From: an uncultured Gammaproteobacteria bacterium
Lineage (GTDB): Bacteria; Patescibacteriota; Patescibacteriia; SG8-24
Assembly: GCA_964491475.1 (NCBI GenBank)
Contig: CAZBFO010000002.1
Coordinates: 80,501 to 144,500, forward strand
Direction of reading: 5' to 3'
DNA: 64,000 bases
The position numbers and the translations under genes are program-made. This document shows positions 1 to 64,000 of the stretch, in pieces (positions within the stretch are counted from its first letter, which is position 1; every line of letters begins with the position of its first letter). The notes under the pieces are model-generated. The model was not told the origin of the DNA, did no database searches, and worked only from the letters and a program-made list of their open reading frames with translations.

Positions 1-598
1 TGAGGCAGGCGATGTCCTCGGGGCCAGGAGCCTTTCGGACGATCAGCGAAAGCAGCGGGGCGACGCTTGCCGGAGAGGCGCCGAACCCGTGCGCTTCCAT
101 CAGGGCGGCGTAGGACGGTGCCAACGGCTGGTTCGGCCGCAGGTCAGACGCGGGTCGTACGTACGGTTCCTTCTCATCGAAGGTCACGACCCATTTGAGG
201 TCGGGACGCCCTGCCTCGCCCGAAAGTACCTTGTCGCGAATCGCTTCGTTTGCGACGAACAGCACCTTGGGCCGGCAGTCGTTGATGATGTAGTTCCAGT
301 CCTTTTCGGACTGCGTTTCGTACATCGGCACATAGACGGCGCCAAGCGAGTAGCAAGCGAAGGCACAGACCGCCCATTCCAGGCGGTTGTTGGCGATGAT
401 CGCAACGCGGTCACCGTGCTTCACCCCCATCCAGTCCAGCCGGATCACCATCTGTTCGACCATCTCTCCGACGGCGGCGTAGGTGCGGTCAACCCAATGG
501 CCGTTGCGCTTGATCCAAAAAAGAGGCCTGTGTGCATGCGTCTTCACGCTCGAGTCGAACAGTTCCGCCAGCGTCTGGCAGCTGAATTCCTGGGTCAT
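1..598 (-). CDS. AMP-dependent synthetase/ligase (acyl-CoA synthetase family), N-terminal part; gene continues beyond the window start
   Basis: Reverse-strand translation from ATG (rev) at 596-598 reads MTQEFSCQTLAELFDSS...DRVAIIANNRLEWAVCAFACYSLGAVYVPMYETQSE..., the typical N-terminal region of AMP-binding long-chain acyl-CoA ligases. Absent from the ORF track because it has no stop in the window. Confidence 0.6.
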   Translation of the reverse strand, partial: MTQEFSCQTLAELFDSSVKTHAHRPLFWIKRNGHWVDRTYAAVGEMVEQMVIRLDWMGVKHGDRVAIIANNRLEWAVCAFACYSLGAVYVPMYETQSEKDWNYIINDCRPKVLFVANEAIRDKVLSGEAGRPDLKWVVTFDEKEPYVRPASDLRPNQPLAPSYAALMEAHGFGASPASVAPLLSLIVRKAPGPEDIACL

Positions 599-792
599 CG
601 GACCCCTCCTTTTGCACGCGTTTTTTGTAACGAACGCGGAGCGACCGTAGCGCATTTTTGCCGTTTTGTCGAGGGGGTCGAAGGGCGGTAGCGTTTTACG
701 GATGGAGGCTTGACAAACCGCCTATTTTATGATAGCTTGGCGAAGAAACGCGTTGTTCCGCATTCGGGATAGCCGTTTTGGAGGGTACAAGG

Positions 793-1278
793 ATGCACCT
801 TACGAAGAAGTCACAAGACTGCAAGACCATCAAGTCGCTGTCTTACGAGGGGGTGAAGCCCGTGCGTGGGCTGGCCGTCGACGTGGAGGCCGATTGGGCG
901 TCGGGCGATTGCCCGACGGTCAGACTCTGCCTCTCCGTGAAAGGGTCAGCTGACGAGGAAACGGTCGAGCTGGAAGAGTGTCCGACGCCGGAAACCTTTA
1001 TGGAGGCGACGCTCGACTCCGGGCTCGTGTTCCGGTTACTGGCAGACGGCGGTGACGTGAAGAGCAACCTCGCGAGTCTCCTCATCGCGCATGCAGCCTC
1101 GGTAAAGTTCGTCTACGACGAGGACGAGGACGACGGCCCCGAGCAGGTCGACGTGGAGCTCCGCCTCGGAAGGTTCGTGGGCACTTGCACCGTGAAGCGC
1201 GACGTCGCCGAGCGCTTCCTCGTCATTCCGCCCAGTCCCTGGGATGACATCCTCGGGCAGCCGCTTCCCATTTGTTGA
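793..1278 (+). CDS. hypothetical acidic protein
   Basis: ORF 778..1278; ATG at 793 preceded by GGAGGG. No recognisable motif. Followed by a compound terminator. Confidence 0.4.
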   Translation: MHLTKKSQDCKTIKSLSYEGVKPVRGLAVDVEADWASGDCPTVRLCLSVKGSADEETVELEECPTPETFMEATLDSGLVFRLLADGGDVKSNLASLLIAHAASVKFVYDEDEDDGPEQVDVELRLGRFVGTCTVKRDVAERFLVIPPSPWDDILGQPLPIC

Positions 1279-1289
1279 GGAGGCGATAA

Positions 1290-1344
1290 CAGCCGCAACC
1301 AGTAGCAAGGGTACTTGCTGCCGATTGCGGCTTTTTTGTTTTTC
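1290..1344 (+). terminator. rho-independent terminator (nested hairpins plus T-run)
   Basis: agccgcaa...agcaagggtacttgct...ttgcggct followed by tttttgttttt. Confidence 0.5.
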
Positions 1345-1448
1345 CGATCGTTTTTCGTATCCTGGCTCGAGCGTTGACAATGCGCTGGCTTTTGTATTGG
1401 CAAAAGTGTGAAATGCTCGCAAAGCACCTTCAAAAAAGGAGAAGAGCA

Positions 1449-2096
1449 ATGCGAAAGTTCCCGCTGGTCGTCGTGGACTGGAACGGCACGATGCAGGACG
1501 ACATGCATCACATCTATGAGTGCGGAGTGCAGCGCATCTTCAGGCACTACGGGCTGCCTTGCCCGACGCTCGAGGAGTACCGGCATGAAGTCACCGGCGA
1601 CTTCATGAACTCGCTGTACTGGCCGCGCGGCGTGCCGAAAAACGTGACCGCCGACGATCTCAACAAGATCATGGCCGAAGGGTTCAAGGAGAAGGGGGCG
1701 CCGCCCTCGCTGTTCCCCGATGCCGAGAAGTTCGTGCGGGCGCTGGCCGTGCGAGGGCATACGTTGGCGATTGCCAGCGCTTACGCGCAGGCCAAGCTCG
1801 ATGCTGCGGTGAAGCGCGCCGGTCTCGAAGGCATCTTCGTTCGCGTCGACGGCGACGTGCGCGACAAGGCCGAGGCGCTGCTCTCGATCATCGATCGGGT
1901 CGGCGTGAAGGGCGAGGAGTGCGCGGTCATCGGCGACACCACCGAGGACATTCTCGGCGCGGCAGCCGTCGGCGCGACGCCGTTCATCTGCACGCGGGGA
2001 TTCCATCCTGCGGACCGGCTCGAGGCCATGCGCCCCGGCGCTCCGAAGCTGGTGCTCCGCGACACGCTGCTCGACTTCCTGCCGTACTTTCCGTAA
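1449..2096 (+). CDS. HAD-superfamily hydrolase (phosphoglycolate phosphatase-like)
   Basis: RBS AAGGAG then ATG at 1449; VVVDWNGTMQDD (DxDGT-like motif I) and VIGDTTEDILGAAAVGA (motif III/IV). Confidence 0.7.
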   Translation: MRKFPLVVVDWNGTMQDDMHHIYECGVQRIFRHYGLPCPTLEEYRHEVTGDFMNSLYWPRGVPKNVTADDLNKIMAEGFKEKGAPPSLFPDAEKFVRALAVRGHTLAIASAYAQAKLDAAVKRAGLEGIFVRVDGDVRDKAEALLSIIDRVGVKGEECAVIGDTTEDILGAAAVGATPFICTRGFHPADRLEAMRPGAPKLVLRDTLLDFLPYFP

Positions 2097-2104
2097 GTCA
2101 GCCG

Positions 2105-2135
2105 GCCCCTTCGGCATGAAGGGGCTTTTTGTTTG
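2105..2135 (+). terminator. rho-independent terminator
   Basis: gcccctt-cggcatga-aggggc followed by tttttgttt. Confidence 0.5.
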
Positions 2136-2317
2136 GCGGCCTTGCCAGCTCCAACGACAGCCAGGCGATCCGCGCGGCGGAGACGCAAGGGTTCACTTCG
2201 CCCGTGGTTCTCGACACGCACGTCGGCTTCGTCAGCTGGCAAGGTTGCGGCAAGGGCTGCACGGTTCGCACCAACTGAACTGCAGGCATTCGCTCCGGCT
2301 CATCGGCCGGAGTTTTT

Positions 2318-2346
2318 TCATAAGAAAAACCCCGCAGTTGCGGGGC
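2318..2346 (-). terminator. rho-independent terminator for the minus-strand add gene
   Basis: ccccgc-agtt-gcgggg hairpin; the T-run is on the minus strand (aagaaaaa on the plus strand), directly downstream of the stop at 2352. Confidence 0.45.
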
Positions 2347-2351
2347 GTGAT

Positions 2352-3326
2352 TCACTTTCGACCGCGGCCGAGGCGCGCCGTGCGGCCGTAGGACTCGAGC
2401 TTGGCGCATTGCGCCCGGGTGAATCCGTACCGGGCGTCGCAGGCTTCCAGCACTTGCGGCATGTTCGGCAGGAACAGGTCGTCGTCGGCGTTGAAGGTGT
2501 AGATGACGCCCATGTCCAGCAGGTAATCGAGGCCGAGGTCCGCCAGGTCCGCGATGCAGCCCAACGTGAGGTTCGAGAGCGGGCATCCGGAGACGCGGAT
2601 GCCCTCGTTGATCACGTGCTTCGTGAGCCTGTGGTCGTCGATCAGCGGAATGGCGTGGCTGACGCCGTGGCACTTCAGGTCGTAGACCGCCGTGCGCAGG
2701 TTTTTCAGCAGCCTCTGTCGGTACGATCGCCTCGGTTCCGGCGAGACCCACTCGCCGGCGTGACAGTCGCGTCGCACGTTGGTGCCGAAGGTCAGCTTGT
2801 AGGCGGGCAGGTGCTTTTCGGGCGGGTGATCGGCCTCGTCGCAGGCGAGGTCGAGGACCACGTCGCCGCCGTATTCGAGGACGATCTTGGCGATTTCCAC
2901 GCCGACGTCCGGGGACGCCTCGCGCCCGATGCAAACTTGCGGCACGATTTCGACGCCGTAGAGGTTTCCGGCCTTCCAGAGGCCGTTGCACATCGCCGCG
3001 ACAACCTCCTTCATGGTGAGTCCGCCCGCGGTGTGATACTGCGGCGCGAACTTCGCCTCGACGTACTCGTAGCCTTCCTGCGCGCGCTTCTTCGCATACG
3101 CGTCGGCGGCCAGGGTCAGCGCCTCATCGCTCTGCAGCACCGACGTCACCGTGGCGAACTTGCCGACGATGTTCTGGTGCGTGTCGCGGCAATTCGCCAG
3201 CCAAGCGGAGTGCGATTCGAACGGGAACGGCTTCCCGGCCATCAGGTAGAGATTCTCGATGATGTCGGCCATGGCCGCGCTCCCGTCGACGTGGTCGTGC
3301 GTGAGCGTGCGAATCTTCGGTTGCAT
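2352..3326 (-). CDS. add: adenosine deaminase
   Basis: Metal-binding LTHDHVDGS (HxHxDG), HAGE, and C-terminal FNADDDL (SLNTDDP-like) motifs. Start chosen at MQPKIRTL (ATG rev 3324-3326). The upstream part of the track ORF overlaps the divergent promoter region. Confidence 0.75.
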   Translation of the reverse strand: MQPKIRTLTHDHVDGSAAMADIIENLYLMAGKPFPFESHSAWLANCRDTHQNIVGKFATVTSVLQSDEALTLAADAYAKKRAQEGYEYVEAKFAPQYHTAGGLTMKEVVAAMCNGLWKAGNLYGVEIVPQVCIGREASPDVGVEIAKIVLEYGGDVVLDLACDEADHPPEKHLPAYKLTFGTNVRRDCHAGEWVSPEPRRSYRQRLLKNLRTAVYDLKCHGVSHAIPLIDDHRLTKHVINEGIRVSGCPLSNLTLGCIADLADLGLDYLLDMGVIYTFNADDDLFLPNMPQVLEACDARYGFTRAQCAKLESYGRTARLGRGRK

Positions 3327-3428
3327 CGCTGGTCCTTTCAAAAAGAGCTTTTGGCCACTTAATCGCATTGCCCGCGCGCGGTCAATGCCGCTCCTTTCGA
3401 CTTTCTTTTCTCCAAGTTGCAGCTCGGA

Positions 3429-3434
3429 TATAAT
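3429..3434 (+). promoter_or_regulatory. perfect TATAAT -10 box ending 7 nt before ATG 3441 (possible leaderless transcript); -35 is poor
   Basis: tataat at 3429-3434; ATG at 3441; no SD in between. Confidence 0.3.
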
Positions 3435-3440
3435 GGGCCA

Positions 3441-3617
3441 ATGAAGAAATTTGCCGATCAGCAACAAGCCAACAGCGCACTCATGGCCGCATGGGAACGG
3501 TTCGCCGCAAAGATGGACCGTATCCGCAAGTCGGTCATCAGCGTGTTGCAGGGCGTCGACCAGCGGCGCAGCGCAAAAGAGGCCGATGAGCTAAGAAAGC
3601 GCATTCAAGACTTATGA
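3441..3617 (+). CDS. small hypothetical protein (58 aa), first gene of a translationally coupled trio
   Basis: MKKFADQQQANSALMAAWERFAAKMDRIRK...; its stop overlaps the next start (ATGA at 3614-3617). Confidence 0.4.
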   Translation: MKKFADQQQANSALMAAWERFAAKMDRIRKSVISVLQGVDQRRSAKEADELRKRIQDL

Positions 3618-5275
3618 TTTCTGCACAGGAAGCACTGCCACGGAACGAACGCGAACGGAAAGAAGAGGCGCCGAAGGTGCCGGAAAAGCCTGCCGATCCG
3701 AGAGAAACGGGCAAGCAAATGCGCCAGGAAGGCACTCGGCTTACCGATGACGTCATGGAGTCAATCGATTCCGCGTGGGACGCGGCCGAGTCCCTCGGCG
3801 AGACGGGCGCGGAGACGGAACTTGAGTCGCTGCGCGACCAAGCCATCGACGCGAAAAAGGAGCTCGACGACTCGCTCGGCGAGATTGATTCCGGCTGGAC
3901 GGAAGATGAAGAGAAGGCTCCGGACACCGTGCGGGAGGACAGCGCGGCGGAAACGGCCGAGCTTGGCGAAAAAGAATTCGAGGCAGTGCAAGAGGCCGCA
4001 CGTCTGGCAGAAGACGTCCTCAACAGCGACGAGGGCTATTTTGAGGGCCTCGAAACGCTCTCAAGCATGGCCGCAGAAAATCCCGCAAAGCGCCAGGAGA
4101 TCCTCAAGCTCATGAAGGAACGCCTTGGCAATAGGGCGGCGGAAATCCTCGATTCTCCCGAGTTGCGCCGGGACCTGGCTGGCATGCAGGAACGCCTGGG
4201 CGGCCGCTGGGGCAACGAAAACGGTCCGCAAATCGCCACGGAACTGACGCTCGTCCGCTTGCTCGGCTTGCGCGAAACCATGGGATCGAACCCCGAACAG
4301 TTCGTGTCAGTCATCGACATGAAACGACGGCTCGAAGCCGCGGGCAACCCCGATACGTCCGACTATTCCGGCGGTCAGGAGATCCTCAACATCATGGAGT
4401 CCAAGGTGGATCCGGAGACCGGGGAGCTCACCGTCCGCGTCGAGGCGAACTTCATGCATGACGGAGCCATAGTCACCCGTGAATTCTCCAGGAGCGTCGA
4501 GAAGGGCAAGGACGGGAAGCCTCGAGTGAGGAAGAGCGTCGAACATTCGCTGCTGCTGCTTCCCGAACACATGAAAGCCAACGGCCTCGCCGCGGACCTC
4601 ACCCGCGATTCCCTGGCGGAGTATGACAAGATGGGCGTCGACGAGGTGACGCTCCACGCGGACATCGACATGGGCAGTTATGCCTGGGCCGCGTACGGCT
4701 ACGGCTGGGACAAGCAGGGGATGGCCGAGGCTTTCATGAAGTCGAGGAACAACGAGGAGTCTGAAATCGAGGTAGGCGGCGGCGTAAAGAAGGTCAAAGA
4801 CCTGACCCTCGACGAAAAATCGTCGCTGCTTGAAAGCAACAGGGAGGAATTGGCGCTCAAGGAAGTCGTCAGCGTCGTCAAAAAAGGACGCGAAAAAATT
4901 CAAAGCTGGCTGATAGACAGCGGGCTGGCCGAAGCGGGACCGCTGCTTGCGGAGCTCGACGCCCTCGAAAAGAATCCGCTCACTGTCACGCCGCAGACGA
5001 TGGCCGAGCTCGGCCGCAGCGGACCCAAGTTCTACCGCGACGAAAACAGCACCTGGTACAACGAAGCCACACTGGCCGAGGCGGTCACTGACGGCCGGAT
5101 CACCGCCAAGGAGGCCGAGGATGCCAAGAAAAAACCGTTCCATGCGGGCAAGATTGCGCTGCAGGACAACAGCTGGTTCGGCGCGATTGACCTCAAGCCC
5201 GACGGCGATCAGGGCGGCATGAATCGGAAGATGCTCGAAAAGTACCTTGCGAAGTCTTCTAACAAGAGCCAGTGA
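3614..5275 (+). CDS. hypothetical 553-aa protein with an acidic, low-complexity N-terminal third and a globular C-terminal part
   Basis: Long ORF with start/stop coupling to both neighbours. No signal peptide and no known motif recognised (distinctive ...LHADIDMGSYAWAAYGYGWDKQGM...). Confidence 0.5.
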   Translation: MISAQEALPRNERERKEEAPKVPEKPADPRETGKQMRQEGTRLTDDVMESIDSAWDAAESLGETGAETELESLRDQAIDAKKELDDSLGEIDSGWTEDEEKAPDTVREDSAAETAELGEKEFEAVQEAARLAEDVLNSDEGYFEGLETLSSMAAENPAKRQEILKLMKERLGNRAAEILDSPELRRDLAGMQERLGGRWGNENGPQIATELTLVRLLGLRETMGSNPEQFVSVIDMKRRLEAAGNPDTSDYSGGQEILNIMESKVDPETGELTVRVEANFMHDGAIVTREFSRSVEKGKDGKPRVRKSVEHSLLLLPEHMKANGLAADLTRDSLAEYDKMGVDEVTLHADIDMGSYAWAAYGYGWDKQGMAEAFMKSRNNEESEIEVGGGVKKVKDLTLDEKSSLLESNREELALKEVVSVVKKGREKIQSWLIDSGLAEAGPLLAELDALEKNPLTVTPQTMAELGRSGPKFYRDENSTWYNEATLAEAVTDGRITAKEAEDAKKKPFHAGKIALQDNSWFGAIDLKPDGDQGGMNRKMLEKYLAKSSNKSQ

Positions 5276-5610
5276 ACCTTATGATTGAGCGATCTCGCGG
5301 TATGGATCCAGACAGCGACAAGAAGGCGATGGAGGGCCGTCAAGTCGGCACGGACGGGCGGGAACTCGGCGACGCGGACTTTCATGCGAAAGGATACGAT
5401 TTCACTCCGGAAAAGGAACAGGAGGCGCTGGATGGCATCGCGGAACAGGAGATCGCGCTTGAGGAGCAGCAGGTAAAGTCCATCGCCGAGAATAGCGCCG
5501 AACTCGGCGTGAACGGGTACCGGCAGCTCATCAATCGTCACCCCGACGACCCGCGCGTCGATGCTTGGCGAAAGGCGATTAATCGGCTGGAATCCGGCAA
5601 TGCGGAGTGA
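5272..5610 (+). CDS. hypothetical acidic 112-aa protein, third coupled gene
   Basis: ATG overlaps the stop of the upstream gene. Followed by a bidirectional terminator. Confidence 0.45.
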   Translation: MNLMIERSRGMDPDSDKKAMEGRQVGTDGRELGDADFHAKGYDFTPEKEQEALDGIAEQEIALEEQQVKSIAENSAELGVNGYRQLINRHPDDPRVDAWRKAINRLESGNAE

Positions 5611-5630
5611 GACGTCAGCGCAAAAAGAAA

Positions 5631-5651
5631 AGCACGCTTCGCAGGCGTGCT
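5631..5651. terminator. bidirectional rho-independent terminator between convergent genes
   Basis: agcacgc-ttcgcag-gcgtgct hairpin flanked by an A-run (5' side) and T-run (3' side). Confidence 0.5.
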
Positions 5652-5671
5652 TTTAAGTTACGTTCGCGGGT

Positions 5672-6547
5672 TCAGTGCGTCGTTGCGGCTTCCAGCGTCA
5701 TGCGATGCAGCTCTACCACGCCGTCGGCATTCAGCCGGCGGCCGGCGTAGCCACCGGCGACGGTGAATGCGACCGGCACTCCGGCCTTTTTGCCCCAGTC
5801 GAAGACCAGGCGTTCGCGGTCGCGCAGCATCTCCTTGGTGATGCCTCGTAGCCCGCCGATGTCGCAGAGCTCGTACGGGTCCATCCCGGCGTTGTAGATG
5901 CACAGGGCGAAGTCGTTGCCGACCTCGTCCAGGCGTTTCGCGATGACCTTCAGATACTGTTGCTCGTCATGGACCAGGTCGAGCGTGTTGCCGCCGGAAG
6001 GGCGGTAGACGTCGAATGGGCAGACGGACACGTCCACGCTTCGGGCCCAGGGCATGTCGCCCAGCAGCTCATGCGTGCCGCCTCCGCAGTGGGCGTCCAA
6101 GTCAAGGACGAGAACTCTGCCGCCGATCTTGCGATGTGCGATGATGGCGGCGAGCGCGAGGCCGTTGAAGGTGCAGAACCCGTCGCCTCGCGCGAATCGG
6201 GCGTGGTGCAGGCCGCTCGAAAGCGTCCCTGCCACGCCGTCGTCGAGCGCCGCCATGGATGCGGCGACTACGCCTCCGGTGGAGGCGCAGACGGCGTTCC
6301 AGATGTTCTCGTCCCACGGGAACCCTTGGCTTTGCGCCCGGGACCTCGGAACGCCGGTCATGACGGAAGTCACGTACTCCTTTTCGTGGATTTCGGTCAG
6401 CTCCTCGTATGAGACCGGTGCAGGCGGCCGCATCTCGATGCCCGTCAGCGGTCGCTTAGAGAGGCTCTCGGCGATGTGGGCGGACTTGCGCGTCGTGTCG
6501 AATTCATGCCCTGAACTTGCGTAGATTTGACTGAAAAAGAGCTTCAT
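5672..6547 (-). CDS. histone deacetylase-family protein (AcuC / acetylpolyamine amidohydrolase-like)
   Basis: SGLHHARFARGDGFCTFNGLALAA, VLVLDLDAHCGGGT and GGGY motifs of the arginase/deacetylase fold; RBS AAGGAG before ATG (rev) at 6547. Confidence 0.75.
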   Translation of the reverse strand: MKLFFSQIYASSGHEFDTTRKSAHIAESLSKRPLTGIEMRPPAPVSYEELTEIHEKEYVTSVMTGVPRSRAQSQGFPWDENIWNAVCASTGGVVAASMAALDDGVAGTLSSGLHHARFARGDGFCTFNGLALAAIIAHRKIGGRVLVLDLDAHCGGGTHELLGDMPWARSVDVSVCPFDVYRPSGGNTLDLVHDEQQYLKVIAKRLDEVGNDFALCIYNAGMDPYELCDIGGLRGITKEMLRDRERLVFDWGKKAGVPVAFTVAGGYAGRRLNADGVVELHRMTLEAATTH

Positions 6548-6654
6548 TTGTTGACTCCTTGGTCAAAGGATTAGACCATAAAAACGGCTTTTTGTCAATG
6601 CTGACGGACTCGCTTTTGCTGGTCAACATGGCTCTTTTTTGCTAAAATAAGGTC

Positions 6655-8103
6655 ATGCGCGGTAAACATTTCTCCTTCGGCAACGGCAGCGTGGCCGCCC
6701 TGCTGGTTTTGGCCTCATTTGCGATTGCTTCGGGGGCGTTTGCCGCTTCTGGCACGGCCGCCGCAAAGGTCAGCAAGAACGTGGCGGTGTGGCAGTGGGG
6801 TGATTTCACGAAAGTTCCGACCGCCGTCCGCAACTTCGCGCCATTCGATGGCGCCGGTGCCGGCTCGATTGCCGTGCGGGACCTCGGCAGCGACGGTGTC
6901 GACGAGATCGTGGTCGGGTCGGGGTTCGGCGCGCCCTCCTCGGTGCGCGTGCTGCGTGCCGACGGCTCCAAGATTTTGGCATTCGCCCCGTTCGACAAGA
7001 CCATGCTGCAGGGAGTGAACGTGGCCGTCGGCGACCTGGACGGCGACGGCAAATCCGAGATCGTCGTGGGCACCGGTCCCGGTGCCGACGCGCGGGTGCG
7101 GGTGTTCGACAGCATGGGCAAGCCAAAGATTTTCCCCGACGGCCTGACGCCGTTCGCCTCGGACTTCCGCGGGGGAGTCAACGTGGCCATAGCCGACGTC
7201 GACGGCGACGGCAAGAACGACCTGATTACGTCCGCAGGTCCGACGGGCGGACCTGAAGTGAAGATTTGGAGCGGTTCCGGACTGTTGCTCGGTGACTTTT
7301 TTGCCTTTGATAACGGTCAGACCCAGGGGCTGCACATAGCTGTCGGCGACTTGGACGGCGACGGCAAATCCGAAATCGTGACGGCGCTCGAAGCCAACTC
7401 GCTGGCGTACGTCCGCGTCTTTTCCGGCGTGACCGGCACGAAGGTGGCCGAATTCCTTTCCATCGGTGACGGTTTCAGCGGCGGTCTCAATGTGGCCGTC
7501 GGTGACGTGAACGGCGACGGTAAGAACGAGATCGTCGTGGCGCCGAACGGCGAGGGGGGCCCTCGCGTCTTCGCATACGACATGCACGGCACGGCGCTCG
7601 GAAACTTCTTCGCCTACGACGAGGCCTATCGCGGCGGCGTGCTGCTCGCGGTCGGCAAGCTGGGCGACGGCAAGGCTTCCTCGCTGGTAACCGTGCCGGC
7701 CGAACGCACCGTCGACGGTCGCCCGCAGTTCGCCAAGTACGTCATGGTCGACGTTTCGGAACAGCGCCTGCGCGCCTTCGAATACGGCAAGCTGGTGAAG
7801 ACCTTCCTGGTGGCCACTGGCATGAAGAAATATCCCAGTCCGATCGGCGACTTCTCGGTCACGGAGAAACCGTACAAGGTGAACTACAAGTGGAACTACG
7901 GGCCGGGCAACCCCGACAACTACGATCTCGGCTGGGTCACCTGGAACTTGCGGTTCGCTCCCCACACCTACATCCACTATGCGCCGTGGCGCAAGGTGTT
8001 CGGCGTCCGCGGCAGTCACGGCTGCGTCAACGTCAGCAAGACCAATGCCGAGTGGATCTACGATTGGGGCGACGTCGGCATGCCCGTCACCATTCAGCCG
8101 TAA
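6655..8103 (+). CDS. secreted FG-GAP/VCBS-repeat protein with a C-terminal L,D-transpeptidase (YkuD) catalytic domain
   Basis: N-terminal signal peptide, then at least six repeats of the type VAVGDLDGDGKSEIVVG / IADVDGDGKNDLITS / VGDVNGDGKNEIVVA. The C-terminus carries YAPW...GVRGSHGCVNVS (the SHGC[VI]R-type LDT active-site motif). Confidence 0.75.
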   Translation: MRGKHFSFGNGSVAALLVLASFAIASGAFAASGTAAAKVSKNVAVWQWGDFTKVPTAVRNFAPFDGAGAGSIAVRDLGSDGVDEIVVGSGFGAPSSVRVLRADGSKILAFAPFDKTMLQGVNVAVGDLDGDGKSEIVVGTGPGADARVRVFDSMGKPKIFPDGLTPFASDFRGGVNVAIADVDGDGKNDLITSAGPTGGPEVKIWSGSGLLLGDFFAFDNGQTQGLHIAVGDLDGDGKSEIVTALEANSLAYVRVFSGVTGTKVAEFLSIGDGFSGGLNVAVGDVNGDGKNEIVVAPNGEGGPRVFAYDMHGTALGNFFAYDEAYRGGVLLAVGKLGDGKASSLVTVPAERTVDGRPQFAKYVMVDVSEQRLRAFEYGKLVKTFLVATGMKKYPSPIGDFSVTEKPYKVNYKWNYGPGNPDNYDLGWVTWNLRFAPHTYIHYAPWRKVFGVRGSHGCVNVSKTNAEWIYDWGDVGMPVTIQP

Positions 8104-8127
8104 GCCGCGGACGTCGCGGCTTTTTTG
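8104..8127 (+). terminator. rho-independent terminator
   Basis: gccgcg-gacgt-cgcggc followed by tttttt. Confidence 0.5.
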
Positions 8128-8130
8128 CGC

Positions 8131-8162
8131 AAAAAAATCCCCGCGACGGATGTCGAGGGGAA
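8131..8162 (-). terminator. putative terminator for the minus-strand ABC operon
   Basis: Imperfect ccccgcgac/gtcgagggg hairpin with the T-run on the minus strand. Confidence 0.35.
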
Positions 8163-8167
8163 GGGTT

Positions 8168-8992
8168 TCAGAGCGTGTTGAACTTCTCGCGGATTTCGCG
8201 GACCGTGTCGGCGAAAGCCGGATGTTTGGTGACGTCCGGCTGCCATGCCAGGCCGCGTTCGATCAGGTTGATGGTCTCCTTGACGTAGGCGCCTGGGACG
8301 ACGTTTCCTTCGGCGTCGCGGTCGCGGCCGATCAGCCAGATGGTGTCGGCGATCTGCACGCTCGAGGCGATGTCATGCGTCACCACGATGATGGTGGTGA
8401 GCTCGTTCAGCGCCGCGACCTCCGCGATGATCTCGCAGGCCTCGTCCTTCATGACGGGATCGAGGCCGGAGAACGGCTCGTCCATCAGCAGGAAGTGGTC
8501 GCTGCACATCAGCTGGCGGATGATGGCCACGCGCTGCTTCTGTCCGCCGGAGAGCTTCTTGGGAAAGCAGTCCTTCTTGTCCAGCAGCTTGAAGCGTTCC
8601 AGGAAGTCGTGGGCCTTTTTTGCCGCGGCTTTGGGCGCGAGTCCGCCCAGCTTGCCCGCGCGCATCAGGTTGCCCCAGACGGTGCGGTGCCGGAAGAGCG
8701 GATAGTTCTGCGGCACCACGCCGACCATGCCCGTCTGTACGGGGAGGGCCTCCTTGGTGACCAGCACTTCGCCGCTGGTCGGCTTGTTGAGTCCAGCCAG
8801 GATGCGGAACAGCTGCGTTTTGCCGATGCCCGACGGTCCGAGGATACTGACCACTTGGCCCTGGTTCTCCTTGTCGAGCCGGACCACGTCTTGGATTTCG
8901 GCGTTGAGGTCGCGCAGCACCGCCGTTTTGCCGAACGAGAGGTTGATGCCGTTGCATTTGAGCAACGTGCCGTCGTAACGATGAGCGATCAT
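8168..8992 (-). CDS. ABC transporter ATP-binding protein (NitT/TauT family, SsuB/TauB-like)
   Basis: Walker A GPSGIGKT, signature LSGGQKQR, Walker B LLMDEPFSGLD, H-loop VTHD. True start MIAHRY (ATG rev 8990-8992); the upstream 227 aa of the track ORF overlap the permease gene. Confidence 0.8.
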   Translation of the reverse strand: MIAHRYDGTLLKCNGINLSFGKTAVLRDLNAEIQDVVRLDKENQGQVVSILGPSGIGKTQLFRILAGLNKPTSGEVLVTKEALPVQTGMVGVVPQNYPLFRHRTVWGNLMRAGKLGGLAPKAAAKKAHDFLERFKLLDKKDCFPKKLSGGQKQRVAIIRQLMCSDHFLLMDEPFSGLDPVMKDEACEIIAEVAALNELTTIIVVTHDIASSVQIADTIWLIGRDRDAEGNVVPGAYVKETINLIERGLAWQPDVTKHPAFADTVREIREKFNTL

Positions 8993-8994
8993 GG

Positions 8995-9912
8995 TCAGGC
9001 CTCCTCGTCCGTCCAAGTGCAGATCTGCTTGCTTAGCCAGCCGATGAACCAGTCCTGCAGCAGCCCGACGACCATGATGGTCGCCTGGATGGCGAAGACC
9101 GCTTCCAGCCGGAAGTGCCTGTTCTCGTTGAGCAGCAGCGTGCCGATGCCGCCCTCGGTCCGGATGAGGCCTTCCACGGTGGTGAGCATCATCCAGGCGA
9201 TGGCCGCGTTCTGCCGCAGCGCCTCCAGCATCTTGTCGAAAGTGCCGAAGACGCCGACTTCGACGGCAGCCTGCCAGGGCGTCATGCGCAGCGTCCGCGC
9301 GTCGTCCCACTCCTCTTGAGGGATTTCCGCAATCACGGCGACCGTCGAGGTGGCGAAGAACGTGGTCATGCTGAAGGCCAGCATCCACACCTTGAGGGCG
9401 TGGCCACCGGCATACATGCCGAAGACGAAGGTCAGGCCGGTCAGGCTCAAGAACCGCATTTTGGTGACGAAAGCCACCGACGGCTTGAAGCCTGCCATCA
9501 CCGTGAGGTAGGCGAGCAGCAGCGAGGCCGCGGTGGCCGCAGCGATCGACTCGACGTTCAGGATGATGCTGGTCGCCAGCTCCTGCAGCAGGCCCTGGTT
9601 CTGGACCAGGTCCGCGAAGGAGGCGACTATCTGCATCGGCGTGGGAATCACGCGCGGCGCACCTACCGACCACCAGGTCAGCACGATCGCCGCGGTAATC
9701 AGGGCGATGGTGCGTACGGTGGTCTTGGAGCTGATGGCATTGGGCGTGAAAGCCGCCTTGATTGCGGCGGCGAGACCCGGAGAAGGCTTCTTGGCCTTCT
9801 TTTTGCGCTGCTTCTTGTCAGAAGCGGCGTCCGTTTCCGATGTTGCCTCCGACGCCGACCCCGCCAGCTGGTCCGGCGGCGTTTTGGTAGGCGGTGTTAC
9901 TTGCTGATCCAT
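8995..9912 (-). CDS. ABC transporter permease (NitT/TauT family, BPD-type)
   Basis: Polytopic membrane protein with EAA-like loop region. RBS AAGGAG before ATG (rev) 9910-9912. The Lys-rich N-terminal tail makes the exact start uncertain. Confidence 0.7.
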   Translation of the reverse strand: MDQQVTPPTKTPPDQLAGSASEATSETDAASDKKQRKKKAKKPSPGLAAAIKAAFTPNAISSKTTVRTIALITAAIVLTWWSVGAPRVIPTPMQIVASFADLVQNQGLLQELATSIILNVESIAAATAASLLLAYLTVMAGFKPSVAFVTKMRFLSLTGLTFVFGMYAGGHALKVWMLAFSMTTFFATSTVAVIAEIPQEEWDDARTLRMTPWQAAVEVGVFGTFDKMLEALRQNAAIAWMMLTTVEGLIRTEGGIGTLLLNENRHFRLEAVFAIQATIMVVGLLQDWFIGWLSKQICTWTDEEA

Positions 9913-10030
9913 TGGAAAGAGCTCCTTTTTTGAGAAATGTCATTTCTCCGAGAGGCCTTCACGGCGAAAGTCTCTCAGAAAAATGCCCGACCAGGTTGGT
10001 CGGGCGGCACGGCTGCATTGTCAGCGACGA

Positions 10031-11830
10031 TCAGCCGTTCGACTTGAGCACGATCCTGACGCGGCGGTTGGCTGCACGGCACACTGCCGAGTTGTCCCTC
10101 GTGCAGGCAGGATCGTTCTGGCCGTGACCGATCACCTTGATGCGGTTGGCCGGGAACGTCCCGCCGGACTTGGTAAGCAGGTACTGCATCACCGCGTTGG
10201 CGCGGTTTTGCGAAAGTACCTGGTTGCCGTCCGGAGTGCCGGTGTTGTCGGTGTACCCGTGTACCTCGACGACCGTGTTGCCCGAGACGGCCAGCTGTCC
10301 GAGCAGCGTGCCGAGCGGCGCCGCGGCATCGTTCGAGAACGAGGCGGAGCCAGTCTCGAAGTTGATGTGCCAGTCCTGGGCGGCGACCGTCGAGCTCGAC
10401 CCGGAGTTGGGGTCGAAGGTGTTGCTGTCGGCCGTGCCCTTGGGCTCACTGGACCGCATCAGCTCCTGCAGGTACGAGGTGTTGATCACCTCGTTCACTG
10501 CGGGGAACCGCGCCAGGTCCTGCGGGTACATCTCCTTGTCGTACGACCCGAAGATGTTGTAGGCGCTGGCGTAGTAGTTGAAGGCGCCGTCGAGGCCGAA
10601 GTAGCGGATGTTGTCCGCCAGGTTCCAGGCTCGGGAGCCGCCGAGCCAGACGGTGAGTCCCGTCAGGTCGACCTCGTTGCCACCTTGGTAGTACTTCATC
10701 CAGTACTGCCAGTTCTCCTCCTTGTACACCTCGGCGCTGGCTTCTGCGCCGCGCTTAAGCGCGGCGCCGCCGCGCTTGACTTGGTCGCCGCCCTCGAGCG
10801 TCGCGCGCACGAAGTTCAGCACCGTATCATGGTTGGCCGCGTCCCAGGCCTTGATGCCGATGAAGAGCGCGGCCATCTGGCTGTCGTTCTCCTTGGTGGA
10901 GAGGACCTTCACCAGGCCGCCTTTCTTGGTCGCTACGGCGACATCGCCTGGCGTCCATGTGGCCACGCCTTTGACGCAGGCGTCGACCTTGTTGCCGGTC
11001 TTCTGGCCGTTGACGACCGAAATGCGCTTGCTGCAGTAGCCCTGGATGTACTTCTCGTCCGCATCGACGAACGTGGTGGTGTTTTCCCAGTTCACGCAGT
11101 TTGCGTCGTGCGTCGTCGGGTCCGGGTTGGTGCAGAGGCCGTTCAGCTTGATCCAGTGATCGCAGATGTGCTGATCGCCGTCGCGGGGGACCGCGGCGAT
11201 GACCACGCCCCGCGCCAGCTGGGGGTTGGCCTTCATCTCGGGCGGAAGCATGCAGGCGTCCTCGCCGGCCGAACGTCCGGCGGCGAAGATGCCCTCTGCC
11301 TTGTACTGCGGTCCGATCTTCGTCAGCGCCGCGTTGGCGTCGTTGAAGAATGCCGGTCCGGCGTCGCCCATGATGACGACGAAGTTGGCGCTGCCAGCCT
11401 GCGTGCACTGCTTGGCTCCCTGCTGGAGCTCGGTGGCGCACGAGGCCAGTGCCTTGACCATCTCGCCGTAGTCGTCCTGTCGCTCGGTGACGAGGTTCAG
11501 GTCGTACCTCTCGGCCAAGCTGCCCTTCTTGGTCTGGGAGCCGCCGACGGCGTAGAGATGGCCCGTGACGGCGTTCCAGGCGATCGTCAGCGTCCTCACC
11601 CGCGGTCCCTTGGGGGCCGCTGGCGTGTTGCTGGCGATGTACTGGGCTTGCGCGCCGGTTCCGGGCTGCGTCTCGTTCTCGGTGAACTTGGACAGGTCGC
11701 CGCCGGACTTCTTCAGGTCCACGGACTGCATCTTGGCGTCGCCGTGGGTCCTGTAGTAGTTGATGCCGAAGGCGCCGCCGCCGACGGCAAGCGCGATGAG
11801 AGCGATCTTGACGGGTTTCCGAAGTGCCAT
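10031..11830 (-). CDS. membrane-anchored protein with a large extracytoplasmic domain and a C-terminal OmpA/MotB-type peptidoglycan-binding domain
   Basis: N-terminal signal-anchor IALIALAVGGGAFGINYY. C-terminus VEVHGYTDNTGTPDGNQVLSQNRANAVMQYLL...RRVRIVL is the canonical OmpA_C motif set. Confidence 0.65.
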   Translation of the reverse strand: MALRKPVKIALIALAVGGGAFGINYYRTHGDAKMQSVDLKKSGGDLSKFTENETQPGTGAQAQYIASNTPAAPKGPRVRTLTIAWNAVTGHLYAVGGSQTKKGSLAERYDLNLVTERQDDYGEMVKALASCATELQQGAKQCTQAGSANFVVIMGDAGPAFFNDANAALTKIGPQYKAEGIFAAGRSAGEDACMLPPEMKANPQLARGVVIAAVPRDGDQHICDHWIKLNGLCTNPDPTTHDANCVNWENTTTFVDADEKYIQGYCSKRISVVNGQKTGNKVDACVKGVATWTPGDVAVATKKGGLVKVLSTKENDSQMAALFIGIKAWDAANHDTVLNFVRATLEGGDQVKRGGAALKRGAEASAEVYKEENWQYWMKYYQGGNEVDLTGLTVWLGGSRAWNLADNIRYFGLDGAFNYYASAYNIFGSYDKEMYPQDLARFPAVNEVINTSYLQELMRSSEPKGTADSNTFDPNSGSSSTVAAQDWHINFETGSASFSNDAAAPLGTLLGQLAVSGNTVVEVHGYTDNTGTPDGNQVLSQNRANAVMQYLLTKSGGTFPANRIKVIGHGQNDPACTRDNSAVCRAANRRVRIVLKSNG

Positions 11831-11929
11831 GTTTCCTCTTCTTCCTTTTCTCGAATCGTTGTGGTTTCAGGCCATTATGGCCGTGGAAGGGAGGCGCGCC
11901 AGCCACGATGGCCGGCGCGCTTCACCTGT

Positions 11930-13006
11930 TCAGCTGTCGAAGAGCTTGTCGGTGTCGCTGGACGCGCCCATTTGCTTTTGGGCGGCCTGCTGTACCTGCT
12001 CGTCGTCAGCCTCGAGCGGCTCGCCGTCGGCGATGCGCTGCTTGGGCGGGGCATCCGGGTTGAGCCGGAGCCGTTCGGTGTTCTTGTCCCACGCCTGGAG
12101 CGCCTTGAGGGCGCTCTTGTTGTACTTGCTGTTCTTCCCGTCGACGGTCGCCAGGAAGCCCTTCGAGTCGTTCACGGCCATTTCGACCGCGCCGAGCCGA
12201 TCGGCCACCTTGTCGTCGATGATCTGCATCGCTTCGCGGTAGGCTTGCTTCAGCTGCGGGTCGCCGTTGATGATGGCCATGGCGTTGTCGGCGGCGTCGC
12301 CGGCGGCGGTCGAGGCCAGCAGCTCGGTTCGAGCCACCATCACCTCGTCCTTGGTGTCCTCGATGAGGAACTTCACGCCGTTGTGGATGCGCTTCAGCGT
12401 CTTGGCGGTCGCTTGCAGAGTGACGAGCATCTTGGAAAGACGCTCGACCGCCGCTTCGCGGCGGCCGTACTTGTTGGCCGCGCGGGTCGCCTCGTTCGCC
12501 TCGTCCTCGTCGGCCGTTGCCGCGTTGGGGTTGGTGTTGACGTGTTGCCCGTTCTGCTGGGCGTTCTGCATGCTGCCCAGCGCCTCCTCCATCTCCTCCT
12601 TCATGGTGGCGATGCGCCGCTCCAGTCCGGTGACCTGGGTCTGCAGAGCTTGGCGGTTTGCGCCCATCTCGCGTTCCCGTTTCTCCATGTGAGCGATGTT
12701 CAGCTCCAGGTTCCCGATGGGATCCCAGGTGAGCAGGCTGCGGCGCAGCTTGCGCATCATCAGCCGGTAGGCGCGTCCGACCAGGAAGTGAGCGTCCTTG
12801 TCGAAGGCCACATAGCCGATTGCGCCGATGACGCCGAGTCCGGCGCCGATCTGCAGCAGATTCCACTCGAGGTTGAGCAGCGTCGGGGCGACTTGCACCA
12901 GGCCGTAAACGGCACCGGCACCGACGCCTCCGACGATCAGTCCGCCGGCGACCTTTTCGCCGGTGGTCAGCACCACGTCCTTCTTCGGGGTAGGGGAATC
13001 AGCCAT
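11930..13006 (-). CDS. membrane-anchored coiled-coil protein (PspA/TelA-like stress-protein architecture; unassigned)
   Basis: Start MADSPTPKK (ATG rev 13004-13006). Two predicted TM helices followed by about 280 aa of heptad-rich, E/K/Q/A-rich sequence. Confidence 0.45.
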   Translation of the reverse strand: MADSPTPKKDVVLTTGEKVAGGLIVGGVGAGAVYGLVQVAPTLLNLEWNLLQIGAGLGVIGAIGYVAFDKDAHFLVGRAYRLMMRKLRRSLLTWDPIGNLELNIAHMEKREREMGANRQALQTQVTGLERRIATMKEEMEEALGSMQNAQQNGQHVNTNPNAATADEDEANEATRAANKYGRREAAVERLSKMLVTLQATAKTLKRIHNGVKFLIEDTKDEVMVARTELLASTAAGDAADNAMAIINGDPQLKQAYREAMQIIDDKVADRLGAVEMAVNDSKGFLATVDGKNSKYNKSALKALQAWDKNTERLRLNPDAPPKQRIADGEPLEADDEQVQQAAQKQMGASSDTDKLFDS

Positions 13007-13008
13007 GA

Positions 13009-13791
13009 CTATTGCGCTCCTGTGTTTGCCTTGATGTTTTGCTTGACTGCCTGCCACTTGGCGCGGAAGGCGTGGATGGTGGCGAGGAAGCTGTTGAGCT
13101 TGTTGGTCAACTTCTCCCTCTCCGTGCTGACGGAGGCGAGCGTCTGCTGACGTTCGCTTTCCATCCGGACCACCTCCTGCTGGAGGCGGACGATTTCCGC
13201 GTTCTTGGCAGCGACGGCCTGGGCGATGCCTTCGGCCTTCTGCTCGAGCCCGCCGACGCGCTCCTTCGTTTTCTTCTCGAAGGACACGCGCAGGTCCTGC
13301 TCGCGCTTGTCGATGGCGGCCAGGCACTCGTCCACGTCCGTGAGGATCGCGGGGAGCGTATGGCCCTGCACGCCGACGGCGGCCGCCGCGGCCTGAATGC
13401 GCTGCATATCGTTGGGGATGTGCTGGCGCATGGCCGACTCGGCAGCTTCGAACGCCGTGAAGGCGGGCTTGGCTGCCTCGGTCGTTTCTTTCTCGAGGAT
13501 GGCCGCGTACTCCGGGTCTATCGCCGTCTGGGGCGTCGTCACGGGGTACGAAGGCACCGTGCCGTAGTTGGGCACGGGCGTCTGCGGGTAGGACGGTCGT
13601 TGGGGAGGAGCCGACGCGGCGCTCTTGGCCGGAGCTTTCGCTTTGGCCTTGGGCTTCTCGTCTTCGTCCTCGTCGCCCTCTTCCGGTTCGGTCACGGCGT
13701 TCTTGACCGCCTGACCGGCCTTCTTGATTGCGCCAAAAAAACCGCCCCCCTCGTCGCTCGCGGGGGACTCGTCATCGTCTTTAGCCGACAT
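13009..13791 (-). CDS. coiled-coil protein with acidic and Pro-rich N-terminus; upstream partner of 11930..13006
   Basis: Its stop sits 2 nt before the next start. C-terminal 120 aa coiled-coil (…EIVRLQQEVVRMESERQQTLASVSTEREKL…). Confidence 0.45.
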   Translation of the reverse strand: MSAKDDDESPASDEGGGFFGAIKKAGQAVKNAVTEPEEGDEDEDEKPKAKAKAPAKSAASAPPQRPSYPQTPVPNYGTVPSYPVTTPQTAIDPEYAAILEKETTEAAKPAFTAFEAAESAMRQHIPNDMQRIQAAAAAVGVQGHTLPAILTDVDECLAAIDKREQDLRVSFEKKTKERVGGLEQKAEGIAQAVAAKNAEIVRLQQEVVRMESERQQTLASVSTEREKLTNKLNSFLATIHAFRAKWQAVKQNIKANTGAQ

Positions 13792-13948
13792 CCTTGATTC
13801 TCCTTGTGAAACGGCGTCCGGAGCCGTTTGTTGTACTCAAGTCGGTTGTCAAAGGACAACGTCCAAACCTAGTTGAAAATGGAGCTAATGTCAAGCAGGG
13901 CGGGGTTTAAGGCCGGGAATGAAAAAACGCCCGGGAAGGGCGTCGGTT

Positions 13949-14390
13949 TTAGACAAGTTTTGCAGGCGAACTCGTGGTGCGGTGGCACCGGCTGCAGCGC
14001 CGTTGTTTGCTGCCGACGAGCGCGAGATTCGGCCTGTCATCGACCGCCAGCTGCCGGTAGGCGGTGGTCGGCGGACCCTGGGGCAACTCCTTGGGGAGCT
14101 CCACCACTTTGAGCTGCAGCACCTCCGGTTCCAGGTCGTGCCCACGGAGATGGCAGATTACGGCACGCCACATTTGCCCGAGGCCTGTGACGGCCCGGCG
14201 CAGCGCCTGTGCGGACCGGTCGCGCGCGACTGCTCGGCAGACGCCGCCGGCAAAACATGCCAGACCGAACGTTCCAAAGCAAATGCGCTGCAATGGCCCC
14301 GCCTTTGACGGATCGGCCATGACGGCGATGACCATGAACGTCAGGCCGGAGAGAATGAACACGCGATGCATGACGAGACGAGGATACATT
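13949..14390 (-). CDS. putative small membrane protein
   Basis: Internal ATG (rev 14388-14390) with GGGAGG 7 nt upstream, inside a 544-aa read-through track ORF. Hydrophobic N-terminus MHRVFILSGLTFMVIAV. Confidence 0.25.
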
Positions 14391-14473
14391 GTTTGCCTCC
14401 CGTCGCACGGGTCACCGGTCGGTGGCCGACGACGGGCTATCATGCCGCAGGCAGGCTGACTAGTCAATGTTTC

Positions 14474-14514
14474 GTGCGGAAAAGAAAAAACGCCCGTCAT
14501 GGCAACAGGCGTTT
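14474..14514 (-). terminator. rho-independent terminator for ybdK-like gene (the stem includes its stop codon)
   Basis: aaacgcc-tgttgccatgac-gggcgttt followed by tttttctttt on the minus strand. Confidence 0.45.
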
Positions 14515-15456
14515 CACGTAAGGGACTTCCTCCCGATGCTGCGGGTCTTTCGACAGCGCCGAGAATGTCGCCGCAAGGTGGGTCGTCTTCCAGATGCCCC
14601 GCGAAGCCATCATCAGCCAGTCCTCGATGGCATAGGCGGTGATGGCCGGATCGGGCCTGATGTGGCCCCCGATTGCCGCGCGGACGAGCATCCGCGTCAG
14701 AGCCGTGAGAGCCAGCGTCTTGTTGTACGAGTTCTGCACGTCGCAGACGCGCAGCTCGACCGTGCCGAGCGGGTTGATGCGCACGCCCCACCAGCACAGG
14801 CGCGGGTCGTCGTAGAACCCGTCGCGCCGCGCCATTATGGCGTATTCCTTCCAGCCCGGCAGGTACGGCGGGGCCACGTTTTTGGCCATCTGCAGGTACT
14901 TGAAGTGCCTGAAGGAAGCGAAGCGGGTGCCCGACAGCGTGCGCGGGGAACGCGCCGAAAGCGCCAGGAACGACGGCAGGTGCTGGCGGAGCGCGTTCAT
15001 CGCCAGCACGGCCTCCTCGTGTGAGGCCACGCCGACGTGCACGTGCAGGCCGGCCACGTACGCGCCGCGAAGCCGCGAGCCAAACCGCCGCTGCAGATCG
15101 AGGAAGCGCGGCGAGGGAAAGACCGAAACCGAGTAAGGTTTCGTCGGCACCGGATCGCGCGAAAGCATCACGCCGTACTGCTTGGCCAGCCGATCCATTT
15201 CGAAGGCGTTGCGGCGGAGTGCGCGCTGCGCCTCCTCCATCGAGGTGCAGATGGGCGTGACCGCCTCGATCTGCTGCGAGGGAAGTTCGGGCTTGAGGAA
15301 CGGATAGGTCCTCTCGTACCCTTCCGTGAAAATACGCGGCGCGAGGGGCACGAGCGTGCCGCTGTCGCGCCGGACGGTCCACACTTCTTCCTCGATCCCG
15401 ACGCACAGCCGGGTGACGGGAGAGAAGCGGAACTTCGAGGCAAAGGCATCGGTCAT
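14497..15456 (-). CDS. ybdK: carboxylate-amine ligase, YbdK / glutamate-cysteine ligase family 2
   Basis: VGIEEEVW and GLHVHVGV motifs; RBS AAGGAGG before ATG (rev 15454-15456). Confidence 0.6.
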   Translation of the reverse strand: MTDAFASKFRFSPVTRLCVGIEEEVWTVRRDSGTLVPLAPRIFTEGYERTYPFLKPELPSQQIEAVTPICTSMEEAQRALRRNAFEMDRLAKQYGVMLSRDPVPTKPYSVSVFPSPRFLDLQRRFGSRLRGAYVAGLHVHVGVASHEEAVLAMNALRQHLPSFLALSARSPRTLSGTRFASFRHFKYLQMAKNVAPPYLPGWKEYAIMARRDGFYDDPRLCWWGVRINPLGTVELRVCDVQNSYNKTLALTALTRMLVRAAIGGHIRPDPAITAYAIEDWLMMASRGIWKTTHLAATFSALSKDPQHREEVPYVKRLLP

Positions 15457-15612
15457 CGCTCCTCCTTTGGAGTGCGAAAGGTGAAAGGTGCCGAATGCAC
15501 CGTAGCCGCTCCGACGGCGATGTGCAACCGCCTGCCAATCTTGACTTTTTGCCGAAAATGCGATATTTTTCCGAGTCGGTCATTTCAAAAAACCATACTC
15601 GAAAGGATAGCC

Positions 15613-15939
15613 ATGCATCGTTGGATCAGGCGTGCGGTCAGTTTCGCGGACGATTTTTTTGAACCGTTCGACAGACCTCTGTTGTTACGGGGCGGATGCG
15701 TCTTCTGCCTGCTGAGCACCGGCGTCGGCGCGCTGTTCTCGGTGCCGCTTGAAGGTTTTTTCTTCGGCATCGGTCTCGCCGTCGTCCTGCACATGTCCGT
15801 GTTGGAATGGAACGAGTGCGCCGAGATTCGCAGGCGCAAGCGCAGGCGTTCGCACACCGTCTTCATTGACGTGAACGAAGTGAAGCTCTATTCTCAGCAG
15901 GCTTCTTCCCACCAACCACCGAAAGGCGGGCTACGATGA
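15613..15939 (+). CDS. small hydrophobic protein (108 aa)
   Basis: RBS AAAGGA then ATG 15613; two predicted TM helices; its stop overlaps the next start. Confidence 0.35.
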   Translation: MHRWIRRAVSFADDFFEPFDRPLLLRGGCVFCLLSTGVGALFSVPLEGFFFGIGLAVVLHMSVLEWNECAEIRRRKRRRSHTVFIDVNEVKLYSQQASSHQPPKGGLR

Positions 15940-16283
15940 GAAAGATCTTGTATGCGTTCTTGCTTCTGGCCGGCACAGGCATCTTCCTGACCGGCTGCAG
16001 CGACGACGGTCCGGACCCCAAGAGTCCCGACCCGCAGTCGCCGCCCGCGCAAGACGAGTGGCAATGGCAAGAAGGCGATTCTTACAATCCGGGCTACTGG
16101 CCCAAGTGGAAGAACCCCTGCCCCGGCCCCGCCTGCGATCCGCCGTACCAGCTCCATCCGGACTGGCTGGTGGACCCGCCGCCGGACTACGCCGGCTCGT
16201 GGCGCATGGAGGAGTCCTCCGGCACCGCTTCGCAGCCGCCCGCTCAAGCGGGCGGCGGCAGCAAGAAGGGCGGCCAACAGTGA
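15936..16283 (+). CDS. Pro-rich small lipoprotein (paralogue 1)
   Basis: Signal peptide plus lipobox LTGC; ATG overlaps the upstream stop (ATGA); contains NPCPGPACDPPYQ. Confidence 0.5.
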   Translation: MRKILYAFLLLAGTGIFLTGCSDDGPDPKSPDPQSPPAQDEWQWQEGDSYNPGYWPKWKNPCPGPACDPPYQLHPDWLVDPPPDYAGSWRMEESSGTASQPPAQAGGGSKKGGQQ

Positions 16284-16606
16284 AGAAGTCGCTCTGTGCG
16301 ATCCTCATGGGCTTGGCGTCTGTCCTGTCCGGCTGCGGCGACAAGCCGCCGCCGGGTCCCGCGCTCGACACCGACTGGGTTCCGTATGAACCCAGCTCTT
16401 CGGGCGAGCAGGGCGGCCCCGGCGGCCGCGGCTCCGCGGTCATCGACCCCTGCCTCGGCCCCCATTGCGAACGTCCCAACTGGGAGGGCCGCGAGGGAAT
16501 CGTCGATCCGCTGACGGACCTCGACGTCACGCCGCTGCAGGATCGGCATCCTGCCGCGAGCGCGGTCCAGCTCGCCGCCGAAAACGCGGCAGTCAGCCCG
16601 CGCTGA
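16280..16606 (+). CDS. Pro-rich small lipoprotein (paralogue 2), GTG start overlapping the upstream stop
   Basis: VKKSLCAILMGLASVLSGC (lipobox LSGC); shares the DPC-GP-C-P-W motif (DPCLGPHCERPNWEG) with paralogue 1. Confidence 0.45.
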   Translation: MKKSLCAILMGLASVLSGCGDKPPPGPALDTDWVPYEPSSSGEQGGPGGRGSAVIDPCLGPHCERPNWEGREGIVDPLTDLDVTPLQDRHPAASAVQLAAENAAVSPR

Positions 16607-16629
16607 ATCCGACCCGAAATGTCCCGACA

Positions 16630-16672
16630 TCGTTGCCGCCCGCGCTTCTTGCGGGCGGTTTTTCTTTTTGCA
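16630..16672 (+). terminator. rho-independent terminator
   Basis: gccgcccgc-gcttcttgc-gggcggtttttcttttt. Confidence 0.55.
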
Positions 16673-16714
16673 AAAAACCCAAAAGAAAAACGCCAGCTCG
16701 TGCTGACGTGTTTC

Positions 16715-16791
16715 TGGTGGGCGGCAGAGGAGTCGAACCTCTGACCTTCACAATGTCAATGTGACGCTCTAACCAACTGAGCTAGCCGCCC
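16715..16791 (-). tRNA. tRNA-Val: tRNA-Val (anticodon GAC), CCA encoded
   Basis: Manual fold: acceptor GGGCGGC/GCCGCCC, D arm GCTC-AGTTGGTTA-GAGC, anticodon stem TCACA/TGTGA with loop TTGACAT, T arm AGAGG-TTCGACT-CCTCT. Confidence 0.8.
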
Positions 16792-16865
16792 TCGGGCCGA
16801 TTTCGACAATGCACACATCTTACGAAAGGTCGGAAAAATAATCAAGCCTCCGGCACTGCGGTCGG

Positions 16866-16895
16866 AATAAAAAAGACCTCATCGTCAGATGAGGT
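16866..16895 (-). terminator. rho-independent terminator for the HAD gene (the stem includes its stop codon)
   Basis: gacctcatc-tgac-gatgaggtc then ttttttatt on the minus strand. Confidence 0.5.
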
Positions 16896-17613
16896 CGATG
16901 GTGCGCGTGAGCCACTCGGTCACCGGGGCGAAGTCTTCGGTGATGACTACCTGACCCATGTGCGAGCCGAACTTGGCCGCCTCGGCTTCGTCTTTGGCGA
17001 TGCCGATGCGCCGTTCCTTGAGGTGCCCCAGGAACTTGTCGCCGCCGGAATCGCCGACGGCAATCAGGCGCTCATGCGGCACGCCGTTGGCATCGGCGAA
17101 ATGCCGCGACCACTCGCCCTTGTTCAGGGGGAGCACCAGCGACGCCGCATCGTACGCGCAGAAGCGTCCGGTTTCCGAAGAGACGGCGAGCTCCGTCGCG
17201 TAGATGCGGTCCACGAACCCTCTCGATCCGTTAGACCGCAGCACCGCCTCGATGAAAGGCGTGACGCCGTACGAGACGACGGCAACCGGCACGCCTTCGC
17301 GGTGCAGCCATTCCAGGCATTGTCTGGCTCCTGGTCGGAGGATCACGCCGCGCAGGGCTTCGTGCGCGCGTTCCGGCGTCAGGCCGTCATTGACGTAGGC
17401 ATCCAGCGTTTTCATCAGCCAGTCCGCCTCCTTTTCGGAAGTCAGTTGGCCTCTGATGGCAAGATCCAAGTACTGCTCTCTCAGCCGAACCATTTCCTGG
17501 TTCGCCTCGGGAGAGAGCGCGGCGTCGTCGACGGTGCGGCACAGCGATCCGTGCTTGTGAATCAGCGTACCGTCGAAATCGAACACGACGGCGCAGCGTT
17601 TGGGATTGTCCAT
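16885..17613 (-). CDS. HAD-superfamily hydrolase (phosphoserine phosphatase-like subfamily)
   Basis: VVFDFDGTLI (motif I), VAVVSYG, AVGDSGGD (motif IV). Confidence 0.7.
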   Translation of the reverse strand: MDNPKRCAVVFDFDGTLIHKHGSLCRTVDDAALSPEANQEMVRLREQYLDLAIRGQLTSEKEADWLMKTLDAYVNDGLTPERAHEALRGVILRPGARQCLEWLHREGVPVAVVSYGVTPFIEAVLRSNGSRGFVDRIYATELAVSSETGRFCAYDAASLVLPLNKGEWSRHFADANGVPHERLIAVGDSGGDKFLGHLKERRIGIAKDEAEAAKFGSHMGQVVITEDFAPVTEWLTRTIDLI

Positions 17614-17679
17614 TTCGCGCGATTCCTTTCCTGCGTCGGTGCAAAGAACTAGTTTCGGTCCAGCCTAGCTGCCGAACGA

Positions 17680-18867
17680 TCAATTGGCAAGCTGGGCTGC
17701 CGCGACAGGGCGAGGGGAGAGGTCCTTCGTTTGCGCGCGTCCCAGCGACTTGCCGATGGCCGCCAGAACCGTCTTCTCGGCATCGATGATGCCGGTCTGC
17801 GGGAAGCAGACGCGGGCGGTCTTTCGGGTGCCGTCGGGTTTGAGTCCGGCCACCAGGCCGAGCGCGTCGGCGTGCTTTTCGGTCGAGACCAGCGCGCAGA
17901 TGCCGGCCACCTTGCCCGGCGCGTTCTCGGCTTCCTGCTCGTACAGCAGGCCGACGATTTCCGCTTCAGGGGAGTTCATCATCAGCTCGTCGATGACGTC
18001 GGCAAGATGCTCTTCCGAAGCGCCGGCGTGGATGAAATCCTGACGGACGAGCAGCGACCAGGCCATCTTCAAAGTCGGATCGAACTTGAGGCGCGCGAGG
18101 GTGCGGCCCCAAAGCTTGAGCGTGGATATGGAGCGGGTGCGGTACAGGCTCTGCACGATTTCGTCGCGGCGCGCGCCCGCGGCGACGAGCGCGGAGGCGA
18201 TGTCCAGCGTTTTGGGGGTGACGCTGGAAGTCTTGAAGCTGCGCGTCTTGAAGATGATTCCGGCCATCAGGCAGGTGGCCACGTCCTCGTTGAGAAAGTG
18301 CTCGCCGGTGGCCTTGAGCAGCGAGTAGACGCACTCGGCGGTCGAAGTGGCGGTGATGTCGACGGCGTTGAAGTTGCCGTACTGCTCGTTGGCCGTGTCG
18401 TGGTCGACGTTCAGCACCGGGCGGTTGTAGAACAGCTCGGTGTTCTTGCTGAACAACGAACCGAGCGCCGCATAGTCCGGCGTGTCGAGGGTGATGATGC
18501 AGTCGTATTTGAATTCGGTGGTGGCAGTGCTCACGTCGGCGGCGTCGTACCGGCCGCCGTCCTTGGCGGTGACGTTGATGCGCAGCTTGCCGCCTTCTAT
18601 GTCGTACGAAAGCTCGTCGATTTTGCTCTTGGACACGTCCAAGCTGATGACGAACTTCTGCAGGTGGCTGAAGCGGGGGAGGATGCGATCGGCGTTCGGC
18701 AGGAAGCCGATGGCCTTAGTGGGCGCGAAGCCGTCCGCGACGATGTCCACGCGCTTGCCGCGCTTTTCAAAAAAAGCCGCCAGCGCCAATGCCGAGGCGA
18801 CGGCATCGACATTCCATTCCTTGCGGAAGGTGATGAGCAGGTGCTTGCTGGCAAGCGCCGTCTCCAT
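17680..18867 (-). CDS. DHH-family phosphoesterase (NrnA-like oligoribonuclease / pAp phosphatase)
   Basis: NVDHDTANEQYG (DHH-motif region), C-terminal DHHA1-like region. Start METALASK, with GGAG 8 nt upstream (ATG rev 18865-18867). Confidence 0.65.
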   Translation of the reverse strand: METALASKHLLITFRKEWNVDAVASALALAAFFEKRGKRVDIVADGFAPTKAIGFLPNADRILPRFSHLQKFVISLDVSKSKIDELSYDIEGGKLRINVTAKDGGRYDAADVSTATTEFKYDCIITLDTPDYAALGSLFSKNTELFYNRPVLNVDHDTANEQYGNFNAVDITATSTAECVYSLLKATGEHFLNEDVATCLMAGIIFKTRSFKTSSVTPKTLDIASALVAAGARRDEIVQSLYRTRSISTLKLWGRTLARLKFDPTLKMAWSLLVRQDFIHAGASEEHLADVIDELMMNSPEAEIVGLLYEQEAENAPGKVAGICALVSTEKHADALGLVAGLKPDGTRKTARVCFPQTGIIDAEKTVLAAIGKSLGRAQTKDLSPRPVAAAQLAN

Positions 18868-19008
18868 GAATTGTCGCTCCGGAGGAAGGGCCATGGTGCG
18901 AGAGAGATAAGGGGAAAACGTAGCCCGATGAAAAAGTGCTGTCAACTCTTGCTAGAGGAGTCGGCGGCGGCTAAGGTGAACGCTGGCTGCAAAAAAGGAG
19001 GCACGCTC

Positions 19009-19428
19009 GTGACTAGCACGGAACTGCAAAAGGCCATCGTCAGCATCCTTCGAAACTTGGACACGGACGATCCGGTCGTGCGTTCGTTCCATTCCGCATT
19101 CCGTTATCGGCAGCAGAACGCGACCACTTTCGAGTCCGAATCGGACTCGTTGGCTCTGGAGACCGCTCTCGAGCGCGCTTTCGTCGTTTACACGCCTGAC
19201 GAGGTGTGGTCCGGGGAAGTCGATCCCGAAGGGCCGAACATGTTCTTTGCTCTCGACCTCGCCACCGCAGCCGAGAGCATCCCCCTCGGCGTGTACCAAC
19301 GTCTCGTCCGGCGCCTCGAACACATGCAGCGCGAACTGAAGGACGAGGCCGACGTCCGTCAGTTCCTGATGTGCGCGTTCTGCGCCTACGTGCGTCGGAA
19401 GGAAGAAAATCTTTCTCCTGGACCGTGA
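19009..19428 (+). CDS. hypothetical protein (139 aa)
   Basis: RBS AAGGAGG then GTG at 19009. Only the 3' end of a 565-aa track ORF, which is otherwise antisense to the DHH gene. Confidence 0.35.
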   Translation: MTSTELQKAIVSILRNLDTDDPVVRSFHSAFRYRQQNATTFESESDSLALETALERAFVVYTPDEVWSGEVDPEGPNMFFALDLATAAESIPLGVYQRLVRRLEHMQRELKDEADVRQFLMCAFCAYVRRKEENLSPGP

Positions 19429-19540
19429 CATGCGGTCTCCTTCGGAATGTCCAAGCCGATCGAATGCTTCTCCCATCACCATGCCCTTAGAGGCATGGTT
19501 TTTCATTAATGAATGGCCCTTGCCGTGCGGGCGTTCAAGC

Positions 19541-20896
19541 CTATTCCTTCCGTGCAATGTTCTTCAGTGCAGGTTCGATGGCGATCGCGTGCGATGCGCC
19601 GTAGACGACAAACGGTTTTTTCCCCTTTGCCTTGGCAGCTGCGATTTGCCGCACCAGATGCTTGTCCCGTTCGCTGTTCCAGGCGGCGGAAACCTTGTTG
19701 ATGGTGCTGACGTTGCCGCGCGGATCATGCTGCGCGTTGACGGCGTCCATAGCCACCTTTTGGTCGTCCGGAACGCCCTCATTGCGGCGCAGGAGTCCTT
19801 CCAGGGAGGGAACAAGCGTCTTCGCGTCGGCCTTGCCTGTTTCCGCGAAGGCGCGGTTCGCGCCTGCCACGTATTCCGCCACCACCTTCGTCGTGAGCGC
19901 CTCGAGGGTCGGCACGTCTCTCTTGGCCACCGCCGCGTCAACGGCCGTTCTTGTCTCCTCATTGATCCATTTCGTGCCGGCCAAGCGGTCGAAGTCGTAA
20001 AACATGCGCGCAAACTCCAGTTTGGAACTCTCGGGTGTCGCGTCGGGATGCGGTTGGCCGATTTCCGAAGTGAATTGGCGCATGGTCAGATAGAGACCGA
20101 TCTCATCTTTCGAAAAACCTTGTGCGCCAAGTTCGGCCACGATTTGGTCCTGCGGCTTTTCCGGCGAAGTCACCTCAACGCCCTCGTTCTTCGCCGTCCA
20201 GAGCAACGCCCCTTTTTCGCCGAATTTTTTTACGGCTTCGGCTTCGTTGTCCAAGCCGTGCAAAAGCTTGGTGAGGCCGTCTTGAGCGAGGTCTTCCGGA
20301 TTGTATATGCCTTCGACCATGAATACCGCGTCTTTCTTCGAGGTTCCGGCGAGAAAGGCGTCACGCTGCTTTGCAAGCGCCTTCACCGTTTCGGATTCCG
20401 GGTTGTTGGTATGCGCCGTGCCGATTACTTCATAACCGTCCTCGGCAGAACCGTAGGTCAGATTTTTTCCTCCCATGGTTTCGATTTTTTCCCGCATCGC
20501 CGCATCGTCATAGCCGACGAGCAGCTTGATGGCGTTCTCGGCATCAAGTACCCCCTTCTCCCGTTGCAGTTCCTGGAGTCGTTCCGCCTGTCTTGCCGCG
20601 AAAGCGATGGGGGACTCCACAACGTTGCCGTGAATGAGCGACTTGCTTTCCGGGCTGATTTCGGTCGCCAAGGCAGATTCGATGGCCGACGCGTAGGCCG
20701 CGAACTTGGCTTCCTTCTCCTTCTGGAACGCCGCCAGCCTCTCGGGCGCGACGGCGTCCGGAGCGATGCGGTCGGCCTCCGTCTCGATCTCTTGCCGTCG
20801 TTCAGCGCGTGGCTGCTCCAGAGAAACTTGCCGCTCATTTGGGCGTTCTGGCGACGCGGGCCGCTCTTTGGACGCCGCATTTTCGCGTTCATTCAT
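19541..20896 (-). CDS. TraB/GumN-family-like protein with an E/R-rich N-terminal extension
   Basis: VIGTAHTNNPES (GTxH motif) and C-terminal PFVVYGASHAIAIEPAL (the family's second conserved Gly/His motif); start uncertain. Confidence 0.45.
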   Translation of the reverse strand: MNERENAASKERPASPERPNERQVSLEQPRAERRQEIETEADRIAPDAVAPERLAAFQKEKEAKFAAYASAIESALATEISPESKSLIHGNVVESPIAFAARQAERLQELQREKGVLDAENAIKLLVGYDDAAMREKIETMGGKNLTYGSAEDGYEVIGTAHTNNPESETVKALAKQRDAFLAGTSKKDAVFMVEGIYNPEDLAQDGLTKLLHGLDNEAEAVKKFGEKGALLWTAKNEGVEVTSPEKPQDQIVAELGAQGFSKDEIGLYLTMRQFTSEIGQPHPDATPESSKLEFARMFYDFDRLAGTKWINEETRTAVDAAVAKRDVPTLEALTTKVVAEYVAGANRAFAETGKADAKTLVPSLEGLLRRNEGVPDDQKVAMDAVNAQHDPRGNVSTINKVSAAWNSERDKHLVRQIAAAKAKGKKPFVVYGASHAIAIEPALKNIARKE

Positions 20897-20929
20897 ATCG
20901 TTGCGTGCATGGCGATGCGTTATCCTTTT

Positions 20930-21736
20930 TCACGACGTTTCGGGATTGGCCGGATCGGCAGTCATCGCCCTGAATAAGATGGCAATCGGACGTTCTTCGG
21001 CTCGTTCAAGGGAAGTTTGGTCGATTACAATCGAGGCTTCTTCAGCATGCTCGTGCCGGAAATCTTTCTCCAGCTCCATGGCGTTCTCCAGGCAGTAACA
21101 AAGTTCCATGAAACTGGTCTCGTCCTTGTAGCCCGCGTTTGTCGAGGCGTGTTGTTTGAAGTATGCGCTAAAAAAATCGCGAAGATTGGCGCCCGGTTCG
21201 GGGAGGCCTTTCGGCGCAAGGTGATGAGTCCAAATGACGATCTTTGGCTTCACGATTTCGATGTTTTTTCGGATGACGTTCAGTGAGCCGGGCAACTTCG
21301 CACCATCGGCTTTTGGAGGTGCCATGAAGACGATGTCCGGTTGCCCTATTTCCGAGAGCTGGTCGGCGGTAAGCACGTGGGAATTGTCGGCAAAATGGGC
21401 GAGCCGAATGCCATCCACGGTGTAGTGCCAAGCGATGTTCAGGTCGCCATTATGTTCATATACGACCGTGCCGCGCAGGTTGAAGTTCGGGAAAGGGTTG
21501 TCGTTCGGCTTGGTGCGCGGGGCATGTTGCAGCCAGTCGCCGGGTGCGTAGGCGTGGTCGGCGTCAGGTTCGCTCATGAGCACGATATTTGCGCCGAACG
21601 GCTTTCCTCGGAAAGTCGACGGGAACGATGCGCCCAACGTCCATTCCGGTGCGGGATTGAAGGGGTCGATGAGCACCCTGAAGCCTTTCTCGTTTTCTAT
21701 TAAAAATGACGAGAGGCCGATAAAAGTAATCTTCAT
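20930..21736 (-). CDS. MBL-fold metallo-hydrolase
   Basis: Beta-lactamase-fold motif MSEPDADHA (HxHxDH-like). The track ORF begins at an alternative TTG (21745); the first ATG is at 21734-21736 (MKITFIGL). Confidence 0.55.
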   Translation of the reverse strand: MKITFIGLSSFLIENEKGFRVLIDPFNPAPEWTLGASFPSTFRGKPFGANIVLMSEPDADHAYAPGDWLQHAPRTKPNDNPFPNFNLRGTVVYEHNGDLNIAWHYTVDGIRLAHFADNSHVLTADQLSEIGQPDIVFMAPPKADGAKLPGSLNVIRKNIEIVKPKIVIWTHHLAPKGLPEPGANLRDFFSAYFKQHASTNAGYKDETSFMELCYCLENAMELEKDFRHEHAEEASIVIDQTSLERAEERPIAILFRAMTADPANPETS

Positions 21737-21784
21737 ATGCGGCAATTATACCAAATTTGAAAAAGCGGTCTGCAGTTGCCAAAC

Positions 21785-21813
21785 TTGCCACCACGCGCCC
21801 CATCCTTAATAAT
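21785..21813 (+). promoter_or_regulatory. candidate sigma70-type promoter for valS
   Basis: TTGCCA, 16-17 nt spacer, TAATAA/AATAAT, in the AT-richer gap upstream of valS. Confidence 0.25.
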
Positions 21814-21839
21814 GAACATCTATTGTTTTCCCTCTTGTT

Positions 21840-24611
<2,772 letters not shown>

Positions 24612-24639
24612 ATTGGCAAGCCCGTTGAAATTGAAGCAA

Positions 24640-24670
24640 AAAGCGGAAAGACGTCTTTCCGCTTTTCACA
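24640..24670 (+). terminator. rho-independent terminator of valS
   Basis: gcggaaagacgtctttccgc then tttt. Confidence 0.5.
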
Positions 24671-24677
24671 ATCAAAA

Positions 24678-24704
24678 AAAACGGACCATCGGTCCGTCGG
24701 CCCG
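24678..24704 (-). terminator. rho-independent terminator of the convergent minus-strand gene
   Basis: acggacc-gat-ggtccgt then tttttttt on the minus strand. Confidence 0.5.
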
Positions 24705-25622
24705 TCAGGAAGATGAGCCTTCCTCGAGAATTTTTGCGACCTCGGCGTCAGCGTCTGCGACGACTTCGGCCTCGTCCAGCTTGAGCCTCACTCGTTCCGT
24801 GGCCTGCCTGTGCTGCAAGAGCAGCGTGCGACGCTCCATCGTTTGCAGCCGGTCGCGTGCTTCGCTGCGCATCGGTTCGGGAAGCGTATCGACGCTGGCA
24901 CGCAAGTAGGCGATGTCTTCGCCAAGCGCTCCGTCCATGCGATTCCTGATCGTGCCCATCGCGCGGAATTGCAGCAGGGCGTCGTCCACGGCGGACGCGT
25001 ATGCGCGAATCGCGACGTGCCCCTTCAGCTCTTCGATTATTTTTTCCTCGCTTATCTTCAGGTGGCGAAGATAAGCGACGAAATCGTCCGGCTCGAGACT
25101 AAGCGCGGTCCGGTCTCCGTTCGAGAGACGGACAAGACGCGTTTCGCAATTGCAGATCTTTCCGAAGAGGGACTTGCGGCCCTGGTCCGAGAGACGAGAC
25201 AGGGGTTCGAGCGCGAAGTGGCCGCCTTCCCCGATGCGTGCTCTGCATATGTCGGCCCACACCTCGACGTTTCGCGCATGCGACTCGTATACGGTGTTGA
25301 TGTCGGTCTCGCTCAAGATTGCGTTGGCGCGCTGGTACGTATGCCAGCGCGACGGTTTCTCCTCCGAACGGAGCGCGTTGAGCATGCTTCGGAGATACGG
25401 CTTCAGATTCTTGTCCATCGCATCCACGGCTTCGTCGTAGCCCAGGGCAGCGATTTCGAGCAGGCGGAGGTTGAAAGTGTCACCATCGTCGCTTTGCGGT
25501 GCCGATTTGACGGCACTGGAGCCTTTTTTTCCGTGGCCGCTTTTCCGCTTCTCTTTCAGCCAGAGCGGAAGAAAGGTCCCTGTCCCCGCCAAACCGACGA
25601 GCATGAGCATGGTCTCGATCAT
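24705..25622 (-). CDS. hypothetical membrane-anchored protein
   Basis: Start MIETMLMLVGLAG (ATG rev 25620-25622); single N-terminal TM helix, rest helical and charged. Confidence 0.45.
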   Translation of the reverse strand: MIETMLMLVGLAGTGTFLPLWLKEKRKSGHGKKGSSAVKSAPQSDDGDTFNLRLLEIAALGYDEAVDAMDKNLKPYLRSMLNALRSEEKPSRWHTYQRANAILSETDINTVYESHARNVEVWADICRARIGEGGHFALEPLSRLSDQGRKSLFGKICNCETRLVRLSNGDRTALSLEPDDFVAYLRHLKISEEKIIEELKGHVAIRAYASAVDDALLQFRAMGTIRNRMDGALGEDIAYLRASVDTLPEPMRSEARDRLQTMERRTLLLQHRQATERVRLKLDEAEVVADADAEVAKILEEGSSS

Positions 25623-25744
25623 GTTTCTTCTCCGCTGTGTAAGGTGCGGCCGGAACGATCTCCGGTGCACCGAAACTAGCAGGAAGGCGTCTCCCGGTCA
25701 ACCACCAGCATTGACCGATCAGGGAATGGTCGGCTTTTTACGTT

Positions 25745-25773
25745 AAGGCATATTTTTTGGCTCATCTTAGCCA
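25745..25773 (+). promoter_or_regulatory. conserved AT-rich motif with palindrome TGGCT-N6-AGCCA (copy 1), 20 nt upstream of a consensus promoter
   Basis: aaGGCATATTTTTTGGCTcatcttAGCCAT; identical 16-mer plus AGCCAT recur at 51382-51409. Confidence 0.35.
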
Positions 25774-25792
25774 TAAATATTGCCATTAATGC

Positions 25793-25821
25793 TTGACAAA
25801 ACAGGCAAAATATGCTATAGT
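25793..25821 (+). promoter_or_regulatory. sigma70-type promoter, perfect TTGACA-17-TATAGT
   Basis: TTGACA 25793-25798; 17-nt spacer; TATAGT 25816-25821; about 60-nt leader to RBS AAAGGA and ATG at 25889. Confidence 0.55.
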
Positions 25822-25888
25822 CCTTTCATCGATAGCCTCACGGCTATTCGCTCATTCCAACGCATACCCCCCAACAAAGGATCATTCA

Positions 25889-26641
25889 ATGCACAAATCG
25901 TTCGGCCTCGCGCTTGTCTCGATGTTCGCTTCGCTGTCCGTTGCCTGCACGCAGGAAACGGCCGAGAGGGTCGTCGAAAAACCTGTCGAGGTCGTCCATT
26001 ACGTGCCGGTGCCGTCTTTGACACCCGCACCGCCTCCGGCCAACGCGGGCGAGGCAGCGCAACCTGCCCCGGCGACCGGTGCCGGAACCGAGCCTGCGGA
26101 GAATGTCCCCGCCTGCGACAAGACCCTCGCGGTCGATGTCTGGCGCGACGATTCTCATGTGGTCCACCCCGGCGACAAGGACGTCGTGCTCCTGCGCGTC
26201 AAAGTGACCGCGCCGTCATGCAGCGATGCCTTGTTCGGCGGAGTGGAGCTCAACATGTTTGCCACACAGCTCTCTCCGCAGTTCAACGCCCCGCTCTGCG
26301 CGAAGACGCCCTGCCTGACGGAAGACGATTTCATCTTCCACGATTGGAAGTTGAGGACGGCGGGCGATCTGGTCGTGCACAACGGCGGCGCGGACGCCTG
26401 GCATGGGTGGAACGTGCCGCAGGTGGTGGACATCCGTGCATGGTTTGACGTTCTCCCGAAAGGAGAATCTCGTTACATCGAGATCACGGCCGATCTGGCC
26501 GAGAATTACGTCATGCTTGCGGAGGGGCTGCGCTACCGCGCCTACGTGCGTTCCGTTTACACCGACATGCCGTCGAAAATCACCGATCATACGCTTCCCT
26601 TCGACAGCACGGCAGACACGGTCATCGTGAACTCCCGCTGA
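25889..26641 (+). CDS. lipoprotein with Cys-containing mature domain
   Basis: MHKSFGLALVSMFASLSVAC (lipobox LSVAC); the track ORF starts earlier at 25793 but the ATG at 25889 carries the RBS. Confidence 0.55.
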   Translation: MHKSFGLALVSMFASLSVACTQETAERVVEKPVEVVHYVPVPSLTPAPPPANAGEAAQPAPATGAGTEPAENVPACDKTLAVDVWRDDSHVVHPGDKDVVLLRVKVTAPSCSDALFGGVELNMFATQLSPQFNAPLCAKTPCLTEDDFIFHDWKLRTAGDLVVHNGGADAWHGWNVPQVVDIRAWFDVLPKGESRYIEITADLAENYVMLAEGLRYRAYVRSVYTDMPSKITDHTLPFDSTADTVIVNSR

Positions 26642-26800
26642 ACGCCATTCCCACCAACCCCGTCTCGATGCTTTCGAGACGGGGTTTGCATTTTTATCCG
26701 CGAAATCCGCCGTGGCCGCCTTCGTTTCCGCATTGACCGCAACGCCTTTCCCTGCTAGCTTCCAAGCGCGATCAACGCACATTCGAAAAAGGAGTTCGTC

Positions 26801-27418
26801 ATGAACGCAAAGGCAACCGCCGTCAGGGCCTTTCTGGAAGCGCAGGTGCCGAAGGACGGGCAGCGCAGCGCCGTGCTCGTCGACATGACCGCGGACATGG
26901 TCGCTCGTGCGCTGCGCGGCGAGCTGCACTGGGACCGCTGTGCGCTGGAGACGCAGCTCAAGAAGGCCATTGTCGGCGCCACCGGCCGTATGGTCGAACG
27001 GGTGTTCGCGGACGAGACGTTGCACCTTTTCAGGCGACGGCCGTACACCGTGGACTATTCCGAGTCGTTGGCCACTCGCGTTCGCGAGCGCCATTGGAAC
27101 CGTCTTCGTGCCGGCTTCGAGCGCGCGCACGGAGACAAGTGGGAGAAGGCCAAGGATGCCGTCTGGGACGCGATCTTCGCCGACGCGCGACCGTACGGCC
27201 TGACCGCTTGGTCCAACCCCGGCGACCCGCCGAAGAACTCGCCGGGCGAGAACTTGCTCACCACGCTGTTTTACTTCGTTTCCTTTGCCACGCTCGGCGA
27301 CGGCGAGGCGATGGAACAGCTGGGCAACCTGGTTCGTCTGCTGCCGCACGCCGTGCCCATCGGCGAATGGCGCAATCACGCCGGTCATTGGCTGTTCGTC
27401 ATTCATCAGGTCCGATGA
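26801..27418 (+). CDS. hypothetical protein
   Basis: RBS AAGGAG then ATG 26801; no motif recognised. Confidence 0.45.
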   Translation: MNAKATAVRAFLEAQVPKDGQRSAVLVDMTADMVARALRGELHWDRCALETQLKKAIVGATGRMVERVFADETLHLFRRRPYTVDYSESLATRVRERHWNRLRAGFERAHGDKWEKAKDAVWDAIFADARPYGLTAWSNPGDPPKNSPGENLLTTLFYFVSFATLGDGEAMEQLGNLVRLLPHAVPIGEWRNHAGHWLFVIHQVR

Positions 27419-27506
27419 ACGCCTCCGAGCCCCTCTCCCGGGGCTCTTTTTTATTCAGACGCGCACCCTTTCCAAAACCGCGTCCGTTCGCTACATTTTA
27501 CGCATT

Positions 27507-28718
27507 ATGTCCGTCTCCACCGACTCCAAGAAAATCGAACAGCTGCTGACTCGCCGCGTCGCCGACGCCGTGGTGATCGATTCGCTGCGCAAGAAGCTGA
27601 CCTCCGGAAAGGCGCTGCGCATCAAGTTCGGCGCGGACCCGACCAGCCCCGATCTGCACATCGGCCACGCGGTGCCGATCAAGAAGTTGCGCGAGTTCCA
27701 AGAGCTGGGCCACAAAGTGGTGTTCATCATCGGCGACTACACCGCCCGCGTCGGTGATCCATCCGGCAAGTCCAAGACGCGGCCGCAGCTTTCCAACGAA
27801 GAAGTCGAACAGAACGCCAAGACCTATTTCGAACAGGTCGGCCGCATCCTTGATCTCAAGAAGACCGAGATCCGTTACAACGGTGAGTGGTTCTCCAAAA
27901 TGGGCTTTGACGACCTGCTCAAGCTGGCCGGCCAGTTCACCGTCGCTCGCATGATCGAGCGCGACGACTTCGCCAACCGCCTGCGTGAGGGCACCGACGT
28001 GCACATGCACGAGCTGCTCTACCCGATGATGCAGGCCTACGACTCCATCATGGTCGATGCCGACGTAGAAATCGGCGCAACAGACCAGCGTTTCAACATC
28101 CTCGCTGGCCGTGACTTGCAGCGCAAAATGGGCAAGCAGGAGCAGGACTGCCTGTTCCTGGGCCCGCTGCTGGTGGGCACCGACGGCGTAAAGAAGATGT
28201 CCAAGTCGCTCGGCAATTACGTCGGCCTCACCGACACCGCCGACGAAATGTTCGGCAAGGTCATGTCGATTCCTGACGCCGCCCTGTGGGACTGGTTCGC
28301 GCTCACTACCGATCTGCCACACGAGGAGTTCCATGCCATGCGCGATGCCTGCGACAGGGGAGAGATGAATCCGCGAGACGCCAAGATCCGTCTTGCTAAG
28401 GAAATCATCGCCCAATACCATCCTGCATCCGAGGCGGATGCCGCCGAGCAGAACTTCATCAACTTGTTCCAAAAGAAAGAAATCCCGGACGACATCGCCG
28501 AAGTCACTGTGACCGGGGGCGAGCGCGCGCTCATCGATCTGCTCGTGGAGACCGGCCTGTGCGCCTCCAAGAGCGACGCCCGCCGTCAGATCGAGCAGGG
28601 CGGCGTGAAGCTCGACAACCAAGTCGTCACCGACATCGCGCTGACCGTGGCCGTCGGCGACACCGCCGTCATGATCCAGAAGGGCAAGCGCCACTTCGTG
28701 AAAGTCCGGGCAAAGTAG
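27507..28718 (+). CDS. tyrS: tyrosine--tRNA ligase
   Basis: HIGHAVPI (HIGH), KMSKSLGN, C-terminal S4-like domain. Start MSVSTDSKK (ATG 27507); the track ORF begins upstream inside the preceding gene. Confidence 0.9.
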   Translation: MSVSTDSKKIEQLLTRRVADAVVIDSLRKKLTSGKALRIKFGADPTSPDLHIGHAVPIKKLREFQELGHKVVFIIGDYTARVGDPSGKSKTRPQLSNEEVEQNAKTYFEQVGRILDLKKTEIRYNGEWFSKMGFDDLLKLAGQFTVARMIERDDFANRLREGTDVHMHELLYPMMQAYDSIMVDADVEIGATDQRFNILAGRDLQRKMGKQEQDCLFLGPLLVGTDGVKKMSKSLGNYVGLTDTADEMFGKVMSIPDAALWDWFALTTDLPHEEFHAMRDACDRGEMNPRDAKIRLAKEIIAQYHPASEADAAEQNFINLFQKKEIPDDIAEVTVTGGERALIDLLVETGLCASKSDARRQIEQGGVKLDNQVVTDIALTVAVGDTAVMIQKGKRHFVKVRAK

Positions 28719-28742
28719 CGTCCAACGGACACCGCACTCTCC

Positions 28743-30467
28743 ATGTACACACTTGATAAAGCGAAAAACGAGGTGATCGAAGCGCTGAAAGCCGCGCTGC
28801 CGCCCGAAGTCACTGTCTCCGAAACCGACCTCTCCCGTCCGCCGCAAGCCGAGATGGGGGATTTGTCTTTTCCGTGCTTCGGCGCTGCCAAGGCGCTCAA
28901 GGGAAATCCCGCGGCAATCGCCAAGGACCTTGCTGAAAAGCTGAACCCGTCGGTGCTCATCGGCGAAGTCCGCGCGGTCGGGCCTTACGTCAATTTTTTC
29001 TTCAGCAAAAAGGCGTTCTCCACCAGCGTCCTCGAGGACGTGTTGGGACACCAGAACAAGTACGGCGACGCGCCCCGCAACGGCGAGAAGGTCCTGCTCG
29101 AGTACGGCTCGGTCAACACGCACAAGGAAGTGCACGTCGGCCACCTGCTGAACTTGTCTCTCGGCCTCTCGGTCGGTCGTCTGCTCGACGCGGCTGGCAC
29201 CAAGGTCACGCATGTCAAATACATCGGCGACGTCGGCGCGCACGTGGCCAAGTGGCTGTGGTACTACGACAAGGTCCGCCGCGGAGAAGTCGGCGGCCGC
29301 ACCACCCTCACCGAGCATCACGAGATGGCCCAGTTCGGAAAGATCTACACCGAGGCCACGCAGCTCGCCGAGTCCGACGAGGAGAAGTACAAGCCGGAGA
29401 TTTCCGCCGTGCTGCAAAAGCTGGAAGCCCGCGACCCCGAATGGGAAGACCTGTGGATTCGCACCCGCGACGCCTGCCTGCAGCAGATCGACCACATCTT
29501 CACCGAACTCGGCGCGCACTTCGCGCGCACCTATCTTGAGTCCGAGGTCGAAGGACCGGGCAAGGAGCTGGTAAAGGAGCTGCTGGCCAAGGGCATCGCC
29601 AAGGTAGGCGAGAAGGGTGCCATCATCGTGGACCTCGAAGCCGAGAACCTCGGCGTCTTCCTGGTGCTCAAGTCCGACGGCACCGCGCTGTATTCCACCA
29701 AGGAGCTGGCGCTCGCCGGCCTCAAGTTCCGCGAATACCCGGATACCGACCGCAGCCTGCACGTGGTCGACAACCGCCAGGCGCTCTACTTCAAGCAGTT
29801 CTTCGCTACGCTCAAGAAGCTCGGCTTCGACAAGCCGATGGCCCACGTGAGCCACGACTTCGTCACGCTGGTCGGCGGCGCCATGTCCTCGCGCAAGGGC
29901 AACATCATCACCCTCGAGGACTTCCGCGATCAGATGAAGGCCTTGGTCCGCGAGGAAACCGCCAAGCGTCATGCAGACTGGGACGAGGCCAAGATTGAGA
30001 AGACCGTCTGGATCATTGCCGAGGGCGCCATGAAGTTCGGCATGCTCAAGCAGGACACCGACCGTCCGCTCACCTTCGACATGGCCGCCGCGCTGTCGTT
30101 CGACGGCTTCACCGGCCCGTACATCCAGTACGCCCACGCCCGACTCTCCACCATCCTCGGCAAGGCGGAAGGGGAAACCGTTTCCGTCTGTGCTGCCGAC
30201 GACGATGACAAGGAGTTCGCCCTGCTGCGCATCGTTGCCGACCTGCCGCAGACCGTCCTCGCGGCCGCGCGCGACTTCCGCCCTTCGACCGTCGCCCAAT
30301 ACCTGTTCGAGCTGGCCCAGGCATCCAACGAATTCTACCGCGACGTGCCGGTGCTTGCCGCCGAGTCGGCCGATCGCGCGCGCCGACTGGCCATCGTGGC
30401 CGCGGCGCGCGTGGCGCTGGCCAACGGTTTGGCGTTGCTGGGCATCCGCGCGCCGGAAGAGATGTAG
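28743..30467 (+). CDS. argS: arginine--tRNA ligase
   Basis: N-terminal Arg-tRNA-synthetase domain, class I motif EVHVGHL, C-terminal DALR anticodon-binding domain; 574 aa. Confidence 0.9.
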   Translation: MYTLDKAKNEVIEALKAALPPEVTVSETDLSRPPQAEMGDLSFPCFGAAKALKGNPAAIAKDLAEKLNPSVLIGEVRAVGPYVNFFFSKKAFSTSVLEDVLGHQNKYGDAPRNGEKVLLEYGSVNTHKEVHVGHLLNLSLGLSVGRLLDAAGTKVTHVKYIGDVGAHVAKWLWYYDKVRRGEVGGRTTLTEHHEMAQFGKIYTEATQLAESDEEKYKPEISAVLQKLEARDPEWEDLWIRTRDACLQQIDHIFTELGAHFARTYLESEVEGPGKELVKELLAKGIAKVGEKGAIIVDLEAENLGVFLVLKSDGTALYSTKELALAGLKFREYPDTDRSLHVVDNRQALYFKQFFATLKKLGFDKPMAHVSHDFVTLVGGAMSSRKGNIITLEDFRDQMKALVREETAKRHADWDEAKIEKTVWIIAEGAMKFGMLKQDTDRPLTFDMAAALSFDGFTGPYIQYAHARLSTILGKAEGETVSVCAADDDDKEFALLRIVADLPQTVLAAARDFRPSTVAQYLFELAQASNEFYRDVPVLAAESADRARRLAIVAAARVALANGLALLGIRAPEEM

Positions 30468-30627
30468 CGAGAGGATTGACGCGCCGCAAAAAGTACGGTA
30501 CGTTGCGATGTCGTCCTTTCCAACCATGTCCGGAGAAGTGGGAAGCGCGCACCTGCGAGCAGTTGCCGCGTTTGTCATTTGGCCGTACAATCAACCGCAC
30601 ACTCACGCGCACAGCGGAGGCATTCTT

Positions 30628-31821
30628 ATGAAGCACGAAGCCGCAGGTACGGCGGAACTGGCGAGAATGATCGCGGCGGGGTTGCAGACCCCCTGCATTC
30701 TTCTCGACGAGGCCCGCATCGCTTCGAACTATGCTTCGCTGAACTCGGCTTTCGGCGAAGGCGTGGAAATATTCTTCGCCGTGAAGGCCAACAATCATCC
30801 GCTGGCAATCCGCGCCGTCGAACGGGCAGGCGGAAGCTTCGACATCGCGTCCGCGGGGGAGCTGGAACAGCTGCTCGGGCTGGGCATCGACGCCTCGCGC
30901 GTCACGTTCTCCAACCCGATGAAGATTCCTGCCGACATCGACTTCGCTCACGGGAAAGGCGTAACGCTTTTCGCCGCCGACACCGTCGACGAAATCGAGA
31001 AGCTGGCCGTCCGAGCCCCCGGTGCTCGCGTCTACATCCGCGTCGAAGTCGACAACACCGGCAGCGGCTGGCCTCTCGCCGGCAAGTTCGGCGCCACGGA
31101 AGCCGAAGCCGTGCCGTTGCTCGCGCTGGCCGCGTCGAAGGGCCTGGTCCCGTACGGGCTCACCTTCCACGTCGGATCGCAATGCGATCACCTTTCCTCC
31201 TGGCGCGCGGCGCTCGAAAAATGCTCGCGCATTTGGAAGGCGTCGGCGGAACAGGGCATGCCGCTGACCCTTCTCAATCTGGGCGGTGGCATTCCGGCAC
31301 GCTACCAAAAGGACGTGCCGCCGGTCGACGAGATCGGCACTGCCGTGCTGGCTTGGATCAAGGAGCTCATGCCCGACGCGAATCGCGTGTTCATCGAGCC
31401 GGGGAGGTACCTGGTTGCAGAGGCCGGCGTTTTCGTCACCTCGGTCATCGGCAGGGCCGTTCGCAACGGCAAGAAGAAGGTGTTCCTCGACGCCAGCGTC
31501 TTCACCGGGCTGATGGAGGCCTACGAGACCTTCTGGTACCCGACCGAGGTTTTGCGCCTCGACGCGTCGGGCAACCTCGTGACGCCGGGCGATGAGACCG
31601 AAACGGTCGCGCTGCTCGGTCCGACCTGCGATTCGGTCGACGTCATCACCGCCGGCATCGCCTTGCCCCGGATCGAGGTGGGGGACAGGATAGCGTTCTA
31701 CACGGCCGGCGCCTACACCAACTCCTATGAAGGCTACAACGGCTATGCCTTCCCCGCTGTCCATGCGGCCGCCGGGCTGCTCGCAAAGGAAAAAGCGAGG
31801 ACCAAAGTCCTCGCCAAATGA
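30628..31821 (+). CDS. type III PLP-dependent decarboxylase of the ornithine decarboxylase (eukaryotic-type ODC) family
   Basis: FAVKAN (PLP lysine), GGG loop LNLGGGIP, GPTCDSVD, AGAYTNSYEGYNGY. RBS AGCGGAGG before ATG 30628. Confidence 0.8.
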   Translation: MKHEAAGTAELARMIAAGLQTPCILLDEARIASNYASLNSAFGEGVEIFFAVKANNHPLAIRAVERAGGSFDIASAGELEQLLGLGIDASRVTFSNPMKIPADIDFAHGKGVTLFAADTVDEIEKLAVRAPGARVYIRVEVDNTGSGWPLAGKFGATEAEAVPLLALAASKGLVPYGLTFHVGSQCDHLSSWRAALEKCSRIWKASAEQGMPLTLLNLGGGIPARYQKDVPPVDEIGTAVLAWIKELMPDANRVFIEPGRYLVAEAGVFVTSVIGRAVRNGKKKVFLDASVFTGLMEAYETFWYPTEVLRLDASGNLVTPGDETETVALLGPTCDSVDVITAGIALPRIEVGDRIAFYTAGAYTNSYEGYNGYAFPAVHAAAGLLAKEKARTKVLAK

Positions 31822-31837
31822 ATCGCCGAATCCGACC

Positions 31838-32428
31838 CTACTGGCCGGATTTTTTTGTAAGCTTGAGCGCGACGTACTGCTGTCCGCCGAGCGGAACCGG
31901 TACGACTTCGTCGCTCTTCCAGGCACAGCCTTCGCGTTGCTGGGCGTTTCGCAGTCCGCCGGCGACCAGCTCCACCATGAACGGGTTCTTTTCCTGCGAG
32001 TAGTCGTAGACCACCAGGCAGTCCTCGCGATCCATCAGTTCACCCGCCGTTTCCACGAGCAGCTGCGATACCTTCTTGCCCTGCCTGATGGGCCGGACGG
32101 CGATGGCGGTGTAGTAGCAGATGCGGTTCCCGTATTCGGGAAACTGCGCACGCAGCCTGGCCGGATTGACGTAGGCGATGCGCGCCTTCTCGAGGTTGCA
32201 GGTGCAGAGGATGAACCCGCAGACTTCCCGGCCGTCAGTGACCACGAACTTCACGTAGTCCGGGTCTTTGAGCGCCGCCCCGAACGTCTCCTCGCCGTAG
32301 CAGATCTGGTCTTGGATGCACTTCGTGCCGGCGTCGCCGAACGCCTCGAGATAAGTGTTCCACAGCGCGGCGGCAAGCACCGCGTCAGAAATGGTGCTAT
32401 ATTGAGTACAAATGAACGTCGATTCCAT
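31838..32428 (-). CDS. putative GNAT-family N-acetyltransferase
   Basis: RBS AAGGAGG; motif A-like IAVRPIRQGKKVSQLL (Q/RxxGxG/A), about 190 aa. Confidence 0.45.
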   Translation of the reverse strand: MESTFICTQYSTISDAVLAAALWNTYLEAFGDAGTKCIQDQICYGEETFGAALKDPDYVKFVVTDGREVCGFILCTCNLEKARIAYVNPARLRAQFPEYGNRICYYTAIAVRPIRQGKKVSQLLVETAGELMDREDCLVVYDYSQEKNPFMVELVAGGLRNAQQREGCAWKSDEVVPVPLGGQQYVALKLTKKSGQ

Positions 32429-32498
32429 CGCCCCTCCTTTTCGGTGAACGCGTCCGACGAAAGTCGCCGACAGTCATTGTTATCATCACGAACGCCAA

Positions 32499-34184
32499 AT
32501 GTCAACGTTCTTCTCCGACTTTCCGACATTGCTTACCCAGACTTCCATCGTGAATTTTTCGGTGGCGGTATTGGCCGTGCTTCTCGGTCTGATCGTGCTG
32601 TGGGGCAAACGGACCAGCCCGATTCATCAGCTTTTTTTCCTAGTCGCCTTCGACACGGGTTTCTGGTCGTTCTCGTCGACGATGGCCGACGTGGTCCGCG
32701 ATACGGCGTCCGCGATGACCTGGACCAAGATGGCCATCGTGGGCCCCTTCTTCCTGTCTGCGGCGTTCCTCTGCCTGTCGTACTATTTTTCCGAAAAGAA
32801 AGAGACGTTGAGCAAAAAGAAGGCATTCGTCATCTTCCTTCCCAGCATCGTCGCCCTCGCGCTTACGCCCACCAGCCTGAACGTCGTCAGCGTGACCCTG
32901 CAGCCCTGGGGCACCGATTTCGTGCCCGGGCCCCTTTACACGGTGCTTCTCGCGCATCTCCTGCTGTACTTCATGCTTGCCGGCAGGCGCCTGTACCGCG
33001 CCTACCGCAAGAGCGCCGATCCCATCGCCAGAAAGCAGATCCTGTTCCTGATGGCGGGCATCATCCTCGTGGTCGCCTCGGGTGTCATCACCAACCTGAT
33101 CCTGCCGACGGTCTTCGATTACACGCGCGCCAGCGTCATCGGCCCGGCGGCGACGCTGTTCTTCGTCATCCTGACGATGTATGCCATCGTCCGGCACGGC
33201 CTGCTGAACCTGAAGATCATCGCCACGGAAATTTTCGCGGGCATCTTCGTCTTCATCAATTTCATCCAGCTGTTCAATTCCGCGACTACGGCCGAGTTCG
33301 CCACCAACGTGACGGTGTTCGTCTGCACGACGCTCGCCGCGATCCTGCTCATCCGCAGCGTCTTCGACGAGGTCCGCCGGCGCGAGGAAATCCAGACGCT
33401 CGCCGCCCAACTCGAATCCGCCAACGCCCACCTCAAGGAGATGGACAGCCTCAAGAACGAGTTCATTTCCATCGCCTCGCACCAGCTGCGCACTCCCATC
33501 ACCGTCATCAAGGGGTATCTGGCGCTGATGCTCGAGGGCGCCTACGGGCCGCTCTCCGACTCGCTGCACGAGAAGGTCGTGAACATGAACCTGATGAACG
33601 AGCGCCTGGTGCAGATGATCAACAACATGCTGAACGTCTCGCGCATCGAGAAGAACCGCATCGAGTACACCTGCGCCGTCATCGACCTGTATCCGGTCAT
33701 CGGCCAGGCCGTCGAGGAGATGGCCGCAAAGGCATCGATGAAGGGGATCGGCCTGCGCATCGAGGGTGCCACGTTCGGACCAGTCGAGGCGTATGTCGAC
33801 ATGGAAAAGACCATCGAGATACTTTCCAACCTGATCGACAATTCCATAAAGTATTCGTCCAAGGGAACGATCTCGATCTCCGCGACGCTCTTCGTCAGGA
33901 AGAAATGCGTGGTGGTGACCGTCGCCGACGAGGGATACGGCATGAACAAGGAGGACCTGCAGAAAGTCTTCACGAAGTTCTACAGGTCCAGCGACCCGGC
34001 GATCGTGAGCCAGGGCGGGACCGGTCTCGGCCTGTACGTCTGCGCCATGTTCGTCCGCGGCATGGGCGGCGACATCTGGGTCGAGAAGAGCGCGCCCGGA
34101 AAGGGTACGTCCATTTCCTTCGCGCTCCCGACCGAACCGGGCGGGGAATGCGCGGCACCGGCCAAGAAGAAGGCTCGCGTCTGA
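32499..34184 (+). CDS. sensor histidine kinase with polytopic N-terminal membrane domain (no cognate response regulator in the window)
   Basis: About 7 predicted TM helices, HisKA ASHQLRTP, HATPase_c N/G1/G2 boxes (LIDNSIKYS, GTGLGL). Confidence 0.8.
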   Translation: MSTFFSDFPTLLTQTSIVNFSVAVLAVLLGLIVLWGKRTSPIHQLFFLVAFDTGFWSFSSTMADVVRDTASAMTWTKMAIVGPFFLSAAFLCLSYYFSEKKETLSKKKAFVIFLPSIVALALTPTSLNVVSVTLQPWGTDFVPGPLYTVLLAHLLLYFMLAGRRLYRAYRKSADPIARKQILFLMAGIILVVASGVITNLILPTVFDYTRASVIGPAATLFFVILTMYAIVRHGLLNLKIIATEIFAGIFVFINFIQLFNSATTAEFATNVTVFVCTTLAAILLIRSVFDEVRRREEIQTLAAQLESANAHLKEMDSLKNEFISIASHQLRTPITVIKGYLALMLEGAYGPLSDSLHEKVVNMNLMNERLVQMINNMLNVSRIEKNRIEYTCAVIDLYPVIGQAVEEMAAKASMKGIGLRIEGATFGPVEAYVDMEKTIEILSNLIDNSIKYSSKGTISISATLFVRKKCVVVTVADEGYGMNKEDLQKVFTKFYRSSDPAIVSQGGTGLGLYVCAMFVRGMGGDIWVEKSAPGKGTSISFALPTEPGGECAAPAKKKARV

Positions 34185-34200
34185 CGTGAGGGGAGGGGCT

Positions 34201-34222
34201 TGGCCGGTTTTCGGCCTTTTTG
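34201..34222 (+). terminator. rho-independent terminator after the histidine kinase
   Basis: ggccg-gttttc-ggcc then ttttt. Confidence 0.45.
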
Positions 34223-34247
34223 ACACTCCGTAGGGCGCTGTTATAAT
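34220..34247 (+). promoter_or_regulatory. sigma70-type promoter, perfect TTGACA-16-TATAAT, upstream of bactofilin
   Basis: TTGACA 34220-34225; TATAAT 34242-34247. Confidence 0.55.
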
Positions 34248-34313
34248 CAGCCTGTCTTAAACCATTTCCCACAGGGCGTCTCCACAGAGCCGCACGCTTG
34301 GGCGCTTGTCTCT

Positions 34314-34778
34314 ATGTTTCAGAAAAACACGTCGTCGGATCGCGAATTCGGTGGAGCGCATGAACCGGAAACCGTCATCGCCGCTTCGGTGAAGGTCGAG
34401 GGTGACTTCCAGAGCCAGGGCAACGTCCTGATCGAAGGCGTGGTCGAGGGCAGCCTCAAGACCGAACGGGACCTCCGCGTGGGCGAGCGCGCCCGCATTT
34501 CTGCCGACGTCGCCGCCGCCAACGCCACGGTTGCCGGCGAGGTCCGCGGCAACCTGATCGTCAGCGAGCGCCTTGAGCTCGAGGCGACCGCGCGCATTTT
34601 CGGCGACATCCGCACCAAGACGCTGGTGGTCGCCAACGGCGCCACCCTCAACGGCAGGCTCGTCATGGGCGCAGAGGCCGTCGAGGAGCCGCGCAAGGGC
34701 CGCAACGCCAAGACCGCCGCGGAGATCGTGAAGGAAGAGGAGGAGAAGACGCTCGCGCCGTTCCTCACCCGCAGCTAA
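34314..34778 (+). CDS. bactofilin (DUF583) family cytoskeletal protein
   Basis: Repetitive beta-helical VKVEGDF...GNVLIEGVVEGSL...AGEVRGNLIV...ATLNGRL, flanked by charged termini. Confidence 0.75.
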   Translation: MFQKNTSSDREFGGAHEPETVIAASVKVEGDFQSQGNVLIEGVVEGSLKTERDLRVGERARISADVAAANATVAGEVRGNLIVSERLELEATARIFGDIRTKTLVVANGATLNGRLVMGAEAVEEPRKGRNAKTAAEIVKEEEEKTLAPFLTRS

Positions 34779-34814
34779 TCACCCGCTGACGGAAAAGGCC
34801 GTCGCCCGAACACG

Positions 34815-35636
34815 ATGTATTTCTACATCTACGATTCGTTTCTTGCGGAGAAGAAGTACGAACGGGTCATCGCGTCCATCGAGACGCGGCTGACCGATTT
34901 GGGCATCTCCGGAAAGATCGGTCGGCTCACGCCTTTCACCAACGCCCGCGGCCTGATCCGCGACGAGGTGCGCCGCGGCGTCCAGACTATCGTGGTGGTC
35001 GGCAACGACGAGACCGTGGCCAAGGTGGTCGGCGGCATCGACGACGCCAAGATCACCTTGGGGTTCATCCCGGTCGGCGTCGGCACGATGATCGCCCGAT
35101 CGCTCGGCATCCCCGAAGGCGAGGAAGCCTGCGAAGTGCTGTCCCGCCGCGTCACCCAGAAGATCGACCTCGGCTCGGTGAACGGCCACCTGTTCCTGTC
35201 GCAGGTGCGCATGCCCGGCGGCAAGGTGACCATCGAGAGCGAGGGCAAGTTCCGCATCACCTCGCTGGTCGAGGACTGCGAGATCATCGTCAGCAACATG
35301 CGCCTCTCCGAGGAGACGGTCGCCTCCGAGTCCGCCAAGCTGCAGGCCGTCGAGTCCACCGGCTATTCCGTCGGGGACCCCATGGACGGCTGGCTGGACG
35401 CGCTCATCACCTCGCGCTCCACCTCGTTCCTGTCGCGCTTCCGCGGCGGGGGAGACGTGGACCGCTCGGTGATTCCCACCAAGCGCCTGTCGGTGACCAG
35501 CGAGGAGCCCATCGCCATCGAGGCCGACGGCCGCCATTTCAGCCATAACGTCGTTTCCATCGAAATCATTCCCGACCGCCTCAAGGTCATCACCGGCCGC
35601 GAGCGGGTGTTCGCCCAGGCGGGCGCGGGGGCTTGA
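34815..35636 (+). CDS. YegS/DAGK-catalytic-domain lipid kinase family protein
   Basis: MYFYIYDSF N-terminus; TIVVVGNDETVAKVVGG (degenerate GGDGT), IPVGVGT. Confidence 0.6.
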   Translation: MYFYIYDSFLAEKKYERVIASIETRLTDLGISGKIGRLTPFTNARGLIRDEVRRGVQTIVVVGNDETVAKVVGGIDDAKITLGFIPVGVGTMIARSLGIPEGEEACEVLSRRVTQKIDLGSVNGHLFLSQVRMPGGKVTIESEGKFRITSLVEDCEIIVSNMRLSEETVASESAKLQAVESTGYSVGDPMDGWLDALITSRSTSFLSRFRGGGDVDRSVIPTKRLSVTSEEPIAIEADGRHFSHNVVSIEIIPDRLKVITGRERVFAQAGAGA

Positions 35637-35691
35637 TATATTTTCAGGCCGGTAGTACTCTTTTGGACACGTCAAATCAACGACGAATCGC

Positions 35692-35778
35692 GCGGTTGTG
35701 GCGAAACTGGCAGACGCACCACTTTGAGGGGGTGGCGGGGGCAACCTCGTGAGGGTTCAAATCCCTCCAACCGCACCA
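35692..35778 (+). tRNA. tRNA-Leu: tRNA-Leu (anticodon GAG), type II with long variable arm, CCA encoded
   Basis: Acceptor GCGGTTG/CAACCGC, 3-bp D stem, anticodon stem CCACT/GGTGG with loop TTGAGGG, 15-nt variable arm, T arm GAGGG-TTCAAAT-CCCTC. Confidence 0.85.
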
Positions 35779-35786
35779 CAAAGCAT

Positions 35787-35809
35787 CCCAACCTCGTTGG
35801 GGTTTTTTG
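35787..35809 (+). terminator. rho-independent terminator after tRNA-Leu
   Basis: cccaac-ctc-gttggg then tttttt. Confidence 0.5.
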
Positions 35810-35826
35810 TTGTCAGGGTTGTCCCG

Positions 35827-35855
35827 TTGCCCCTAAACGGGCGACAAGCTATAGT
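35827..35855 (+). promoter_or_regulatory. candidate promoter for tRNA-Val(TAC)
   Basis: TTGCCC-17-TATAGT, ending 25 nt before the tRNA 5' end. Confidence 0.35.
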
Positions 35856-35880
35856 TAGCCCCGTAAGCCCGTTTCGATCG

Positions 35881-35957
35881 GGACGATTAGCTCAGTTGGT
35901 TAGAGCATCTCGTTTACACCGAGAGGGTCGAAGGTTCGAATCCTTCATCGTCCACCA
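35881..35957 (+). tRNA. tRNA-Val: tRNA-Val (anticodon TAC), CCA encoded
   Basis: Acceptor GGACGAT/ATCGTCC, D arm GCTC-AGTTGGTTAG-AGC, anticodon stem TCTCG/CGAGA with loop TTTACAC, T arm GAAGG-TTCGAAT-CCTTC. Confidence 0.85.
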
Positions 35958-35969
35958 CCAGAACTTCCT

Positions 35970-36242
35970 ATGTTGCACGTCATATTGCGCTTCGTAGTCG
36001 GCATGGCGCTCATGGCCGTAGGCGTCGTCTTCGTGATCAAGAGCGAATGGTTTTTGCAGAATTTCGGCGCGATTCCCTGGGCGGAACAGCACCTGGGTCT
36101 GGACGGCGGCTCCCGTCTTTTTTACAAGCTGTTCGGCGTGCTGCTGGCGCTCATGGGCATCGCCTGGGCCACCGGCCTCCTGGGCAGCATGATCATCGGC
36201 CTGCTCGGCGGCATGTTCGGCGGCAAGGTTCAACCGCAGTAA
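35970..36242 (+). CDS. small membrane protein (90 aa)
   Basis: Two predicted TM helices, Gly-rich C-terminus. Confidence 0.4.
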   Translation: MLHVILRFVVGMALMAVGVVFVIKSEWFLQNFGAIPWAEQHLGLDGGSRLFYKLFGVLLALMGIAWATGLLGSMIIGLLGGMFGGKVQPQ

Positions 36243-36257
36243 TCCGTATTTGATACT

Positions 36258-36812
36258 ATGGCGTACATCCCCACCGGCAAGGAACTCATCGATCCGTTCA
36301 AAGTTTTGGAAGAGGCGGGTCTCGGCGCAGACATGAAGATCGCCGACTTCGGCTGCGGCACGCTCGGGCACTACGTTTTCGCGGCCTCGCGCATGGTCGG
36401 GCCCGGCGGCAAGGTGTATGCGGTCGACATCCTCAAGTCGGTGCTCGACGGCATCGAGAGCATGGTGCGCATCGAACGGGTCACGAATGTCGAGACCATC
36501 TGGGGCGACTTGGAACGCGTCAACGGCGTGAAGCTGGCAGACGGCGCGTTGGACGTCGGCCTGATGATCAACAACCTCTATCTCACCCAGAAGCAGAACG
36601 AGATGACCAGGGAATGCGTGCGCATGGTGCGCTCTGGCGGCACCTTCGTCATCGTCGACTGGAAGCCGCAAGGCGCCGCCTTTGGCCCGGATCCGAAGGC
36701 TCGCGTGACTGCGGACGCGGCCATGAAGCTCGGCACGGACGCGGGTCTGACGCTGGTGAAGGAATTCGTGCCGGGTCCGTATCACTACGGTTTCATTTTC
36801 CGGAAGCCGTAA
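36258..36812 (+). CDS. class I SAM-dependent methyltransferase
   Basis: ADFGCGTLGHYV (motif I), VYAVDI (motif II). Confidence 0.7.
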   Translation: MAYIPTGKELIDPFKVLEEAGLGADMKIADFGCGTLGHYVFAASRMVGPGGKVYAVDILKSVLDGIESMVRIERVTNVETIWGDLERVNGVKLADGALDVGLMINNLYLTQKQNEMTRECVRMVRSGGTFVIVDWKPQGAAFGPDPKARVTADAAMKLGTDAGLTLVKEFVPGPYHYGFIFRKP

Positions 36813-36871
36813 ACCGGCATCAGCAATGAAAAAAGGGCCGGAGCATCCGGTCCTTTTGCGTAGTGTCGCGG

Positions 36872-37702
36872 CTACGGACTGAACTTCGCGGTCGCTTCGG
36901 CCATCCAGACGTAGTTGTCACGAACAGCTTGCAGGCCTTCGGGCGTCACCGTGGTGAAGTCGCGGTACACCTGCTTGTCGCGCATTTGCGACTTGTCGCC
37001 GTCGGGCCAGATGCGCCAGTGGTCGCCGCCGACTTCGTCCGCGACCAGCAGTTCGCCGGTCACCGCGTCGAACCCGAACTCGATCTTCATGTCGACGAGC
37101 GTCACGTTTTGCCCTGTCCAGGCCTTTTCGAGGACGAGGAAGGCGCGTTTTGTCACCGATGCCATGACGGCGGCGACGCGGCCGTCGACATTGCGTCCCC
37201 CGAAACGGAAACGTTCGGGTGGAAAGCGGTCGATCGGGCCCGCCGTCAGCGGCGTCTTGGCGTCGTAAACGAACCATTCGTCGCCGGCGCTGTCGAAGCG
37301 CATGAGCGGATCGTGCCGGGCGTCATCCTTGAGATACAGCTCGATGGCGATGTCGTCGAACCTGCTTCCTTCGGCGGCTTCGGGATTCCGCTTGAGATAG
37401 GAACCGGTGGCCAGGCGCCGCGCGACCGCTTCGACCGGAATCATGTGGCAGCGCCGCGCGCGGATGACTGTCGGTGCGCACCGCTCGATGAAGTGCGTGG
37501 CGATGCCGTTCCGATCCAGCAGGCGGAAGCAGTTGGCGACCATCGTCGTCACCAGCTCCGCCTTGCCCTCGATGACGTGCCGTCGGGCGCCGTCGCCGGC
37601 CGTGATGTCGTCCTTGTTCTCGATCAGCACGGTCTCTTCGGACCAGATGATCTTGGTTTTGCCTTCAGCGACTTTTCGCAAGGCGCTCGGTCGTCGCTCC
37701 AT
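36872..37702 (-). CDS. purC: phosphoribosylaminoimidazole-succinocarboxamide synthase
   Basis: EGKTK, GDGARR, LVDMKIEFG motifs. Start MERRPSAL, with AAGGAGAGGG before ATG (rev 37700-37702). Confidence 0.85.
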   Translation of the reverse strand: MERRPSALRKVAEGKTKIIWSEETVLIENKDDITAGDGARRHVIEGKAELVTTMVANCFRLLDRNGIATHFIERCAPTVIRARRCHMIPVEAVARRLATGSYLKRNPEAAEGSRFDDIAIELYLKDDARHDPLMRFDSAGDEWFVYDAKTPLTAGPIDRFPPERFRFGGRNVDGRVAAVMASVTKRAFLVLEKAWTGQNVTLVDMKIEFGFDAVTGELLVADEVGGDHWRIWPDGDKSQMRDKQVYRDFTTVTPEGLQAVRDNYVWMAEATAKFSP

Positions 37703-37899
37703 TGCCCTCTCCTTTGCGCCGCAGTTTTGCGGCAGTTTTGCAAAAGAACCGCCGAATGCGGAGGTCCACAGCATACGTTCGGGCCGCCTCGCGGTCAAGG
37801 ACGGCCGGCAGCGGCAGGCCGGCCAAAACGGCGCTTGCCATTTCCGCACCTCTTCTCTACAATTCGGTCTCGAACGACTGTTGTCCCCGTACTATCCCT

Positions 37900-38328
37900 A
37901 TGGCCATTTTCAGCAGCCTCGCCGTCTTTCTCGACTACAAGTATTGGATTAACCTGCATCCGGTGGCACTGGGTCCGGAGCTGGTGAACGGCATCCTGTC
38001 GTTCTTCGCGTGGTTCGTCGTCGCGGCCGTCGTGCTTCGCCTCGCGGCCCGCGGCCTCAAGAAGAAGCAGCCGCGGGTGTCCCAGCTGCTTCGCAAGTTC
38101 GCCGGTCCGCTGTTCGTCACCGGCATCCTCGGCCTGCTGCTCCTGTTCTTCACCTACGAGCAGGCGCCGGTGCTGGGCATGCGCATGTGGTTCCTGCTCC
38201 TCGGCCTGTACTTCCTGTTCCTGATCGGCCGCGTCGCGACCTTCGCGGTCATCGATTTCCCGCAGCTGCGGCGCGAAGACGCGGAGCGCGCTCGCCTCCA
38301 GAAGTACATGCCCGGAAAAAAGAAGTAA
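37900..38328 (+). CDS. hypothetical membrane protein
   Basis: MAIFSSLAVFLDYKYW...; 3-4 predicted TM helices. Confidence 0.45.
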   Translation: MAIFSSLAVFLDYKYWINLHPVALGPELVNGILSFFAWFVVAAVVLRLAARGLKKKQPRVSQLLRKFAGPLFVTGILGLLLLFFTYEQAPVLGMRMWFLLLGLYFLFLIGRVATFAVIDFPQLRREDAERARLQKYMPGKKK

Positions 38329-38339
38329 CCCCTCCGACC

Positions 38340-38705
38340 ATGGATCGCGTCAGCCTCGGAGCCTACGGTGAGCAGCTTGCGGCGAGACATCTCGCCGGGA
38401 CGGGTTGCGTCATCCGGGACCGCAACTGGCGCATCAAGGGAGGAGAACTCGATCTCGTTGCCGAAGACGGCGGCGAGATCGTTTTCGTAGAGGTGAAGAC
38501 GCGGCAGGGGAGCGCCTACGGCTTTCCGGAGGAGGCGGTCACCTTCGCCAAGCGGCAGCGGCTGCGTTTCGCCGCGCATGCCTATCTTACGGCGCACGGC
38601 CTGCACGGCCGACCGTATCGGTTCGACGTCATTTCCGTCACGGTGCCCCGCCTTGGTCCGCCCAGGCTGGCGCGTTTTCGCAGCGCGATCGGCGAACGCG
38701 GATGA
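38340..38705 (+). CDS. YraN-family (UPF0102) endonuclease-like protein
   Basis: GELDLVAEDGGEIVFVEVKTRQ core motif. Confidence 0.65.
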   Translation: MDRVSLGAYGEQLAARHLAGTGCVIRDRNWRIKGGELDLVAEDGGEIVFVEVKTRQGSAYGFPEEAVTFAKRQRLRFAAHAYLTAHGLHGRPYRFDVISVTVPRLGPPRLARFRSAIGERG

Positions 38706-38782
38706 CGCCGCGACGGTTGACATCGGCCCGAAAAAGGGGTACCACGACACAAGGTCCGTTCCTTGAGAAAGGCAGGTAAACG

Positions 38783-39478
38783 ATGGGATATGCCTCCATC
38801 CGTCTGTTGTTGCTCCTCGCCGTGGCGATCGCCGCCACCGCCTTCACTTTCCGCTTCGCCTGGAAGCAGGAAGTGATCGGGCGCAAACATGCCACCGTCT
38901 GCGCGGCGCTGTTCCTGTTGGGAGCGTTGAGCTTGGTGCCCGGCGTCCGCGAAAGGGCGACGGCGATTTCTTGGCCCGACGACGAAACGGCCGGACGTTG
39001 GCTGTTGTTCTCCACTATGGGTTTTGCCGTGCTTCTCGGCCTGCTGCTTTCGGGCAAGCGGGCGTTGAGGGATTTGGCTGCCGGCACGGCCGCGCGATTG
39101 CGCCTGGCCGTGGAGGAATTCCGCGATCCGAGGCTGCGGGCCATGAACGTCTGCATCCGCCGCTATCAGCGCGCGCTGCGGATTTTGGCCAGGCCGGTTC
39201 CCGGAAGGCCGCATCGCCTGCAGCGCAATCGGCTGTACGTGGCCGCCACCCTCCGGCGGATCAGCGACGAGGACATCAAGGTCCTGGCCGACAGCCTCAA
39301 CGTCTCCATGTTCGGGGGCATTGCGTCGGCCGATCGTCTGGTCGCTTTCCTTCAGGAGGAGCGGCAGATGGCCTTGGCAGACCTGACTGCCGCCAGCGGT
39401 CATCTTGTCCGCCTCACCAGGTTGGCCGAGCAGATCCGTCGCGGCATTGCCGCGCGGCAGGAAAGAGGGGCGCAATGA
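38783..39478 (+). CDS. hypothetical membrane protein
   Basis: N-terminal TM helices, Arg-rich C-terminal half; its stop overlaps the next start. Confidence 0.45.
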   Translation: MGYASIRLLLLLAVAIAATAFTFRFAWKQEVIGRKHATVCAALFLLGALSLVPGVRERATAISWPDDETAGRWLLFSTMGFAVLLGLLLSGKRALRDLAAGTAARLRLAVEEFRDPRLRAMNVCIRRYQRALRILARPVPGRPHRLQRNRLYVAATLRRISDEDIKVLADSLNVSMFGGIASADRLVAFLQEERQMALADLTAASGHLVRLTRLAEQIRRGIAARQERGAQ

Positions 39479-40092
39479 ACAAGATCGCCGTGCTTTGTGA
39501 CATCGGCAACGTCGCTGTCAATTTCGACAACCGCCGCACGGACGTCGCGCTCGCGAAGCTGTCCGGCAGTTCCCAGGACGAAGTGCACCGCACGGTCTTC
39601 CGCAAGGGTCAGGCGCTGATCCGCCGCTACGAACGCGGCGATGTCAGCTCCGAGCAGTTCCGTCGGATGATCTGCGCCCGGCTGAACGTCACCAAGAGGG
39701 AGATGCCGTCCGACGATGCCTTCTTTGAGGCTTGGGCGGACGTGTTCGCACCGAACCGCCGGCTGATGGCCAGGCTCAACGTGCTCCGCACGGGCGGCGT
39801 GATCGTCGCCGCGGTCTCGAACATAGACGAAATGCGCCATCGCAAGCTGGCGCAGCTGCGGTTCCTGGACTGTTTCGACGAGCTGCTGCTCTCATACCGG
39901 GAGGGCCTTCGCAAGCCTTCGAAAGAGCTGATGATCCGCGCCTTGAGCCGGTGCGGCGCCTCCGCCGAGCAGGCGGTTTTCATCGACGACCTCGAAGAGA
40001 ACCTGATTCCGGCGGCCAAGATCGGCATCGCCACGCACTTGTTTGCTGGCAACGAGGGGCTCGAGCTTTTTCTCGAGTCACATGGGCTTTAG
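39475..40092 (+). CDS. HAD-superfamily hydrolase (subfamily IA-like)
   Basis: VLCDIGNV (motif I variant), VSNIDE, FIDDLEEN (motif III/IV). Confidence 0.55.
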   Translation: MNKIAVLCDIGNVAVNFDNRRTDVALAKLSGSSQDEVHRTVFRKGQALIRRYERGDVSSEQFRRMICARLNVTKREMPSDDAFFEAWADVFAPNRRLMARLNVLRTGGVIVAAVSNIDEMRHRKLAQLRFLDCFDELLLSYREGLRKPSKELMIRALSRCGASAEQAVFIDDLEENLIPAAKIGIATHLFAGNEGLELFLESHGL

Positions 40093-40197
40093 CGCCCAGT
40101 CCGGCTTTTGCCGGATTTTTGTTTTGCCGGTCGGCGTTTGACCGTCAAAAGGGGGATTGCTACGGTCATTTCGGTTCTCTTGCCCAAGGAGGCAATC

Positions 40198-40794
40198 ATG
40201 GCCACCACGTTCTTTGCGCTCCTCCTGGCGGTCTTCGTTCCGATCATCGGGTTGCGCTTCGTGCTGCTCCGCTACGCGCCGTCCCCGATGGCTCGTCAGC
40301 TGCGCATGTTGCAGCTGAACGTGGCCCTGCAGCTGTTCCGTGACCGCATACTGTACTTGCGCAGGAGGGAGTTGCGTGCGCTGTACCCTTATCGCAAGTG
40401 CATCCGCGAACTGCAGACCGCCGTCATTTTGCGTGATGCGTTCGAAAAACGGGCGGCCGCGCACGGGCCGAAGCTGGAACTGCTGGCCAGGCAAACCGAG
40501 GAGTACGCTATCATCGACCGATATTACGAACGGAAGCTGCGGCAGGCGGCGGCGTTCTTGGGCGAAATGTCCGACGAGCAGCTCCAAGCCATCGCCACGT
40601 CCATTCGGGACGAGCTGCTGGAGGGGCTGGTTCCCGTCAGCACGGTGGCGGACTTCCTCAAGGAAGAGCGCCAGGTCATCAAGGAGTCGAGCCACATGGC
40701 CGTCGGCCATTACGGCCGAATGACGGCCAGGATGCGCGAGATCCGGAAGGCCATACTGTTAAGTGCCATCAGGGGGCTTGCGAAGCGTCGCTGA
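40198..40794 (+). CDS. hypothetical membrane-anchored protein
   Basis: RBS AAGGAGG then ATG 40198; N-terminal TM helix. Confidence 0.45.
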   Translation: MATTFFALLLAVFVPIIGLRFVLLRYAPSPMARQLRMLQLNVALQLFRDRILYLRRRELRALYPYRKCIRELQTAVILRDAFEKRAAAHGPKLELLARQTEEYAIIDRYYERKLRQAAAFLGEMSDEQLQAIATSIRDELLEGLVPVSTVADFLKEERQVIKESSHMAVGHYGRMTARMREIRKAILLSAIRGLAKRR

Positions 40795-40850
40795 TTGGTG
40801 TAGAGTCTCTTCATAGACCTGTTTCATCAATGAAACTGGTCCTTTTTTTA

Positions 40851-40877
40851 GCCAAAATTGCCATGCAATTTTGGCGC
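40851..40877. promoter_or_regulatory. perfect 11-bp inverted repeat (GCCAAAATTGC-cat-GCAATTTTGGC) in the nusA leader region
   Basis: AT-rich palindrome about 100 nt upstream of nusA ATG, in an otherwise GC-rich genome. Confidence 0.3.
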
Positions 40878-40974
40878 AACGGCACGCAAGGCTCGGACAT
40901 GGGCTGTGGCACTGGGTCGCAGGGAAGTCAGGGATGAGCGGCTGCCGCGATTACCAGAACCGTAACGCATCACT

Positions 40975-42261
40975 ATGTCCTCACCTATCAGCCAGGCCAT
41001 CAAGCAGATCAGCGAAGAGAAGAACATCTCGGCCGATTCGGTCATCGAGACCATCGAGGCCGCGCTCGCCGCCGCCTTCCGCAAGGACTTCGGCGACAAG
41101 AACCAGAACCTCAAGGTGAAGTTCGACGCCGAGTCGGGCGAGTTCGACGTCTTCGACGTGAAGACCGTGGTCGAGGACCAGGAGCTTCCGCCCGAAGAGG
41201 AGGCCGTCGAGGAGAAAGAAGAGGAACGCCCCCGCGGCAAGCGCGGCGCCCCCGAACCGCACCTCGTCGAGATCGCCGAGGACGAGGAGAAGAAGTTCAA
41301 CCCCAAGACCGAAATCATGATCACCGCCGCCCGCGAAACCCTGAAGAAGGACGCGGAGATCGGCGACGAGATCCGCACCCAGCTCGAGGTGCCTGCCGCC
41401 TTCGGCCGCATGGCCGCGCAGACCGCCAAGCAGGTCATCATCCAGAAGATCCGCGAGGCCGAGCGCAACAAGCTCTTCAACGAGTTCAAGGACCGCGAGC
41501 ACGAGCTCATCAACGCCACCGTGCAGCGCCGCGAAGGCCGCGCCGTGCTGATCGACCTGGGCCGCAGCACCGCCATCCTGCCTCCCGAGGAGCAGATCGC
41601 CACCGAGCGCTACAACTCCGGCGACCGCGTCAAGGTGTTCGTCACCGACGTCCGCATGACCACCCGCGGTCCGGAAGTGGTCGTCTCGCGCGCCCATCCG
41701 GAAATCGTCCGCAAGCTTTTCCTTCTCGAAATCCCCGAAGTCGCCGCCGGCGTGGTCCAGATTCACGGCATCGCCCGCGAGGCCGGCTCGCGCTCCAAGG
41801 TGGCGGTGTCGTCGACCCAGGAGAACGTCGACCCGATCGGTTCCTGCATCGGCCAGCGCGGCACGCGCATCCAGACCGTCATCAGCGAGCTGGGAGGGGA
41901 GAAGATCGACATCATCCAGCATGATGCCGACGTCGCCAAGTTCATCGCCAACTCCCTCTCGCCGGCCAAGGTCACGGCCATCGAGCTCAACGAGGAGACC
42001 CGCACCGCCGACGTTCGCGTCCCCGAAGATCAGCTTTCGCTGGCTATCGGCAAGGGCGGCCAGAACGTCCGCCTGGCTTCCCGCCTGACCGGCTGGAAGA
42101 TCAACATCCGCGAGGCTTCCTCTCCGGAGGGCGAAGTCGCCGCTGCTGCCGAACCGGCCGGCGAAGGTGAAACGATGGAAGAGCCCGCCGCTCCCGTACA
42201 GGAAGTGCCGCTCTCGGCCCTCGCCGAAACTCCGGCCGTCGAGAAACCCAGCGAGGAATAA
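40975..42261 (+). CDS. nusA: transcription termination/antitermination factor NusA
   Basis: N-terminal NusA domain, S1 and two KH domains (…GSCIGQRGTRIQ…GEKIDIIQ…), acidic C-terminal tail. Confidence 0.9.
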   Translation: MSSPISQAIKQISEEKNISADSVIETIEAALAAAFRKDFGDKNQNLKVKFDAESGEFDVFDVKTVVEDQELPPEEEAVEEKEEERPRGKRGAPEPHLVEIAEDEEKKFNPKTEIMITAARETLKKDAEIGDEIRTQLEVPAAFGRMAAQTAKQVIIQKIREAERNKLFNEFKDREHELINATVQRREGRAVLIDLGRSTAILPPEEQIATERYNSGDRVKVFVTDVRMTTRGPEVVVSRAHPEIVRKLFLLEIPEVAAGVVQIHGIAREAGSRSKVAVSSTQENVDPIGSCIGQRGTRIQTVISELGGEKIDIIQHDADVAKFIANSLSPAKVTAIELNEETRTADVRVPEDQLSLAIGKGGQNVRLASRLTGWKINIREASSPEGEVAAAAEPAGEGETMEEPAAPVQEVPLSALAETPAVEKPSEE

Positions 42262-42283
42262 GGAGACGGCTGAATAAGCTCCT

Positions 42284-43021
42284 ATGATCCATCTTTGGAA
42301 TCTCATCTTCGCCCAGCCCATCTTCAACCTGCTGATTTTCCTGTACGACGTCGTTCCCGGCCATGACATCGGCCTGGCCATCATCCTGCTGACCGTCCTG
42401 GTCAAGGCGATCCTTTGGCCGCTGTCCGGACAGGCGCTGCGCTCGCAGAAGGCGTTGGCCGACCTGCAGCCCAAGATGGAGGCGCTCAAGAAGGAATACG
42501 GCGACAAGCAGGAGGAGCTGGCCAAGGCCATGATGGCCCTGTACTCCAAGGAGAAAGTCTCGCCGTTCTCGTCCTGCCTTCCGCTGCTGATCCAGCTGCC
42601 GGTGTTCATCGCGCTGTATCACGCGCTGAATCTGGGACTGAAGTCCTCCGGCTTCGATACGCTTTATCCGTTCGTGCGCAATCCGGGCACCATCACGCCG
42701 ACGCTGTTCGGCATCGTCGACATCGCCAAGCGTTCGATTCCGCTGGCCATCGCCGCGGCTGCCGCGCAGTTCGTGCAGGCCAAGATGATGATCACCCGCC
42801 AGCAGCCCAAGAAGACGCCGGGCGCCAAGGACGAGGAGATGCTGGCCGTGATGAACAAGCAGATGCTCTACATGATGCCCGCCATGACCCTGTTCATCGG
42901 CTGGAAGCTGCCGGGCGGCCTGGCCCTGTACTGGCTGATGCAGAACGTGCTGACCATCGGGCAGCAGTGGTGGTATTTTCATCGCGGCAGCAGCAAGAAA
43001 AATGAAGTCGTGACCAAATAG
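42284..43021 (+). CDS. yidC: membrane protein insertase YidC (short form, no large periplasmic domain)
   Basis: LLTVLVKAILWPLS...KMEALKKEYGDKQEE...MLYMMPAMTLFIGWKLPGGLALYW. Confidence 0.85.
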   Translation: MIHLWNLIFAQPIFNLLIFLYDVVPGHDIGLAIILLTVLVKAILWPLSGQALRSQKALADLQPKMEALKKEYGDKQEELAKAMMALYSKEKVSPFSSCLPLLIQLPVFIALYHALNLGLKSSGFDTLYPFVRNPGTITPTLFGIVDIAKRSIPLAIAAAAAQFVQAKMMITRQQPKKTPGAKDEEMLAVMNKQMLYMMPAMTLFIGWKLPGGLALYWLMQNVLTIGQQWWYFHRGSSKKNEVVTK

Positions 43022-43024
43022 CCT

Positions 43025-43354
43025 ATGCAGTACCGTGACGTCGAACTCCGCGGCATCCCCGTGATCACCCGCAGCGGCCAAAAGCTGGGCAAGCTGTCGG
43101 CCTACGTGATCGATGCCGAGCATCACGAGGTGGCCCAGTACGTGGTGACCCGTTCCAGCCTGCTGGCCAGGATTTTGCCCGACGAACTGCTGGTGCATCG
43201 GTCGCAGGTGGTCTCGTTGGATTCGGAAATGATGGTCGTGGACGACAACGTCATCACGGAAAAGGCGGCCGAACGCAAGATGGCGCATCCGGCAGAGACC
43301 GCGCCGGCCAGCGGCGCTTCGGCCTCGACTGCCGCCTCGACAATCCGGAACTGA
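43025..43354 (+). CDS. PRC-barrel domain protein
   Basis: LRGIPVITRSGQKLGKLSAYVID pattern (GxxVxxxxGxxLGxVxD). Confidence 0.45.
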   Translation: MQYRDVELRGIPVITRSGQKLGKLSAYVIDAEHHEVAQYVVTRSSLLARILPDELLVHRSQVVSLDSEMMVVDDNVITEKAAERKMAHPAETAPASGASASTAASTIRN

Positions 43355-43386
43355 ACGCGCTGCCCGAATGCGACGGACGTGCTACG

Positions 43387-44400
43387 ATGGCGAGTGGATA
43401 TCCACTCGCCGTTTTAGTTCGTATGGCCGACGCGCGACTGCGCAATTCGCTTCTGGCAACGCTGGCTTTTTTCGATTTGTTCGACTACCCGCTGACGTTT
43501 GCCGAGCTGCTGCGGCATCGCTACAGGCTGGAAGGGGAAGGCATCGCGGAGGCTTGGAACGCCTCGGACGCGCTCGAAACCCTCAAGGACAGGGCGTTCG
43601 GACAGAAAGACGGTTTTTATTTTTTGGCCGGACGTGAGGACGCCGCGGCGACGCGCCAGCGGCGTTTCCGGCTCTCGGAAAAAAAACAGGCGCGGGCCAG
43701 GCGCGTGGCCGCGTTCCTGCGCTGCCTGCCGTCCGTGAGGATGGTGGCGGTCTGCAACAGCCTGGCCATCGCCAACGCCGACCACGAGAGCGACATCGAC
43801 CTGTTCGTGGTCTGCGCTTCCGGGACGTTGTGGGCCACGCGCCTGCTGGTCGTCGGGGCGCTGGCCCTGCTGGGGCTGCGTCCCACCGAAGAGTCGCACG
43901 CCGACAAGGTCTGCATGAGCTTCTTCGTGTCCGAAGCGGCGCTCGACCTCTCGCGCTATGCCCTGCAGCCCGGCGACACCTATCTGCGCTACTGGATCGC
44001 CACGCTGGTGCCCGTGTACGACCGCGACTCCACTTACGTCCGTTTCATGAATGCCAACGCCTGGACGCACGATCTTCTCCCGGGCACCCGTTCCGATGCC
44101 GTCACGTCCGCAGTTACGGAAGCGCCGCGCTGGTCGGCGCCGTTGTTCCCGCTGCTTCGCGCCGCGGACGCGCCGGCACGCCGGCTGCAGATGCGGAAAT
44201 TCCCGGCGCAGATCGCCTCAATGGCCAACCTCGACAGCCGCGTCGTGATTTCCGACGACGTGCTCAAGTTCCACGTCGGCGACCGCAGGGCCGAGTTTGA
44301 AAGGCGTTTCCGCGACAAGTTGCGGCAGCTCGGCGTCGGCGCGCCTTCGGCGCCGCCGGTAGTAGAGACGGTTCGAGAACTCGCTGCAGCAGGAGCCTAG
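43387..44400 (+). CDS. hypothetical protein with a nucleotidyltransferase-fold-like motif
   Basis: AVCNSLAIANADHESDIDLFVV resembles the hG[GS]x(9-13)Dh[DE]h NTase signature; otherwise unassigned. Confidence 0.35.
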   Translation: MASGYPLAVLVRMADARLRNSLLATLAFFDLFDYPLTFAELLRHRYRLEGEGIAEAWNASDALETLKDRAFGQKDGFYFLAGREDAAATRQRRFRLSEKKQARARRVAAFLRCLPSVRMVAVCNSLAIANADHESDIDLFVVCASGTLWATRLLVVGALALLGLRPTEESHADKVCMSFFVSEAALDLSRYALQPGDTYLRYWIATLVPVYDRDSTYVRFMNANAWTHDLLPGTRSDAVTSAVTEAPRWSAPLFPLLRAADAPARRLQMRKFPAQIASMANLDSRVVISDDVLKFHVGDRRAEFERRFRDKLRQLGVGAPSAPPVVETVRELAAAGA

Positions 44401-44412
44401 CCGAGCGTTCGC

Positions 44413-45828
44413 ATGCCCACCCGACTCAAAAACTGGCTCAAGACCTTCACCCTGCGCGAAGTCACCGCGCTCCTTTTCACCGTTCTGGCGATGTTCGCGC
44501 CGAGCGGTACGCGCTACATCCTGTACACGGGGCAGATCCTCGGTCATCCGGTGGAGCCGGGGACGGTCAGCCTGTTCGGCATGCAGCTGGTGGCCGTCGC
44601 CTTCGCGGTGCTGGCCTTTTGGCCGCACGGCTGGAAAGGCGTTTCTGACGTCGCACGCACGCCCATCGGCCTGTTTGCGGGGTGCATCGCGTTGGCCGCG
44701 CTGCTCTCGTCGTTCCAGGCCGTCGATCCGCTGGCCGGCATGACCTCGGCCTCGTTCGTCATCACCGGCGTGGCGGTTTTCTACGGCATCATCATGTTCC
44801 GCCCCGACGCGCGCGAGGTGCTTACCTCGTTCGTGGGCGGCGCCATCTTCCAGACCATGATCGGCGCCTATCAGTTCCTGACGCAATCCGCTTTCGCTTC
44901 CAAGTGGCTGGGCATGGCCATGCATTCCGCCGATCAGCTCGGCGCATTCGTGGTGGAAACGCCGAGCGGCCGCTGGCTCCGCGCCTACGGCTCGCTCTCG
45001 CACCCCAACGTCTTCGGCCTGTACGTGGCCATAGGCCTGCTTATGGCCATCGGCTTGGCGGCCTACCGCGGGCATGGCAAGCACATGCATTATTTCGCGT
45101 TCATGCCCTTCATTACCATGGGCCTGCTGTTCTCGTTCTCGCGCAGCTCCATCCTAGCGTTCGCCGCCGGTTTCGTCTGGCTGACCATCAGCGCCTACGG
45201 CAGCAACGCCGCTCCCGATTACCGGCGCGTGATGGTGCCGTCGTTCATCATCATCGCCGTCACCATCGTGGTGATCGGCTACTTCTATGCCGATCCGCTG
45301 CGCACACGCTCGACCGCCGAGGGGAGGCTGGAGGTCCAGTCCATCACGGACCGCGAAAATCAGTACGAGGACGCGCTCTCGCTCATTTCCCGCCACATGT
45401 TCACGGGCGTCGGCATCGGCCAGATGCCGCTGGCGCTGGCGCGCGAGACGGCCACCGCCCGCAACTGGTTCCAGTATGACTACGTCCACAACGTGCCGAT
45501 CCTGGTCGCCGCCGAAACGGGATTGCTCGGCCTGGGCGTGTGGCTGGCGTTCGTCTTCATGACGCTCGTGGCGATCCGCAACCGCCTCAAGCACAACCTG
45601 CTGGTCGGCTACGGCGTCACCGCCTATGCGGCCGCGTTCATCGCCATGCTCGTCGCGGCGATGTTCGATCACTTCCTGTGGAGTTCGTGGTTTGGTCAGT
45701 TGCTATTCTGGATGGTCGCAGGGTTGCTGCACTCGACCTATCTTGAGATCAGGATGCCGCCGCAAAAGCCCGCGCCGTCGGCCGAAGAAAAAGAAAAAAC
45801 TCCGACCCAAACCGCAAGCGCGGGATAG
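44413..45828 (+). CDS. O-antigen ligase / Wzy-like polytopic membrane protein
   Basis: At least 10 TM helices, with the Wzy_C-type periplasmic loop motif FSFSRSSILAF... Confidence 0.6.
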   Translation: MPTRLKNWLKTFTLREVTALLFTVLAMFAPSGTRYILYTGQILGHPVEPGTVSLFGMQLVAVAFAVLAFWPHGWKGVSDVARTPIGLFAGCIALAALLSSFQAVDPLAGMTSASFVITGVAVFYGIIMFRPDAREVLTSFVGGAIFQTMIGAYQFLTQSAFASKWLGMAMHSADQLGAFVVETPSGRWLRAYGSLSHPNVFGLYVAIGLLMAIGLAAYRGHGKHMHYFAFMPFITMGLLFSFSRSSILAFAAGFVWLTISAYGSNAAPDYRRVMVPSFIIIAVTIVVIGYFYADPLRTRSTAEGRLEVQSITDRENQYEDALSLISRHMFTGVGIGQMPLALARETATARNWFQYDYVHNVPILVAAETGLLGLGVWLAFVFMTLVAIRNRLKHNLLVGYGVTAYAAAFIAMLVAAMFDHFLWSSWFGQLLFWMVAGLLHSTYLEIRMPPQKPAPSAEEKEKTPTQTASAG

Positions 45829-45842
45829 GGCGGAGCCTTGGT

Positions 45843-46049
45843 TCAAAGATCCGATGCCTCGAGCGCATCGGGGTTTGGCAGCTGGATGGTCTTACCGCAT
45901 TGCGGACAGTGCGCGTAGCGGTAGGGGACCAAGTCGTCCGGGTCCCGACCGGAGATGATGTCGGACGACGTGAGTCCTACCTCGTAGTGGCAGTGACTGC
46001 ATTCGACTTTGATTTCGCCAACCGGCTCTTTGCTGATTACGCGGGCCAT
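45843..46049 (-). CDS. small zinc-ribbon protein
   Basis: CSHCH...(26 aa)...CPQCG; start MARVISKEP, with GGAGGG before ATG (rev 46047-46049). Confidence 0.4.
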   Translation of the reverse strand: MARVISKEPVGEIKVECSHCHYEVGLTSSDIISGRDPDDLVPYRYAHCPQCGKTIQLPNPDALEASDL

Positions 46050-46201
46050 GTTTCCCTCCGACGTGCCCAAGGTTAGCATAAAAAAGGTCATCGGTCAATC
46101 CCACCTTGACGAAACGTCGGGGTGTTTTATTATATTGGCACTCCGTACCAATGAGTGCTAAGCTCTCGGACGGTAAAGCAAATAACCCGATTTTCACGCC
46201 T

Positions 46202-48138
<1,937 letters not shown>

Positions 48139-48148
48139 GACGGAAAAA

Positions 48149-48170
48149 GCCCGCTTCGGCGGGTTTTTTG
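48149..48170 (+). terminator. rho-independent terminator after groEL
   Basis: gcccgc-ttcg-gcgggt then tttttt. Confidence 0.6.
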
Positions 48171-48224
48171 ATTGCAAAATGAGGTTGTTTCGTGTGTACT
48201 GCGGTTGCAAGACACGGAGGAGTC

Positions 48225-48422
48225 ATGAGCCTTGCAAAGTGTGAAGCGTTCTATCTACGGCATTACCGGCTGGTCATTCCATTCATTCTCGTCGTGAGCG
48301 GGCTGCTCTGGCTGTTCGTCGGCGAGAAAGTCGCCGCCGTGACGTTCATGTGCCTTCTCGGGGCGGACATCGCCATGGTTTTTCTCATCCTCTTTCGCGC
48401 AATGAGAAAGGAGAAGAAGTAA
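48225..48422 (+). CDS. small two-TM membrane protein (65 aa)
   Basis: RBS GGAGG then ATG 48225; its stop overlaps the next start (TAATG). Confidence 0.35.
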   Translation: MSLAKCEAFYLRHYRLVIPFILVVSGLLWLFVGEKVAAVTFMCLLGADIAMVFLILFRAMRKEKK

Positions 48423-48775
48423 TGGCCAAGAAGGAAGTCGAACTCGATTTCCAGGCGTTCATCGCCTCGATCGAGAATTGGGACGGCGCCAATCCGCCGT
48501 TCGACGAAGCCGTGCGCTCGGCGCTGCTGCACGCGCAGCTTATGGGGCGCGGCGACGCCTTTCGCCGCGAACTCAGCGAGACGCTCGAAATCTCCGGCAC
48601 GACCATCTCGCGCTATGCGGCAGGCGTGGCCCGACCGATGGGAAACGTCTCGGCCATGGTCGTACGCGAATCGCACAAGATACTGGTCGCCCTTTACGAG
48701 CAGGCGGTGAAGAGCAACAACGCCATGGTGCTGTTCATGCGCCACGTCGGCGAAGGCTGCTCGGACGACGACTAA
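48422..48775 (+). CDS. small HTH-domain protein
   Basis: ETLEISGTTISRYAAG helix-turn-helix-like segment. Confidence 0.4.
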   Translation: MAKKEVELDFQAFIASIENWDGANPPFDEAVRSALLHAQLMGRGDAFRRELSETLEISGTTISRYAAGVARPMGNVSAMVVRESHKILVALYEQAVKSNNAMVLFMRHVGEGCSDDD

Positions 48776-48887
48776 TCGCATCATCTTGGGCCCGTTCGGG
48801 TCCTTTTTTATTGCTAAAACAGGCAGTCCTATTGAAAATACGGGTCAAAAACGATATACTGCACCCGAGAAGCATTAGCGTACCCGT

Positions 48888-49247
48888 ATGGAAGAAATGA
48901 AGCCCGAGGAGAAAACCGAGGAAGAAAAGACCTTCGTCATGCCGGAGCAGCCCTCCCTGACCGACAAGGACAAGGAGCGCATCATGGCGGCGATGTCGTA
49001 CATCGGCATTCTCTTCGTGGTGCCGCTGTTTCTGGTACGCCGCAAGTCGTCGTTCTTGACCTTCCACCTGCGACAGGGCATGGTGCTGTTCTTCATTGAG
49101 GCGATTTTCACGGCCATTCCGGTGCTCGGCTGGATGATGCTCTTCCTGCCCATCGTGGCCTCGATCTACGGCATGCTGCAGGCCTACATGGGCCGCGAAT
49201 GGGAGCTGCCGTTCATCGCAAAGTACGCCCGCCGCATCAACTTGTAA
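48888..49247 (+). CDS. DUF4870-family membrane protein
   Basis: Acidic N-terminus followed by MAAMSYIGILFVVPLF...HLRQGMVLFFIE.... Confidence 0.5.
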   Translation: MEEMKPEEKTEEEKTFVMPEQPSLTDKDKERIMAAMSYIGILFVVPLFLVRRKSSFLTFHLRQGMVLFFIEAIFTAIPVLGWMMLFLPIVASIYGMLQAYMGREWELPFIAKYARRINL

Positions 49248-49252
49248 TCCGC

Positions 49253-50390
49253 ATGCTTAAGCAACACCTCCACGACATCGAAGAGCTCGGCCAGCGCGTC
49301 TCCGCCACGTGGGGGTTGCTTTGACCTGGACAAGACCAAGAAGGACATCGAAGCCACGGAATGGGAAACGCAGCAGCCCGATTTTTGGAAGGACCAGCAG
49401 CACGCCCAGCAGGTGAGCCGCAGGCTGGCCGACCTTCGCGACTACCACGGCAAATGGGAAAAGCTCCGGTCCTCGACCGCCGAGCTTTTTGATTTCACCA
49501 AACTGGTCGTCGAGGAGGACGCCGACAACCCGGAGGTCGACGCCGACATCGGCCGTCAGCTGGCCGAACTTCAGAAGACCTTCGCCTCGCTGGAGTTCAC
49601 CACCCTGATGGGCGAGCAATACGACGAGAACGACGCCATCGTGGCGATTCATGCCGGTGCCGGCGGCACCGACGCCCAAGACTGGGCCGAAATGCTGATG
49701 CGCATGTACCTGCGCTACGCCGAACGCAAGGGCTGGACCGTGAAGATGATGGATGAATCGCGCGGCGGCGAAGCCGGCATCAAGAGCGCCATGTTCTCGG
49801 TATCCGGACGCTACGCCTACGGCTACTTCAAGGCCGAAGCGGGCGTGCACCGCCTGGTGCGCCTGTCGCCGTTCAACTCCGACCAGCTGCGCCAGACCTC
49901 CTTCGCCTTGCTCGAAGTGCTGCCCGACCTGGGAGACATCGAAGAAGTGAAGATCGATCCCAAGGACATCCGCATCGACACCTACCTGGCCGGCGGCCAC
50001 GGCGGCCAAGGCGTGCAGACCACCTACTCTGCAGTGCGCATCACGCACATGCCCAGCGGCTTGGTCGTCACCTGCCAGAATGAGCGCTCGCAGACGCAGA
50101 ACAAGGAAACGGCCATGCGCATTCTGCGCGCGCGCCTGCACAAGTTGTACCTTGAGGAGCGCGCCGCCGAAAAGAAGAAGCTGCGCGGCGAGTTCACCAG
50201 CGCCGAGTGGGGCAACCAGATCCGATCCTACGTGCTGCATCCGTACCAGATGGTGAAGGATCACCGCACCAAGCACGAAACCGCCGACACCCGCGGCGTG
50301 CTCGACGGCGATCTCGACCCTTTCGTGGAGGCCTACCTGAAGCAGCTCAAGAGCGGGGGAAAGATGACTCCGGACAAGGACGTGGATTAG
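49253..50390 (+). CDS. prfB: peptide chain release factor 2, with programmed +1 ribosomal frameshift at CUU-UGA-C (49319-49325)
   Basis: Frame-0 peptide [23 protein letters not shown] ends at TGA 49322-49324 and is preceded by the SD-like GGGGG. The +1 frame continues DLDKTKKD...SPF and GGQ-region motifs to 50390. The track shows only the downstream ORF 49413..50390. Confidence 0.85.
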
Positions 50391-50427
50391 CACATCCCGC
50401 TCCTCCGAGGGGTGCGGAAATAAAGAA

Positions 50428-50462
50428 GACCCCGCGTATCCAAGCGGATAGCGGGGTCTTTG
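50428..50462. terminator. bidirectional rho-independent terminator between prfB and the convergent GT gene
   Basis: gaccccgc-tatccaagcggata-gcggggtc then ttt; A-run on the opposite side. Confidence 0.5.
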
Positions 50463-50465
50463 CGT

Positions 50466-51236
50466 TCAGCGGTCGATGCCCATGCAGTCGATGGCGATCT
50501 CGATGCGATCGCGTTCGGGCGTGCCATTCGGGAACAGGGACCGCCAGTGGGCGATGATGCTGTCCACGGCTTCGCGTTCGCGTATTTCCTTGCTCGGCTG
50601 ATGGTAGTGGTTGCCCAGCACCAGCGGGACGCCGAGGTCGAGCATGACGTAGCGCAGGTCGGCGACGGCAATCATGTCGAGGACGAAGTCGATGTCCTCC
50701 ATTCCGCCGATACGGTCGCAACGGGCGTCGAATCCTCCGAAAAGGAAGCCGAACGCCTCGATGCGGATGAGCATTCCCGTGTTTCGGGGATGCCGGTAAG
50801 ATCGGCCGAGGCTGACGACGTTGCCGTCCTGACGGCCTTCGAAGGTCGTGCCGACCACGCCGACCGATTCGTCATCGGTCGCCGCGTCCAACATGCGTTC
50901 GACGTGCTCGGCCGTGAACTTCGCCTCAACCGATACGGTGAACACGAAACGGAAGCGGAGCTTTCGGTCTCGGATGTTGGCCATCCTCACCGCCATGAGG
51001 GCGATGTTGAGGGCGTTGGCCCAGGAGTATCCCTCCTGCATTTCGATCAACTGGACCCGCCCGTTCTCGAGGTGTGCGCCGAGGAAGTGCCGCGTCGCTC
51101 CCTTGTCCCGTGCGGCGTCGGTGACCACGATGATCTTGCCGATGCCCATCGCAGACAGCGAACGGACCTGTTTTTCGACATATTTGTTGTTGAATGACCG
51201 GACGATGGCGCAGGTAGATGAGAGCTTGCCTTGCAT
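50466..51236 (-). CDS. GT-A-fold (family 2-like) glycosyltransferase
   Basis: Start MQGKLSS, with GGAGA before ATG (rev 51234-51236); IIVVTDAARD... and DxD-like EDID motifs. Confidence 0.5.
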   Translation of the reverse strand: MQGKLSSTCAIVRSFNNKYVEKQVRSLSAMGIGKIIVVTDAARDKGATRHFLGAHLENGRVQLIEMQEGYSWANALNIALMAVRMANIRDRKLRFRFVFTVSVEAKFTAEHVERMLDAATDDESVGVVGTTFEGRQDGNVVSLGRSYRHPRNTGMLIRIEAFGFLFGGFDARCDRIGGMEDIDFVLDMIAVADLRYVMLDLGVPLVLGNHYHQPSKEIREREAVDSIIAHWRSLFPNGTPERDRIEIAIDCMGIDR

Positions 51237-51380
51237 TGTGTCTCCATTGCCCCATTCGAGGGCGCAGGTTGTCGATTTCTTGGCGTCACCGCGGCCCATT
51301 TGAGGCCGAGGGACGGTCTTTGGCGTATCCCAAAAGACATTAAAATATAGCACATTTCGGCCCTTTTGTCAATCTTGCTA

Positions 51381-51409
51381 TGGCATATTTTTTGGCTTAA
51401 TAAAGCCAT
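51381..51409 (+). promoter_or_regulatory. conserved AT-rich motif with palindrome ATGGCT-N6-AGCCAT (copy 2)
   Basis: aTGGCATATTTTTTGGCTtaataaAGCCAT; shares an identical 16-mer (GGCATATTTTTTGGCT) plus AGCCAT with 25747-25774. Confidence 0.35.
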
Positions 51410-51418
51410 TTTTTTATT

Positions 51419-51447
51419 TTGACAGGGTAAGGAAAAATGTGTATTTT
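51419..51447 (+). promoter_or_regulatory. candidate promoter TTGACA-17-TATTTT upstream of the epimerase gene (alternative: TTGCTA-17-TAATAA at 51375-51403)
   Basis: Consensus -35 box; the -10 would leave only a very short leader before ATG 51457, so the upstream alternative may be the functional one. Confidence 0.35.
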
Positions 51448-51456
51448 GAGGAGGAT

Positions 51457-52398
51457 ATGCCAAAATCACCTTCAAAAGGAACGGTCATTGTTACTGGGGG
51501 TGCCGGATTCATCGGTTCTCACCTGGTTGAGCGGCTGCTCAAAGAGGGCTATAGGACGGTCGTGATCGACGACCTGTCGTCCGGTCAAAAAAAGTTTGTT
51601 CCGGCGAAGGCGAAGTTCGTGTTCATGAACATAGTCGATCCGCGAATCAGCGAGGTGTTCAAGAAGGAGAAGCCGGTCTACGTCTTTCACCTCGCTGCGC
51701 AAATCAACGTACGTCATTCCGTGCAGAACCCCATCCGGGACGCCGAAATCAACATCCACGGTTCCCTGCGGGTGCTTGAGGCGAGCGTGCATGCGGGAGT
51801 GAAGAAAATCATCTTCTCGTCTTCTGGCGGAGCCATCTATCACGGACTAAACGTTCGCCCGACGCCGGAGAACGTGCCGTGCATGCCGCTCTCCCCCTAT
51901 GGCGTTGCAAAGCTCGCCTTTGAACTGTACTTGCATACTGCCTGCCACAACTACGGCATGAGATACGCAGCGCTTCGCTACGCCAACGTGTACGGCCCTC
52001 GCCAGAGCCTGAAAGGGGAGGCGGGTGTAATCAGTTTCTTCATCCGAAAACTGCTGGCACGAGAGGTTCCCGTGATTTTCGGCGACGGCGAACAGACGCG
52101 CGATTTCGTCTACGTCGACGACGTGGTCGAGGCGAACATCCGTGCCATGCGGACTTCAGCCCACGGCCCCTTCAATATCGGAACCGGCATCGAGACGTCC
52201 CTGCACGACGTGGCTGAGCTGATCAGGAAGGAACTCAACACTGATATCGAGTGCGACCACGGTCCGGCGGTCGTCGGCGAAGAACGAAACAGCTCGTTGG
52301 ACTGCACTGCGGCGAACATGGCCTTCAAGTGGCGACCGAAGGTCAACATCAATAAGGGGATCGCCAGGACCGTTGCCTGGTTCCGGAATAATGTCTGA
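51457..52398 (+). CDS. NAD-dependent epimerase/dehydratase (UDP-sugar 4-epimerase-like SDR)
   Basis: TGGAGFIGSHL Rossmann motif, YGVAKLAFE (YxxxK); RBS GAGGAGGA before ATG 51457 (the track ORF starts at GTG 51439). Confidence 0.8.
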   Translation: MPKSPSKGTVIVTGGAGFIGSHLVERLLKEGYRTVVIDDLSSGQKKFVPAKAKFVFMNIVDPRISEVFKKEKPVYVFHLAAQINVRHSVQNPIRDAEINIHGSLRVLEASVHAGVKKIIFSSSGGAIYHGLNVRPTPENVPCMPLSPYGVAKLAFELYLHTACHNYGMRYAALRYANVYGPRQSLKGEAGVISFFIRKLLAREVPVIFGDGEQTRDFVYVDDVVEANIRAMRTSAHGPFNIGTGIETSLHDVAELIRKELNTDIECDHGPAVVGEERNSSLDCTAANMAFKWRPKVNINKGIARTVAWFRNNV

Positions 52399-53020
52399 CA
52401 TGCGCACGCTGAAGATTGATCGCCGTCGCGTCGCGAAGCGCACGCTCGTCGAAGTCGAGCATGTGCTTCGTGAGGGCGACGTCATCGCCTTTCCCACCGA
52501 AACCGCCTACGGGCTCGCGGCCGACCCGCGCAATCCCAAAGCCGTGCGCAAGGTCTTTCTCGTAAAAGGTCGGTCGTTGGCGAAGGCACTGCCATTCGTG
52601 GCCGCCTCGGCTAAGGACGTTGTCCGGCACTTCGCGCTGACCCCCGCCGCGCTTCGGTTGGGCCGAAAACATTGGCCGGGACCGTTGACCATAGTGCTGC
52701 CTTTCAAAAAGGGGAGCCCTTTGGCACGGGTCGCACGGACCTCCGGCCAGAAGACGGGCGCGGTGCGCGTGCCGGCATCCGCCTGGGCGCGGGCCGTGGC
52801 TGCCGCAGCTGGCGGCATCGCCACTTCCACCTCGGCGAACGTCTCCGGTGACAGCACCGTCTACGCCGCCGCAGAAGTCCTCGCCTCGTTCCGCGGCCGG
52901 CGACACGCTCCTGCGCTGGTGCTCGACGCCGGCAAGCTGCCCAAGCGCGCGCCTTCGACCATCGTCGCTTTCGAAAAAGGAAAAGCCGTCGTCCTGCGGC
53001 AGGGGACGGTCAAGATATAA
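52391..53020 (+). CDS. tsaC: L-threonylcarbamoyladenylate synthase, YrdC-type
   Basis: AFPTETAYGLAADP, KGRSLAKALP; its start overlaps the epimerase stop. Confidence 0.75.
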   Translation: MSDMRTLKIDRRRVAKRTLVEVEHVLREGDVIAFPTETAYGLAADPRNPKAVRKVFLVKGRSLAKALPFVAASAKDVVRHFALTPAALRLGRKHWPGPLTIVLPFKKGSPLARVARTSGQKTGAVRVPASAWARAVAAAAGGIATSTSANVSGDSTVYAAAEVLASFRGRRHAPALVLDAGKLPKRAPSTIVAFEKGKAVVLRQGTVKI

Positions 53021-53026
53021 ACGCCT

Positions 53027-54232
53027 ATGCCATCAGGAAGCCTTCGCGGTTACGTCGAGCATTACTTCGCCCCGCACCCCTCGCAGCAGGTGCGCGAGCT
53101 TTTCGCTTCCTCGGCCATTTTGAATTTCGCCACCAGCGCCATCGCGCTGTTCGAGCCGTTGTACTTGCACTCCATTGGCTTCTCAATTCCGAAGATTCTT
53201 TTGTTCTACGCGGCGCTCTACGTTTTGTACTTTTTCATGCTGCCGCTGGGCGGACGCATCTGCCGTCGCCACGGGTACGAACACACCATCCTGTTCAGCT
53301 CGCCGTTTCTGATCCTTTGGTACATTTCGCTTTTCGCGATTCCGTGGCACCCGGCCTTTGCGGTCGTGGCCCTCATCGCGCTGGTGTTCCAGAAAATCCT
53401 GTATTGGCCGGGGTATCACTCCAATTTCGCCACGTTCAGCTCCAAATCGGAGAGCGGCCGCGAGGTTTCCAACATGGCTGCGATTGCCGGCATCGCCGCG
53501 GTCATCGCTCCGGCCGTCGGCGGCGCGGTCATCGCCGCGTTCGGGTACAGGACGCTCATCGTCGCCGTCGCCTTCTTGATCCTGCTCTCCAACATTCCGC
53601 TGCTGCGCACGCCGGAGCTGTACGAGCCGAAGAGCTTCGACTACGCCGCCGCGCTCGGGCGTCCGTTCGAAAAGAAGAACCGCCGGCGCACCGCCGCGTT
53701 CGTCGGTTTCGGCGAGGAGCTCGTCGCGCTGGTCGCCTGGCCGCTGTTCATGGCCACCGTCTTTTCCAGCCTGACCTCTCTCGGCATCGTGGTGTCGTTG
53801 GCGATGCTGCTCAACGTCGTCGCGATCCTGTACATCGGCCGCATCAGCGACGAGGGCGATCCCGTCTCGGTGCTGCGCAGCGGCGTGCTCTACGACGTGG
53901 CTTCGTGGATCATCCGCCCGCTCACCACCGGCGGCCTCGGCGTGTTCCTGATGGACTCGTTCTACCGCGTTTCCAAGAACATGCTCGGCTTGCCGCTGGT
54001 GGCGCTGATGTATCAGGAGGCTCGCGACGGCGTCACCATGGAGTCAGTGGTGCACTTCGAAATGTCGCTTTCCATCGGCAAGGCCGTCGCCGCGCTGATC
54101 GCTGCCGCCATCCTTTGGAAATGGCCCACCGCCTGGCCGGCAGTATTCATTTTGGCCGGCGTTTTTGCGGCCTTTTACGCCTTCATGCCGCGTAAGGTGC
54201 TGGCCGCTGCGGTCGAATCCTCCGTCCAATGA
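53027..54232 (+). CDS. MFS-type transporter
   Basis: About 12 predicted TM helices in the 6+6 arrangement; its stop overlaps the rsmA start (ATGA). Confidence 0.65.
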   Translation: MPSGSLRGYVEHYFAPHPSQQVRELFASSAILNFATSAIALFEPLYLHSIGFSIPKILLFYAALYVLYFFMLPLGGRICRRHGYEHTILFSSPFLILWYISLFAIPWHPAFAVVALIALVFQKILYWPGYHSNFATFSSKSESGREVSNMAAIAGIAAVIAPAVGGAVIAAFGYRTLIVAVAFLILLSNIPLLRTPELYEPKSFDYAAALGRPFEKKNRRRTAAFVGFGEELVALVAWPLFMATVFSSLTSLGIVVSLAMLLNVVAILYIGRISDEGDPVSVLRSGVLYDVASWIIRPLTTGGLGVFLMDSFYRVSKNMLGLPLVALMYQEARDGVTMESVVHFEMSLSIGKAVAALIAAAILWKWPTAWPAVFILAGVFAAFYAFMPRKVLAAAVESSVQ

Positions 54233-55065
54233 CTTCCGCAGAACTTCGCGCACTGCTTGAGCCGCACGGCATCCGTCCCGTCCATGATCGGGGTCAGCAT
54301 TTTCTGCTGGACGAGCGCGTGGTCGAGAAGATGGTGGCGGCTGCGGCCGTAAGGTCCGAGGACCGGGTCTTGGAAATCGGTCCCGGCCCCGGCATTCTCA
54401 CGGAAAAACTTTTGGCCGCGGGTGCGCGCGTCGTCGCCGTGGAAATCGATTTGAAACTGCGCTCCCTCCTCGCGCGGCGTTTCGGCGAAAATAAAAACTT
54501 CACCTTGCTCGACGGCGACGTTCTCGGTTTTTCGAACGACGCGCTTTTTTCGCGCGGAGAAAAATACAAACTGGTCGCCAATCTTCCGTACGGCATCACT
54601 TCGGAAACGTTCAAAAAATTTTTGCTGGAATCGCCGCAGCCCGAGTCGATCACGGTGATGATTCAGCGAGAGGTCGCTGACCGCGTGCTGGCGAAGCGGG
54701 GGAACATGAGCAGCATTGCCGTCATGGTGCAGACCTACGCCGAGGCGGAGAGAGTGACCAACGTGCCGCGCAGCGCGTTCCTGCCGCCGCCGAAAGTCGA
54801 CTCTGCGGTTATCCACATGAAGCGAAAATCCGAGACCGAACTCGGCGAGTTCTTCGGGCATCTTTCCCCAGACCGTTACTTTTCGATCGTCAGGGCCGGT
54901 TTTGCCGAGCGTCGCAAGCAGCTCAAAAACACCTTGCGTACTGTCGAGAACGATGAAAGTAGGCTAAAACAAGCCTTTTTGAAAGCCGGCATCTCTCCTT
55001 CAAGCCGACCAGAGGAATTGAGCGCGACAGACTGGAAAGCGCTCGCTGACGCGCTTACGTTTTAG
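54229..55065 (+). CDS. rsmA: 16S rRNA (adenine1518/1519-N6)-dimethyltransferase
   Basis: HDRGQHFLLDERVVEKMV, LEIGPGPGILTE, NLPYGITS motifs. Confidence 0.9.
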   Translation: MTSAELRALLEPHGIRPVHDRGQHFLLDERVVEKMVAAAAVRSEDRVLEIGPGPGILTEKLLAAGARVVAVEIDLKLRSLLARRFGENKNFTLLDGDVLGFSNDALFSRGEKYKLVANLPYGITSETFKKFLLESPQPESITVMIQREVADRVLAKRGNMSSIAVMVQTYAEAERVTNVPRSAFLPPPKVDSAVIHMKRKSETELGEFFGHLSPDRYFSIVRAGFAERRKQLKNTLRTVENDESRLKQAFLKAGISPSSRPEELSATDWKALADALTF

Positions 55066-55115
55066 GCAAAAAACTGGTACGATGTTCCGGTAGCTGCCCG
55101 TCCAAGCGGCGTGGT

Positions 55116-55952
55116 ATGCTGGTAACCGAAACCTCTGTGAGCAGCTGGGATTCCATGTCTTCGCATCAGAAGTTGAGTCTCGGGGTTTTTCTCGTTATTG
55201 GCGTTGCTGCGATTGTCCTGTGGCCTTTTCTTCTCGGCAAGCAGATTTCCTCGCCGTTCAAGCGCAAGACCGGTTCGGTGGTTTTCAAGACCGCCGAACA
55301 GGTGCAGCAGGAACGTGATGATCAGCTTCGGCGGCAGGACACGGACAAGGACGGTCTGAACGATTATGACGAGCTGTACGTTTTCCGCACCAGTCCTTTT
55401 TTGGCAGACAGCGATTCCGACGGGATTCTCGACGGCAAGGAGGTCGCTGACAATACCGACCCGAATTGCCCGCAGGGGAAGACCTGCCGGCAGGCGAGCC
55501 TGGCCTACGGCACGAAGGCGCCGGGCGACGTGAACGCTCCCGACGATCAATCGGCCGAAGGGGGATCGGCGTCGGGGATGACGTCATCGTCCAGCATCGG
55601 CGTGGGCAGCGAGGGCGGCGTCGGAACCGACAGTGCTGCGCAGGGCGGCTCTCCTTCCGCCGATGACAAGCGCTACATGCGGGTGATCACCGAAACGTTC
55701 GGTGACCCGAGCCGACTGACGCCCGACAAGATTAAGACCGCGCTCAAGGCGATGTCGGCGGCGGACCTGCGCACGTTTCTCGGAAAACTGGGCATACCGG
55801 CAGAGGCGCTCAAGAAAGCCGATGACGCCACCTTGCGCCAGCTGATTAACGACACCCTGAACGAAATGGTTACGCAGAACGACGCCGGCGCGTCCGCGGC
55901 AAGCGATGCGAGCGCCGACGCGAACGTGAACGCGCCGTCGCCGACACCGTAG
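55116..55952 (+). CDS. membrane-anchored protein with two thrombospondin type-3-like Ca-binding repeats, an acidic S/G-rich linker and a helical C-terminal domain
   Basis: TM helix LSLGVFLVIGVAAIVLWPFLL; DTDKDGLNDYDE and DSDSDGILDGKEVADNTDPNCPQ (DxDxDGxxDxxE...DPNCP). Start could be 55116 or 55155. Confidence 0.5.
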   Translation: MLVTETSVSSWDSMSSHQKLSLGVFLVIGVAAIVLWPFLLGKQISSPFKRKTGSVVFKTAEQVQQERDDQLRRQDTDKDGLNDYDELYVFRTSPFLADSDSDGILDGKEVADNTDPNCPQGKTCRQASLAYGTKAPGDVNAPDDQSAEGGSASGMTSSSSIGVGSEGGVGTDSAAQGGSPSADDKRYMRVITETFGDPSRLTPDKIKTALKAMSAADLRTFLGKLGIPAEALKKADDATLRQLINDTLNEMVTQNDAGASAASDASADANVNAPSPTP

Positions 55953-56033
55953 ACGACCTTTATCTCGACCGCAATGATTACAGGGAATCACCACGCGAAG
56001 CGCCCCGAAGGGGGACGAACGGGGAGGACGACG

Positions 56034-59000
56034 ATGGCGTCGGCATTGCTTTCCGTTCTTCTTTTTGCGGCCGTTGCGGGCATGCTGTTCGCGTCGCCCC
56101 GTCCGGCGCAGGCGCAGGGCATTCCCGTCGGCGACTCGATTCTCGAATCCGATGTCATCGCCAGGAACGTCAAGAACACGTTGAGTCAAACGCTTGTCGA
56201 AGCTGCAGTCACGTCCGTGGTCAACGGCGTCAATTACTTCACGACGCAGATTGCCTATCAGGCGGCCGTGGCGCTGACCACCTCCTGCAACGGACAAACC
56301 GTCTGTTGGGACAGCAAATCGTTCAAGGACGGTTTCAGCCAGGCGTGGCGCGGGGCCATCGGCGAAGCGGTCGGCACCCTTTCGCAACAGTCAGGCCTTA
56401 CGGCCATGGGATTCAACCTCTGTGCGCCCGGCAAGGCCATCTCGCTGCTCATTCAGTTGGGCATGCTGGACGAGCTGAAACCGCCGCCGCCGAAGTGCGA
56501 CTATACCGCGCTGACCAACAACTGGGATAACTTCAAGGATTCGCTTGCTCCGGACCAGCTGCTGAATTCTCTCAAACCCACTTTCCAGCCCGGACAGGCG
56601 CCTCTCTCGGCATCTTTGCGCATCTTGGACGGCATGGTGGCAATCAAGGAAACGGCCAAGCGCGATGCCATGATGAAGAAGCTCATGAACGCGTCTGCCG
56701 GAGGCGGCTTCGATGACATTCGCGATTCGACATCGGGTCGCGTGAAGGCGCCCGCGTCCGTCACGCATGACGAGTTCGTGCGCATGAGGAAGATGCAGCA
56801 GGACAACCCGCAGCAGTATTCGGCTTCGTATGCTGCCGGACAAATCGCCTACGGAGCCGTGACTTCGGTCGTCATCAACACGGTGCAGACGTTCGCGCAG
56901 ACGCTGGTCGCGCGCATGTGGAACCGTCTGGTGAAGGGGCTGCTCTCTACCGAAGAGCTTATTGCGGCGCAGCCGGACCTCGTGCTCGATCCCGACACGC
57001 TCCTCAATCCTCCGGGGGTCACCGGACTGGAGCCGGCCCTGATTTCCCGGTCGCAGTCTCCCAAGATTCGCGATGCCGGTCTCACGGATCCGTTGCTCAA
57101 CTTCACCTCATGCCCCACTGACGGTCGGGCTCCCGATAACTGCGTCATGGACCAGCAATTCGCCAACGCCGTTCGTGTGGCGGGGCTGAATTCGTACACG
57201 GTCCGCGAAGCGATCAAGCAGGGTTTGCTGCATGGCGACTGGCCGCTCATTTCCGCCAATGATCAGCCCAAGAACCAGGATCCGTTCTGCTACACCTACG
57301 GCTATTGCGAGAGCAACCTGAAGAAGCTCCGTGCCGCCCGCGTCATCTCCATCGGCTGGGAAATCGCCGCCTCGCAAAGCCCCGTGGACAAGCCGTTCTC
57401 TCTCAAGCAGGTGGTCGATGAGTTCAACAACTGCAACGACCAAGGTGCGGCCGACGACCAGCATCGCTTCTGCAAAATGATCGATCCCGATTGGGTGCTG
57501 ACCGTGCCGCTGACGCAGTGTCGTGCCATGGGCTACGGGGAGCAGCTGATCTCGTCCGAGGTCTCGACGCGTTCCGAAATCTGCCTCGACAAGCAGACCT
57601 GTCTGAAGCAGGACGACGCCGGCAATTGCATCGGCGGTTGGGGCTACTGTTCGAAAGAGCGCAACATTTGGCGTTTCAACGGTGATTCCTGCCCGGCGCA
57701 ATTCAACACCTGCCGCGTGCTGACTGCCCGCACGGGCGGCACGCGCAGTTATAACCTGAACACGATCGATCACGGCGTCTGCACCGCCGACAACGTCGGC
57801 TGCCGCAGCTACTCCACATCCCTCAATGCCATCAGCTGCAGCTGCGGTCTGAATGGGTGCAAGGACAGCAACGGCGTGGCCGTGGCCGGCACCTGCTCCG
57901 ATGCCAAGGGCTGCTCATGCTCCGTCACGACGGCATCATGCACGGTGGTGAGAGGCGATTCGTCTTGCACCGTTGCTGACACCGGCAAGGTTTGCCGCTT
58001 GCTTCTGGCTTGCGAGAACGCCACGTGCCCCTGCACCGCCTCGGTGACCTGCACGGTCAAAAACGGCGACAAGTCCTGCTCGTCGGTGACCGGCACGGAA
58101 GCCGACAGCGGCGATGACTGGCTGCTGGATCCGAAACGCTATTTCAATCAGAAGGCCCAGACCTGCGACGTCTCCAGCGCCGGCTGCACCGCGCTGGTGC
58201 GCCTGGCGACCAACCAGTCCCTGAACCTCATCAGGAACGGCAGCTTCGAGCAGCTTGAAGACGGGGATAATAACGGCAACGACGATCACGCCAAGTACTG
58301 GACTCCGTTCGCGACCGTTCCGGCCGCCTCGTTCGGCTCTATCATCGCGGACAGCAGCAAGTCCACCACGGGAAGCAATGCCATTTTGGTCAACGGAGCC
58401 CGTGCATTCGGCGGCGGTACGAACGACTGCTCCGGTTCCCTCTGCACTGCGGACGACGGCTGTCCCTGCACCGCCGGCGGCCTGTCTTGCAAGATCGTCA
58501 AAGGGATGACCAAGTGCACACTGAACCAGAACATCATCCAGACGGACATTCGCGTGCGCGGAAACGCCACCTATACCCTTTCCTTTAACGTCACGCCCGT
58601 AGGTGCCGGCGCTGATGCCGGCGCCACTGCCAAAGTTTCGTTCACCGATTTCTTGGGCAATCCGATTTCGCTCGCTGCAGCGGATGCGGTGTCTACCATT
58701 ACCTATGCCGGCCAGGATCCGACCACCGTTCCCACCGGCACTTGCGACGTGACCGGCGGCAACCTCGAATTCACCTTCAGTGCCACGAAGAACAGCGAGG
58801 TCGCGGCCGTCCGTGGTTCCTGCACTTTCGTGGTCCTCAAGGGCATTGCCGGAGCCACCTTGCAATTCCTGGCGTCCGGACCTGGCGCGTACGTGGACGA
58901 CGTGCAGCTTGAGGAAGGCGGCGGCACTTCTTACCACGACGGGTACGGCGACACCGGCGGCATCGTCGATGCCAGGATGCCTCCGGACTATTTGGGCTGC

Positions 59001-62000
59001 ACCGGCGACGACAGCGACCGTCCGGAATGCGACGCCTTTGCCGGCGTCTGTCGCGAAAGCGAGGTCGGCTGCGACGGGTATACTCCCACCAACGGCGACC
59101 CGCGCATTCCGGCAATCACCAGTCCGCAGGACTTCTGCCCGGCGGAGTGCGTCGGCTATGACGTGTTCAAACAAGCCGCCTCCGACTTCGATCAGGAGAA
59201 GTTCCCGGTCGCCTTCATCCCGTCGACTGCCAAGGAATGCAGCGAGGCCGAAGCGGGCTGCTCGGAGTTCACCAACATCGATACCGAAGCAGTTTCGTAC
59301 TATGCGCACCTGCGCATGTGCGTGAAGAGCGACGATCCGTCCGTGAAGGTGTACTACAGTTGGGAAGGTTCCGACACCACCGGTTACCAGCTGCACGTCT
59401 GGAACCTCAAGCAGACCACCGCTGCGGTGGATCAGGGGACTCCGGCCGAGTTGGCCGCGTTGCCCTCGCCGACGGCCGCGGACGTCTGTGCCGACGCTGC
59501 CTGCGCCAATGCCGGCGTGGCGCCCTGCACGAAGCTTGATGCCAACGCCCAGAACTGCGACAGCAAAGACACCGGCAATGCCGGCGGCAGCACCGTCGGC
59601 TACTGCTCGCGCGCCGACATCGATGCCGGCAACTTCGACTGCCGCGAGTTTTACGATGCCGACGGCAATCGCCACTACCGCCTTCTCTCCAAGACGATCA
59701 TCGCCTCGGCACAGTGCTTCCAATATCGCATCACCACCTCGACGCCGACCGACTGCGCCAACTCCAGCGGACGCTGGGATACCGATAAGGGGCAGTGCAT
59801 CTATAACGCAGACGTCGGCCAGAGCATTTCCTGCGCAGCCGAGCAGAACAATTGCCGGGCCTACAAGGGCAATGCGGCCACCAACGTGCATACCCTCTTG
59901 AGCGACGACTTTGAGGGTGGAGTCAAGAAATGGACGGATTCCACGGATGTCTCGGCGAACGGCTTGGCGCAGTCTCCCGAGTCGGTGACCGTCGGCGGGC
60001 ATTCCCTTAAGGTGCTGCTGGGAGGCGGAGTGAACCGCATAGCCGGTACGGAAGTGGGCGGCATGGTCGCCTCCGCGCGGAGCTACTCGCTGTCCTTCTG
60101 GGCACGCGGTACCGGTTCCGTCTCCGCCTCGCTCCGTGACGCCGTCGTAGATGCGATCTGCACCTTGCCGGCCAGCTGTGATGCCGCCGACGGTTGCGAG
60201 TGCACCACCGAGACAGGAATGAAATGCACGGTACAGAAGGGCAATGCCAACTGCACCATTGCCAAGGGCAGCAACCCCGCGCAGAAATTCGCTCCCGACG
60301 CGCTGCTCTCGTCCGAGTGGAAGCGGTTCACACTCGGTCCGATCATCGGGCCGTCGACTGCGGGTTGGGGGACCACTCCCACCAAGTTCGAACTGTCGGT
60401 GAACGGCATTTGCAGCAACAAGCCTAAAGCCTGCACCACCGCGACTGCCGCCGCGGATTGCGGTGCCGGCACTTGCCTGCAGTCGGACGTTTTCGTCGAC
60501 AATGTCCAGGTCAAGGAGGTGCAAGACAACATTTACGTCGTGCGCGATTCATGGAAGACTCCCGTTTCATGCGACAGCACCGCAGTCGGCTCGCCTTCGC
60601 CGCAGGAAATGCTCGGTTGCAAGGAGTACGCCACCAGCAAGGGCGACAAGGTGGATTTGCGCTCATTCAGCCGCCTGTGCCGTGAAAAGGCCATCGGTTG
60701 CTCGGCATACTCCGACACGCGCAACACTCCCGACAATCCCTACGCCGAATCGTTCAACGCGGTTTGCGAGCTGAAGCGCGATGACGGGACGACGCCACGC
60801 AGGTGCGGCTATGTCCGCTGCACCGGCCCGGCCGGCAACTGCAACACGTCGTTCGACGGAAAGGCTTACGGCTGCACCATCACTGCCGGCTCCGCGTTCT
60901 GCGACGCGCCGATGGCTCCGGATGCTGGCGCTTCCTGCGTCTGCAACTACAACATCCATCACCCGGCCGCTTCCGCGACCGCACCCGTCTTCCTTCCCGA
61001 AGTCTGTCGCGTTGCCGTGGGCGAGAGCCAGTGCCGCTTTAAGCTGGACCATTTCGACACTTCCACGCGCGAGGACCAGAACCCCGACCGCGTGAACGTC
61101 GAAACGGACCGCCGCGTGTACCTGGTGGCCAGAAACGCCGCGATGTGCGCGGCGAACCAAATCGGCTGCACCTCGCTCGGTCAGGCCAAGCTGACGTATG
61201 AGGCGGTGTGCCAGTACAAGAACGCGCCCACCAACAACAAGTGCGGCCTGAAAGCCTGCGCCAAGAGCGGCAAGGCTTGCACGGCCAACGGAGACTGCGC
61301 CGCCAACGACGTCTGCGCTCCGACGACCTGCTCCTGCTCGATCGGCAACGCGACTTGCCGAGTGAACTTCGGAGAGGGGAGCTGCACCTTGGCCTACGAG
61401 CGCCCGCTCGTCGGCAAGTGGGGCGCCTCCGTCGTCAAGGACCTTCCGGCGCAATACGGCGACATCCTCTGCAAGCAGGAAGCCGACGGCTGCGACGCGT
61501 ACTCGTCTAGCGACGGCATCCAGTACTTCAAGGACCCGGCCGACCACGTCTGCATGTATAAGGAGGGCGTCGCCTATCAGAACCAGACCGTCAACGGCTG
61601 GTTCCGCAAGAGCGATTCGGGCCAGAACTTTCCGTGCTATCCGGAGCTCCGCAAGAACGGCGACACCTTCGAGATCTACAAGAATGCCGACTCGGTCTGC
61701 CAGAGCACTACCTGCAGCAATCCGGACGGCTGCGACTGCTACCTGCCCGGCGTGGCGGCGCCCGCCTGCCGCATCCCGTCCGGCGGAACCATCTGCGGAT
61801 ACCAGGGCTGGGTAGGGCAGTGCGAGTCGCAGTACGACCGCTGCCAGGAGTTTGCCGACCCGAGCGTCACCTCGAACGTGAACCCGACCGGTTACCCCTA
61901 TTACTACATAAAGAACGGGCGATTGGACCTGCAGTCCTGCGCCGGCAGCGTCAGCCTCAAGCAGGGCTGCGTGGCCTTCAAGCAGACCAGCGATCCGTCC

Positions 62001-64000
62001 AACCTGTACTCCGCGGCCACCAGCTACTATAAGAGCAAGCGTGATGCGCAGAACGGCAAGGTCAGCCCGGTAAACTGCGACCTGGCGCAGCACGATCCGG
62101 CTTGCGACTATCGTTGCATGTCCGTGCCGGCCGGCCACTGCTCTGTCACTCAAAAGTACGACTGTCGTGCCGATTCCGACTGTCAGCGCTGCAGCAATAA
62201 CGAAGCCATCACTTGTACCAGCAACGGCGACTGCGGCGGCGGCACTTGCAGTGCGCCAGGCCAGACCTGCGTCGGCGTCAAAAAGTACACCAGCGCCTGT
62301 CAGATCAACACCGACTGCAACGCCGCGCTCGGCGAGACTTGCGTCCAGATCGGCACGGTGGCGAATCCGGTGAGCCCCGGCAACGATGCCAACGTCATCA
62401 TTCACGTTTCTCCGGACCGCGAATGCTCGGAGTGGCTTGCCTGCACGACATACAGCACCGCTTGGGACGCCTCCAAGGGGCAATACCGCAAGATTTGCTC
62501 CGGCTTCGGCCCGTGCACCGAGAACAAGAAACTCGGACAGGTCTTCGACTGCGTTTCGCCGCAGACCGCGCCGAAGACGGTCCTGACCGCCACGGAGTAC
62601 TCGAAACGCGACGTGTCTTGGGGCGGATACGAGTACTCGGGCTACACCATTCCGGGACGCTTCTCGCCGACTTTCTTGATGCCGCTAAGCATCGTGAAGG
62701 GCGTCTGCATGAAGCCGGGATCGCCGCCGACGCCGGTGCCGAACACGACCTGCGTCAACACCAGCGACTGCGGTGCTGGCAATTACTGCAAGCAGCTTTC
62801 GGGCGTCTGCCAAAACAGCACCAACGACTGGACGTCCTGCACCGGCGATTCCGAATGCGGAGGCAAGGCAGCGTACTGCAGCTACAACTTCCTCAACACG
62901 CACCGTTACGCGACGGTGCTTGACCAGGACCGTTCTTGCAAGGGCGATGCCGACTGTTCGGGCAACGCGACCGGTTACAGGGACGAATTCGGCAATCCCA
63001 TGGATGGCGCCTGCATCGACAAGCACTGCGCTTACAATCCGGGCGGCGGCAAGTTTAACGCCGCCGACCTGAACTGGGCTCCTCGCTGCCGCGCTTATCC
63101 GGAAGCCGATTCGCCGTATGGGCCGTCCGTCTTGGACAGCGCCAGCGCCGGTAACGAAGGCGGCTACGACCGTTTCGGCCAGGCCAAGGTCAAGAAGGGC
63201 GCTTTCTCCGGAGCCAACGTCTGCGGCAATGGTAACGACTGCGCTTGCAGCTACAGCAAGTGGGTGTACGGCAAGGGTTCCGACGGCGAACGCTTCCTGA
63301 CGTACTCGGCTTCGACCACGACCGGTCCGGTGACCTTCCTCGGTTCCGGCGGCGCGCACAAGATGACTACCGACATCACCGAAGGCATTTGCGTCGGCGG
63401 CGACCGCGAAGGGGAGTGGTGCGATCCGTCGCGACCGATTGTCACCCAGGAAATGAGCGAGAATATCAAGGCCGGCAACAACACTCTCTATGATCCTTGC
63501 GATCAGACGGGCGGCGGCAGGTGCCAGAAGTTGTCGCAGGTGAGCTACCAGCAGGGCTGGCAAGGCTTTTGCCTGGACCTCGACAAGTCGCTCAACGTCG
63601 GAGGCGACAAGGCCAAGTTCGACTGCAACCTTTGGATGCCGGTCGATCAGCTTGAAGGCGCTCCGGACAACAACAACCAGCACGAAGAGGCCGGCTTCAA
63701 CCCGCCGAACTCCGAGCTGCTGTACTGCAACACGGCGCAGGGCCTCGGTTACGGCGTCCCGTCCGATCATTCGGGCATCTACGACTTCCTGATCGTGAAT
63801 GAGGACTTGAACGGCATGGGCCACCTTATCTCGCAGATTGACCCCCCGAGTCCGACTGCCGGCATCATTACTGTTGCCACCGCCGCTTCGGTCGCCTACG
63901 TGGCAGGTCCCGTTGCCGGGTTCCTGGTCGGCATCATCGGTGGCCTCCTGTTCGGCCCCGACGAGCACCAGACGCGCACGATGGACATCAAGACATACAT
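56034..64000 (+). CDS. giant secreted cysteine-rich surface protein (over 2650 aa in the window, 3' end beyond the window) with two CBM4/9-like domains carrying inserted four-Cys modules; TM helix at about 63850-63950
   Basis: RBS GGGGAGGA then ATG 56034; signal peptide MASALLSVLLFAAVAGMLFASPRPAQAQG. Frame 0 stays open to the window end (no frame-0 ORF breaks in the track). The protein has about 200 Cys, with repeated modules DGCPCTAGGLSCKIVKGMTKCT / DGCECTTETGMKCTVQKGNANCT / GCSCSVTTASCTVVRGDSSCT / TCPCTASVTCTVKNGDKSCS. NGSFEQLEDG...W...YVDDVQLEEG and DDFEGG...W...FVDNVQVKEV match the CBM4/9 signatures. Confidence 0.8.
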   Translation, partial: MASALLSVLLFAAVAGMLFASPRPAQAQGIPVGDSILESDVIARNVKNTLSQTLVEAAVTSVVNGVNYFTTQIAYQAAVALTTSCNGQTVCWDSKSFKDGFSQAWRGAIGEAVGTLSQQSGLTAMGFNLCAPGKAISLLIQLGMLDELKPPPPKCDYTALTNNWDNFKDSLAPDQLLNSLKPTFQPGQAPLSASLRILDGMVAIKETAKRDAMMKKLMNASAGGGFDDIRDSTSGRVKAPASVTHDEFVRMRKMQQDNPQQYSASYAAGQIAYGAVTSVVINTVQTFAQTLVARMWNRLVKGLLSTEELIAAQPDLVLDPDTLLNPPGVTGLEPALISRSQSPKIRDAGLTDPLLNFTSCPTDGRAPDNCVMDQQFANAVRVAGLNSYTVREAIKQGLLHGDWPLISANDQPKNQDPFCYTYGYCESNLKKLRAARVISIGWEIAASQSPVDKPFSLKQVVDEFNNCNDQGAADDQHRFCKMIDPDWVLTVPLTQCRAMGYGEQLISSEVSTRSEICLDKQTCLKQDDAGNCIGGWGYCSKERNIWRFNGDSCPAQFNTCRVLTARTGGTRSYNLNTIDHGVCTADNVGCRSYSTSLNAISCSCGLNGCKDSNGVAVAGTCSDAKGCSCSVTTASCTVVRGDSSCTVADTGKVCRLLLACENATCPCTASVTCTVKNGDKSCSSVTGTEADSGDDWLLDPKRYFNQKAQTCDVSSAGCTALVRLATNQSLNLIRNGSFEQLEDGDNNGNDDHAKYWTPFATVPAASFGSIIADSSKSTTGSNAILVNGARAFGGGTNDCSGSLCTADDGCPCTAGGLSCKIVKGMTKCTLNQNIIQTDIRVRGNATYTLSFNVTPVGAGADAGATAKVSFTDFLGNPISLAAADAVSTITYAGQDPTTVPTGTCDVTGGNLEFTFSATKNSEVAAVRGSCTFVVLKGIAGATLQFLASGPGAYVDDVQLEEGGGTSYHDGYGDTGGIVDARMPPDYLGCTGDDSDRPECDAFAGVCRESEVGCDGYTPTNGDPRIPAITSPQDFCPAECVGYDVFKQAASDFDQEKFPVAFIPSTAKECSEAEAGCSEFTNIDTEAVSYYAHLRMCVKSDDPSVKVYYSWEGSDTTGYQLHVWNLKQTTAAVDQGTPAELAALPSPTAADVCADAACANAGVAPCTKLDANAQNCDSKDTGNAGGSTVGYCSRADIDAGNFDCREFYDADGNRHYRLLSKTIIASAQCFQYRITTSTPTDCANSSGRWDTDKGQCIYNADVGQSISCAAEQNNCRAYKGNAATNVHTLLSDDFEGGVKKWTDSTDVSANGLAQSPESVTVGGHSLKVLLGGGVNRIAGTEVGGMVASARSYSLSFWARGTGSVSASLRDAVVDAICTLPASCDAADGCECTTETGMKCTVQKGNANCTIAKGSNPAQKFAPDALLSSEWKRFTLGPIIGPSTAGWGTTPTKFELSVNGICSNKPKACTTATAAADCGAGTCLQSDVFVDNVQVKEVQDNIYVVRDSWKTPVSCDSTAVGSPSPQEMLGCKEYATSKGDKVDLRSFSRLCREKAIGCSAYSDTRNTPDNPYAESFNAVCELKRDDGTTPRRCGYVRCTGPAGNCNTSFDGKAYGCTITAGSAFCDAPMAPDAGASCVCNYNIHHPAASATAPVFLPEVCRVAVGESQCRFKLDHFDTSTREDQNPDRVNVETDRRVYLVARNAAMCAANQIGCTSLGQAKLTYEAVCQYKNAPTNNKCGLKACAKSGKACTANGDCAANDVCAPTTCSCSIGNATCRVNFGEGSCTLAYERPLVGKWGASVVKDLPAQYGDILCKQEADGCDAYSSSDGIQYFKDPADHVCMYKEGVAYQNQTVNGWFRKSDSGQNFPCYPELRKNGDTFEIYKNADSVCQSTTCSNPDGCDCYLPGVAAPACRIPSGGTICGYQGWVGQCESQYDRCQEFADPSVTSNVNPTGYPYYYIKNGRLDLQSCAGSVSLKQGCVAFKQTSDPSNLYSAATSYYKSKRDAQNGKVSPVNCDLAQHDPACDYRCMSVPAGHCSVTQKYDCRADSDCQRCSNNEAITCTSNGDCGGGTCSAPGQTCVGVKKYTSACQINTDCNAALGETCVQIGTVANPVSPGNDANVIIHVSPDRECSEWLACTTYSTAWDASKGQYRKICSGFGPCTENKKLGQVFDCVSPQTAPKTVLTATEYSKRDVSWGGYEYSGYTIPGRFSPTFLMPLSIVKGVCMKPGSPPTPVPNTTCVNTSDCGAGNYCKQLSGVCQNSTNDWTSCTGDSECGGKAAYCSYNFLNTHRYATVLDQDRSCKGDADCSGNATGYRDEFGNPMDGACIDKHCAYNPGGGKFNAADLNWAPRCRAYPEADSPYGPSVLDSASAGNEGGYDRFGQAKVKKGAFSGANVCGNGNDCACSYSKWVYGKGSDGERFLTYSASTTTGPVTFLGSGGAHKMTTDITEGICVGGDREGEWCDPSRPIVTQEMSENIKAGNNTLYDPCDQTGGGRCQKLSQVSYQQGWQGFCLDLDKSLNVGGDKAKFDCNLWMPVDQLEGAPDNNNQHEEAGFNPPNSELLYCNTAQGLGYGVPSDHSGIYDFLIVNEDLNGMGHLISQIDPPSPTAGIITVATAASVAYVAGPVAGFLVGIIGGLLFGPDEHQTRTMDIKTY

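Follow-up and report, generated by a model that had tools for sequence, protein, structure and literature searches.

A predicted exported peptidoglycan L,D-transpeptidase of Patescibacteria with a six-bladed FG-GAP propeller

The gene at positions 6655 to 8103 of the window (the whole 64-kb stretch of DNA analysed here) encodes a secreted protein in which an FG-GAP propeller precedes a YkuD domain, and it raises the question of what such an enzyme acts on and what the propeller contributes. Our preferred answer, to which we assign a probability of roughly 0.6, is that the protein is a Sec-exported peptidoglycan L,D-transpeptidase of Patescibacteria (CPR), whose propeller keeps it in the wall or positions it there. 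The gene and its flanking signals are as follows.

6620..6648, forward strand: promoter-like site, TGGTCA-17 nt-TAAAAT plus extended TG (identified by consensus only)
6655..8103, forward strand: gene for the secreted FG-GAP propeller and YkuD L,D-transpeptidase protein (ORF, Pfam and homologue alignment)
8104..8126, forward strand: intrinsic-terminator-like hairpin GCCGCG-GACGT-CGCGGC followed by T6, read from the sequence and adjoining the stop codon

A single intact ORF spans exactly these gene coordinates and yields a product of 482 aa. The ATG at 6655 is the earliest possible start, as an in-frame stop lies three codons upstream, and the GC content by codon position (0.63/0.46/0.82) is typical for genes in the window. 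An ORF on the opposite strand (6715-8019, reverse) was rejected as a chance ORF; it has no support, whereas the forward frame shows the codon-position GC pattern of a real gene. The promoter consensus scan found one site where 0.3 were expected; as the ATG starts 7 nt past the end of this site, the transcript may lack a leader. The downstream hairpin has a folding energy of -14.8 kcal/mol (z = -1.8) and was not flagged by the consensus terminator scan. With its own promoter-like site and terminator hairpin, the gene is a stand-alone (monocistronic) transcription unit. No second copy was found within the 64-kb window, where local HMMs of both domains, propeller and YkuD, matched this ORF only.

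The identity of the enzyme depends on the C-terminal part of the protein, in which we located these features:

7735..8097, forward strand: YkuD catalytic domain, aa 361-481 (Pfam, solved-structure matches and Foldseek)
7867..7950, forward strand: insert, aa 405-432 (KPYKVNYKWNYGPGNPDNYDLGWVTWNL), aligned with the segment that forms the flap (lid) in mycobacterial L,D-transpeptidases (6d51/4k73)
7975..7977, forward strand: catalytic His441, invariant in alignments A1 (40 full-length homologues) and A2
8014..8031, forward strand: active-site motif S454-H455-G456-C457-V458-N459 with nucleophile C457, aligned to the SHGC of LdtMt3

Pfam YkuD (PF03734) matches aa 361-480 with E=2.6e-26 and 93.4 bits against a cutoff of 23.4, covering profile positions 2-146 of 146. 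The domain matches LdtMt3 (6d51) with E=1.2e-10 by sequence and 1.4e-15 with a profile. It is modelled by AlphaFold2 as a YkuD beta-sandwich with pLDDT mostly between 86 and 97, and Foldseek relates it with probability 1.00 to LdtMt1, LdtMt2 and the Mycobacterium smegmatis Ldt (E about 1e-9 to 4xvo, 4jmn and 4gsu). As judged from sequence, both the domain matches and the alignment of the active site are far above chance. The catalytic His and Cys, on which the preliminary description depended, are both present when the protein is set against solved YkuD enzymes: His441 and the SHGC set align with the active site of Mycobacterium tuberculosis LdtMt3, and H441, S454, H455, G456, C457 and N459 are invariant in 40/40 full-length homologues. 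C457 is the sole cysteine of the protein. Two details of the site depart from the usual pattern. His441 and Ser454 are separated by 12 residues, against 14 in the aligned LdtMt3 (two fewer than in the mycobacterial enzymes) and 14-17 in the published motif; and Tyr, not Ser, follows the catalytic His. Within the insert, residues W413, Y415, G416, N422, Y423, D424, V428 and L432 are each either invariant or kept in at least 90% of the 40 homologues; by comparison with the structure of LdtMt2, the insert is a candidate lid.

The closest solved relatives by sequence and fold are LdtMt1, LdtMt2, LdtMt3, the M. smegmatis and Mycobacterium abscessus Ldt and Enterococcus faecium Ldtfm, all of them peptidoglycan enzymes; among the 60 best solved relatives there is no Lpp-anchoring or Csd6-type enzyme. 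The mycobacterial proteins (4jmn for LdtMt1, 3tur/5du7 for LdtMt2, 6d51 for LdtMt3 and 4xvo for the M. smegmatis Ldt) share with ours the YkuD fold and, by alignment, the H...SHGCxN site and a putatively flap-like insert, and they are likewise exported, with the catalytic domain C-terminal behind non-catalytic beta-rich domains. They differ in having one or two Ig-like (Big_5) domains, LdtMt2 carrying two, where our protein has a six-bladed FG-GAP propeller, and in having a lipoprotein or membrane anchor instead of a predicted cleavable signal peptide; identity of the catalytic domains in structural alignments is low (14-23%). Ldtfm (1zat, 6fj1), a wall enzyme of a monoderm, has the YkuD domain and motif in common (profile E about 2e-11), but carries another N-terminal domain and a membrane anchor, with neither propeller nor calcium loops. 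Propeller proteins aside, the catalytic domain comes closest, at 38-49% identity, to proteins from Chloroflexota and others (such as P0223, P0241 and P0200), which have a similar overall length and a C-terminal YkuD domain, and differ in the accessory module: PG_binding_4 or Ig-like Big_5 (also Big_10) occupies the same N-terminal slot. The preliminary description had proposed that the enzyme is directed to a ligand rather than to peptidoglycan; this finds no support, given a catalytic domain nearest to 3-3 cross-linkers and sister proteins bearing PG_binding_4 or Big_5, and there is no evidence pointing to a substrate other than peptidoglycan.

The N-terminal part of the protein comprises the export signal, the propeller and a linker:

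6655..6744, forward strand: Sec-type signal peptide, aa 1-30, beginning MRGKH, with a hydrophobic core and A-F-A before the predicted cleavage (sequence reading)
6781..6837, forward strand: N-terminal strands, aa 43-47 and 56-61, completing blade 6 ("velcro" closure; DSSP on two AlphaFold2 models)
6850..7011, forward strand: blade 1, aa 66-119, with loop DLGSDGVDE at aa 76-84 (relaxed motif in 37/40 homologues)
7012..7173, forward strand: blade 2, aa 120-173, with calcium-type loop DLDGDGKSE at aa 127-135 (strict motif in 37/40)
7174..7326, forward strand: blade 3, aa 174-224, with loop DVDGDGKND at aa 181-189 (strict motif in 32/40)
7327..7482, forward strand: blade 4, aa 225-276, with loop DLDGDGKSE at aa 232-240 (motif in 16/40)
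7483..7635, forward strand: blade 5, aa 277-327, with loop DVNGDGKNE at aa 284-292 (strict motif in 32/40)
7636..7704, forward strand: C-terminal half of blade 6, aa 328-350, with degenerate loop GKLGDGK (models and alignment)
7705..7734, forward strand: short interdomain linker, aa 351-360 (pLDDT falls to 72 in the full-length model)

In 40/40 homologues the N-terminal region is basic and is followed by a hydrophobic core with an AxA-like end, and AlphaFold2 models the region as a helix (residues 10-33, low confidence). Cleavage is predicted after A-F-A. The signal peptide looks cleavable and most members lack an obvious anchor; a lipobox-like LFAC in two homologues might tether these to the membrane.

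The propeller is recognised by Pfam FG-GAP (PF01839) in five stretches (E=3.9e-22, 78.1 bits against a cutoff of 22.1) and by FG-GAP_3 (PF13517; E=1.9e-19, 70.5 bits against 26.9). There are six repeats, five of which have a D-x-D/N/G-x-D-G-x-x-E/D loop, starting at D76, D127, D181, D232 and D284; the loops of blades 2-5 fit the strict calcium-type motif. Among the homologues this motif (D-x-D-x-D-G-x-x-E type) is kept in blades 2, 3 and 5 by 32-37 of 40, the blade 4 loop is degenerate (NVDGG...) in distant homologues, and the blade 6 loop is a canonical GDVDGDG in about 15 of 40, the more distant ones. From the loop sequences, calcium would probably be bound. The preliminary description, a secreted protein with at least six FG-GAP repeats and a C-terminal YkuD domain with SHGC, is right in its anatomy.

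Residues 36-352 are modelled by AlphaFold2 as a closed six-bladed propeller of 24 strands, with pLDDT 95.2 and pTM 0.93 when the propeller is modelled alone; judging from the strand count, the ring is probably closed by the N-terminal strands. The orientation of the two domains is uncertain, as pTM drops from 0.93 for the isolated propeller to 0.78 for the full-length model, with a linker pLDDT of 72. The blade 2 stretch aligns with blades of integrin alpha-IIb; the best global fold match is a six-bladed NHL propeller (TM 0.58/0.66), whose TMt of 0.66 compares with 0.38-0.41 for integrin propeller headpiece chains. The domain belongs to the FG-GAP repeat family and, by the models, is not an integrin-type seven-bladed domain. 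The preliminary description gave no blade count; it is six, not the seven of integrins. The FG-GAP propellers of integrin alpha, the fungal GlcNAc lectins PVL and PAL, Vibrio cholerae Bap1, Bacillus subtilis YesW, TcB of Tc toxins and CRTAC1 belong to the same Pfam FG-GAP/FG-GAP_3 repeat family and share D-x-D-x-D-G calcium-type loops and four-stranded blades; blade number differs, being six here, seven in integrins and PVL, and eight in YesW and Bap1. TM-scores to solved propellers reach only about 0.5-0.6, thus none is a close homologue. The TcB propeller is six-bladed too, and a match to Pfam TcdB_toxin_midN (31.7 bits) agrees with this.

How widespread this architecture is was assessed in two sets. 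The propeller and YkuD occur together in 114 of the 120 best homologues, and in 98 of the 150 cluster representatives (50% identity) whose YkuD domains lie nearest to ours, scored for domains by local hmmsearch. About 30 species-representative genomes carry it, and every carrier with interpretable taxonomy is a patescibacterial genome; the family is commonest in Parcubacteria/ABY1-type groundwater lineages. By domain content, the propeller form predominates in this YkuD subfamily of Patescibacteria, and the family appears to be their standard YkuD enzyme. A propeller module, called unusual at the outset, is indeed unlike anything in a characterised L,D-transpeptidase, but within Patescibacteria it is the rule. 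The preliminary description would have been set aside by an architecture both common and already characterised; it proved common and uncharacterised, so the objection holds by half. NCBI names members "L,D-transpeptidase family protein", no NCBIfam model came near its cutoffs for the 482-aa protein (no equivalog was reached), and our literature search found no paper joining YkuD, FG-GAP and transpeptidase; the CPR papers listed by it mention neither YkuD nor ErfK. The sole CPR paper found to mention FG-GAP concerns large Cys-rich proteins, which are unrelated. The best reading is of a widespread yet undescribed variant of a familiar kind of enzyme.

For the genomic context, every ORF of 90 aa or more in 32 full-length loci was clustered. 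No conserved partner gene was found across these loci, and no peptidoglycan-synthesis gene was a conserved neighbour in them. Small subsets share PHP-like, 2-hydroxyacid dehydrogenase, SecDF or nucleotidyltransferase neighbours, none of them wall-related. The gene lies amid housekeeping genes in a conserved position, syntenic with an 82%-identical orthologue.

We propose the following scheme for a 3-3 cross-linking enzyme. In line with cryo-EM work, the CPR envelope is presumed to be monoderm, without an outer membrane. After cleavage of the signal peptide, the propeller would retain and position the enzyme in the wall of such a cell. The YkuD domain would work through Cys457 and His441 beneath the flap-like insert and, by analogy with its solved relatives, would attack the bond between the L-centre and D-Ala of a tetrapeptide stem, with the side-chain amine of an adjacent stem as acyl acceptor, so as to form 3-3 cross-links in the cell's own wall; exchange of D-amino acids is a possible side reaction. 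The propeller would be non-catalytic, its ring shut by the N-terminal strands, with up to five calcium-type loops adding stiffness. Because the relatives combine PG_binding_4 or Big_5 with YkuD, it may be regarded as a swapped-in targeting or scaffold module, a compact calcium-loop propeller in the place usually held by a peptidoglycan-binding or Ig-like domain. Among the propellers related to it by fold are PAL (5mb4), which is a GlcNAc lectin, Bap1, a matrix protein of V. cholerae, and YesW, a rhamnogalacturonan lyase. Since some FG-GAP-type propellers are GlcNAc lectins and others bind polysaccharides, this one could have wall glycan as its own ligand, and retention would most plausibly come from its binding of glycan strands or of a different polymer of the wall. 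The loops of PVL, an integrin-like GlcNAc lectin, contain calcium (PMC4456360), and CPR genomes encode peptidoglycan synthesis as well as S-layer proteins (PMC4736985).

Other readings were weighed against this one. The Escherichia coli enzymes ErfK, YbiS and YcfS attach Lpp to peptidoglycan, and it is conceivable, if doubtful, that the YkuD domain here forms a covalent bond between peptidoglycan and a specific surface protein (a subunit of an S-layer, pilus or adhesin), with the propeller as the docking site that recruits this protein. This stands close to the idea of the preliminary description. Propellers are classic platforms for protein-protein interaction (NHL being the top global fold match and integrins next), surface proteins are abundant in CPR genomes (PMC11665869; PMC4736985), and JGI labels some members "lipoprotein-anchoring transpeptidase ErfK/SrfK", which is only a generic COG name. 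However, no conserved adjoining substrate gene exists in the 32 loci, the nearest solved relatives are 3-3 cross-linkers and not Lpp-anchoring enzymes, and the sister proteins bear peptidoglycan-binding or Ig-like modules rather than protein-recruiting ones.

A bolder and improbable version of glycan binding would make the propeller a calcium-dependent lectin of a new subtype, reading a specific glycan (GlcNAc/MurNAc strands, a secondary wall polymer or a host surface) and so deciding where this CPR-specific enzyme cross-links or attaches material. If true, the enzyme would belong to the machinery by which ultra-small episymbionts attach or fuse walls, and would not be a housekeeping wall enzyme.

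We also find it unlikely that the enzyme acts on host peptidoglycan at the site of episymbiont attachment, with a lectin-like propeller recognising host glycan. The confinement of the architecture to Patescibacteria and the cleavable-looking signal peptide, with no obvious anchor in most members, would suit such a role, and an action on host envelopes has been proposed for surface enzymes of Patescibacteria (PMC11665869). Yet cross-linking a host wall brings no evident gain, the gene keeps its place among housekeeping genes, only one Saccharibacteria match was seen, and the main carriers belong to groundwater lineages for which the only hosts named in the abstracts listed, those of some Paceibacteria, are archaea without peptidoglycan.

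Some YkuD-fold enzymes have a hydrolytic role, among them E. coli DpaA/LdtF. Another such case is Helicobacter pylori Csd6 (PMC4599014). An L,D-carboxypeptidase or endopeptidase, trimming stems or cleaving 3-3 links for wall turnover or cell shape, would agree with this precedent and with the unusually short His-Ser spacing and the Tyr in place of Ser after the catalytic His. We hold it to be equally unlikely here: the full H...SHGCxN set is conserved, together with the putative flap insert, which would shape the cavities for donor and acceptor, and Csd6 and other hydrolytic members fall outside the 60 best solved relatives.

Least probable of all is a propeller without ligand, a rigid spacer or scaffold comparable to the two Ig-like domains of LdtMt2 and setting the catalytic reach of what would still be a peptidoglycan 3-3 transpeptidase: Big_5 domains do sit in the same slot of sister proteins, conserved propeller positions in the 40 full-length homologues are chiefly structural glycines and loop residues, and LFAC might tether two homologues to the membrane, but a pure spacer would let the enzyme of most members, with its cleavable signal peptide and no anchor, diffuse away, and a YkuD/FG-GAP fusion in reverse order outside CPR (P0098), which we regard as independent, is easier to explain if the repeats add a binding function.

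The peptidoglycan 3-3 transpeptidase that we prefer would overturn nothing known, and its catalytic chemistry is expected to be conventional. Patescibacteria, most of them uncultured, account for much of bacterial diversity, and how they build and maintain their walls is scarcely known experimentally. The family bears on how wall enzymes are retained in cells without an outer membrane and on FG-GAP propellers as possible wall lectins, and it offers a soluble, well-predicted target (pLDDT 90-95) for asking whether CPR walls hold 3-3 cross-links. L,D-transpeptidases as a class are inhibited by carbapenems, and this inhibition could become a selective tool in co-cultures.

Some carriers are labelled "Gammaproteobacteria", and a wider distribution on this ground was rejected: in one such locus (L004) the adjoining SecD gene product is 100% identical to a "Patescibacteria group" protein. 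All named relatives are patescibacterial, and so, by its ValRS neighbours, is the window.

The gene at 6655-8103 (+) encodes an exported protein of two domains whose L,D-transpeptidase active site is complete. Its 482 codons form a single ORF, with the ATG at the earliest possible start and a codon-position GC (0.63/0.46/0.82) like that of the other genes of the window. The secreted FG-GAP/YkuD fusion claimed in the preliminary description is thus real: the Pfam search suggested there matched YkuD over its full length at aa 361-480 (E=2.6e-26; 93.4 bits, cutoff 23.4) and, ahead of it over aa ~66-350, repeats of the FG-GAP (E=3.9e-22) and FG-GAP_3 (E=1.9e-19) families. Where at least six repeats had been claimed, direct reading of the protein gave six, each of ~51-54 residues. 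In five of them there is a D-x-D/N/G-x-D-G-x-x-E/D loop, whose first residue is D76, D127, D181, D232 or D284, and the sixth loop is degenerate (GKLGDGK). The protein belongs to the YkuD family by profile, motif and fold, and to the FG-GAP repeat family by profile and loops; its propeller does not have the seven blades of the integrin type.

The SHGC motif, also noted previously, occupies aa 454-457, within the YkuD domain; the protein has no cysteine other than C457. Loss of the catalytic His or Cys would have spoken against the assignment, but H441 and C457 are both present. Across the alignment of 40 full-length homologues (A1; 32-84% identity), they are invariant together with W445, G450, S454, H455, G456, N459, W467 and W471. 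The closest solved relatives by sequence are mycobacterial, led by LdtMt3 (6d51/4k73; E=1.2e-10 in the single-sequence search and 1.4e-15 in the family-profile search), with M. smegmatis Ldt, M. abscessus Ldt2, LdtMt1, LdtMt2 and E. faecium Ldtfm next. Foldseek retrieved the same set with probability 1.00 from the full-length AlphaFold2 model (pLDDT 90, pTM 0.78). A conserved insert (aa 405-432) aligns with one segment of the mycobacterial-type enzymes, which we take, from LdtMt2, to be the active-site flap. The distance from His441 to Ser454 is 12 residues, in contrast to 14 in LdtMt3, and the catalytic His is followed by Tyr rather than Ser; these are small deviations, and no catalytic residue is lost.

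In the models the FG-GAP repeats form a closed propeller of six blades. Both the full-length model and one of the propeller only (aa 36-352; pLDDT 95.2, pTM 0.93) have 24 beta-strands in six four-stranded blades, the final blade being made of strands 329-336 and 341-348 joined by the N-terminal strands 43-47 and 56-61. The top global Foldseek matches were six-bladed NHL domains (Brat, TRIM2; TMq 0.58, TMt 0.66), whereas integrin alpha propellers (seven-bladed), YesW and Bap1 (eight-bladed), the TcB propeller of Tc toxins and the GlcNAc lectin PAL matched only in part; Foldseek found no close solved structure. Calcium-type loops are kept in 32-37 of the 40 homologues at blades 2, 3 and 5. In A1, the blade-4 loop (7348-7374) is retained in the subclade of the window and absent from distant members, and the blade-6 loop (7654-7674) is degenerate in that subclade and canonical in distant members. 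The alignment thus indicates that different lineages lost these loops blade by blade.

The preliminary description considered a propeller module unusual. It is abundant: among the 120 best of 3838 protein matches, 114 had FG-GAP plus YkuD at ~440-500 aa, and a one-genome-per-species scan gave ~30 full-length matches, every one of this type. A search of 1.84 billion 50%-identity cluster representatives with the linker and YkuD domain alone gave 4703 matches (50 at E<=1e-30), with a propeller in 98 of the 150 best. The others were fragments, or had PG_binding_4 or Big_5/Big_10 ahead of YkuD, an arrangement largely of Chloroflexota-type genomes. However, to our knowledge no characterised L,D-transpeptidase has an FG-GAP propeller as accessory domain, so that the architecture is common but not characterised. 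No NCBIfam model covers it, no published description was found in the literature searched, and the matches from named sources are called "L,D-transpeptidase family protein". Yet it is abundant, already generically annotated and not specific to the window: an apparently undescribed form of a known enzyme type. A protein of 809 aa (P0098; 5001-7430 in the homologue loci L083 and L084) has the reverse order: ~12 FG-GAP repeats come after a YkuD domain at aa 38-152. The contig on which it lies has TetR, CoA-transferase and transketolase genes and does not look patescibacterial, and the protein appears to be an independent fusion.

The named sources of the 114 FG-GAP/YkuD matches were Patescibacteria, Parcubacteria, Uhrbacteria or Kerfeldbacteria MAGs. 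[quoted passage not shown] A cleaved secreted enzyme would there need a retention or positioning module, a role that the propeller probably fills. CPR peptidoglycan and S-layer genes have been reported (PMC4736985). We infer that the enzyme would form 3-3 cross-links within the peptidoglycan of the producing cell itself, because its closest characterised relatives do so and its sisters carry peptidoglycan-binding modules; protein anchoring to the wall, action on a host wall and a hydrolase-only role rank lower. Since GlcNAc- and polysaccharide-binding FG-GAP-type propellers are known (PMC4456360, and among the structure matches), the wall itself may well be what the propeller binds, and we rank a pure spacer below a retention module. 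Given these precedents and the 3-3 cross-linking of the relatives, the earlier proposal that the enzyme is aimed at a ligand rather than at peptidoglycan is not supported.

In the protein and 39 aligned homologues, a basic N-terminal region is followed by a hydrophobic core and an AxA-type end, a predicted classical Sec signal peptide. The signal peptides of two homologues (P0024 and P0025; 45-46% identical) end in a lipobox-like LFAC, so some members may stay lipid-anchored instead of being released. The following elements flank the gene:

6620-6655 region (+): promoter-like TGGTCA-17-TAAAAT from a consensus scan, ending 7 nt before the ATG, with an extended -10-like element (TGcTAAAAT)
8104-8160: terminator-like hairpins, face to face in the gap between the transpeptidase and ABC-transporter genes, which converge
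directly after the stop codon (+): hairpin GCCGCG/CGCGGC plus T6
minus strand of the same interval: hairpin CCCCTCGAC/GTCGCGGGG plus T7, serving the ABC-transporter gene (-15.5 kcal/mol, z = -3.8)

A consensus terminator scanner flagged neither hairpin. Since the upstream neighbour, a histone-deacetylase family protein gene, is divergent, the promoter-like site and the hairpin mark the gene as a predicted stand-alone transcription unit. No well-spaced Shine-Dalgarno precedes the ATG within 6620-6655, and the mRNA may be leaderless.

An 82%-identical orthologue (P0002; GCA_023246195.1) likewise has adenosine deaminase and GCS2 genes on either side, and HAD, DHH and ValRS further along. Relative to contig L002, in which the order adenosine deaminase, transpeptidase, GCS2 is syntenic, two blocks are inserted in the window, one per side:

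3614-6547: 553-aa acidic protein without Pfam family, 102-aa ORF, histone-deacetylase-family gene
8168-13791 (-): operon of an ABC ATPase, a membrane protein of 305 aa, a protein of 599 aa with an OmpA-type peptidoglycan-binding domain at its C-terminal end, and two unknowns

Across 32 loci there was no consistently conserved neighbour, nor a wall-related one, and no second transpeptidase copy was found in the window. Elsewhere it holds housekeeping genes among many proteins without Pfam family. Envelope-related genes lie farther off and are not linked to the transpeptidase gene: at 32499-34778 a bactofilin gene comes after one for a histidine kinase whose N-terminal part is a 7TM domain (HisKA_7TM), an O-antigen-ligase-like Wzy_C protein lies at 44413-45828, and the interval 51439-52398 encodes a sugar epimerase. 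A 450-aa ORF without Pfam family lies at 19541-20896 (-), GC being 0.55 at 20001-22000 against ~0.62 elsewhere. Three long candidate ORFs (862, 606 and 427 aa) without Pfam family, at 57936-63968 (-), failed the codon-position GC filter.

The nearest named relatives of the window's ValRS are from Candidatus Parcubacteria (65%), "Patescibacteria group" (57-60%) and Uhrbacteria. Several of the full-length matches in the one-genome-per-species scan lie in TPA_asm MAGs titled "uncultured Gammaproteobacteria" (loci L004, L007, L009, L012, L014, L018, L020, L024 and L029). In L004, the adjoining SecD (3325-5031) shows 100% identity to a SecD of the "Patescibacteria group", and all of its named relatives are patescibacterial; we therefore rejected the label, at least for L004. 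This SecD has an inserted PPIC-type peptidyl-prolyl isomerase domain, common to all 120 of its 120 best homologues.

What the first reader, a model, noticed from the sequence alone, without database searches (positions are those of the whole stretch)
25745..25821. Conserved 28-nt AT-rich motif with palindrome TGGCT-N6-AGCCA upstream of a perfect consensus promoter (copy 1 of 2)
The sequence GGCATATTTTTTGGCT-N6-AGCCAT at 25747-25774 is repeated at 51382-51409 with an identical 16-mer and identical right arm. A 16-nt AT-rich identity occurring twice in a 64-kb window of mid-60s %GC is very unlikely by chance. Both copies lie just upstream of TTGACA -35 boxes (here TTGACA-17-TATAGT). The dyad symmetry suggests an operator for a dimeric regulator, and the T6 tract may also act as an UP-like element. 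The downstream genes differ (a Cys-containing lipoprotein here; the epimerase and the giant-adhesin gene string at the other site), pointing to a small envelope-related regulon.
Basis: seen in the sequence. Interest (0 to 1): 0.6.

Follow-up and report, generated by a model that had tools for sequence, protein, structure and literature searches.

The report
Conserved promoter-upstream dyad of CPR bacteria
The repeated 28-base motif is real and belongs to a short T-tract-plus-palindrome DNA element that recurs next to strong promoters across the ultra-small Patescibacteria (CPR) bacteria, most likely as a docking site for a DNA-binding protein nobody has identified.

Summary
GGCATATTTTTTGGCT-N6-AGCCAT occurs exactly twice (25747-25774 and 51382-51409, + strand), against 0 of 100 shuffles. 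Both copies lie in divergent intergenic regions next to near-consensus sigma-70 promoters.

It is more than a local repeat. Site 1 (+) and site 2 (-) align over about 53 nt, promoter included. Site 1 is a four-half-site palindrome (GGCA / GGCT / AGCC / TGCC, spaced 12, 10 and 12 bp).

The core TATTTTTTGGCT-N6-AGCCAT gave 89 hits in 596 Gb of reference genomes, about 17 expected. Thirty-two are in Patescibacteria-labelled MAGs, 16 of them Peribacteria or Peregrinibacteria. These are mostly intergenic, and outward TTGACA promoters start 17-46 bp from the dyad at 20 of 40 sites.

Two orthologous Peribacteria locus pairs keep the motif while their flanks are scrambled. Close orthologues of the window's own loci show uncompensated changes in one arm, which argues against an RNA hairpin.

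No Rfam family, sigma-54 geometry, mobile element or att-site explanation fits. No cognate protein was found, neighbouring genes are heterogeneous, and an envelope regulon is not supported.

Best reading (about 0.45): a low-copy, sequence-specific protein-binding site upstream of promoters. I found no published description of it.

The parts
25715..25739 (+). Terminator-like hairpin CCGATCAGGGAATGGTCGG followed by T5, 8 nt upstream of the motif, with no + strand gene ahead of it.
   Evidence: The same arrangement (canonical hairpin plus T run directly before the motif) occurs in L018, L024, L047, L049, L050 and L078.
25747..25762 (+). Left 16-mer GGCATATTTTTTGGCT: outer half-site GGCA, T6 tract, inner arm (T)GGCT.
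   Evidence: It is identical to 51382-51397.
25758..25773 (.). Dyad core TGGCT-catctt-AGCCA, centred at 25765.5.
   Evidence: The centre lies 27.5 bp upstream of the first T of the -35 box.
25769..25784 (-). Right 16-mer AGCCATAAATATTGCC, an inverted copy of the left 16-mer (12 of 16), which makes site 1 a 38-bp palindrome with four GGCW half-sites.
   Evidence: (z -4.1).
25793..25821 (+). Promoter TTGACA-17-(TGc)TATAGT for the lipoprotein gene at 25889-26641.
   Evidence: 11 of 12 matches, TG extension. The promoter is conserved in orthologue L002.
25673..25701 (-). Candidate promoter TTGACC-17-(TGc)TAGTTT for the orphan membrane-protein gene at 24705-25622 (-).
   Evidence: d = 64.5 from the dyad centre. 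This is inferred only.
51344..51372 (-). Promoter TTGACA-17-(TGc)TATATT for the GT2-like glycosyltransferase gene at 50466-51242 (-).
   Evidence: The -35 and -10 are invariant in orthologues L092 and L097. The dyad centre is 28.5 bp upstream.
51382..51397 (+). 16-mer GGCATATTTTTTGGCT, copy 2.
51393..51408 (.). Dyad core TGGCT-taataa-AGCCA, centred at 51400.5, followed by T7AT4.
   Evidence: Folding energies are -8.2 kcal/mol as RNA (z -0.96) and -5.4 kcal/mol as DNA.
51419..51447 (+). Promoter TTGACA-17-TATTTT for the epimerase gene at 51457-52398 and the + strand genes that follow it.
   Evidence: The dyad centre is 18.5 bp upstream. The -10 ends only 9 nt before the ATG.
40851..40875 (.). 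Possibly related third element: the perfect inverted repeat GCCAAAATTGC-cat-GCAATTTTGGC straight after a terminator plus T7. The - strand reads ATGGCAATTTTGGCT.
   Evidence: z -6.3. Its relatedness to the motif is only a resemblance.

Best explanation
The element is a DNA-level cis-element of the promoter-upstream region. It is a 24-30 bp site made of a T tract and the dyad TGGCT-N6-AGCCA (CPR consensus TATTTTTT-GGCT-TAWWTA-AGCC-ATTT). I propose that a sequence-specific, probably dimeric, DNA-binding protein conserved across Patescibacteria recognises it.

In this genome the site is extended by outer GGCA/TGCC half-sites 12 bp from the inner arms. All four half-sites therefore lie roughly on one face of the helix, which would suit two cooperating dimers.

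The dyad centre sits about 53-64 bp upstream of the predicted start sites of three promoters: the lipoprotein gene, the GT2-like gene and the epimerase gene string. From there a bound protein, helped by the bendable T tracts, could act in one of two ways. It could be an upstream (class-I-like) activator or architectural factor, or it could be a barrier separating adjacent transcription units.

Shown: the motif, its conservation and its promoter adjacency. Inferred: that a protein binds it, and what that binding does.
For: - Non-random repeat: 0 of 100 shuffles.
- Sequence-specific family. The genome scan gave 89 hits against about 17 expected (596 Gb x 2 strands / 4^18). Thirty-two are in MAGs named as Patescibacteria, which hold only a few percent of the bases (my estimate). 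Several more hits with the same architecture carry doubtful labels.
- Selection on sequence rather than on any hairpin. T-run-preceded hairpins with other stems are rare in the same loci.
- Phylogenetic footprints. At the orthologous pairs L031/L081 (downstream of thyA-folA) and L049/L085 (upstream of the HU gene) the flanks are only 43-50% identical and the N6 spacer shares 3 of 6 and 0 of 6 bases, yet both members of each pair carry the full motif.
- The spacer consensus TAWWTA extends the dyad to its centre, leaving too small a loop for a hairpin.
- Arm changes in orthologues of the window's loci are never compensated. A protein site tolerates this; a 5-bp stem does not.
- Promoter adjacency. 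There are 24 outward TTGACA-17-TAnnnT promoters starting 17-46 bp from the centre at 20 of 40 sites, against 1.7 expected from the locus-wide density, and they occur on both sides.
- Low copy number. There are two in 64 kb here, and apart from tandem partners essentially none elsewhere in about 310 kb of CPR loci. This fits a specific site, not a REP-like repeat.
- Tandem copies 19-35 bp apart occur in L036, L085 and L052/L067.
Against: - No binding protein was identified. Pfam finds no transcription factor among 29 window proteins, and hyp205 belongs to a small family with an unusable model.
- The flanks are not symmetric. T runs lie on the same strand on both sides, which a simple symmetric dimer does not explain.
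- Distance to the -35 box is variable and not significantly phased.
- Neighbouring genes are functionally heterogeneous.
- In the closest orthologues one arm has drifted, so the dyad is not strictly required at these loci.
- The CPR set was ascertained with a pattern that fixes 18 bases. The consensus at those positions, and the joint 18/18 in ortholog pairs, are therefore partly by construction.
Confidence: 0.45

Rival explanations
1. It acts at the RNA level as an intrinsic terminator or insulator. The top-strand transcript U6-GGCU-N6-AGCC-AUUU folds into a short hairpin followed by U residues and stops read-through or spurious transcription before it enters the downstream promoter.
For: - Site 2 is flagged as terminator-like.
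- The right flank in CPR copies is T-rich without being forced by the search: 82%, 71% and 79% T at +1 to +3.
- About a fifth of copies follow a canonical terminator directly.
- In L052 a twin hairpin has the classical A-run/T-run form.
Against: - Both window copies have a divergent gene on the upstream side, so there is no annotated transcript to terminate. By crude ORF-based gene calls this also looks like the commonest arrangement in the CPR set.
- Site 1 has no T run after the hairpin (AGCCATAAAT).
- The stem is weak: -8.2 kcal/mol, z -0.96. Real terminators beside it have long GC-rich stems.
- A terminator stem does not need a sequence conserved across phyla.
- Arm changes in orthologues are uncompensated.
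- Where a gene runs into the motif from the right (DHFR in L031/L081, TsaD in L024), the RNA would read hairpin plus A run.
Confidence: 0.2
2. It is a protein-independent DNA structural element. Two in-phase T tracts about 20 bp apart, around a GC clamp, give curved or easily bent DNA, or an UP-like contact for the RNA polymerase alpha subunit, and this boosts adjacent strong promoters.
For: - The T6 tract is the best-conserved feature in orthologues of both window loci.
- For the leftward promoter at site 2 the A6 tract falls at about -56 to -51, the distal UP subsite zone (read directly).
- The copies lie next to near-consensus extended -10 promoters.
Against: - It does not explain why TGGCT and AGCCA themselves are kept across phyla while the spacer and flanks vary.
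- The distance of the T tract from the -35 box ranges over about 30 bp, mostly outside the -59..-38 UP zone.
Confidence: 0.15
3. There is no dedicated function. The two window copies are similar because a promoter cassette was copied or homogenised within this genome, and the CPR matches are compositional coincidences.
For: - Site 1 (+) and site 2 (-) share a 53-nt stretch including the promoter.
- The GGCATA extension is not found in other CPR copies or in JGI metagenomes, which gave coding hits only.
Against: - Each locus already carries the element in relatives at 59-74% protein identity.
- The enrichment in CPR and the ortholog-pair footprints are hard to obtain by chance.
- Low-GC Firmicutes and Bacteroidota, far more abundant in the collection, gave few intergenic hits.
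Confidence: 0.1
4. It is a sigma-54 (-24/-12) promoter: TGGCAT-N5-TTGGCT resembles TGGCAC-N5-TTGCW.
For: At site 2, TGGCA and TTG fall at the consensus positions (read).
Against: - The GG...GC spacing is N11 in the 16-mer and N9 across the dyad, whereas N10 is required.
- Site 1 lacks the leading T.
- Other CPR copies lack GGCA altogether.
Confidence: 0.02

Closest known systems
CRP/FNR-type class I activator sites (TGTGA-N6-TCACA)
   Same: The geometry is the same: a 5-N6-5 dyad with A/T-rich flanks. It lies upstream of the -35 box, with centres here at about -53.5, -62.5 and -63.5, and can be shared by divergent promoters.
   Different: The half-site sequence is different. No CRP-family gene was seen. 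Spacing to the promoter shows no significant phasing. The T runs are on the same strand on both sides.
ComA-type multi-half-site activator sites of NarL/LuxR response regulators (TTGCGG-N4-CCGCAA plus a third element). This comparison is from memory of the B. subtilis literature.
   Same: There is an inverted pair plus extra half-site(s) about one turn away, located upstream of -35. Here that is GGCA-N8-GGCT-N6-AGCC(-N8-TGCC).
   Different: The sequence and spacer length differ, and the outer half-sites are seen only in this genome. It is a lead only, not tested.
Intrinsic (Rho-independent) terminators
   Same: A short GC-containing hairpin followed by T residues at site 2 and in most CPR copies. 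Copies often sit next to true terminators.
   Different: The stem sequence is conserved and the stem is weak. There is a T run on the 5' side. Neither window site has an upstream co-directional gene, and site 1 has no T tail.
UP elements and curved upstream DNA
   Same: A/T tracts upstream of strong promoters.
   Different: There is a conserved GC dyad between the tracts, and the distance to the -35 box is variable.
IHF/Fis-type architectural sites
   Same: An asymmetric A tract beside a specific core, found in promoter-upstream regions, and twice located upstream of the HU gene (L049, L085).
   Different: There is no match to WATCAANNNNTTR or to the Fis consensus, and CPR HU is not known to be sequence-specific. 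This is speculative.
REP/MITE-like intergenic palindromes
   Same: A short intergenic palindrome, sometimes in tandem.
   Different: Copy number is low. It is conserved across phyla rather than being species-specific. No associated transposase was seen.

Membership tests
Sigma-54 promoter | GG and GC doublets separated by exactly 10 nt (TGGCAC-N5-TTGCW). | tested here: not met
   GG-N11-GC in GGCATATTTTTTGGCT and GG-N9-GC across TGGCT-N6-AGCCA, read.
Intrinsic terminator | A stable GC-rich hairpin immediately followed by a U tract. | tested here: inconclusive
   Site 2 has a 6-bp stem at -8.2 kcal/mol (z -0.96) plus T7. Site 1 has the hairpin but is followed by ATAAAT.
Intrinsic terminator | It lies at the 3' end of a co-directional transcription unit. 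| tested here: not met
   The upstream genes at both sites are on the opposite strand. By crude ORF-based gene calls this is also the commonest arrangement among CPR copies.
Structured RNA family (Rfam) | A match to a curated covariance model. | tested here: not met
   Only chance-level hits, with E of 0.4 or more and far below the gathering scores. The whole window yields tRNAs only.
RNA hairpin maintained by selection | Compensatory changes in the stem among orthologues. | tested here: not met
   L002 has TGTTT/AGCCA, L092 has TAGCT/AGCCA and L097 has TGGCT/CGGCT. All are one-sided changes.
Palindromic transcription-factor operator | Dyad symmetry with conserved half-sites and a free spacer, kept at orthologous loci. 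| tested here: met
   Caveat: the arms were fixed by the search pattern.
Palindromic transcription-factor operator | A cognate DNA-binding protein and demonstrated binding. | not testable with these tools
   No transcription factor was found in the window.
Palindromic transcription-factor operator | A coherent regulon. | tested here: not met
   Adjacent genes are heterogeneous, and there is no enrichment of signal/TM proteins (7/33 vs 23/117, p 0.81).
UP element | An A/T-rich tract at -59 to -38 of the promoter it serves. | tested here: inconclusive
   This holds for the leftward promoter at site 2 (A6 at about -56..-51). Across the CPR copies the dyad-to-(-35) distance ranges from 17 to 46 bp, so the T tract does not sit at a fixed position relative to the -35.
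Mobile element, att site or duplicated fragment | Repeats that flank or belong to a mobile segment (integrase or transposase, island-like gene content, absence from orthologous loci). | tested here: not met
   The 25.6 kb between the copies carries aaRS genes, GroES/EL, YidC and RF2. Synteny and the element itself are present in relatives.
REP-like repeat or DNA uptake sequence | High copy number (hundreds per genome). | tested here: not met
   Two copies in 64 kb. Apart from tandem partners, about one further exact dyad was seen in roughly 310 kb of CPR loci.

The most novel reading that the evidence does not exclude
The motif marks a cis-regulatory system of its own that spans the Patescibacteria superphylum. 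An unidentified, broadly conserved DNA-binding protein (a global or architectural regulator, or a transcription-unit insulator) docks on T-tract/TGGCT-N6-AGCCA sites beside strong promoters in these minimal genomes. Lineage-specific elaborations exist, such as the four-half-site version seen here.
Probability: 0.3. Interest if true: 0.75.

Novelty: new member of a known kind. Interest (0 to 1): 0.55.

Why it matters
CPR/Patescibacteria make up a large share of bacterial diversity, are almost all uncultured, and encode very few recognisable regulators. Almost nothing is known about how they control transcription.

A short DNA element conserved from Peribacteria to Saccharibacteria and tied to promoters would be a rare handle on that problem. 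It can be used as bait to identify its binding protein, for example in cultivable Saccharibacteria. It could also help annotate promoters and transcription-unit boundaries in thousands of MAGs, and test whether minimal genomes rely on one global architectural factor.

If it turns out to be only a weak terminator or a bendable spacer, it is an ordinary feature of compact AT-rich intergenic DNA.

Tried and rejected
- **Sigma-54 promoter.** The spacing is off by one in both possible readings.
- **attL/attR of an island.** The copies are direct repeats 25.6 kb apart, but the interval holds housekeeping genes, and relatives have the element at the same GT2/epimerase locus.
- **Known RNA family.** Nothing was found in Rfam.
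- **The motif as its own promoter.** TTGGCT as a -35, or TATTTT/CATATT as a -10, works only at site 2 (TTGGCT-17-TATTTT). There is no partner hexamer at site 1 or in the CPR matrix.
- **Small ORF starting at ATGGCT on the - strand.** Reading frames are not conserved.
- **Regulator encoded nearby.** Pfam on 29 window proteins found no DNA-binding domain. hyp305 is an orphan. hyp205 has 43 distant relatives and a model with pLDDT 40.
- **Envelope regulon.** The crude N-terminal hydrophobicity test was negative.
- **Helical phasing of the dyad relative to -35.** Rayleigh test not significant, permutation p about 0.25.
- **Metagenome scan for the extended 26-nt version.** All 8 hits are coding, 7 of them in one conserved ORF family.
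- **Viral-contig scan.** It gave 15 hits. A few show the CPR-like terminator-motif-TTGACA layout (L107, L110, L120). Most are in low-GC temperate-phage regions between repressor and integrase genes and are not informative.
- **Literature searches.** Six queries, including the literal sequences, found no description of the motif.
- **Recurrent neighbour families.** An all-against-all BLAST of neighbouring ORFs returned only orthologous loci, plus HU (two related Peribacteria) and 3D-domain proteins (Moraniibacteriota and Saccharibacteria).

Full report
**1. The observation**

The sequence GGCATATTTTTTGGCT-N6-AGCCAT is present at 25747-25774 and 51382-51409 on the + strand. With up to three mismatches allowed there are no other matches in the window, and none in 100 dinucleotide-preserving shuffles. 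The exact dyad TGGCT-N6-AGCCA also occurs only at these two places. The window is 61.7% G+C and both sites lie in AT-rich islands. The repeat is therefore real and not a chance event.

**2. Local anatomy**

Both sites are divergent intergenic regions.

At site 1 the gene to the left is an orphan membrane-anchored protein on the - strand (24705-25622). It has no Pfam family and no homologue among 5.8 billion clusters. The gene to the right is a lipoprotein at 25889-26641.
- A near-consensus extended -10 promoter, TTGACA-17-TGcTATAGT, lies at 25793-25821.
- A terminator-like hairpin plus T5 sits at 25715-25739 on the + strand, although no + strand gene precedes it.
- A weaker candidate promoter for the leftward gene is TTGACC-17-TGcTAGTTT at 25701..25673.

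At site 2 a GT2-like glycosyltransferase gene (50466-51242, -) is served by TTGACA-17-TGcTATATT at 51372..51344. The epimerase gene (51457-52398, +) is served by TTGACA-17-TATTTT at 51419-51447. It is followed on the same strand by Sua5, MFS, KsgA, a TSP3-repeat protein and a giant ORF.

The dyad centres lie 27.5 bp (site 1, rightward promoter), 28.5 bp (site 2, leftward) and 18.5 bp (site 2, rightward) upstream of the first T of the -35 boxes. That corresponds to about -62.5, -63.5 and -53.5 from the inferred start sites.

**3. The repeat is larger than described**

Site 1 is an imperfect 38-bp palindrome, GGCATATTTTTTGGCT-catctt-AGCCATAAATATTGCC. It has four GGCW half-sites spaced 12, 10 and 12 bp apart, and it folds with z = -4.1.

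Site 1 read on the + strand aligns with site 2 read on the - strand over 53 nt: AGCCA-W7-TGCCAT-N7/8-TTGACAAAA-...-TGCTATA. Thirty-nine of 53 positions match, and 0 of 1000 shuffles score as well.

Part of that similarity is the general strong-promoter consensus of these organisms, TTGACAAAA...AAATRTGCTATAAT. The same consensus is seen in L002, L018, L052 and L054. The part upstream of the -35 box is the motif.

**4. Relatives elsewhere**

The source genome is an NCBI MAG (386-kb contig) also seen in one Logan assembly. It is a high-GC CPR bacterium. The nearest named homologues of its GT2-like protein come from Ca. Liptonbacteria and Moraniibacteriota.

I scanned 596 Gb of GTDB species representatives for TATTTTTTGGCTNNNNNNAGCCAT, which has 18 fixed bases. 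About 17 matches are expected for equiprobable bases. The scan returned 89 loci, none of them the source genome.
- About 35 hits lie in long ORFs of unrelated taxa. Several of these encode YFLAxxSH, the histidine-kinase H-box.
- Thirty-two hits are in MAGs named as Patescibacteria. Sixteen are Peribacteria or Peregrinibacteria. The rest are Saccharibacteria, Magasanikiibacteriota, Moraniibacteriota, Nomurabacteria, Doudnabacteria, Gracilibacteria and Minisyncoccota.
- Several more hits show the same architecture but carry doubtful labels. For example L053 is labelled 'Gammaproteobacteria', yet it encodes a ValRS 53% identical to the window's, next to a TyrRS.

Patescibacteria make up only a few percent of the bases of that collection. 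That figure is my estimate from general knowledge of GTDB, not a computed value. On it, the enrichment is of the order of 20-fold.

Low-GC Firmicutes and Bacteroidota are far more abundant in the collection and rich in terminators, yet they gave only a handful of intergenic hits.

**5. What is conserved**

In 34 independent CPR copies the unconstrained positions show two things. The spacer has the consensus TAWWTA, which extends the dyad to GGCTTA..TAAGCC. The right flank is T-rich, with 82%, 71% and 79% T at +1 to +3.

In the same loci, hairpins preceded by a T run but with any other 5-bp stem are rare, and none recurs like TGGCT.

Apart from tandem partners in L036, L085, L024 and L052/L067, about one further exact dyad is found in roughly 310 kb of CPR loci. 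The element is therefore sequence-specific and low-copy.

Two pairs of orthologous loci in different Peribacteria species both carry the full motif. These are L031/L081 (beside thyA-folA) and L049/L085 (upstream of the HU gene). Their 80-nt flanks are only 43-50% identical, and their spacers share 3 of 6 and 0 of 6 bases. Both members of each pair were found with the pattern, so the 18/18 match is by construction. The evidence is their joint presence at orthologous positions.

**6. Orthologues of the window's own loci**

| Locus | Relation to the window | State of the element |
|---|---|---|
| L002 | only homologue of the lipoprotein, 59% identity | keeps the promoter, the T6 tract and AGCCATAAAT; left arm is TGTTT |
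| L092 | GT2-like protein 74% identical, same synteny | TATTTTTTAGCT-TAACAG-AGCCATTTT |
| L097 | GT2-like protein 73% identical, same synteny | CATTTTTTTGGCT-AAAAAT-CGGCTTTTT |
| L093 | GT2-like protein 66% identical | a different palindrome at the same place |
| L095 | GT2-like protein 61% identical | nothing comparable |

The T tract and one arm persist and the other arm drifts, and no change is compensated. A protein site tolerates that kind of change. A 5-bp RNA stem does not.

These comparisons also show that the perfect dyad is not indispensable at these loci. The GGCATA extension shared by the two window copies is absent from other CPR copies. It is also absent from JGI metagenomes, where the eight hits are all coding.

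**7. Context in CPR**

Near-consensus outward promoters start 17-46 bp from the dyad centre at 20 of 40 sites. That is 24 promoters, against 1.7 expected from the locus-wide density, and they occur on either side. The enrichment would be smaller against an intergenic-only background, which I could not compute reliably.

The distances show no significant helical periodicity.

Contexts include:
- divergent promoter pairs, as in the window;
- positions just after a canonical terminator (six clear cases);
- positions abutting the stop codon of a gene that runs into the motif from the AGCCAT side, where the RNA would read hairpin plus A run (DHFR in L031/L081, TsaD in L024).

Genes whose 5' ends face the motif are heterogeneous. 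They include HU, TopA, a sigma-70-family protein, HrcA, NusG, phosphomannomutase, glycosyltransferases, 3D-domain and LysM/CHAP wall hydrolases, a giant surface protein and many small unknowns. N-terminal hydrophobic segments are not enriched (7/33 vs 23/117).

**8. Interpretation**

The motif usually lies in DNA that no annotated transcript crosses. Its sequence, not merely its ability to pair, is conserved across phyla. Its arm changes are uncompensated. These three facts point to recognition of double-stranded DNA by a protein, so I commit to that reading (about 0.45).

The 5-N6-5 dyad suits a dimer, and the four half-sites on one helical face at site 1 suit two dimers. The position at about -53 to -64 from three promoters suits an upstream activator or architectural role, or a barrier between transcription units.

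Three things remain unexplained:
- the same-strand T runs on both sides, an asymmetry a symmetric dimer does not need;
- the variable distance to the promoter;
- the lack of a coherent regulon.

Together these hint at a general architectural or insulating role rather than a narrow regulon. They also keep two rivals alive:
- a weak terminator or insulator hairpin (0.2);
- a protein-independent bent or UP-like element (0.15).

Pure coincidence or cassette homogenisation (0.1) and a sigma-54 promoter (0.02) are unlikely.

**9. Comparison with known systems and novelty**

In geometry and placement the site works most like a CRP-type class I site, or a multi-half-site response-regulator site such as the ComA box. 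The ComA comparison is from memory and was not tested.

It is not a member of any family I could test:
- the sigma-54 spacing fails;
- terminator criteria fail at both window sites;
- no Rfam model matches;
- copy number excludes REP-like repeats or DNA uptake sequences;
- gene content and synteny exclude att sites or a mobile fragment.

Six literature searches, including the literal sequences, found no description of it. That library does not cover subscription journals.

I rate it a new member of a known kind: a promoter-upstream palindromic cis-element. Its distribution across a whole superphylum and its unknown partner protein make it moderately interesting (0.55).

Noticed in passing
window 40816-40875: A canonical terminator hairpin plus T7 is followed directly by a perfect 11-bp inverted repeat, GCCAAAATTGC-cat-GCAATTTTGGC (DNA fold -20.5 kcal/mol for the region, z -6.3). 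On the - strand it reads ATGGCAATTTTGGCT, a shortened form of the 16-mer ATGGCATATTTTTTGGCT. It may be a degenerate third copy of the element.
   Followed up: partly
window 51415-51459: The predicted epimerase promoter's -10 (51442-47) ends only 9 nt before the ATG, and GGAGG is 2 nt from the ATG. The mRNA would therefore be nearly leaderless. Alternatively TTGGCT (51392, the motif's own left arm)-17-TATTTT (51415) is the real promoter. Orthologue L092 has a normal leader of about 30 nt.
   Followed up: partly
window 25830-25848: The 5' UTR of the lipoprotein gene contains a small hairpin, GATAGCC-tcac-GGCTATT (z -3.3), right after the predicted transcription start.
   Followed up: no
L015, L030 (and other coding hits): In coding DNA the search pattern TAT TTT TTG GCT NNN NNN AGC CAT encodes YFLAxxSH, the phospho-acceptor H-box of histidine kinases. 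This accounts for several non-CPR hits.
   Followed up: yes
L099-L103, L105, L106: The 26-nt extended pattern hits one conserved ORF family in JGI metagenomes. On the reverse strand it reads ...EQAKKYARLN.VPFVYSSNG...FVEYD. These hits are unrelated to the motif.
   Followed up: partly
L009, L053, L024, L028, L083: These MAG contigs are labelled Gammaproteobacteria, Bdellovibrionales or Pirellulales, but they show CPR-like promoters and the motif. L053 encodes a ValRS 53% and a TyrRS 44% identical to the window's. The taxonomic labels look unreliable.
   Followed up: partly
L059 about 2720-2800: In a Doudnabacteria contig a parS-like palindrome, GTTTCACGTGAAAC, lies 3 nt to the left of the motif. 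A second ACGTGAAAC lies about 14 nt to its right.
   Followed up: no
L113 4374-4635 (also L114, L118; a second family is L108, L115, L117, L119, L121): In low-GC temperate-phage-like contigs TTTTTTGGCTTAGGTAAGCC sits between a cI-like repressor gene and an integrase gene. It is flanked by inverted sets of TGTTCA(C/T) repeats, which could be arm-type sites or operators.
   Followed up: partly
L024 3272-3354: There are two copies in opposite flank polarity. One contains the TsaD stop codon in its spacer. The other lies directly after a TATAAT box and 9 nt before the start of a GT2 gene, so it would form the 5' end of that mRNA.
   Followed up: partly
window 24705-25622 (-) and 25889-26641 (+): The genes flanking site 1 are lineage-restricted. 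The 305-aa membrane-anchored protein has no homologue at all, and the lipoprotein has a single homologue (59% identity) among 5.8 billion protein clusters.
   Followed up: yes

Follow-up and report, generated by a model that had tools for sequence, protein, structure and literature searches.

A family of giant cysteine-rich secreted proteins encoded beside type IV secretion genes in Patescibacteria

The giant gene and its small upstream partner

The window, which is the whole stretch of 64,000 nucleotides analysed here, ends inside a very large gene that is directly preceded by a much smaller one. The two genes, and the signals at the start of the larger (hereafter the giant), are as follows.

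55116..55952, + strand: small partner gene, 278 aa, directly upstream of the giant
56023..56027, + strand: GGAGG ribosome-binding site, read from the sequence (ATG at 56034)
56034..64000, + strand: giant ORF, aa 1-2655 of 3,254, open at the window edge, 100% match to the protein P0001
56034..56114, + strand: Sec-type signal peptide, aa 1-27, predicted cleavage between AQA and QG

An earlier reading of the letters (the sequence-only reading) had described an uninterrupted frame from ATG 56034 to the window end, preceded by a good ribosome-binding site. Both statements hold, as the frame comprises 2,655 codons with 0 stops and the GGAGG, read directly, lies 6 nt before the ATG. The stop proposed to lie beyond the window edge was also located: the full protein has 3,254 aa (P0001), the window covers its N-terminal 82%, a further 599 aa are encoded beyond the edge, and the complete gene is found at positions 8326-18090 of the fetched locus L001. 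The estimate of about 200 cysteines was too high, since 155 (5.8%) are counted in the window part and 176 in the full protein, compared with roughly 0-2% cysteine in most other window ORFs. The even number of cysteines, 105 of which are kept in at least 70% of 84 homologs, fits about 88 disulfides. Disulfide machinery of the MdbA/VKOR type has been reported to be encoded by CPR bacteria (10.1101/335083).

Long spurious ORFs do arise in GC-rich DNA, and here ORFs of 862 and 606 aa occur on the opposite strand, but the reading of the giant frame as a pseudogene, an assembly chimera or a noncoding shadow ORF is effectively refuted by the length of the stop-free run (P~1e-35; 10^-34.7 when computed from base composition), by a GC content of 80% at the third codon positions of this frame (GC3), compared with 51-55% at the first and second, by the identical protein found on two independent assemblies, and by invariant cysteines common to hundreds of full-length orthologs. 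The giant is a real and conserved gene, and its product begins with a Sec-type signal peptide. This peptide had been expected to end in AQAQG, and we indeed find a hydrophobic core (aa 1-19, Kyte-Doolittle 2.31) followed by an AxA signal-peptidase site, AQA-QG at aa 25-29, with PxxAxAQ kept in the family consensus; this is the arrangement of Sec-secreted proteins. At the other end, the protein terminates in ...DIILQPEQ, with neither an LPXTG sortase signal nor a TM tail, and searches of the giant for a sortase motif, a conserved TM segment or a known wall-binding domain found none.

The partner gene lies immediately 5' of the giant in all 69 loci with enough flank. Its product is anchored by an N-terminal TM segment (aa 22-40) and carries two TSP3-type calcium-binding repeats (DTDxDGLxDYDE and DSDSDG; Pfam TSP3_bac, E 3e-5), the motif CPxGKxC, a linker of low complexity and a C-terminal part that is helical and conserved; two DxDxD motifs are present in 68 of 73 orthologs. 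These features suggest a single-pass membrane protein with two thrombospondin-type-3 repeats, for which calcium binding is predicted. Note also that partner and giant share the same reading frame and are separated by a single TAG, so that a fusion by stop-codon readthrough is conceivable; we set this aside, as tight translational coupling fits the layout equally well.

Domain layout and recurring cysteine motifs

The regions and domains distinguished along the window part of the giant are listed below in order of position.

56115..57080, + strand: N-terminal Cys-poor region, aa 28-349, predicted at low confidence as long helices (model 1, pLDDT 30-60), moderately conserved (identity 0.25-0.41)
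57081..57503, + strand: the family's most conserved domain, aa 350-490, compact and alpha-rich with paired invariant cysteines
57504..57833, + strand: Cys-rich beta-hairpin region, aa 491-600, strands at lower confidence (models 1 and 2), invariant Cys pairs
57837..58079, + strand: tandem pair of six-Cys modules, aa 602-682, lineage-specific insert, first copy with a variant first loop
58215..58919, + strand: CBM-like jelly-roll 1 (CBM1), aa 728-962, NLIRNGSFE...YVDDVQLEEG
58428..58517, + strand: six-Cys module in a CBM1 loop, aa 799-828, clean presence/absence indel
58956..59885, + strand: conserved Cys-rich core A, aa 975-1284, identity 0.30-0.58, near-invariant cysteines
59886..60518, + strand: CBM-like jelly-roll 2 (CBM2), aa 1285-1495, LLSDDFEGG...FVDNVQVKE
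60159..60254, + strand: six-Cys module nested in CBM2, aa 1376-1407, indel pattern
60519..63728, + strand: conserved Cys-rich core B, aa 1496-2565, from conservation profile and invariant cysteines, with variable inserts
61296..61385, + strand: six-Cys module, aa 1755-1784, from regex and indel comparison
61698..61796, + strand: six-Cys module, aa 1889-1921; the site has either 46-78 aa and 6 Cys or 12 aa and no Cys
63861..63953, + strand: species-specific hydrophobic segment rich in Gly and Ala, aa 2610-2640, within a hypervariable linker

More than 85% of the giant is without a recognisable domain. Scans with NCBIfam and PHROGs gave no match, and PDB sequences gave no meaningful match either to the single protein or to a full-length family profile built from 23 sequences. 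Structure prediction used an alignment of 24 sequences; model 1, with a mean pLDDT of 58.8, has a low quality overall. The domain at aa 350-490, in which E443, D484, R433 and R436 are invariant, was predicted with confidence and has no match among solved structures or known families. BLAST of the giant against itself was empty: long internal repeats are absent, and CBM1 and CBM2 have diverged too far for one to find the other. What does recur as a truly conserved motif is a C-x6-C-x2-[YFL] hairpin, the scaffold of the conserved core, found in 10 copies against 1.1 expected and in 6-11 copies per family member checked. C-x6-C hairpins lie at aa 553 and 583 in the beta-hairpin region, core A contains three of the form C-x6-C-x2-[YF] (aa 1006, 1069 and 1267), and core B contains four more. 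The short DC-containing knots that had been thought to fill the rest of the protein number just 4, against 0.5 expected.

The two regions that the sequence-only reading had related to CBM4/9 do carry the hallmarks of these modules, NGSFE...W together with YVDDVQL or FVDNVQV, at the borders of two beta-sandwich regions. The PF02018 (CBM_4_9) profile that it had recommended gives a match at aa 1287-1363 that is marginal for the giant itself (26.2 bits with the window fragment, 25.5 with the full-length protein, cutoff 25.9); at the level of the family the match is clear, with 13 of 15 members matched and a best E of 1.2e-10. The predicted structure of the CBM regions, whose sandwich nature had been anticipated, is a beta-jelly-roll superposable on solved CBM4/16/22 modules. 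By sequence hallmarks and structural models, the giant is thus predicted to carry two jelly-roll domains of the CBM4/9/16/22 type, with glycan binding as their predicted activity. Differently from CBM_4_9, CBM16 and CBM22 modules of the PF02018 superfamily, they are not attached to a recognisable glycoside hydrolase, and in the lineage of the giant each is interrupted by a six-Cys mini-domain of about 45 aa and by other inserts, which lower the Pfam score to threshold. The Pfam match stops at aa 1363, just ahead of the six-Cys module of CBM2.

A recurring four-cysteine module, in at least four copies, had also been reported. The recurrence is real and the count was a safe minimum, as six copies are present at five sites; the unit has six cysteines rather than four, with the consensus C-x3-7-C-x4-6-C-x-C-x5-9-C-x8-C (5-6 regex matches, against 0.003-0.02 in shuffled sequences). 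That the module sits inserted in loops of both CBMs is likewise borne out, since members lacking it have short, Cys-free loops of 7-12 residues there. At the CBM1 site, the alternatives across the family are 47-72 aa with 6 Cys or 6-12 aa with 0 Cys, and at the site of the tandem pair, which is predicted as beta (pLDDT 62-82), close relatives have 12-18 Cys whereas distant relatives have 8-24 residues and 0 Cys. The module is confined to one sub-lineage and does not define the giant family.

The module also remains unlike any family that can be named: Pfam gives no match (none at E<=10 other than noise), and a profile of 56 copies, too short to weigh on the matter, found no significant match among 5.8 billion proteins. 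Like EGF-like domains and knottins, it packs six cysteines into about 30 residues, and it is predicted to be mainly beta. Its CxC falls at cysteines 3-4, whereas that of EGF falls at 4-5, and its loop 4 has 5-9 residues, compared with 1-4 in the knottin consensus; neither the family-specific Cys spacing nor an HMM match of the EGF-like or knottin type was found in it.

The hydrophobic helix noted just before the window edge, GIITVATAASVAYVAGPVAGFLVGIIGGLLF, is present at aa 2610-2640, but it is a species-specific insert and no anchor. Its hydrophobicity is marginal (Kyte-Doolittle 1.75), its occupancy in the alignment is 0.30 and its identity 0.05, it is missing from the closest relative (locus L004, 60% identity) and from most homologs, and the family alignment contains no conserved TM segment that would anchor the protein at this place. 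It is therefore very improbable that the giant is held in the membrane by this helix with its C-terminal 600 aa in the cytoplasm, even though the stretch consists of 30 hydrophobic, Gly/Ala-rich residues and short stretches of this kind also occur in the variable region of a few homologs. The C-terminal region moreover contains about 14 family-conserved cysteines, which imply an oxidising, extracellular location and argue against a membrane-spanning topology. We rejected the helix as a membrane anchor because of its low occupancy and its absence from the closest relative.

Family distribution and type IV secretion neighbourhood

The giant family comprises 94 close homologs and, more widely, 1,122 clusters formed at 50% identity, and it occurs in 357 species-representative genomes. 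Its members are all about 3,000 aa long and share a single architecture; in 80 fetched loci the giant is intact, nearly always as one ORF, with one locus per fetched contig. The informative record titles all point to the ultra-small Patescibacteria (Uhrbacteria, Falkowbacteria and Parcubacteria), and the source of the window is a Patescibacteria (CPR) bacterium of Uhrbacteria/Parcubacteria type. No relative of the family was found in IMG/VR viral contigs, and none of its conserved domain (aa 340-600) in PLSDB plasmids, and a phage or mobile-element origin was rejected on these grounds.

Searches of the literature on Uhrbacteria type IV secretion and on giant or cysteine-rich CPR proteins gave no account of the family, which is large and uncharacterised. 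There is a likeness to the Cys-rich extracellular proteins of Peribacteria (PMC4736985) and the giant proteins of Vampirococcus (PMC8080830), which are also very large CPR proteins with a signal peptide and have, as does the giant, 5-7% cysteine and a proposed role in attachment, the role put forward for large Cys-rich extracellular CPR proteins (PMC4736985). By description they are set apart: they average 1,655 aa, form multi-gene clusters, vary between strains and belong to other CPR lineages, whereas the giant has a fixed architecture of about 3,000 aa across hundreds of species, a small partner and a type IV secretion system (T4SS) neighbourhood.

Downstream of the giant, on the same strand and usually in a fixed order, are genes for a VirB6-like protein of polytopic membrane type, two unknown soluble proteins, PrgI/VirB3, TrsD and VirB4. 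In L001, the VirB6-like gene begins about 0.1 kb, prgI 5.6 kb and virB4 6.8 kb beyond the end of the giant. PrgI and TraC/TrsD were identified by Pfam and NCBIfam, and the VirB4 is of the CD1110 type (E 1e-57). About 8 TM segments are predicted in the VirB6-like protein, which has a long hydrophilic tail and no Pfam or NCBIfam match of its own; one of its homologs scores 25.7 bits to Pfam TrbL (cutoff 25.9), and several carry a precomputed PF19590. A VirB6-like gene occurs within 10 kb in 27 of the 34 loci with at least 9 kb of downstream sequence, the order being invariant, and in 4 of the 34 neither a T4SS-type gene nor an M23 peptidase gene, the latter a frequent neighbour of the giant, occurs within about 10 kb. 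In the subfamily of the window, the VirB6-like gene often overlaps the end of the giant or starts within about 300 nt of it, with 0.8-2.4 kb in several members; in the subfamily further removed, other genes spanning 1.4-9 kb lie between the giant and the T4SS block. Upstream, KsgA is encoded in 66 of 69 loci, and conservation there extends to GroEL, RF and Sua5.

Patescibacteria T4SS have been described as MPF_FATA-like and without relaxase (PMC12102498, PMC10633639), and the PrgI/VirB3, TrsD and VirB4 genes downstream of the giant agree with the gene content published for them. The fetched flanks reach to virB4 or just past it, and no relaxase was seen in them. The Saccharibacteria T4SS locus contains arrays of VirB2-like pilins; gene calls of L001 and L003 include no pilin-sized gene between the giant and VirB4. 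By position, the giant shares strand and neighbourhood with virB4, virB3 and trsD, and it is probably linked to this T4SS, gene order being the one line of evidence for the link. The pair of giant and small partner is not described in the Patescibacteria T4SS papers (PMC12102498, PMC10633639), one of which states that 'no adhesins such as PrgB were detected' (PMC12102498). In Southlakia, the one species open to genetic work, the T4SS is essential, and its role has been called 'completely unknown' (PMC10633639, PMC11665869).

A possible role in host contact

We propose, with a probability of about one half, that the giant is a Sec-exported, glycan-binding host-contact protein, probably working together with the T4SS. 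After export by the Sec pathway and oxidative folding, the giant would be kept on the cell surface, possibly held there by its small membrane-anchored partner. Its CBM domains and hypervariable inserts may bind glycans or other envelope polymers of the host cell, and the adjacent T4SS machine would in this way be placed against the host. At the surface, tuning of specificity is the likely function of both the nested six-Cys modules and the hypervariable linkers. The label 'adhesin' is one that we infer from sequence features.

It is less likely, though still to be reckoned with, that the giant is a general envelope or surface adhesin, or a fibrous coat protein, that acts independently of the T4SS, the adjacency being a frozen gene order. 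In these streamlined genomes gene order is conserved just as well for the unrelated housekeeping genes upstream as for the T4SS genes, the distance from the giant to the T4SS block varies, the block is missing within 10 kb at some loci, and giant surface proteins are common in CPR regardless of T4SS (PMC8080830, PMC4736985). Against this stand the co-directional order giant-(M23)-VirB6-like-...-VirB4, which is retained down to 27-30% identity, the frequent overlap or close spacing (within about 300 nt) of the VirB6-like gene in the subfamily of the window, and the fact that the T4SS of this phylum is otherwise without an identified adhesin.

An enzymatic role appears improbable, although the large part of the giant without a recognisable domain leaves some room for it, as it does for a structural role. 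As an enzyme, the giant would be secreted to act on envelope polymers of the host, its CBMs serving to target it and a conserved domain, for example that at aa 350-490, providing catalysis. Modules of the CBM4/9/16/22 type are typically appended to glycoside hydrolases (CAZy), the aa 350-490 domain combines invariant acidic and basic residues with no known fold, and an M23 peptidase frequently adjoins the giant. However, no catalytic family of Pfam or NCBIfam and no PDB sequence was matched, also when the full-length family profile was used, and 88 putative disulfides together with hypervariable inserts fit a binding scaffold better.

Among known adhesins, PrgB of pCF10, a representative of the Gram-positive T4SS adhesins, is similarly a large Sec-exported surface protein beside an MPF_FATA-type T4SS, and the giant could fill a PrgB-like role in contact with the host or recipient. 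The giant differs in being far larger and disulfide-rich; it lacks the C-terminal LPXTG expected of a PrgB-type adhesin, and searches of Pfam, NCBIfam and PDB sequences gave no homology to PrgB in sequence or domains. LapA and the RTX giant adhesins are, like the giant, surface proteins of several thousand residues with embedded modules for which ligand binding is predicted, and they resemble the present system in calcium dependence, the calcium-binding repeats here being located on the partner. They differ from it in being secreted by a T1SS, Cys-poor and built from tandem Ig-like repeats, whereas the giant is Sec-exported, disulfide-rich and without long repeats: no RTX or Ig-like Pfam match and no self-BLAST repeats were found, and a Sec signal peptide is present.

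Returning to the host-contact reading, we tentatively extend it as follows, at a lower confidence than the reading itself. The giant and its putative calcium-binding partner may be the missing extracellular host-contact organelle of the T4SS in Uhrbacteria-type lineages, the functional counterpart of the VirB2 pilin arrays found in Saccharibacteria. Disulfides would staple the scaffold of this organelle, which includes a domain without a match among solved folds, and the six-Cys mini-domains would be insertable cassettes for host specificity.

Much of bacterial diversity belongs to the Patescibacteria, whose few cultivated members live attached to host cells. To our knowledge, how a host is docked to and exploited is not known for any lineage outside Saccharibacteria. 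The giant family offers a concrete candidate for a host-recognition element, with predicted glycan binding, in a major uncultivated lineage. It may serve as a marker gene, and hosts might possibly be predicted by matching the ligand of the CBMs to the envelope glycans of candidate hosts. For protein evolution, the giant supplies a confidently predicted domain without counterpart among solved structures, and its six-Cys module is a clean natural case of a mini-domain that has spread to several loop sites of one protein.

The giant reading frame and its family

Translation from ATG 56034 gives 2,655 stop-free codons up to the window edge, in DNA whose 61.7% GC predicts one stop per ~34 codons, so that a frame this long would arise by chance with a probability of ~10^-34.7; the GC content in this frame is 80% at third codon positions vs 55% at first and 51% at second. 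The open frame, the good ribosome-binding site and the signal peptide ending AQAQG described in the sequence-only reading all stand, as GGAGG lies 6 nt 5' of the ATG and the N-terminus is hydrophobic, signal-like and ends in AQA followed by QG. Note also that a second in-frame ATG at 55974 (55974-56033) would put a basic n-region (MITGNHHAKRPEGGRTGRTT) before the hydrophobic core; the start at 56034 has the GGAGG site, but its signal peptide lacks positive charge, and the choice between the two is ambiguous. Because P0001, a 3,254-aa protein from a 386-kb NCBI contig, is 100% identical to the window part of the giant, which is also present in an independent Logan assembly, the gene extends 599 aa beyond the window, to a total of 3,254 aa.

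The 94 close homologs (2,200-3,700 aa) are all labelled 'hypothetical'. An exhaustive HMMER search with the giant's most conserved 261 aa returned representatives of 1,122 clusters formed at 50% identity, and 604 of these scored E<=1e-30; the conserved domain almost always occupies residues ~350-620 in proteins of ~3,000 aa. GTDB species-representative genomes hold 357 loci with the family, and all informative titles of those records name Candidatus Uhrbacteria, Falkowbacteria, Parcubacteria, Patescibacteria group or Minisyncoccota; no copies were found in viral and plasmid sequence collections. Many records with the gene (L006, L009, L013, L025 and other homologous loci) are titled 'uncultured Gammaproteobacteria bacterium', which looks like placeholder or mislabelled taxonomy. 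The mature protein has 176 cysteines, an even number, of which 105 are kept in at least 70%, and 90 in at least 90%, of the members of an 84-sequence alignment. Given this wide homolog set and cysteine conservation, the giant belongs to a real family that purifying selection strongly maintains, and is not a pseudogene, the outcome against which the first reading had been hedged.

Cysteine modules and carbohydrate-binding domains

The window part of the giant contains 155 cysteines (5.8%), and not the ~200 first estimated. The proposed module does recur, with six copies at five sites vs 0.003-0.02 matches in shuffled sequence, but it is built on six cysteines (C-x3-7-C-x4-6-C-x-C-x5-9-C-x8-C) and not on four, and the 'DC' knots thought to fill the rest of the protein are weakly enriched, with only 4 copies vs 0.5 expected. 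The motif conserved throughout the family is distinct from both: a C-x6-C-x2-[YFL] hairpin, present in 10 copies in the giant vs 1.1 expected and in 6-11 copies in every family member examined.

CBM_4_9, the domain type originally suggested, is the sole family recognised in a Pfam scan of the giant; its match (aa 1287-1363) is marginal, the window fragment scoring 26.2 bits and the full protein 25.5 (cutoff 25.9), and 13 of 15 family members give a match, the best at E 1.2e-10. The alignment (window 59886-60122, aa 1285-1363) reaches only position 77 of the 136 in the profile and breaks off shortly before the six-cysteine module nested at aa 1376, an example of how such inserts conceal a domain from HMM-based annotation. 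For aa 30-1000, AlphaFold2 run on a 24-sequence alignment (mean pLDDT 58.8) gives long helices of low confidence over aa 30-350, an alpha-rich domain predicted with confidence at aa ~360-500, beta structure in the tandem six-cysteine modules, and a beta-sandwich at aa ~730-970 (pLDDT 70-87), where one had been expected around residues 700-1000.

Module presence was compared at the same five places in the alignment (aa 596-700, 785-835, 1368-1412, 1740-1800 and 1880-1925). In the closer subfamily, the giant's own sub-lineage, four of the five hold ~45-50 residues with exactly six cysteines; that at aa 1740-1800 has five cysteines in most members and at least six in only five. More distant members carry loops of 7-24 residues with zero cysteines at these sites, which upholds the insertion of the module into CBM loops. 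All 112 copies among 84 proteins fall in the closer subfamily, and their presence is mosaic: the homolog P0019 lacks the copy in the first jelly-roll (CBM1, aa 728-962) and has that in the second (CBM2, aa 1285-1495), and P0031 shows the opposite. Isolated copies matched no Pfam family, in keeping with the view that the module lies outside nameable families; a module profile found nothing significant in a large protein database, in a search too insensitive to show occurrence elsewhere. The module is an accessory element that one sub-lineage carries, and it does not define the giant.

The small partner and the secretion-system neighbourhood

The giant is preceded by a small gene:
55116-55952: small partner, 278 aa, immediately upstream of the giant

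Its product has a TM anchor at the N-terminus, two calcium-binding repeats of the TSP3 type and a conserved CPxGKxC motif, and an ortholog stands directly before the giant in 69 of 69 loci with enough flank. The two genes share a reading frame with a lone stop between them (TAG 55950-55952; window 55950-56036), an arrangement seen in 29 of 72 loci vs about 9 expected by chance, and in those 29 the giant frame has its first ATG only 1-11 codons past the stop. This layout probably reflects tight translational coupling; alternatively, readthrough may fuse the partner to the giant and so anchor the latter in the membrane.

Downstream, on the same strand, follow genes for a VirB6-like protein, two soluble proteins, PrgI (VirB3), a TrsD/TraC-like protein and VirB4, which form a type IV secretion system (T4SS) gene block. 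The VirB6-like product (936 aa) combines about 8 TM segments with a long charged tail, and a homolog of it scores 25.7 bits against Pfam TrbL/VirB6 (cutoff 25.9); the VirB4 is of CD1110 type (E 1e-57 in the homologous locus L003). Of the 34 loci whose downstream flank reaches 9 kb or more, 27 carry the VirB6-like gene, and throughout them the order giant-(M23 peptidase)-VirB6-like-...-PrgI-TrsD-VirB4 is invariant. The VirB6-like gene starts less than ~3 kb from the giant in 18 loci, and in 18/18 the rest of the block was seen to the flank's end. Several unrelated genes separate giant and block in the distant subfamily, and in four of the 34 loci neither a T4SS-type gene nor one for an M23 peptidase lies within ~10 kb of the giant.

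The M23 peptidase gene (450-900 aa; 5% Cys in the L034 copy) separates the giant from the VirB6-like gene in L003, L024, L029, L032, L034 and other distant-subfamily loci, and is absent from that position in the window's subfamily; it may encode a VirB1-like wall-opening enzyme. Between the VirB6-like gene and PrgI, the fetched locus with the full giant gene (L001, 21053-23668) encodes two acidic proteins (~430 aa each, free of cysteines and TM segments), which recur in 29 fetched loci, match nothing in Pfam and NCBIfam, and are candidate new cytoplasmic T4SS components.

The genes upstream of the giant are housekeeping ones (Wzy-like, GroEL, release factor, epimerase, Sua5, MFS transporter and KsgA). 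Elsewhere in the window lie:
6655-8103, + strand: 482-aa protein with FG-GAP (integrin-alpha-like) repeats and a C-terminal YkuD L,D-transpeptidase, from a domain scan
9983-13150, 31727-34189, 3614-5275, 17731-19428 and 19430-20977, + strand, and 13949-15583, - strand: long ORFs of 515-1,055 aa with no Pfam match

The first is an unusual fusion, possibly another envelope or host-interaction protein; some of the long ORFs may be shadow frames of GC-rich DNA.

Known relatives and possible role

Patescibacteria (CPR) T4SS are chromosomal, MPF_FATA-like and without relaxase, and the survey describing them did not detect adhesins such as PrgB and gave no colour to neighbours that lacked annotation (PMC12102498). 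The Southlakia T4SS is essential, with its role described as unknown, and its locus carries VirB2-like pilin arrays (PMC10633639, PMC11665869, PMC12857230). An attachment role has been proposed for large, very cysteine-rich extracellular proteins of Peribacteria (PMC4736985) and for giant surface proteins of Vampirococcus (PMC8080830), and the MdbA/VKOR disulfide system is enriched among CPR bacteria (10.1101/335083). Giant and cysteine-rich surface proteins of CPR bacteria are a known kind, and so are CBM modules. New are the family itself, unnamed in the sources consulted though its homologs were long deposited as hypothetical proteins (the literature on Uhrbacteria T4SS and on giant or cysteine-rich CPR proteins yielded no description of it), its single conserved architecture, a domain lacking a solved-fold match, the nested six-cysteine mini-domain, and its obligate TSP3 partner and T4SS neighbourhood.

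The giant is a conserved ~3,000-aa, Sec-exported, disulfide-rich protein with two CBM-type domains; its small membrane-anchored partner is obligate, and its conserved position is at the head of a T4SS gene block. It is likely an extracellular binding protein. That it works together with the T4SS is a more tentative suggestion, somewhat less likely than not. Its main weakness is that it draws on synteny alone, and in these genomes housekeeping genes of no related function keep their order just as well; an adhesin or surface-coat protein independent of the T4SS is rather unlikely. It is improbable that the giant is an enzyme whose catalytic domain goes unrecognised.

A TM-anchored topology would require a membrane-spanning segment, and the hydrophobic helix noticed before the window edge does exist:
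63861-63953 (aa 2610-2640): Gly/Ala-rich hydrophobic 30-mer, inside a hypervariable linker

This is the giant's most variable part (occupancy 0.30, identity 0.05), and the segment is absent from most homologs, including the closest relative (60% identity). The C-terminal 600 aa contain about 14 family-conserved cysteines, which implies that they lie outside the cell. The segment was thus rejected as a membrane anchor, and the topology is very improbable. Comparable short stretches occur in this variable region of a few other homologs (P0002/P0003 AAIILGGIFGGFAGAAAG, P0026 IGGIFGAIFSLGIYAG). An artefactual ORF can be dismissed given its stop-free length, the independent assembly and the conserved family.

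We favour, at roughly even odds (about 0.5), a surface-retained, glycan-binding host-contact protein. The giant would remain on the cell surface, perhaps tethered by its small partner, its CBMs and variable inserts would bind host envelope glycans, and it would thereby be the epibiont's host-contact element, probably jointly with the T4SS.
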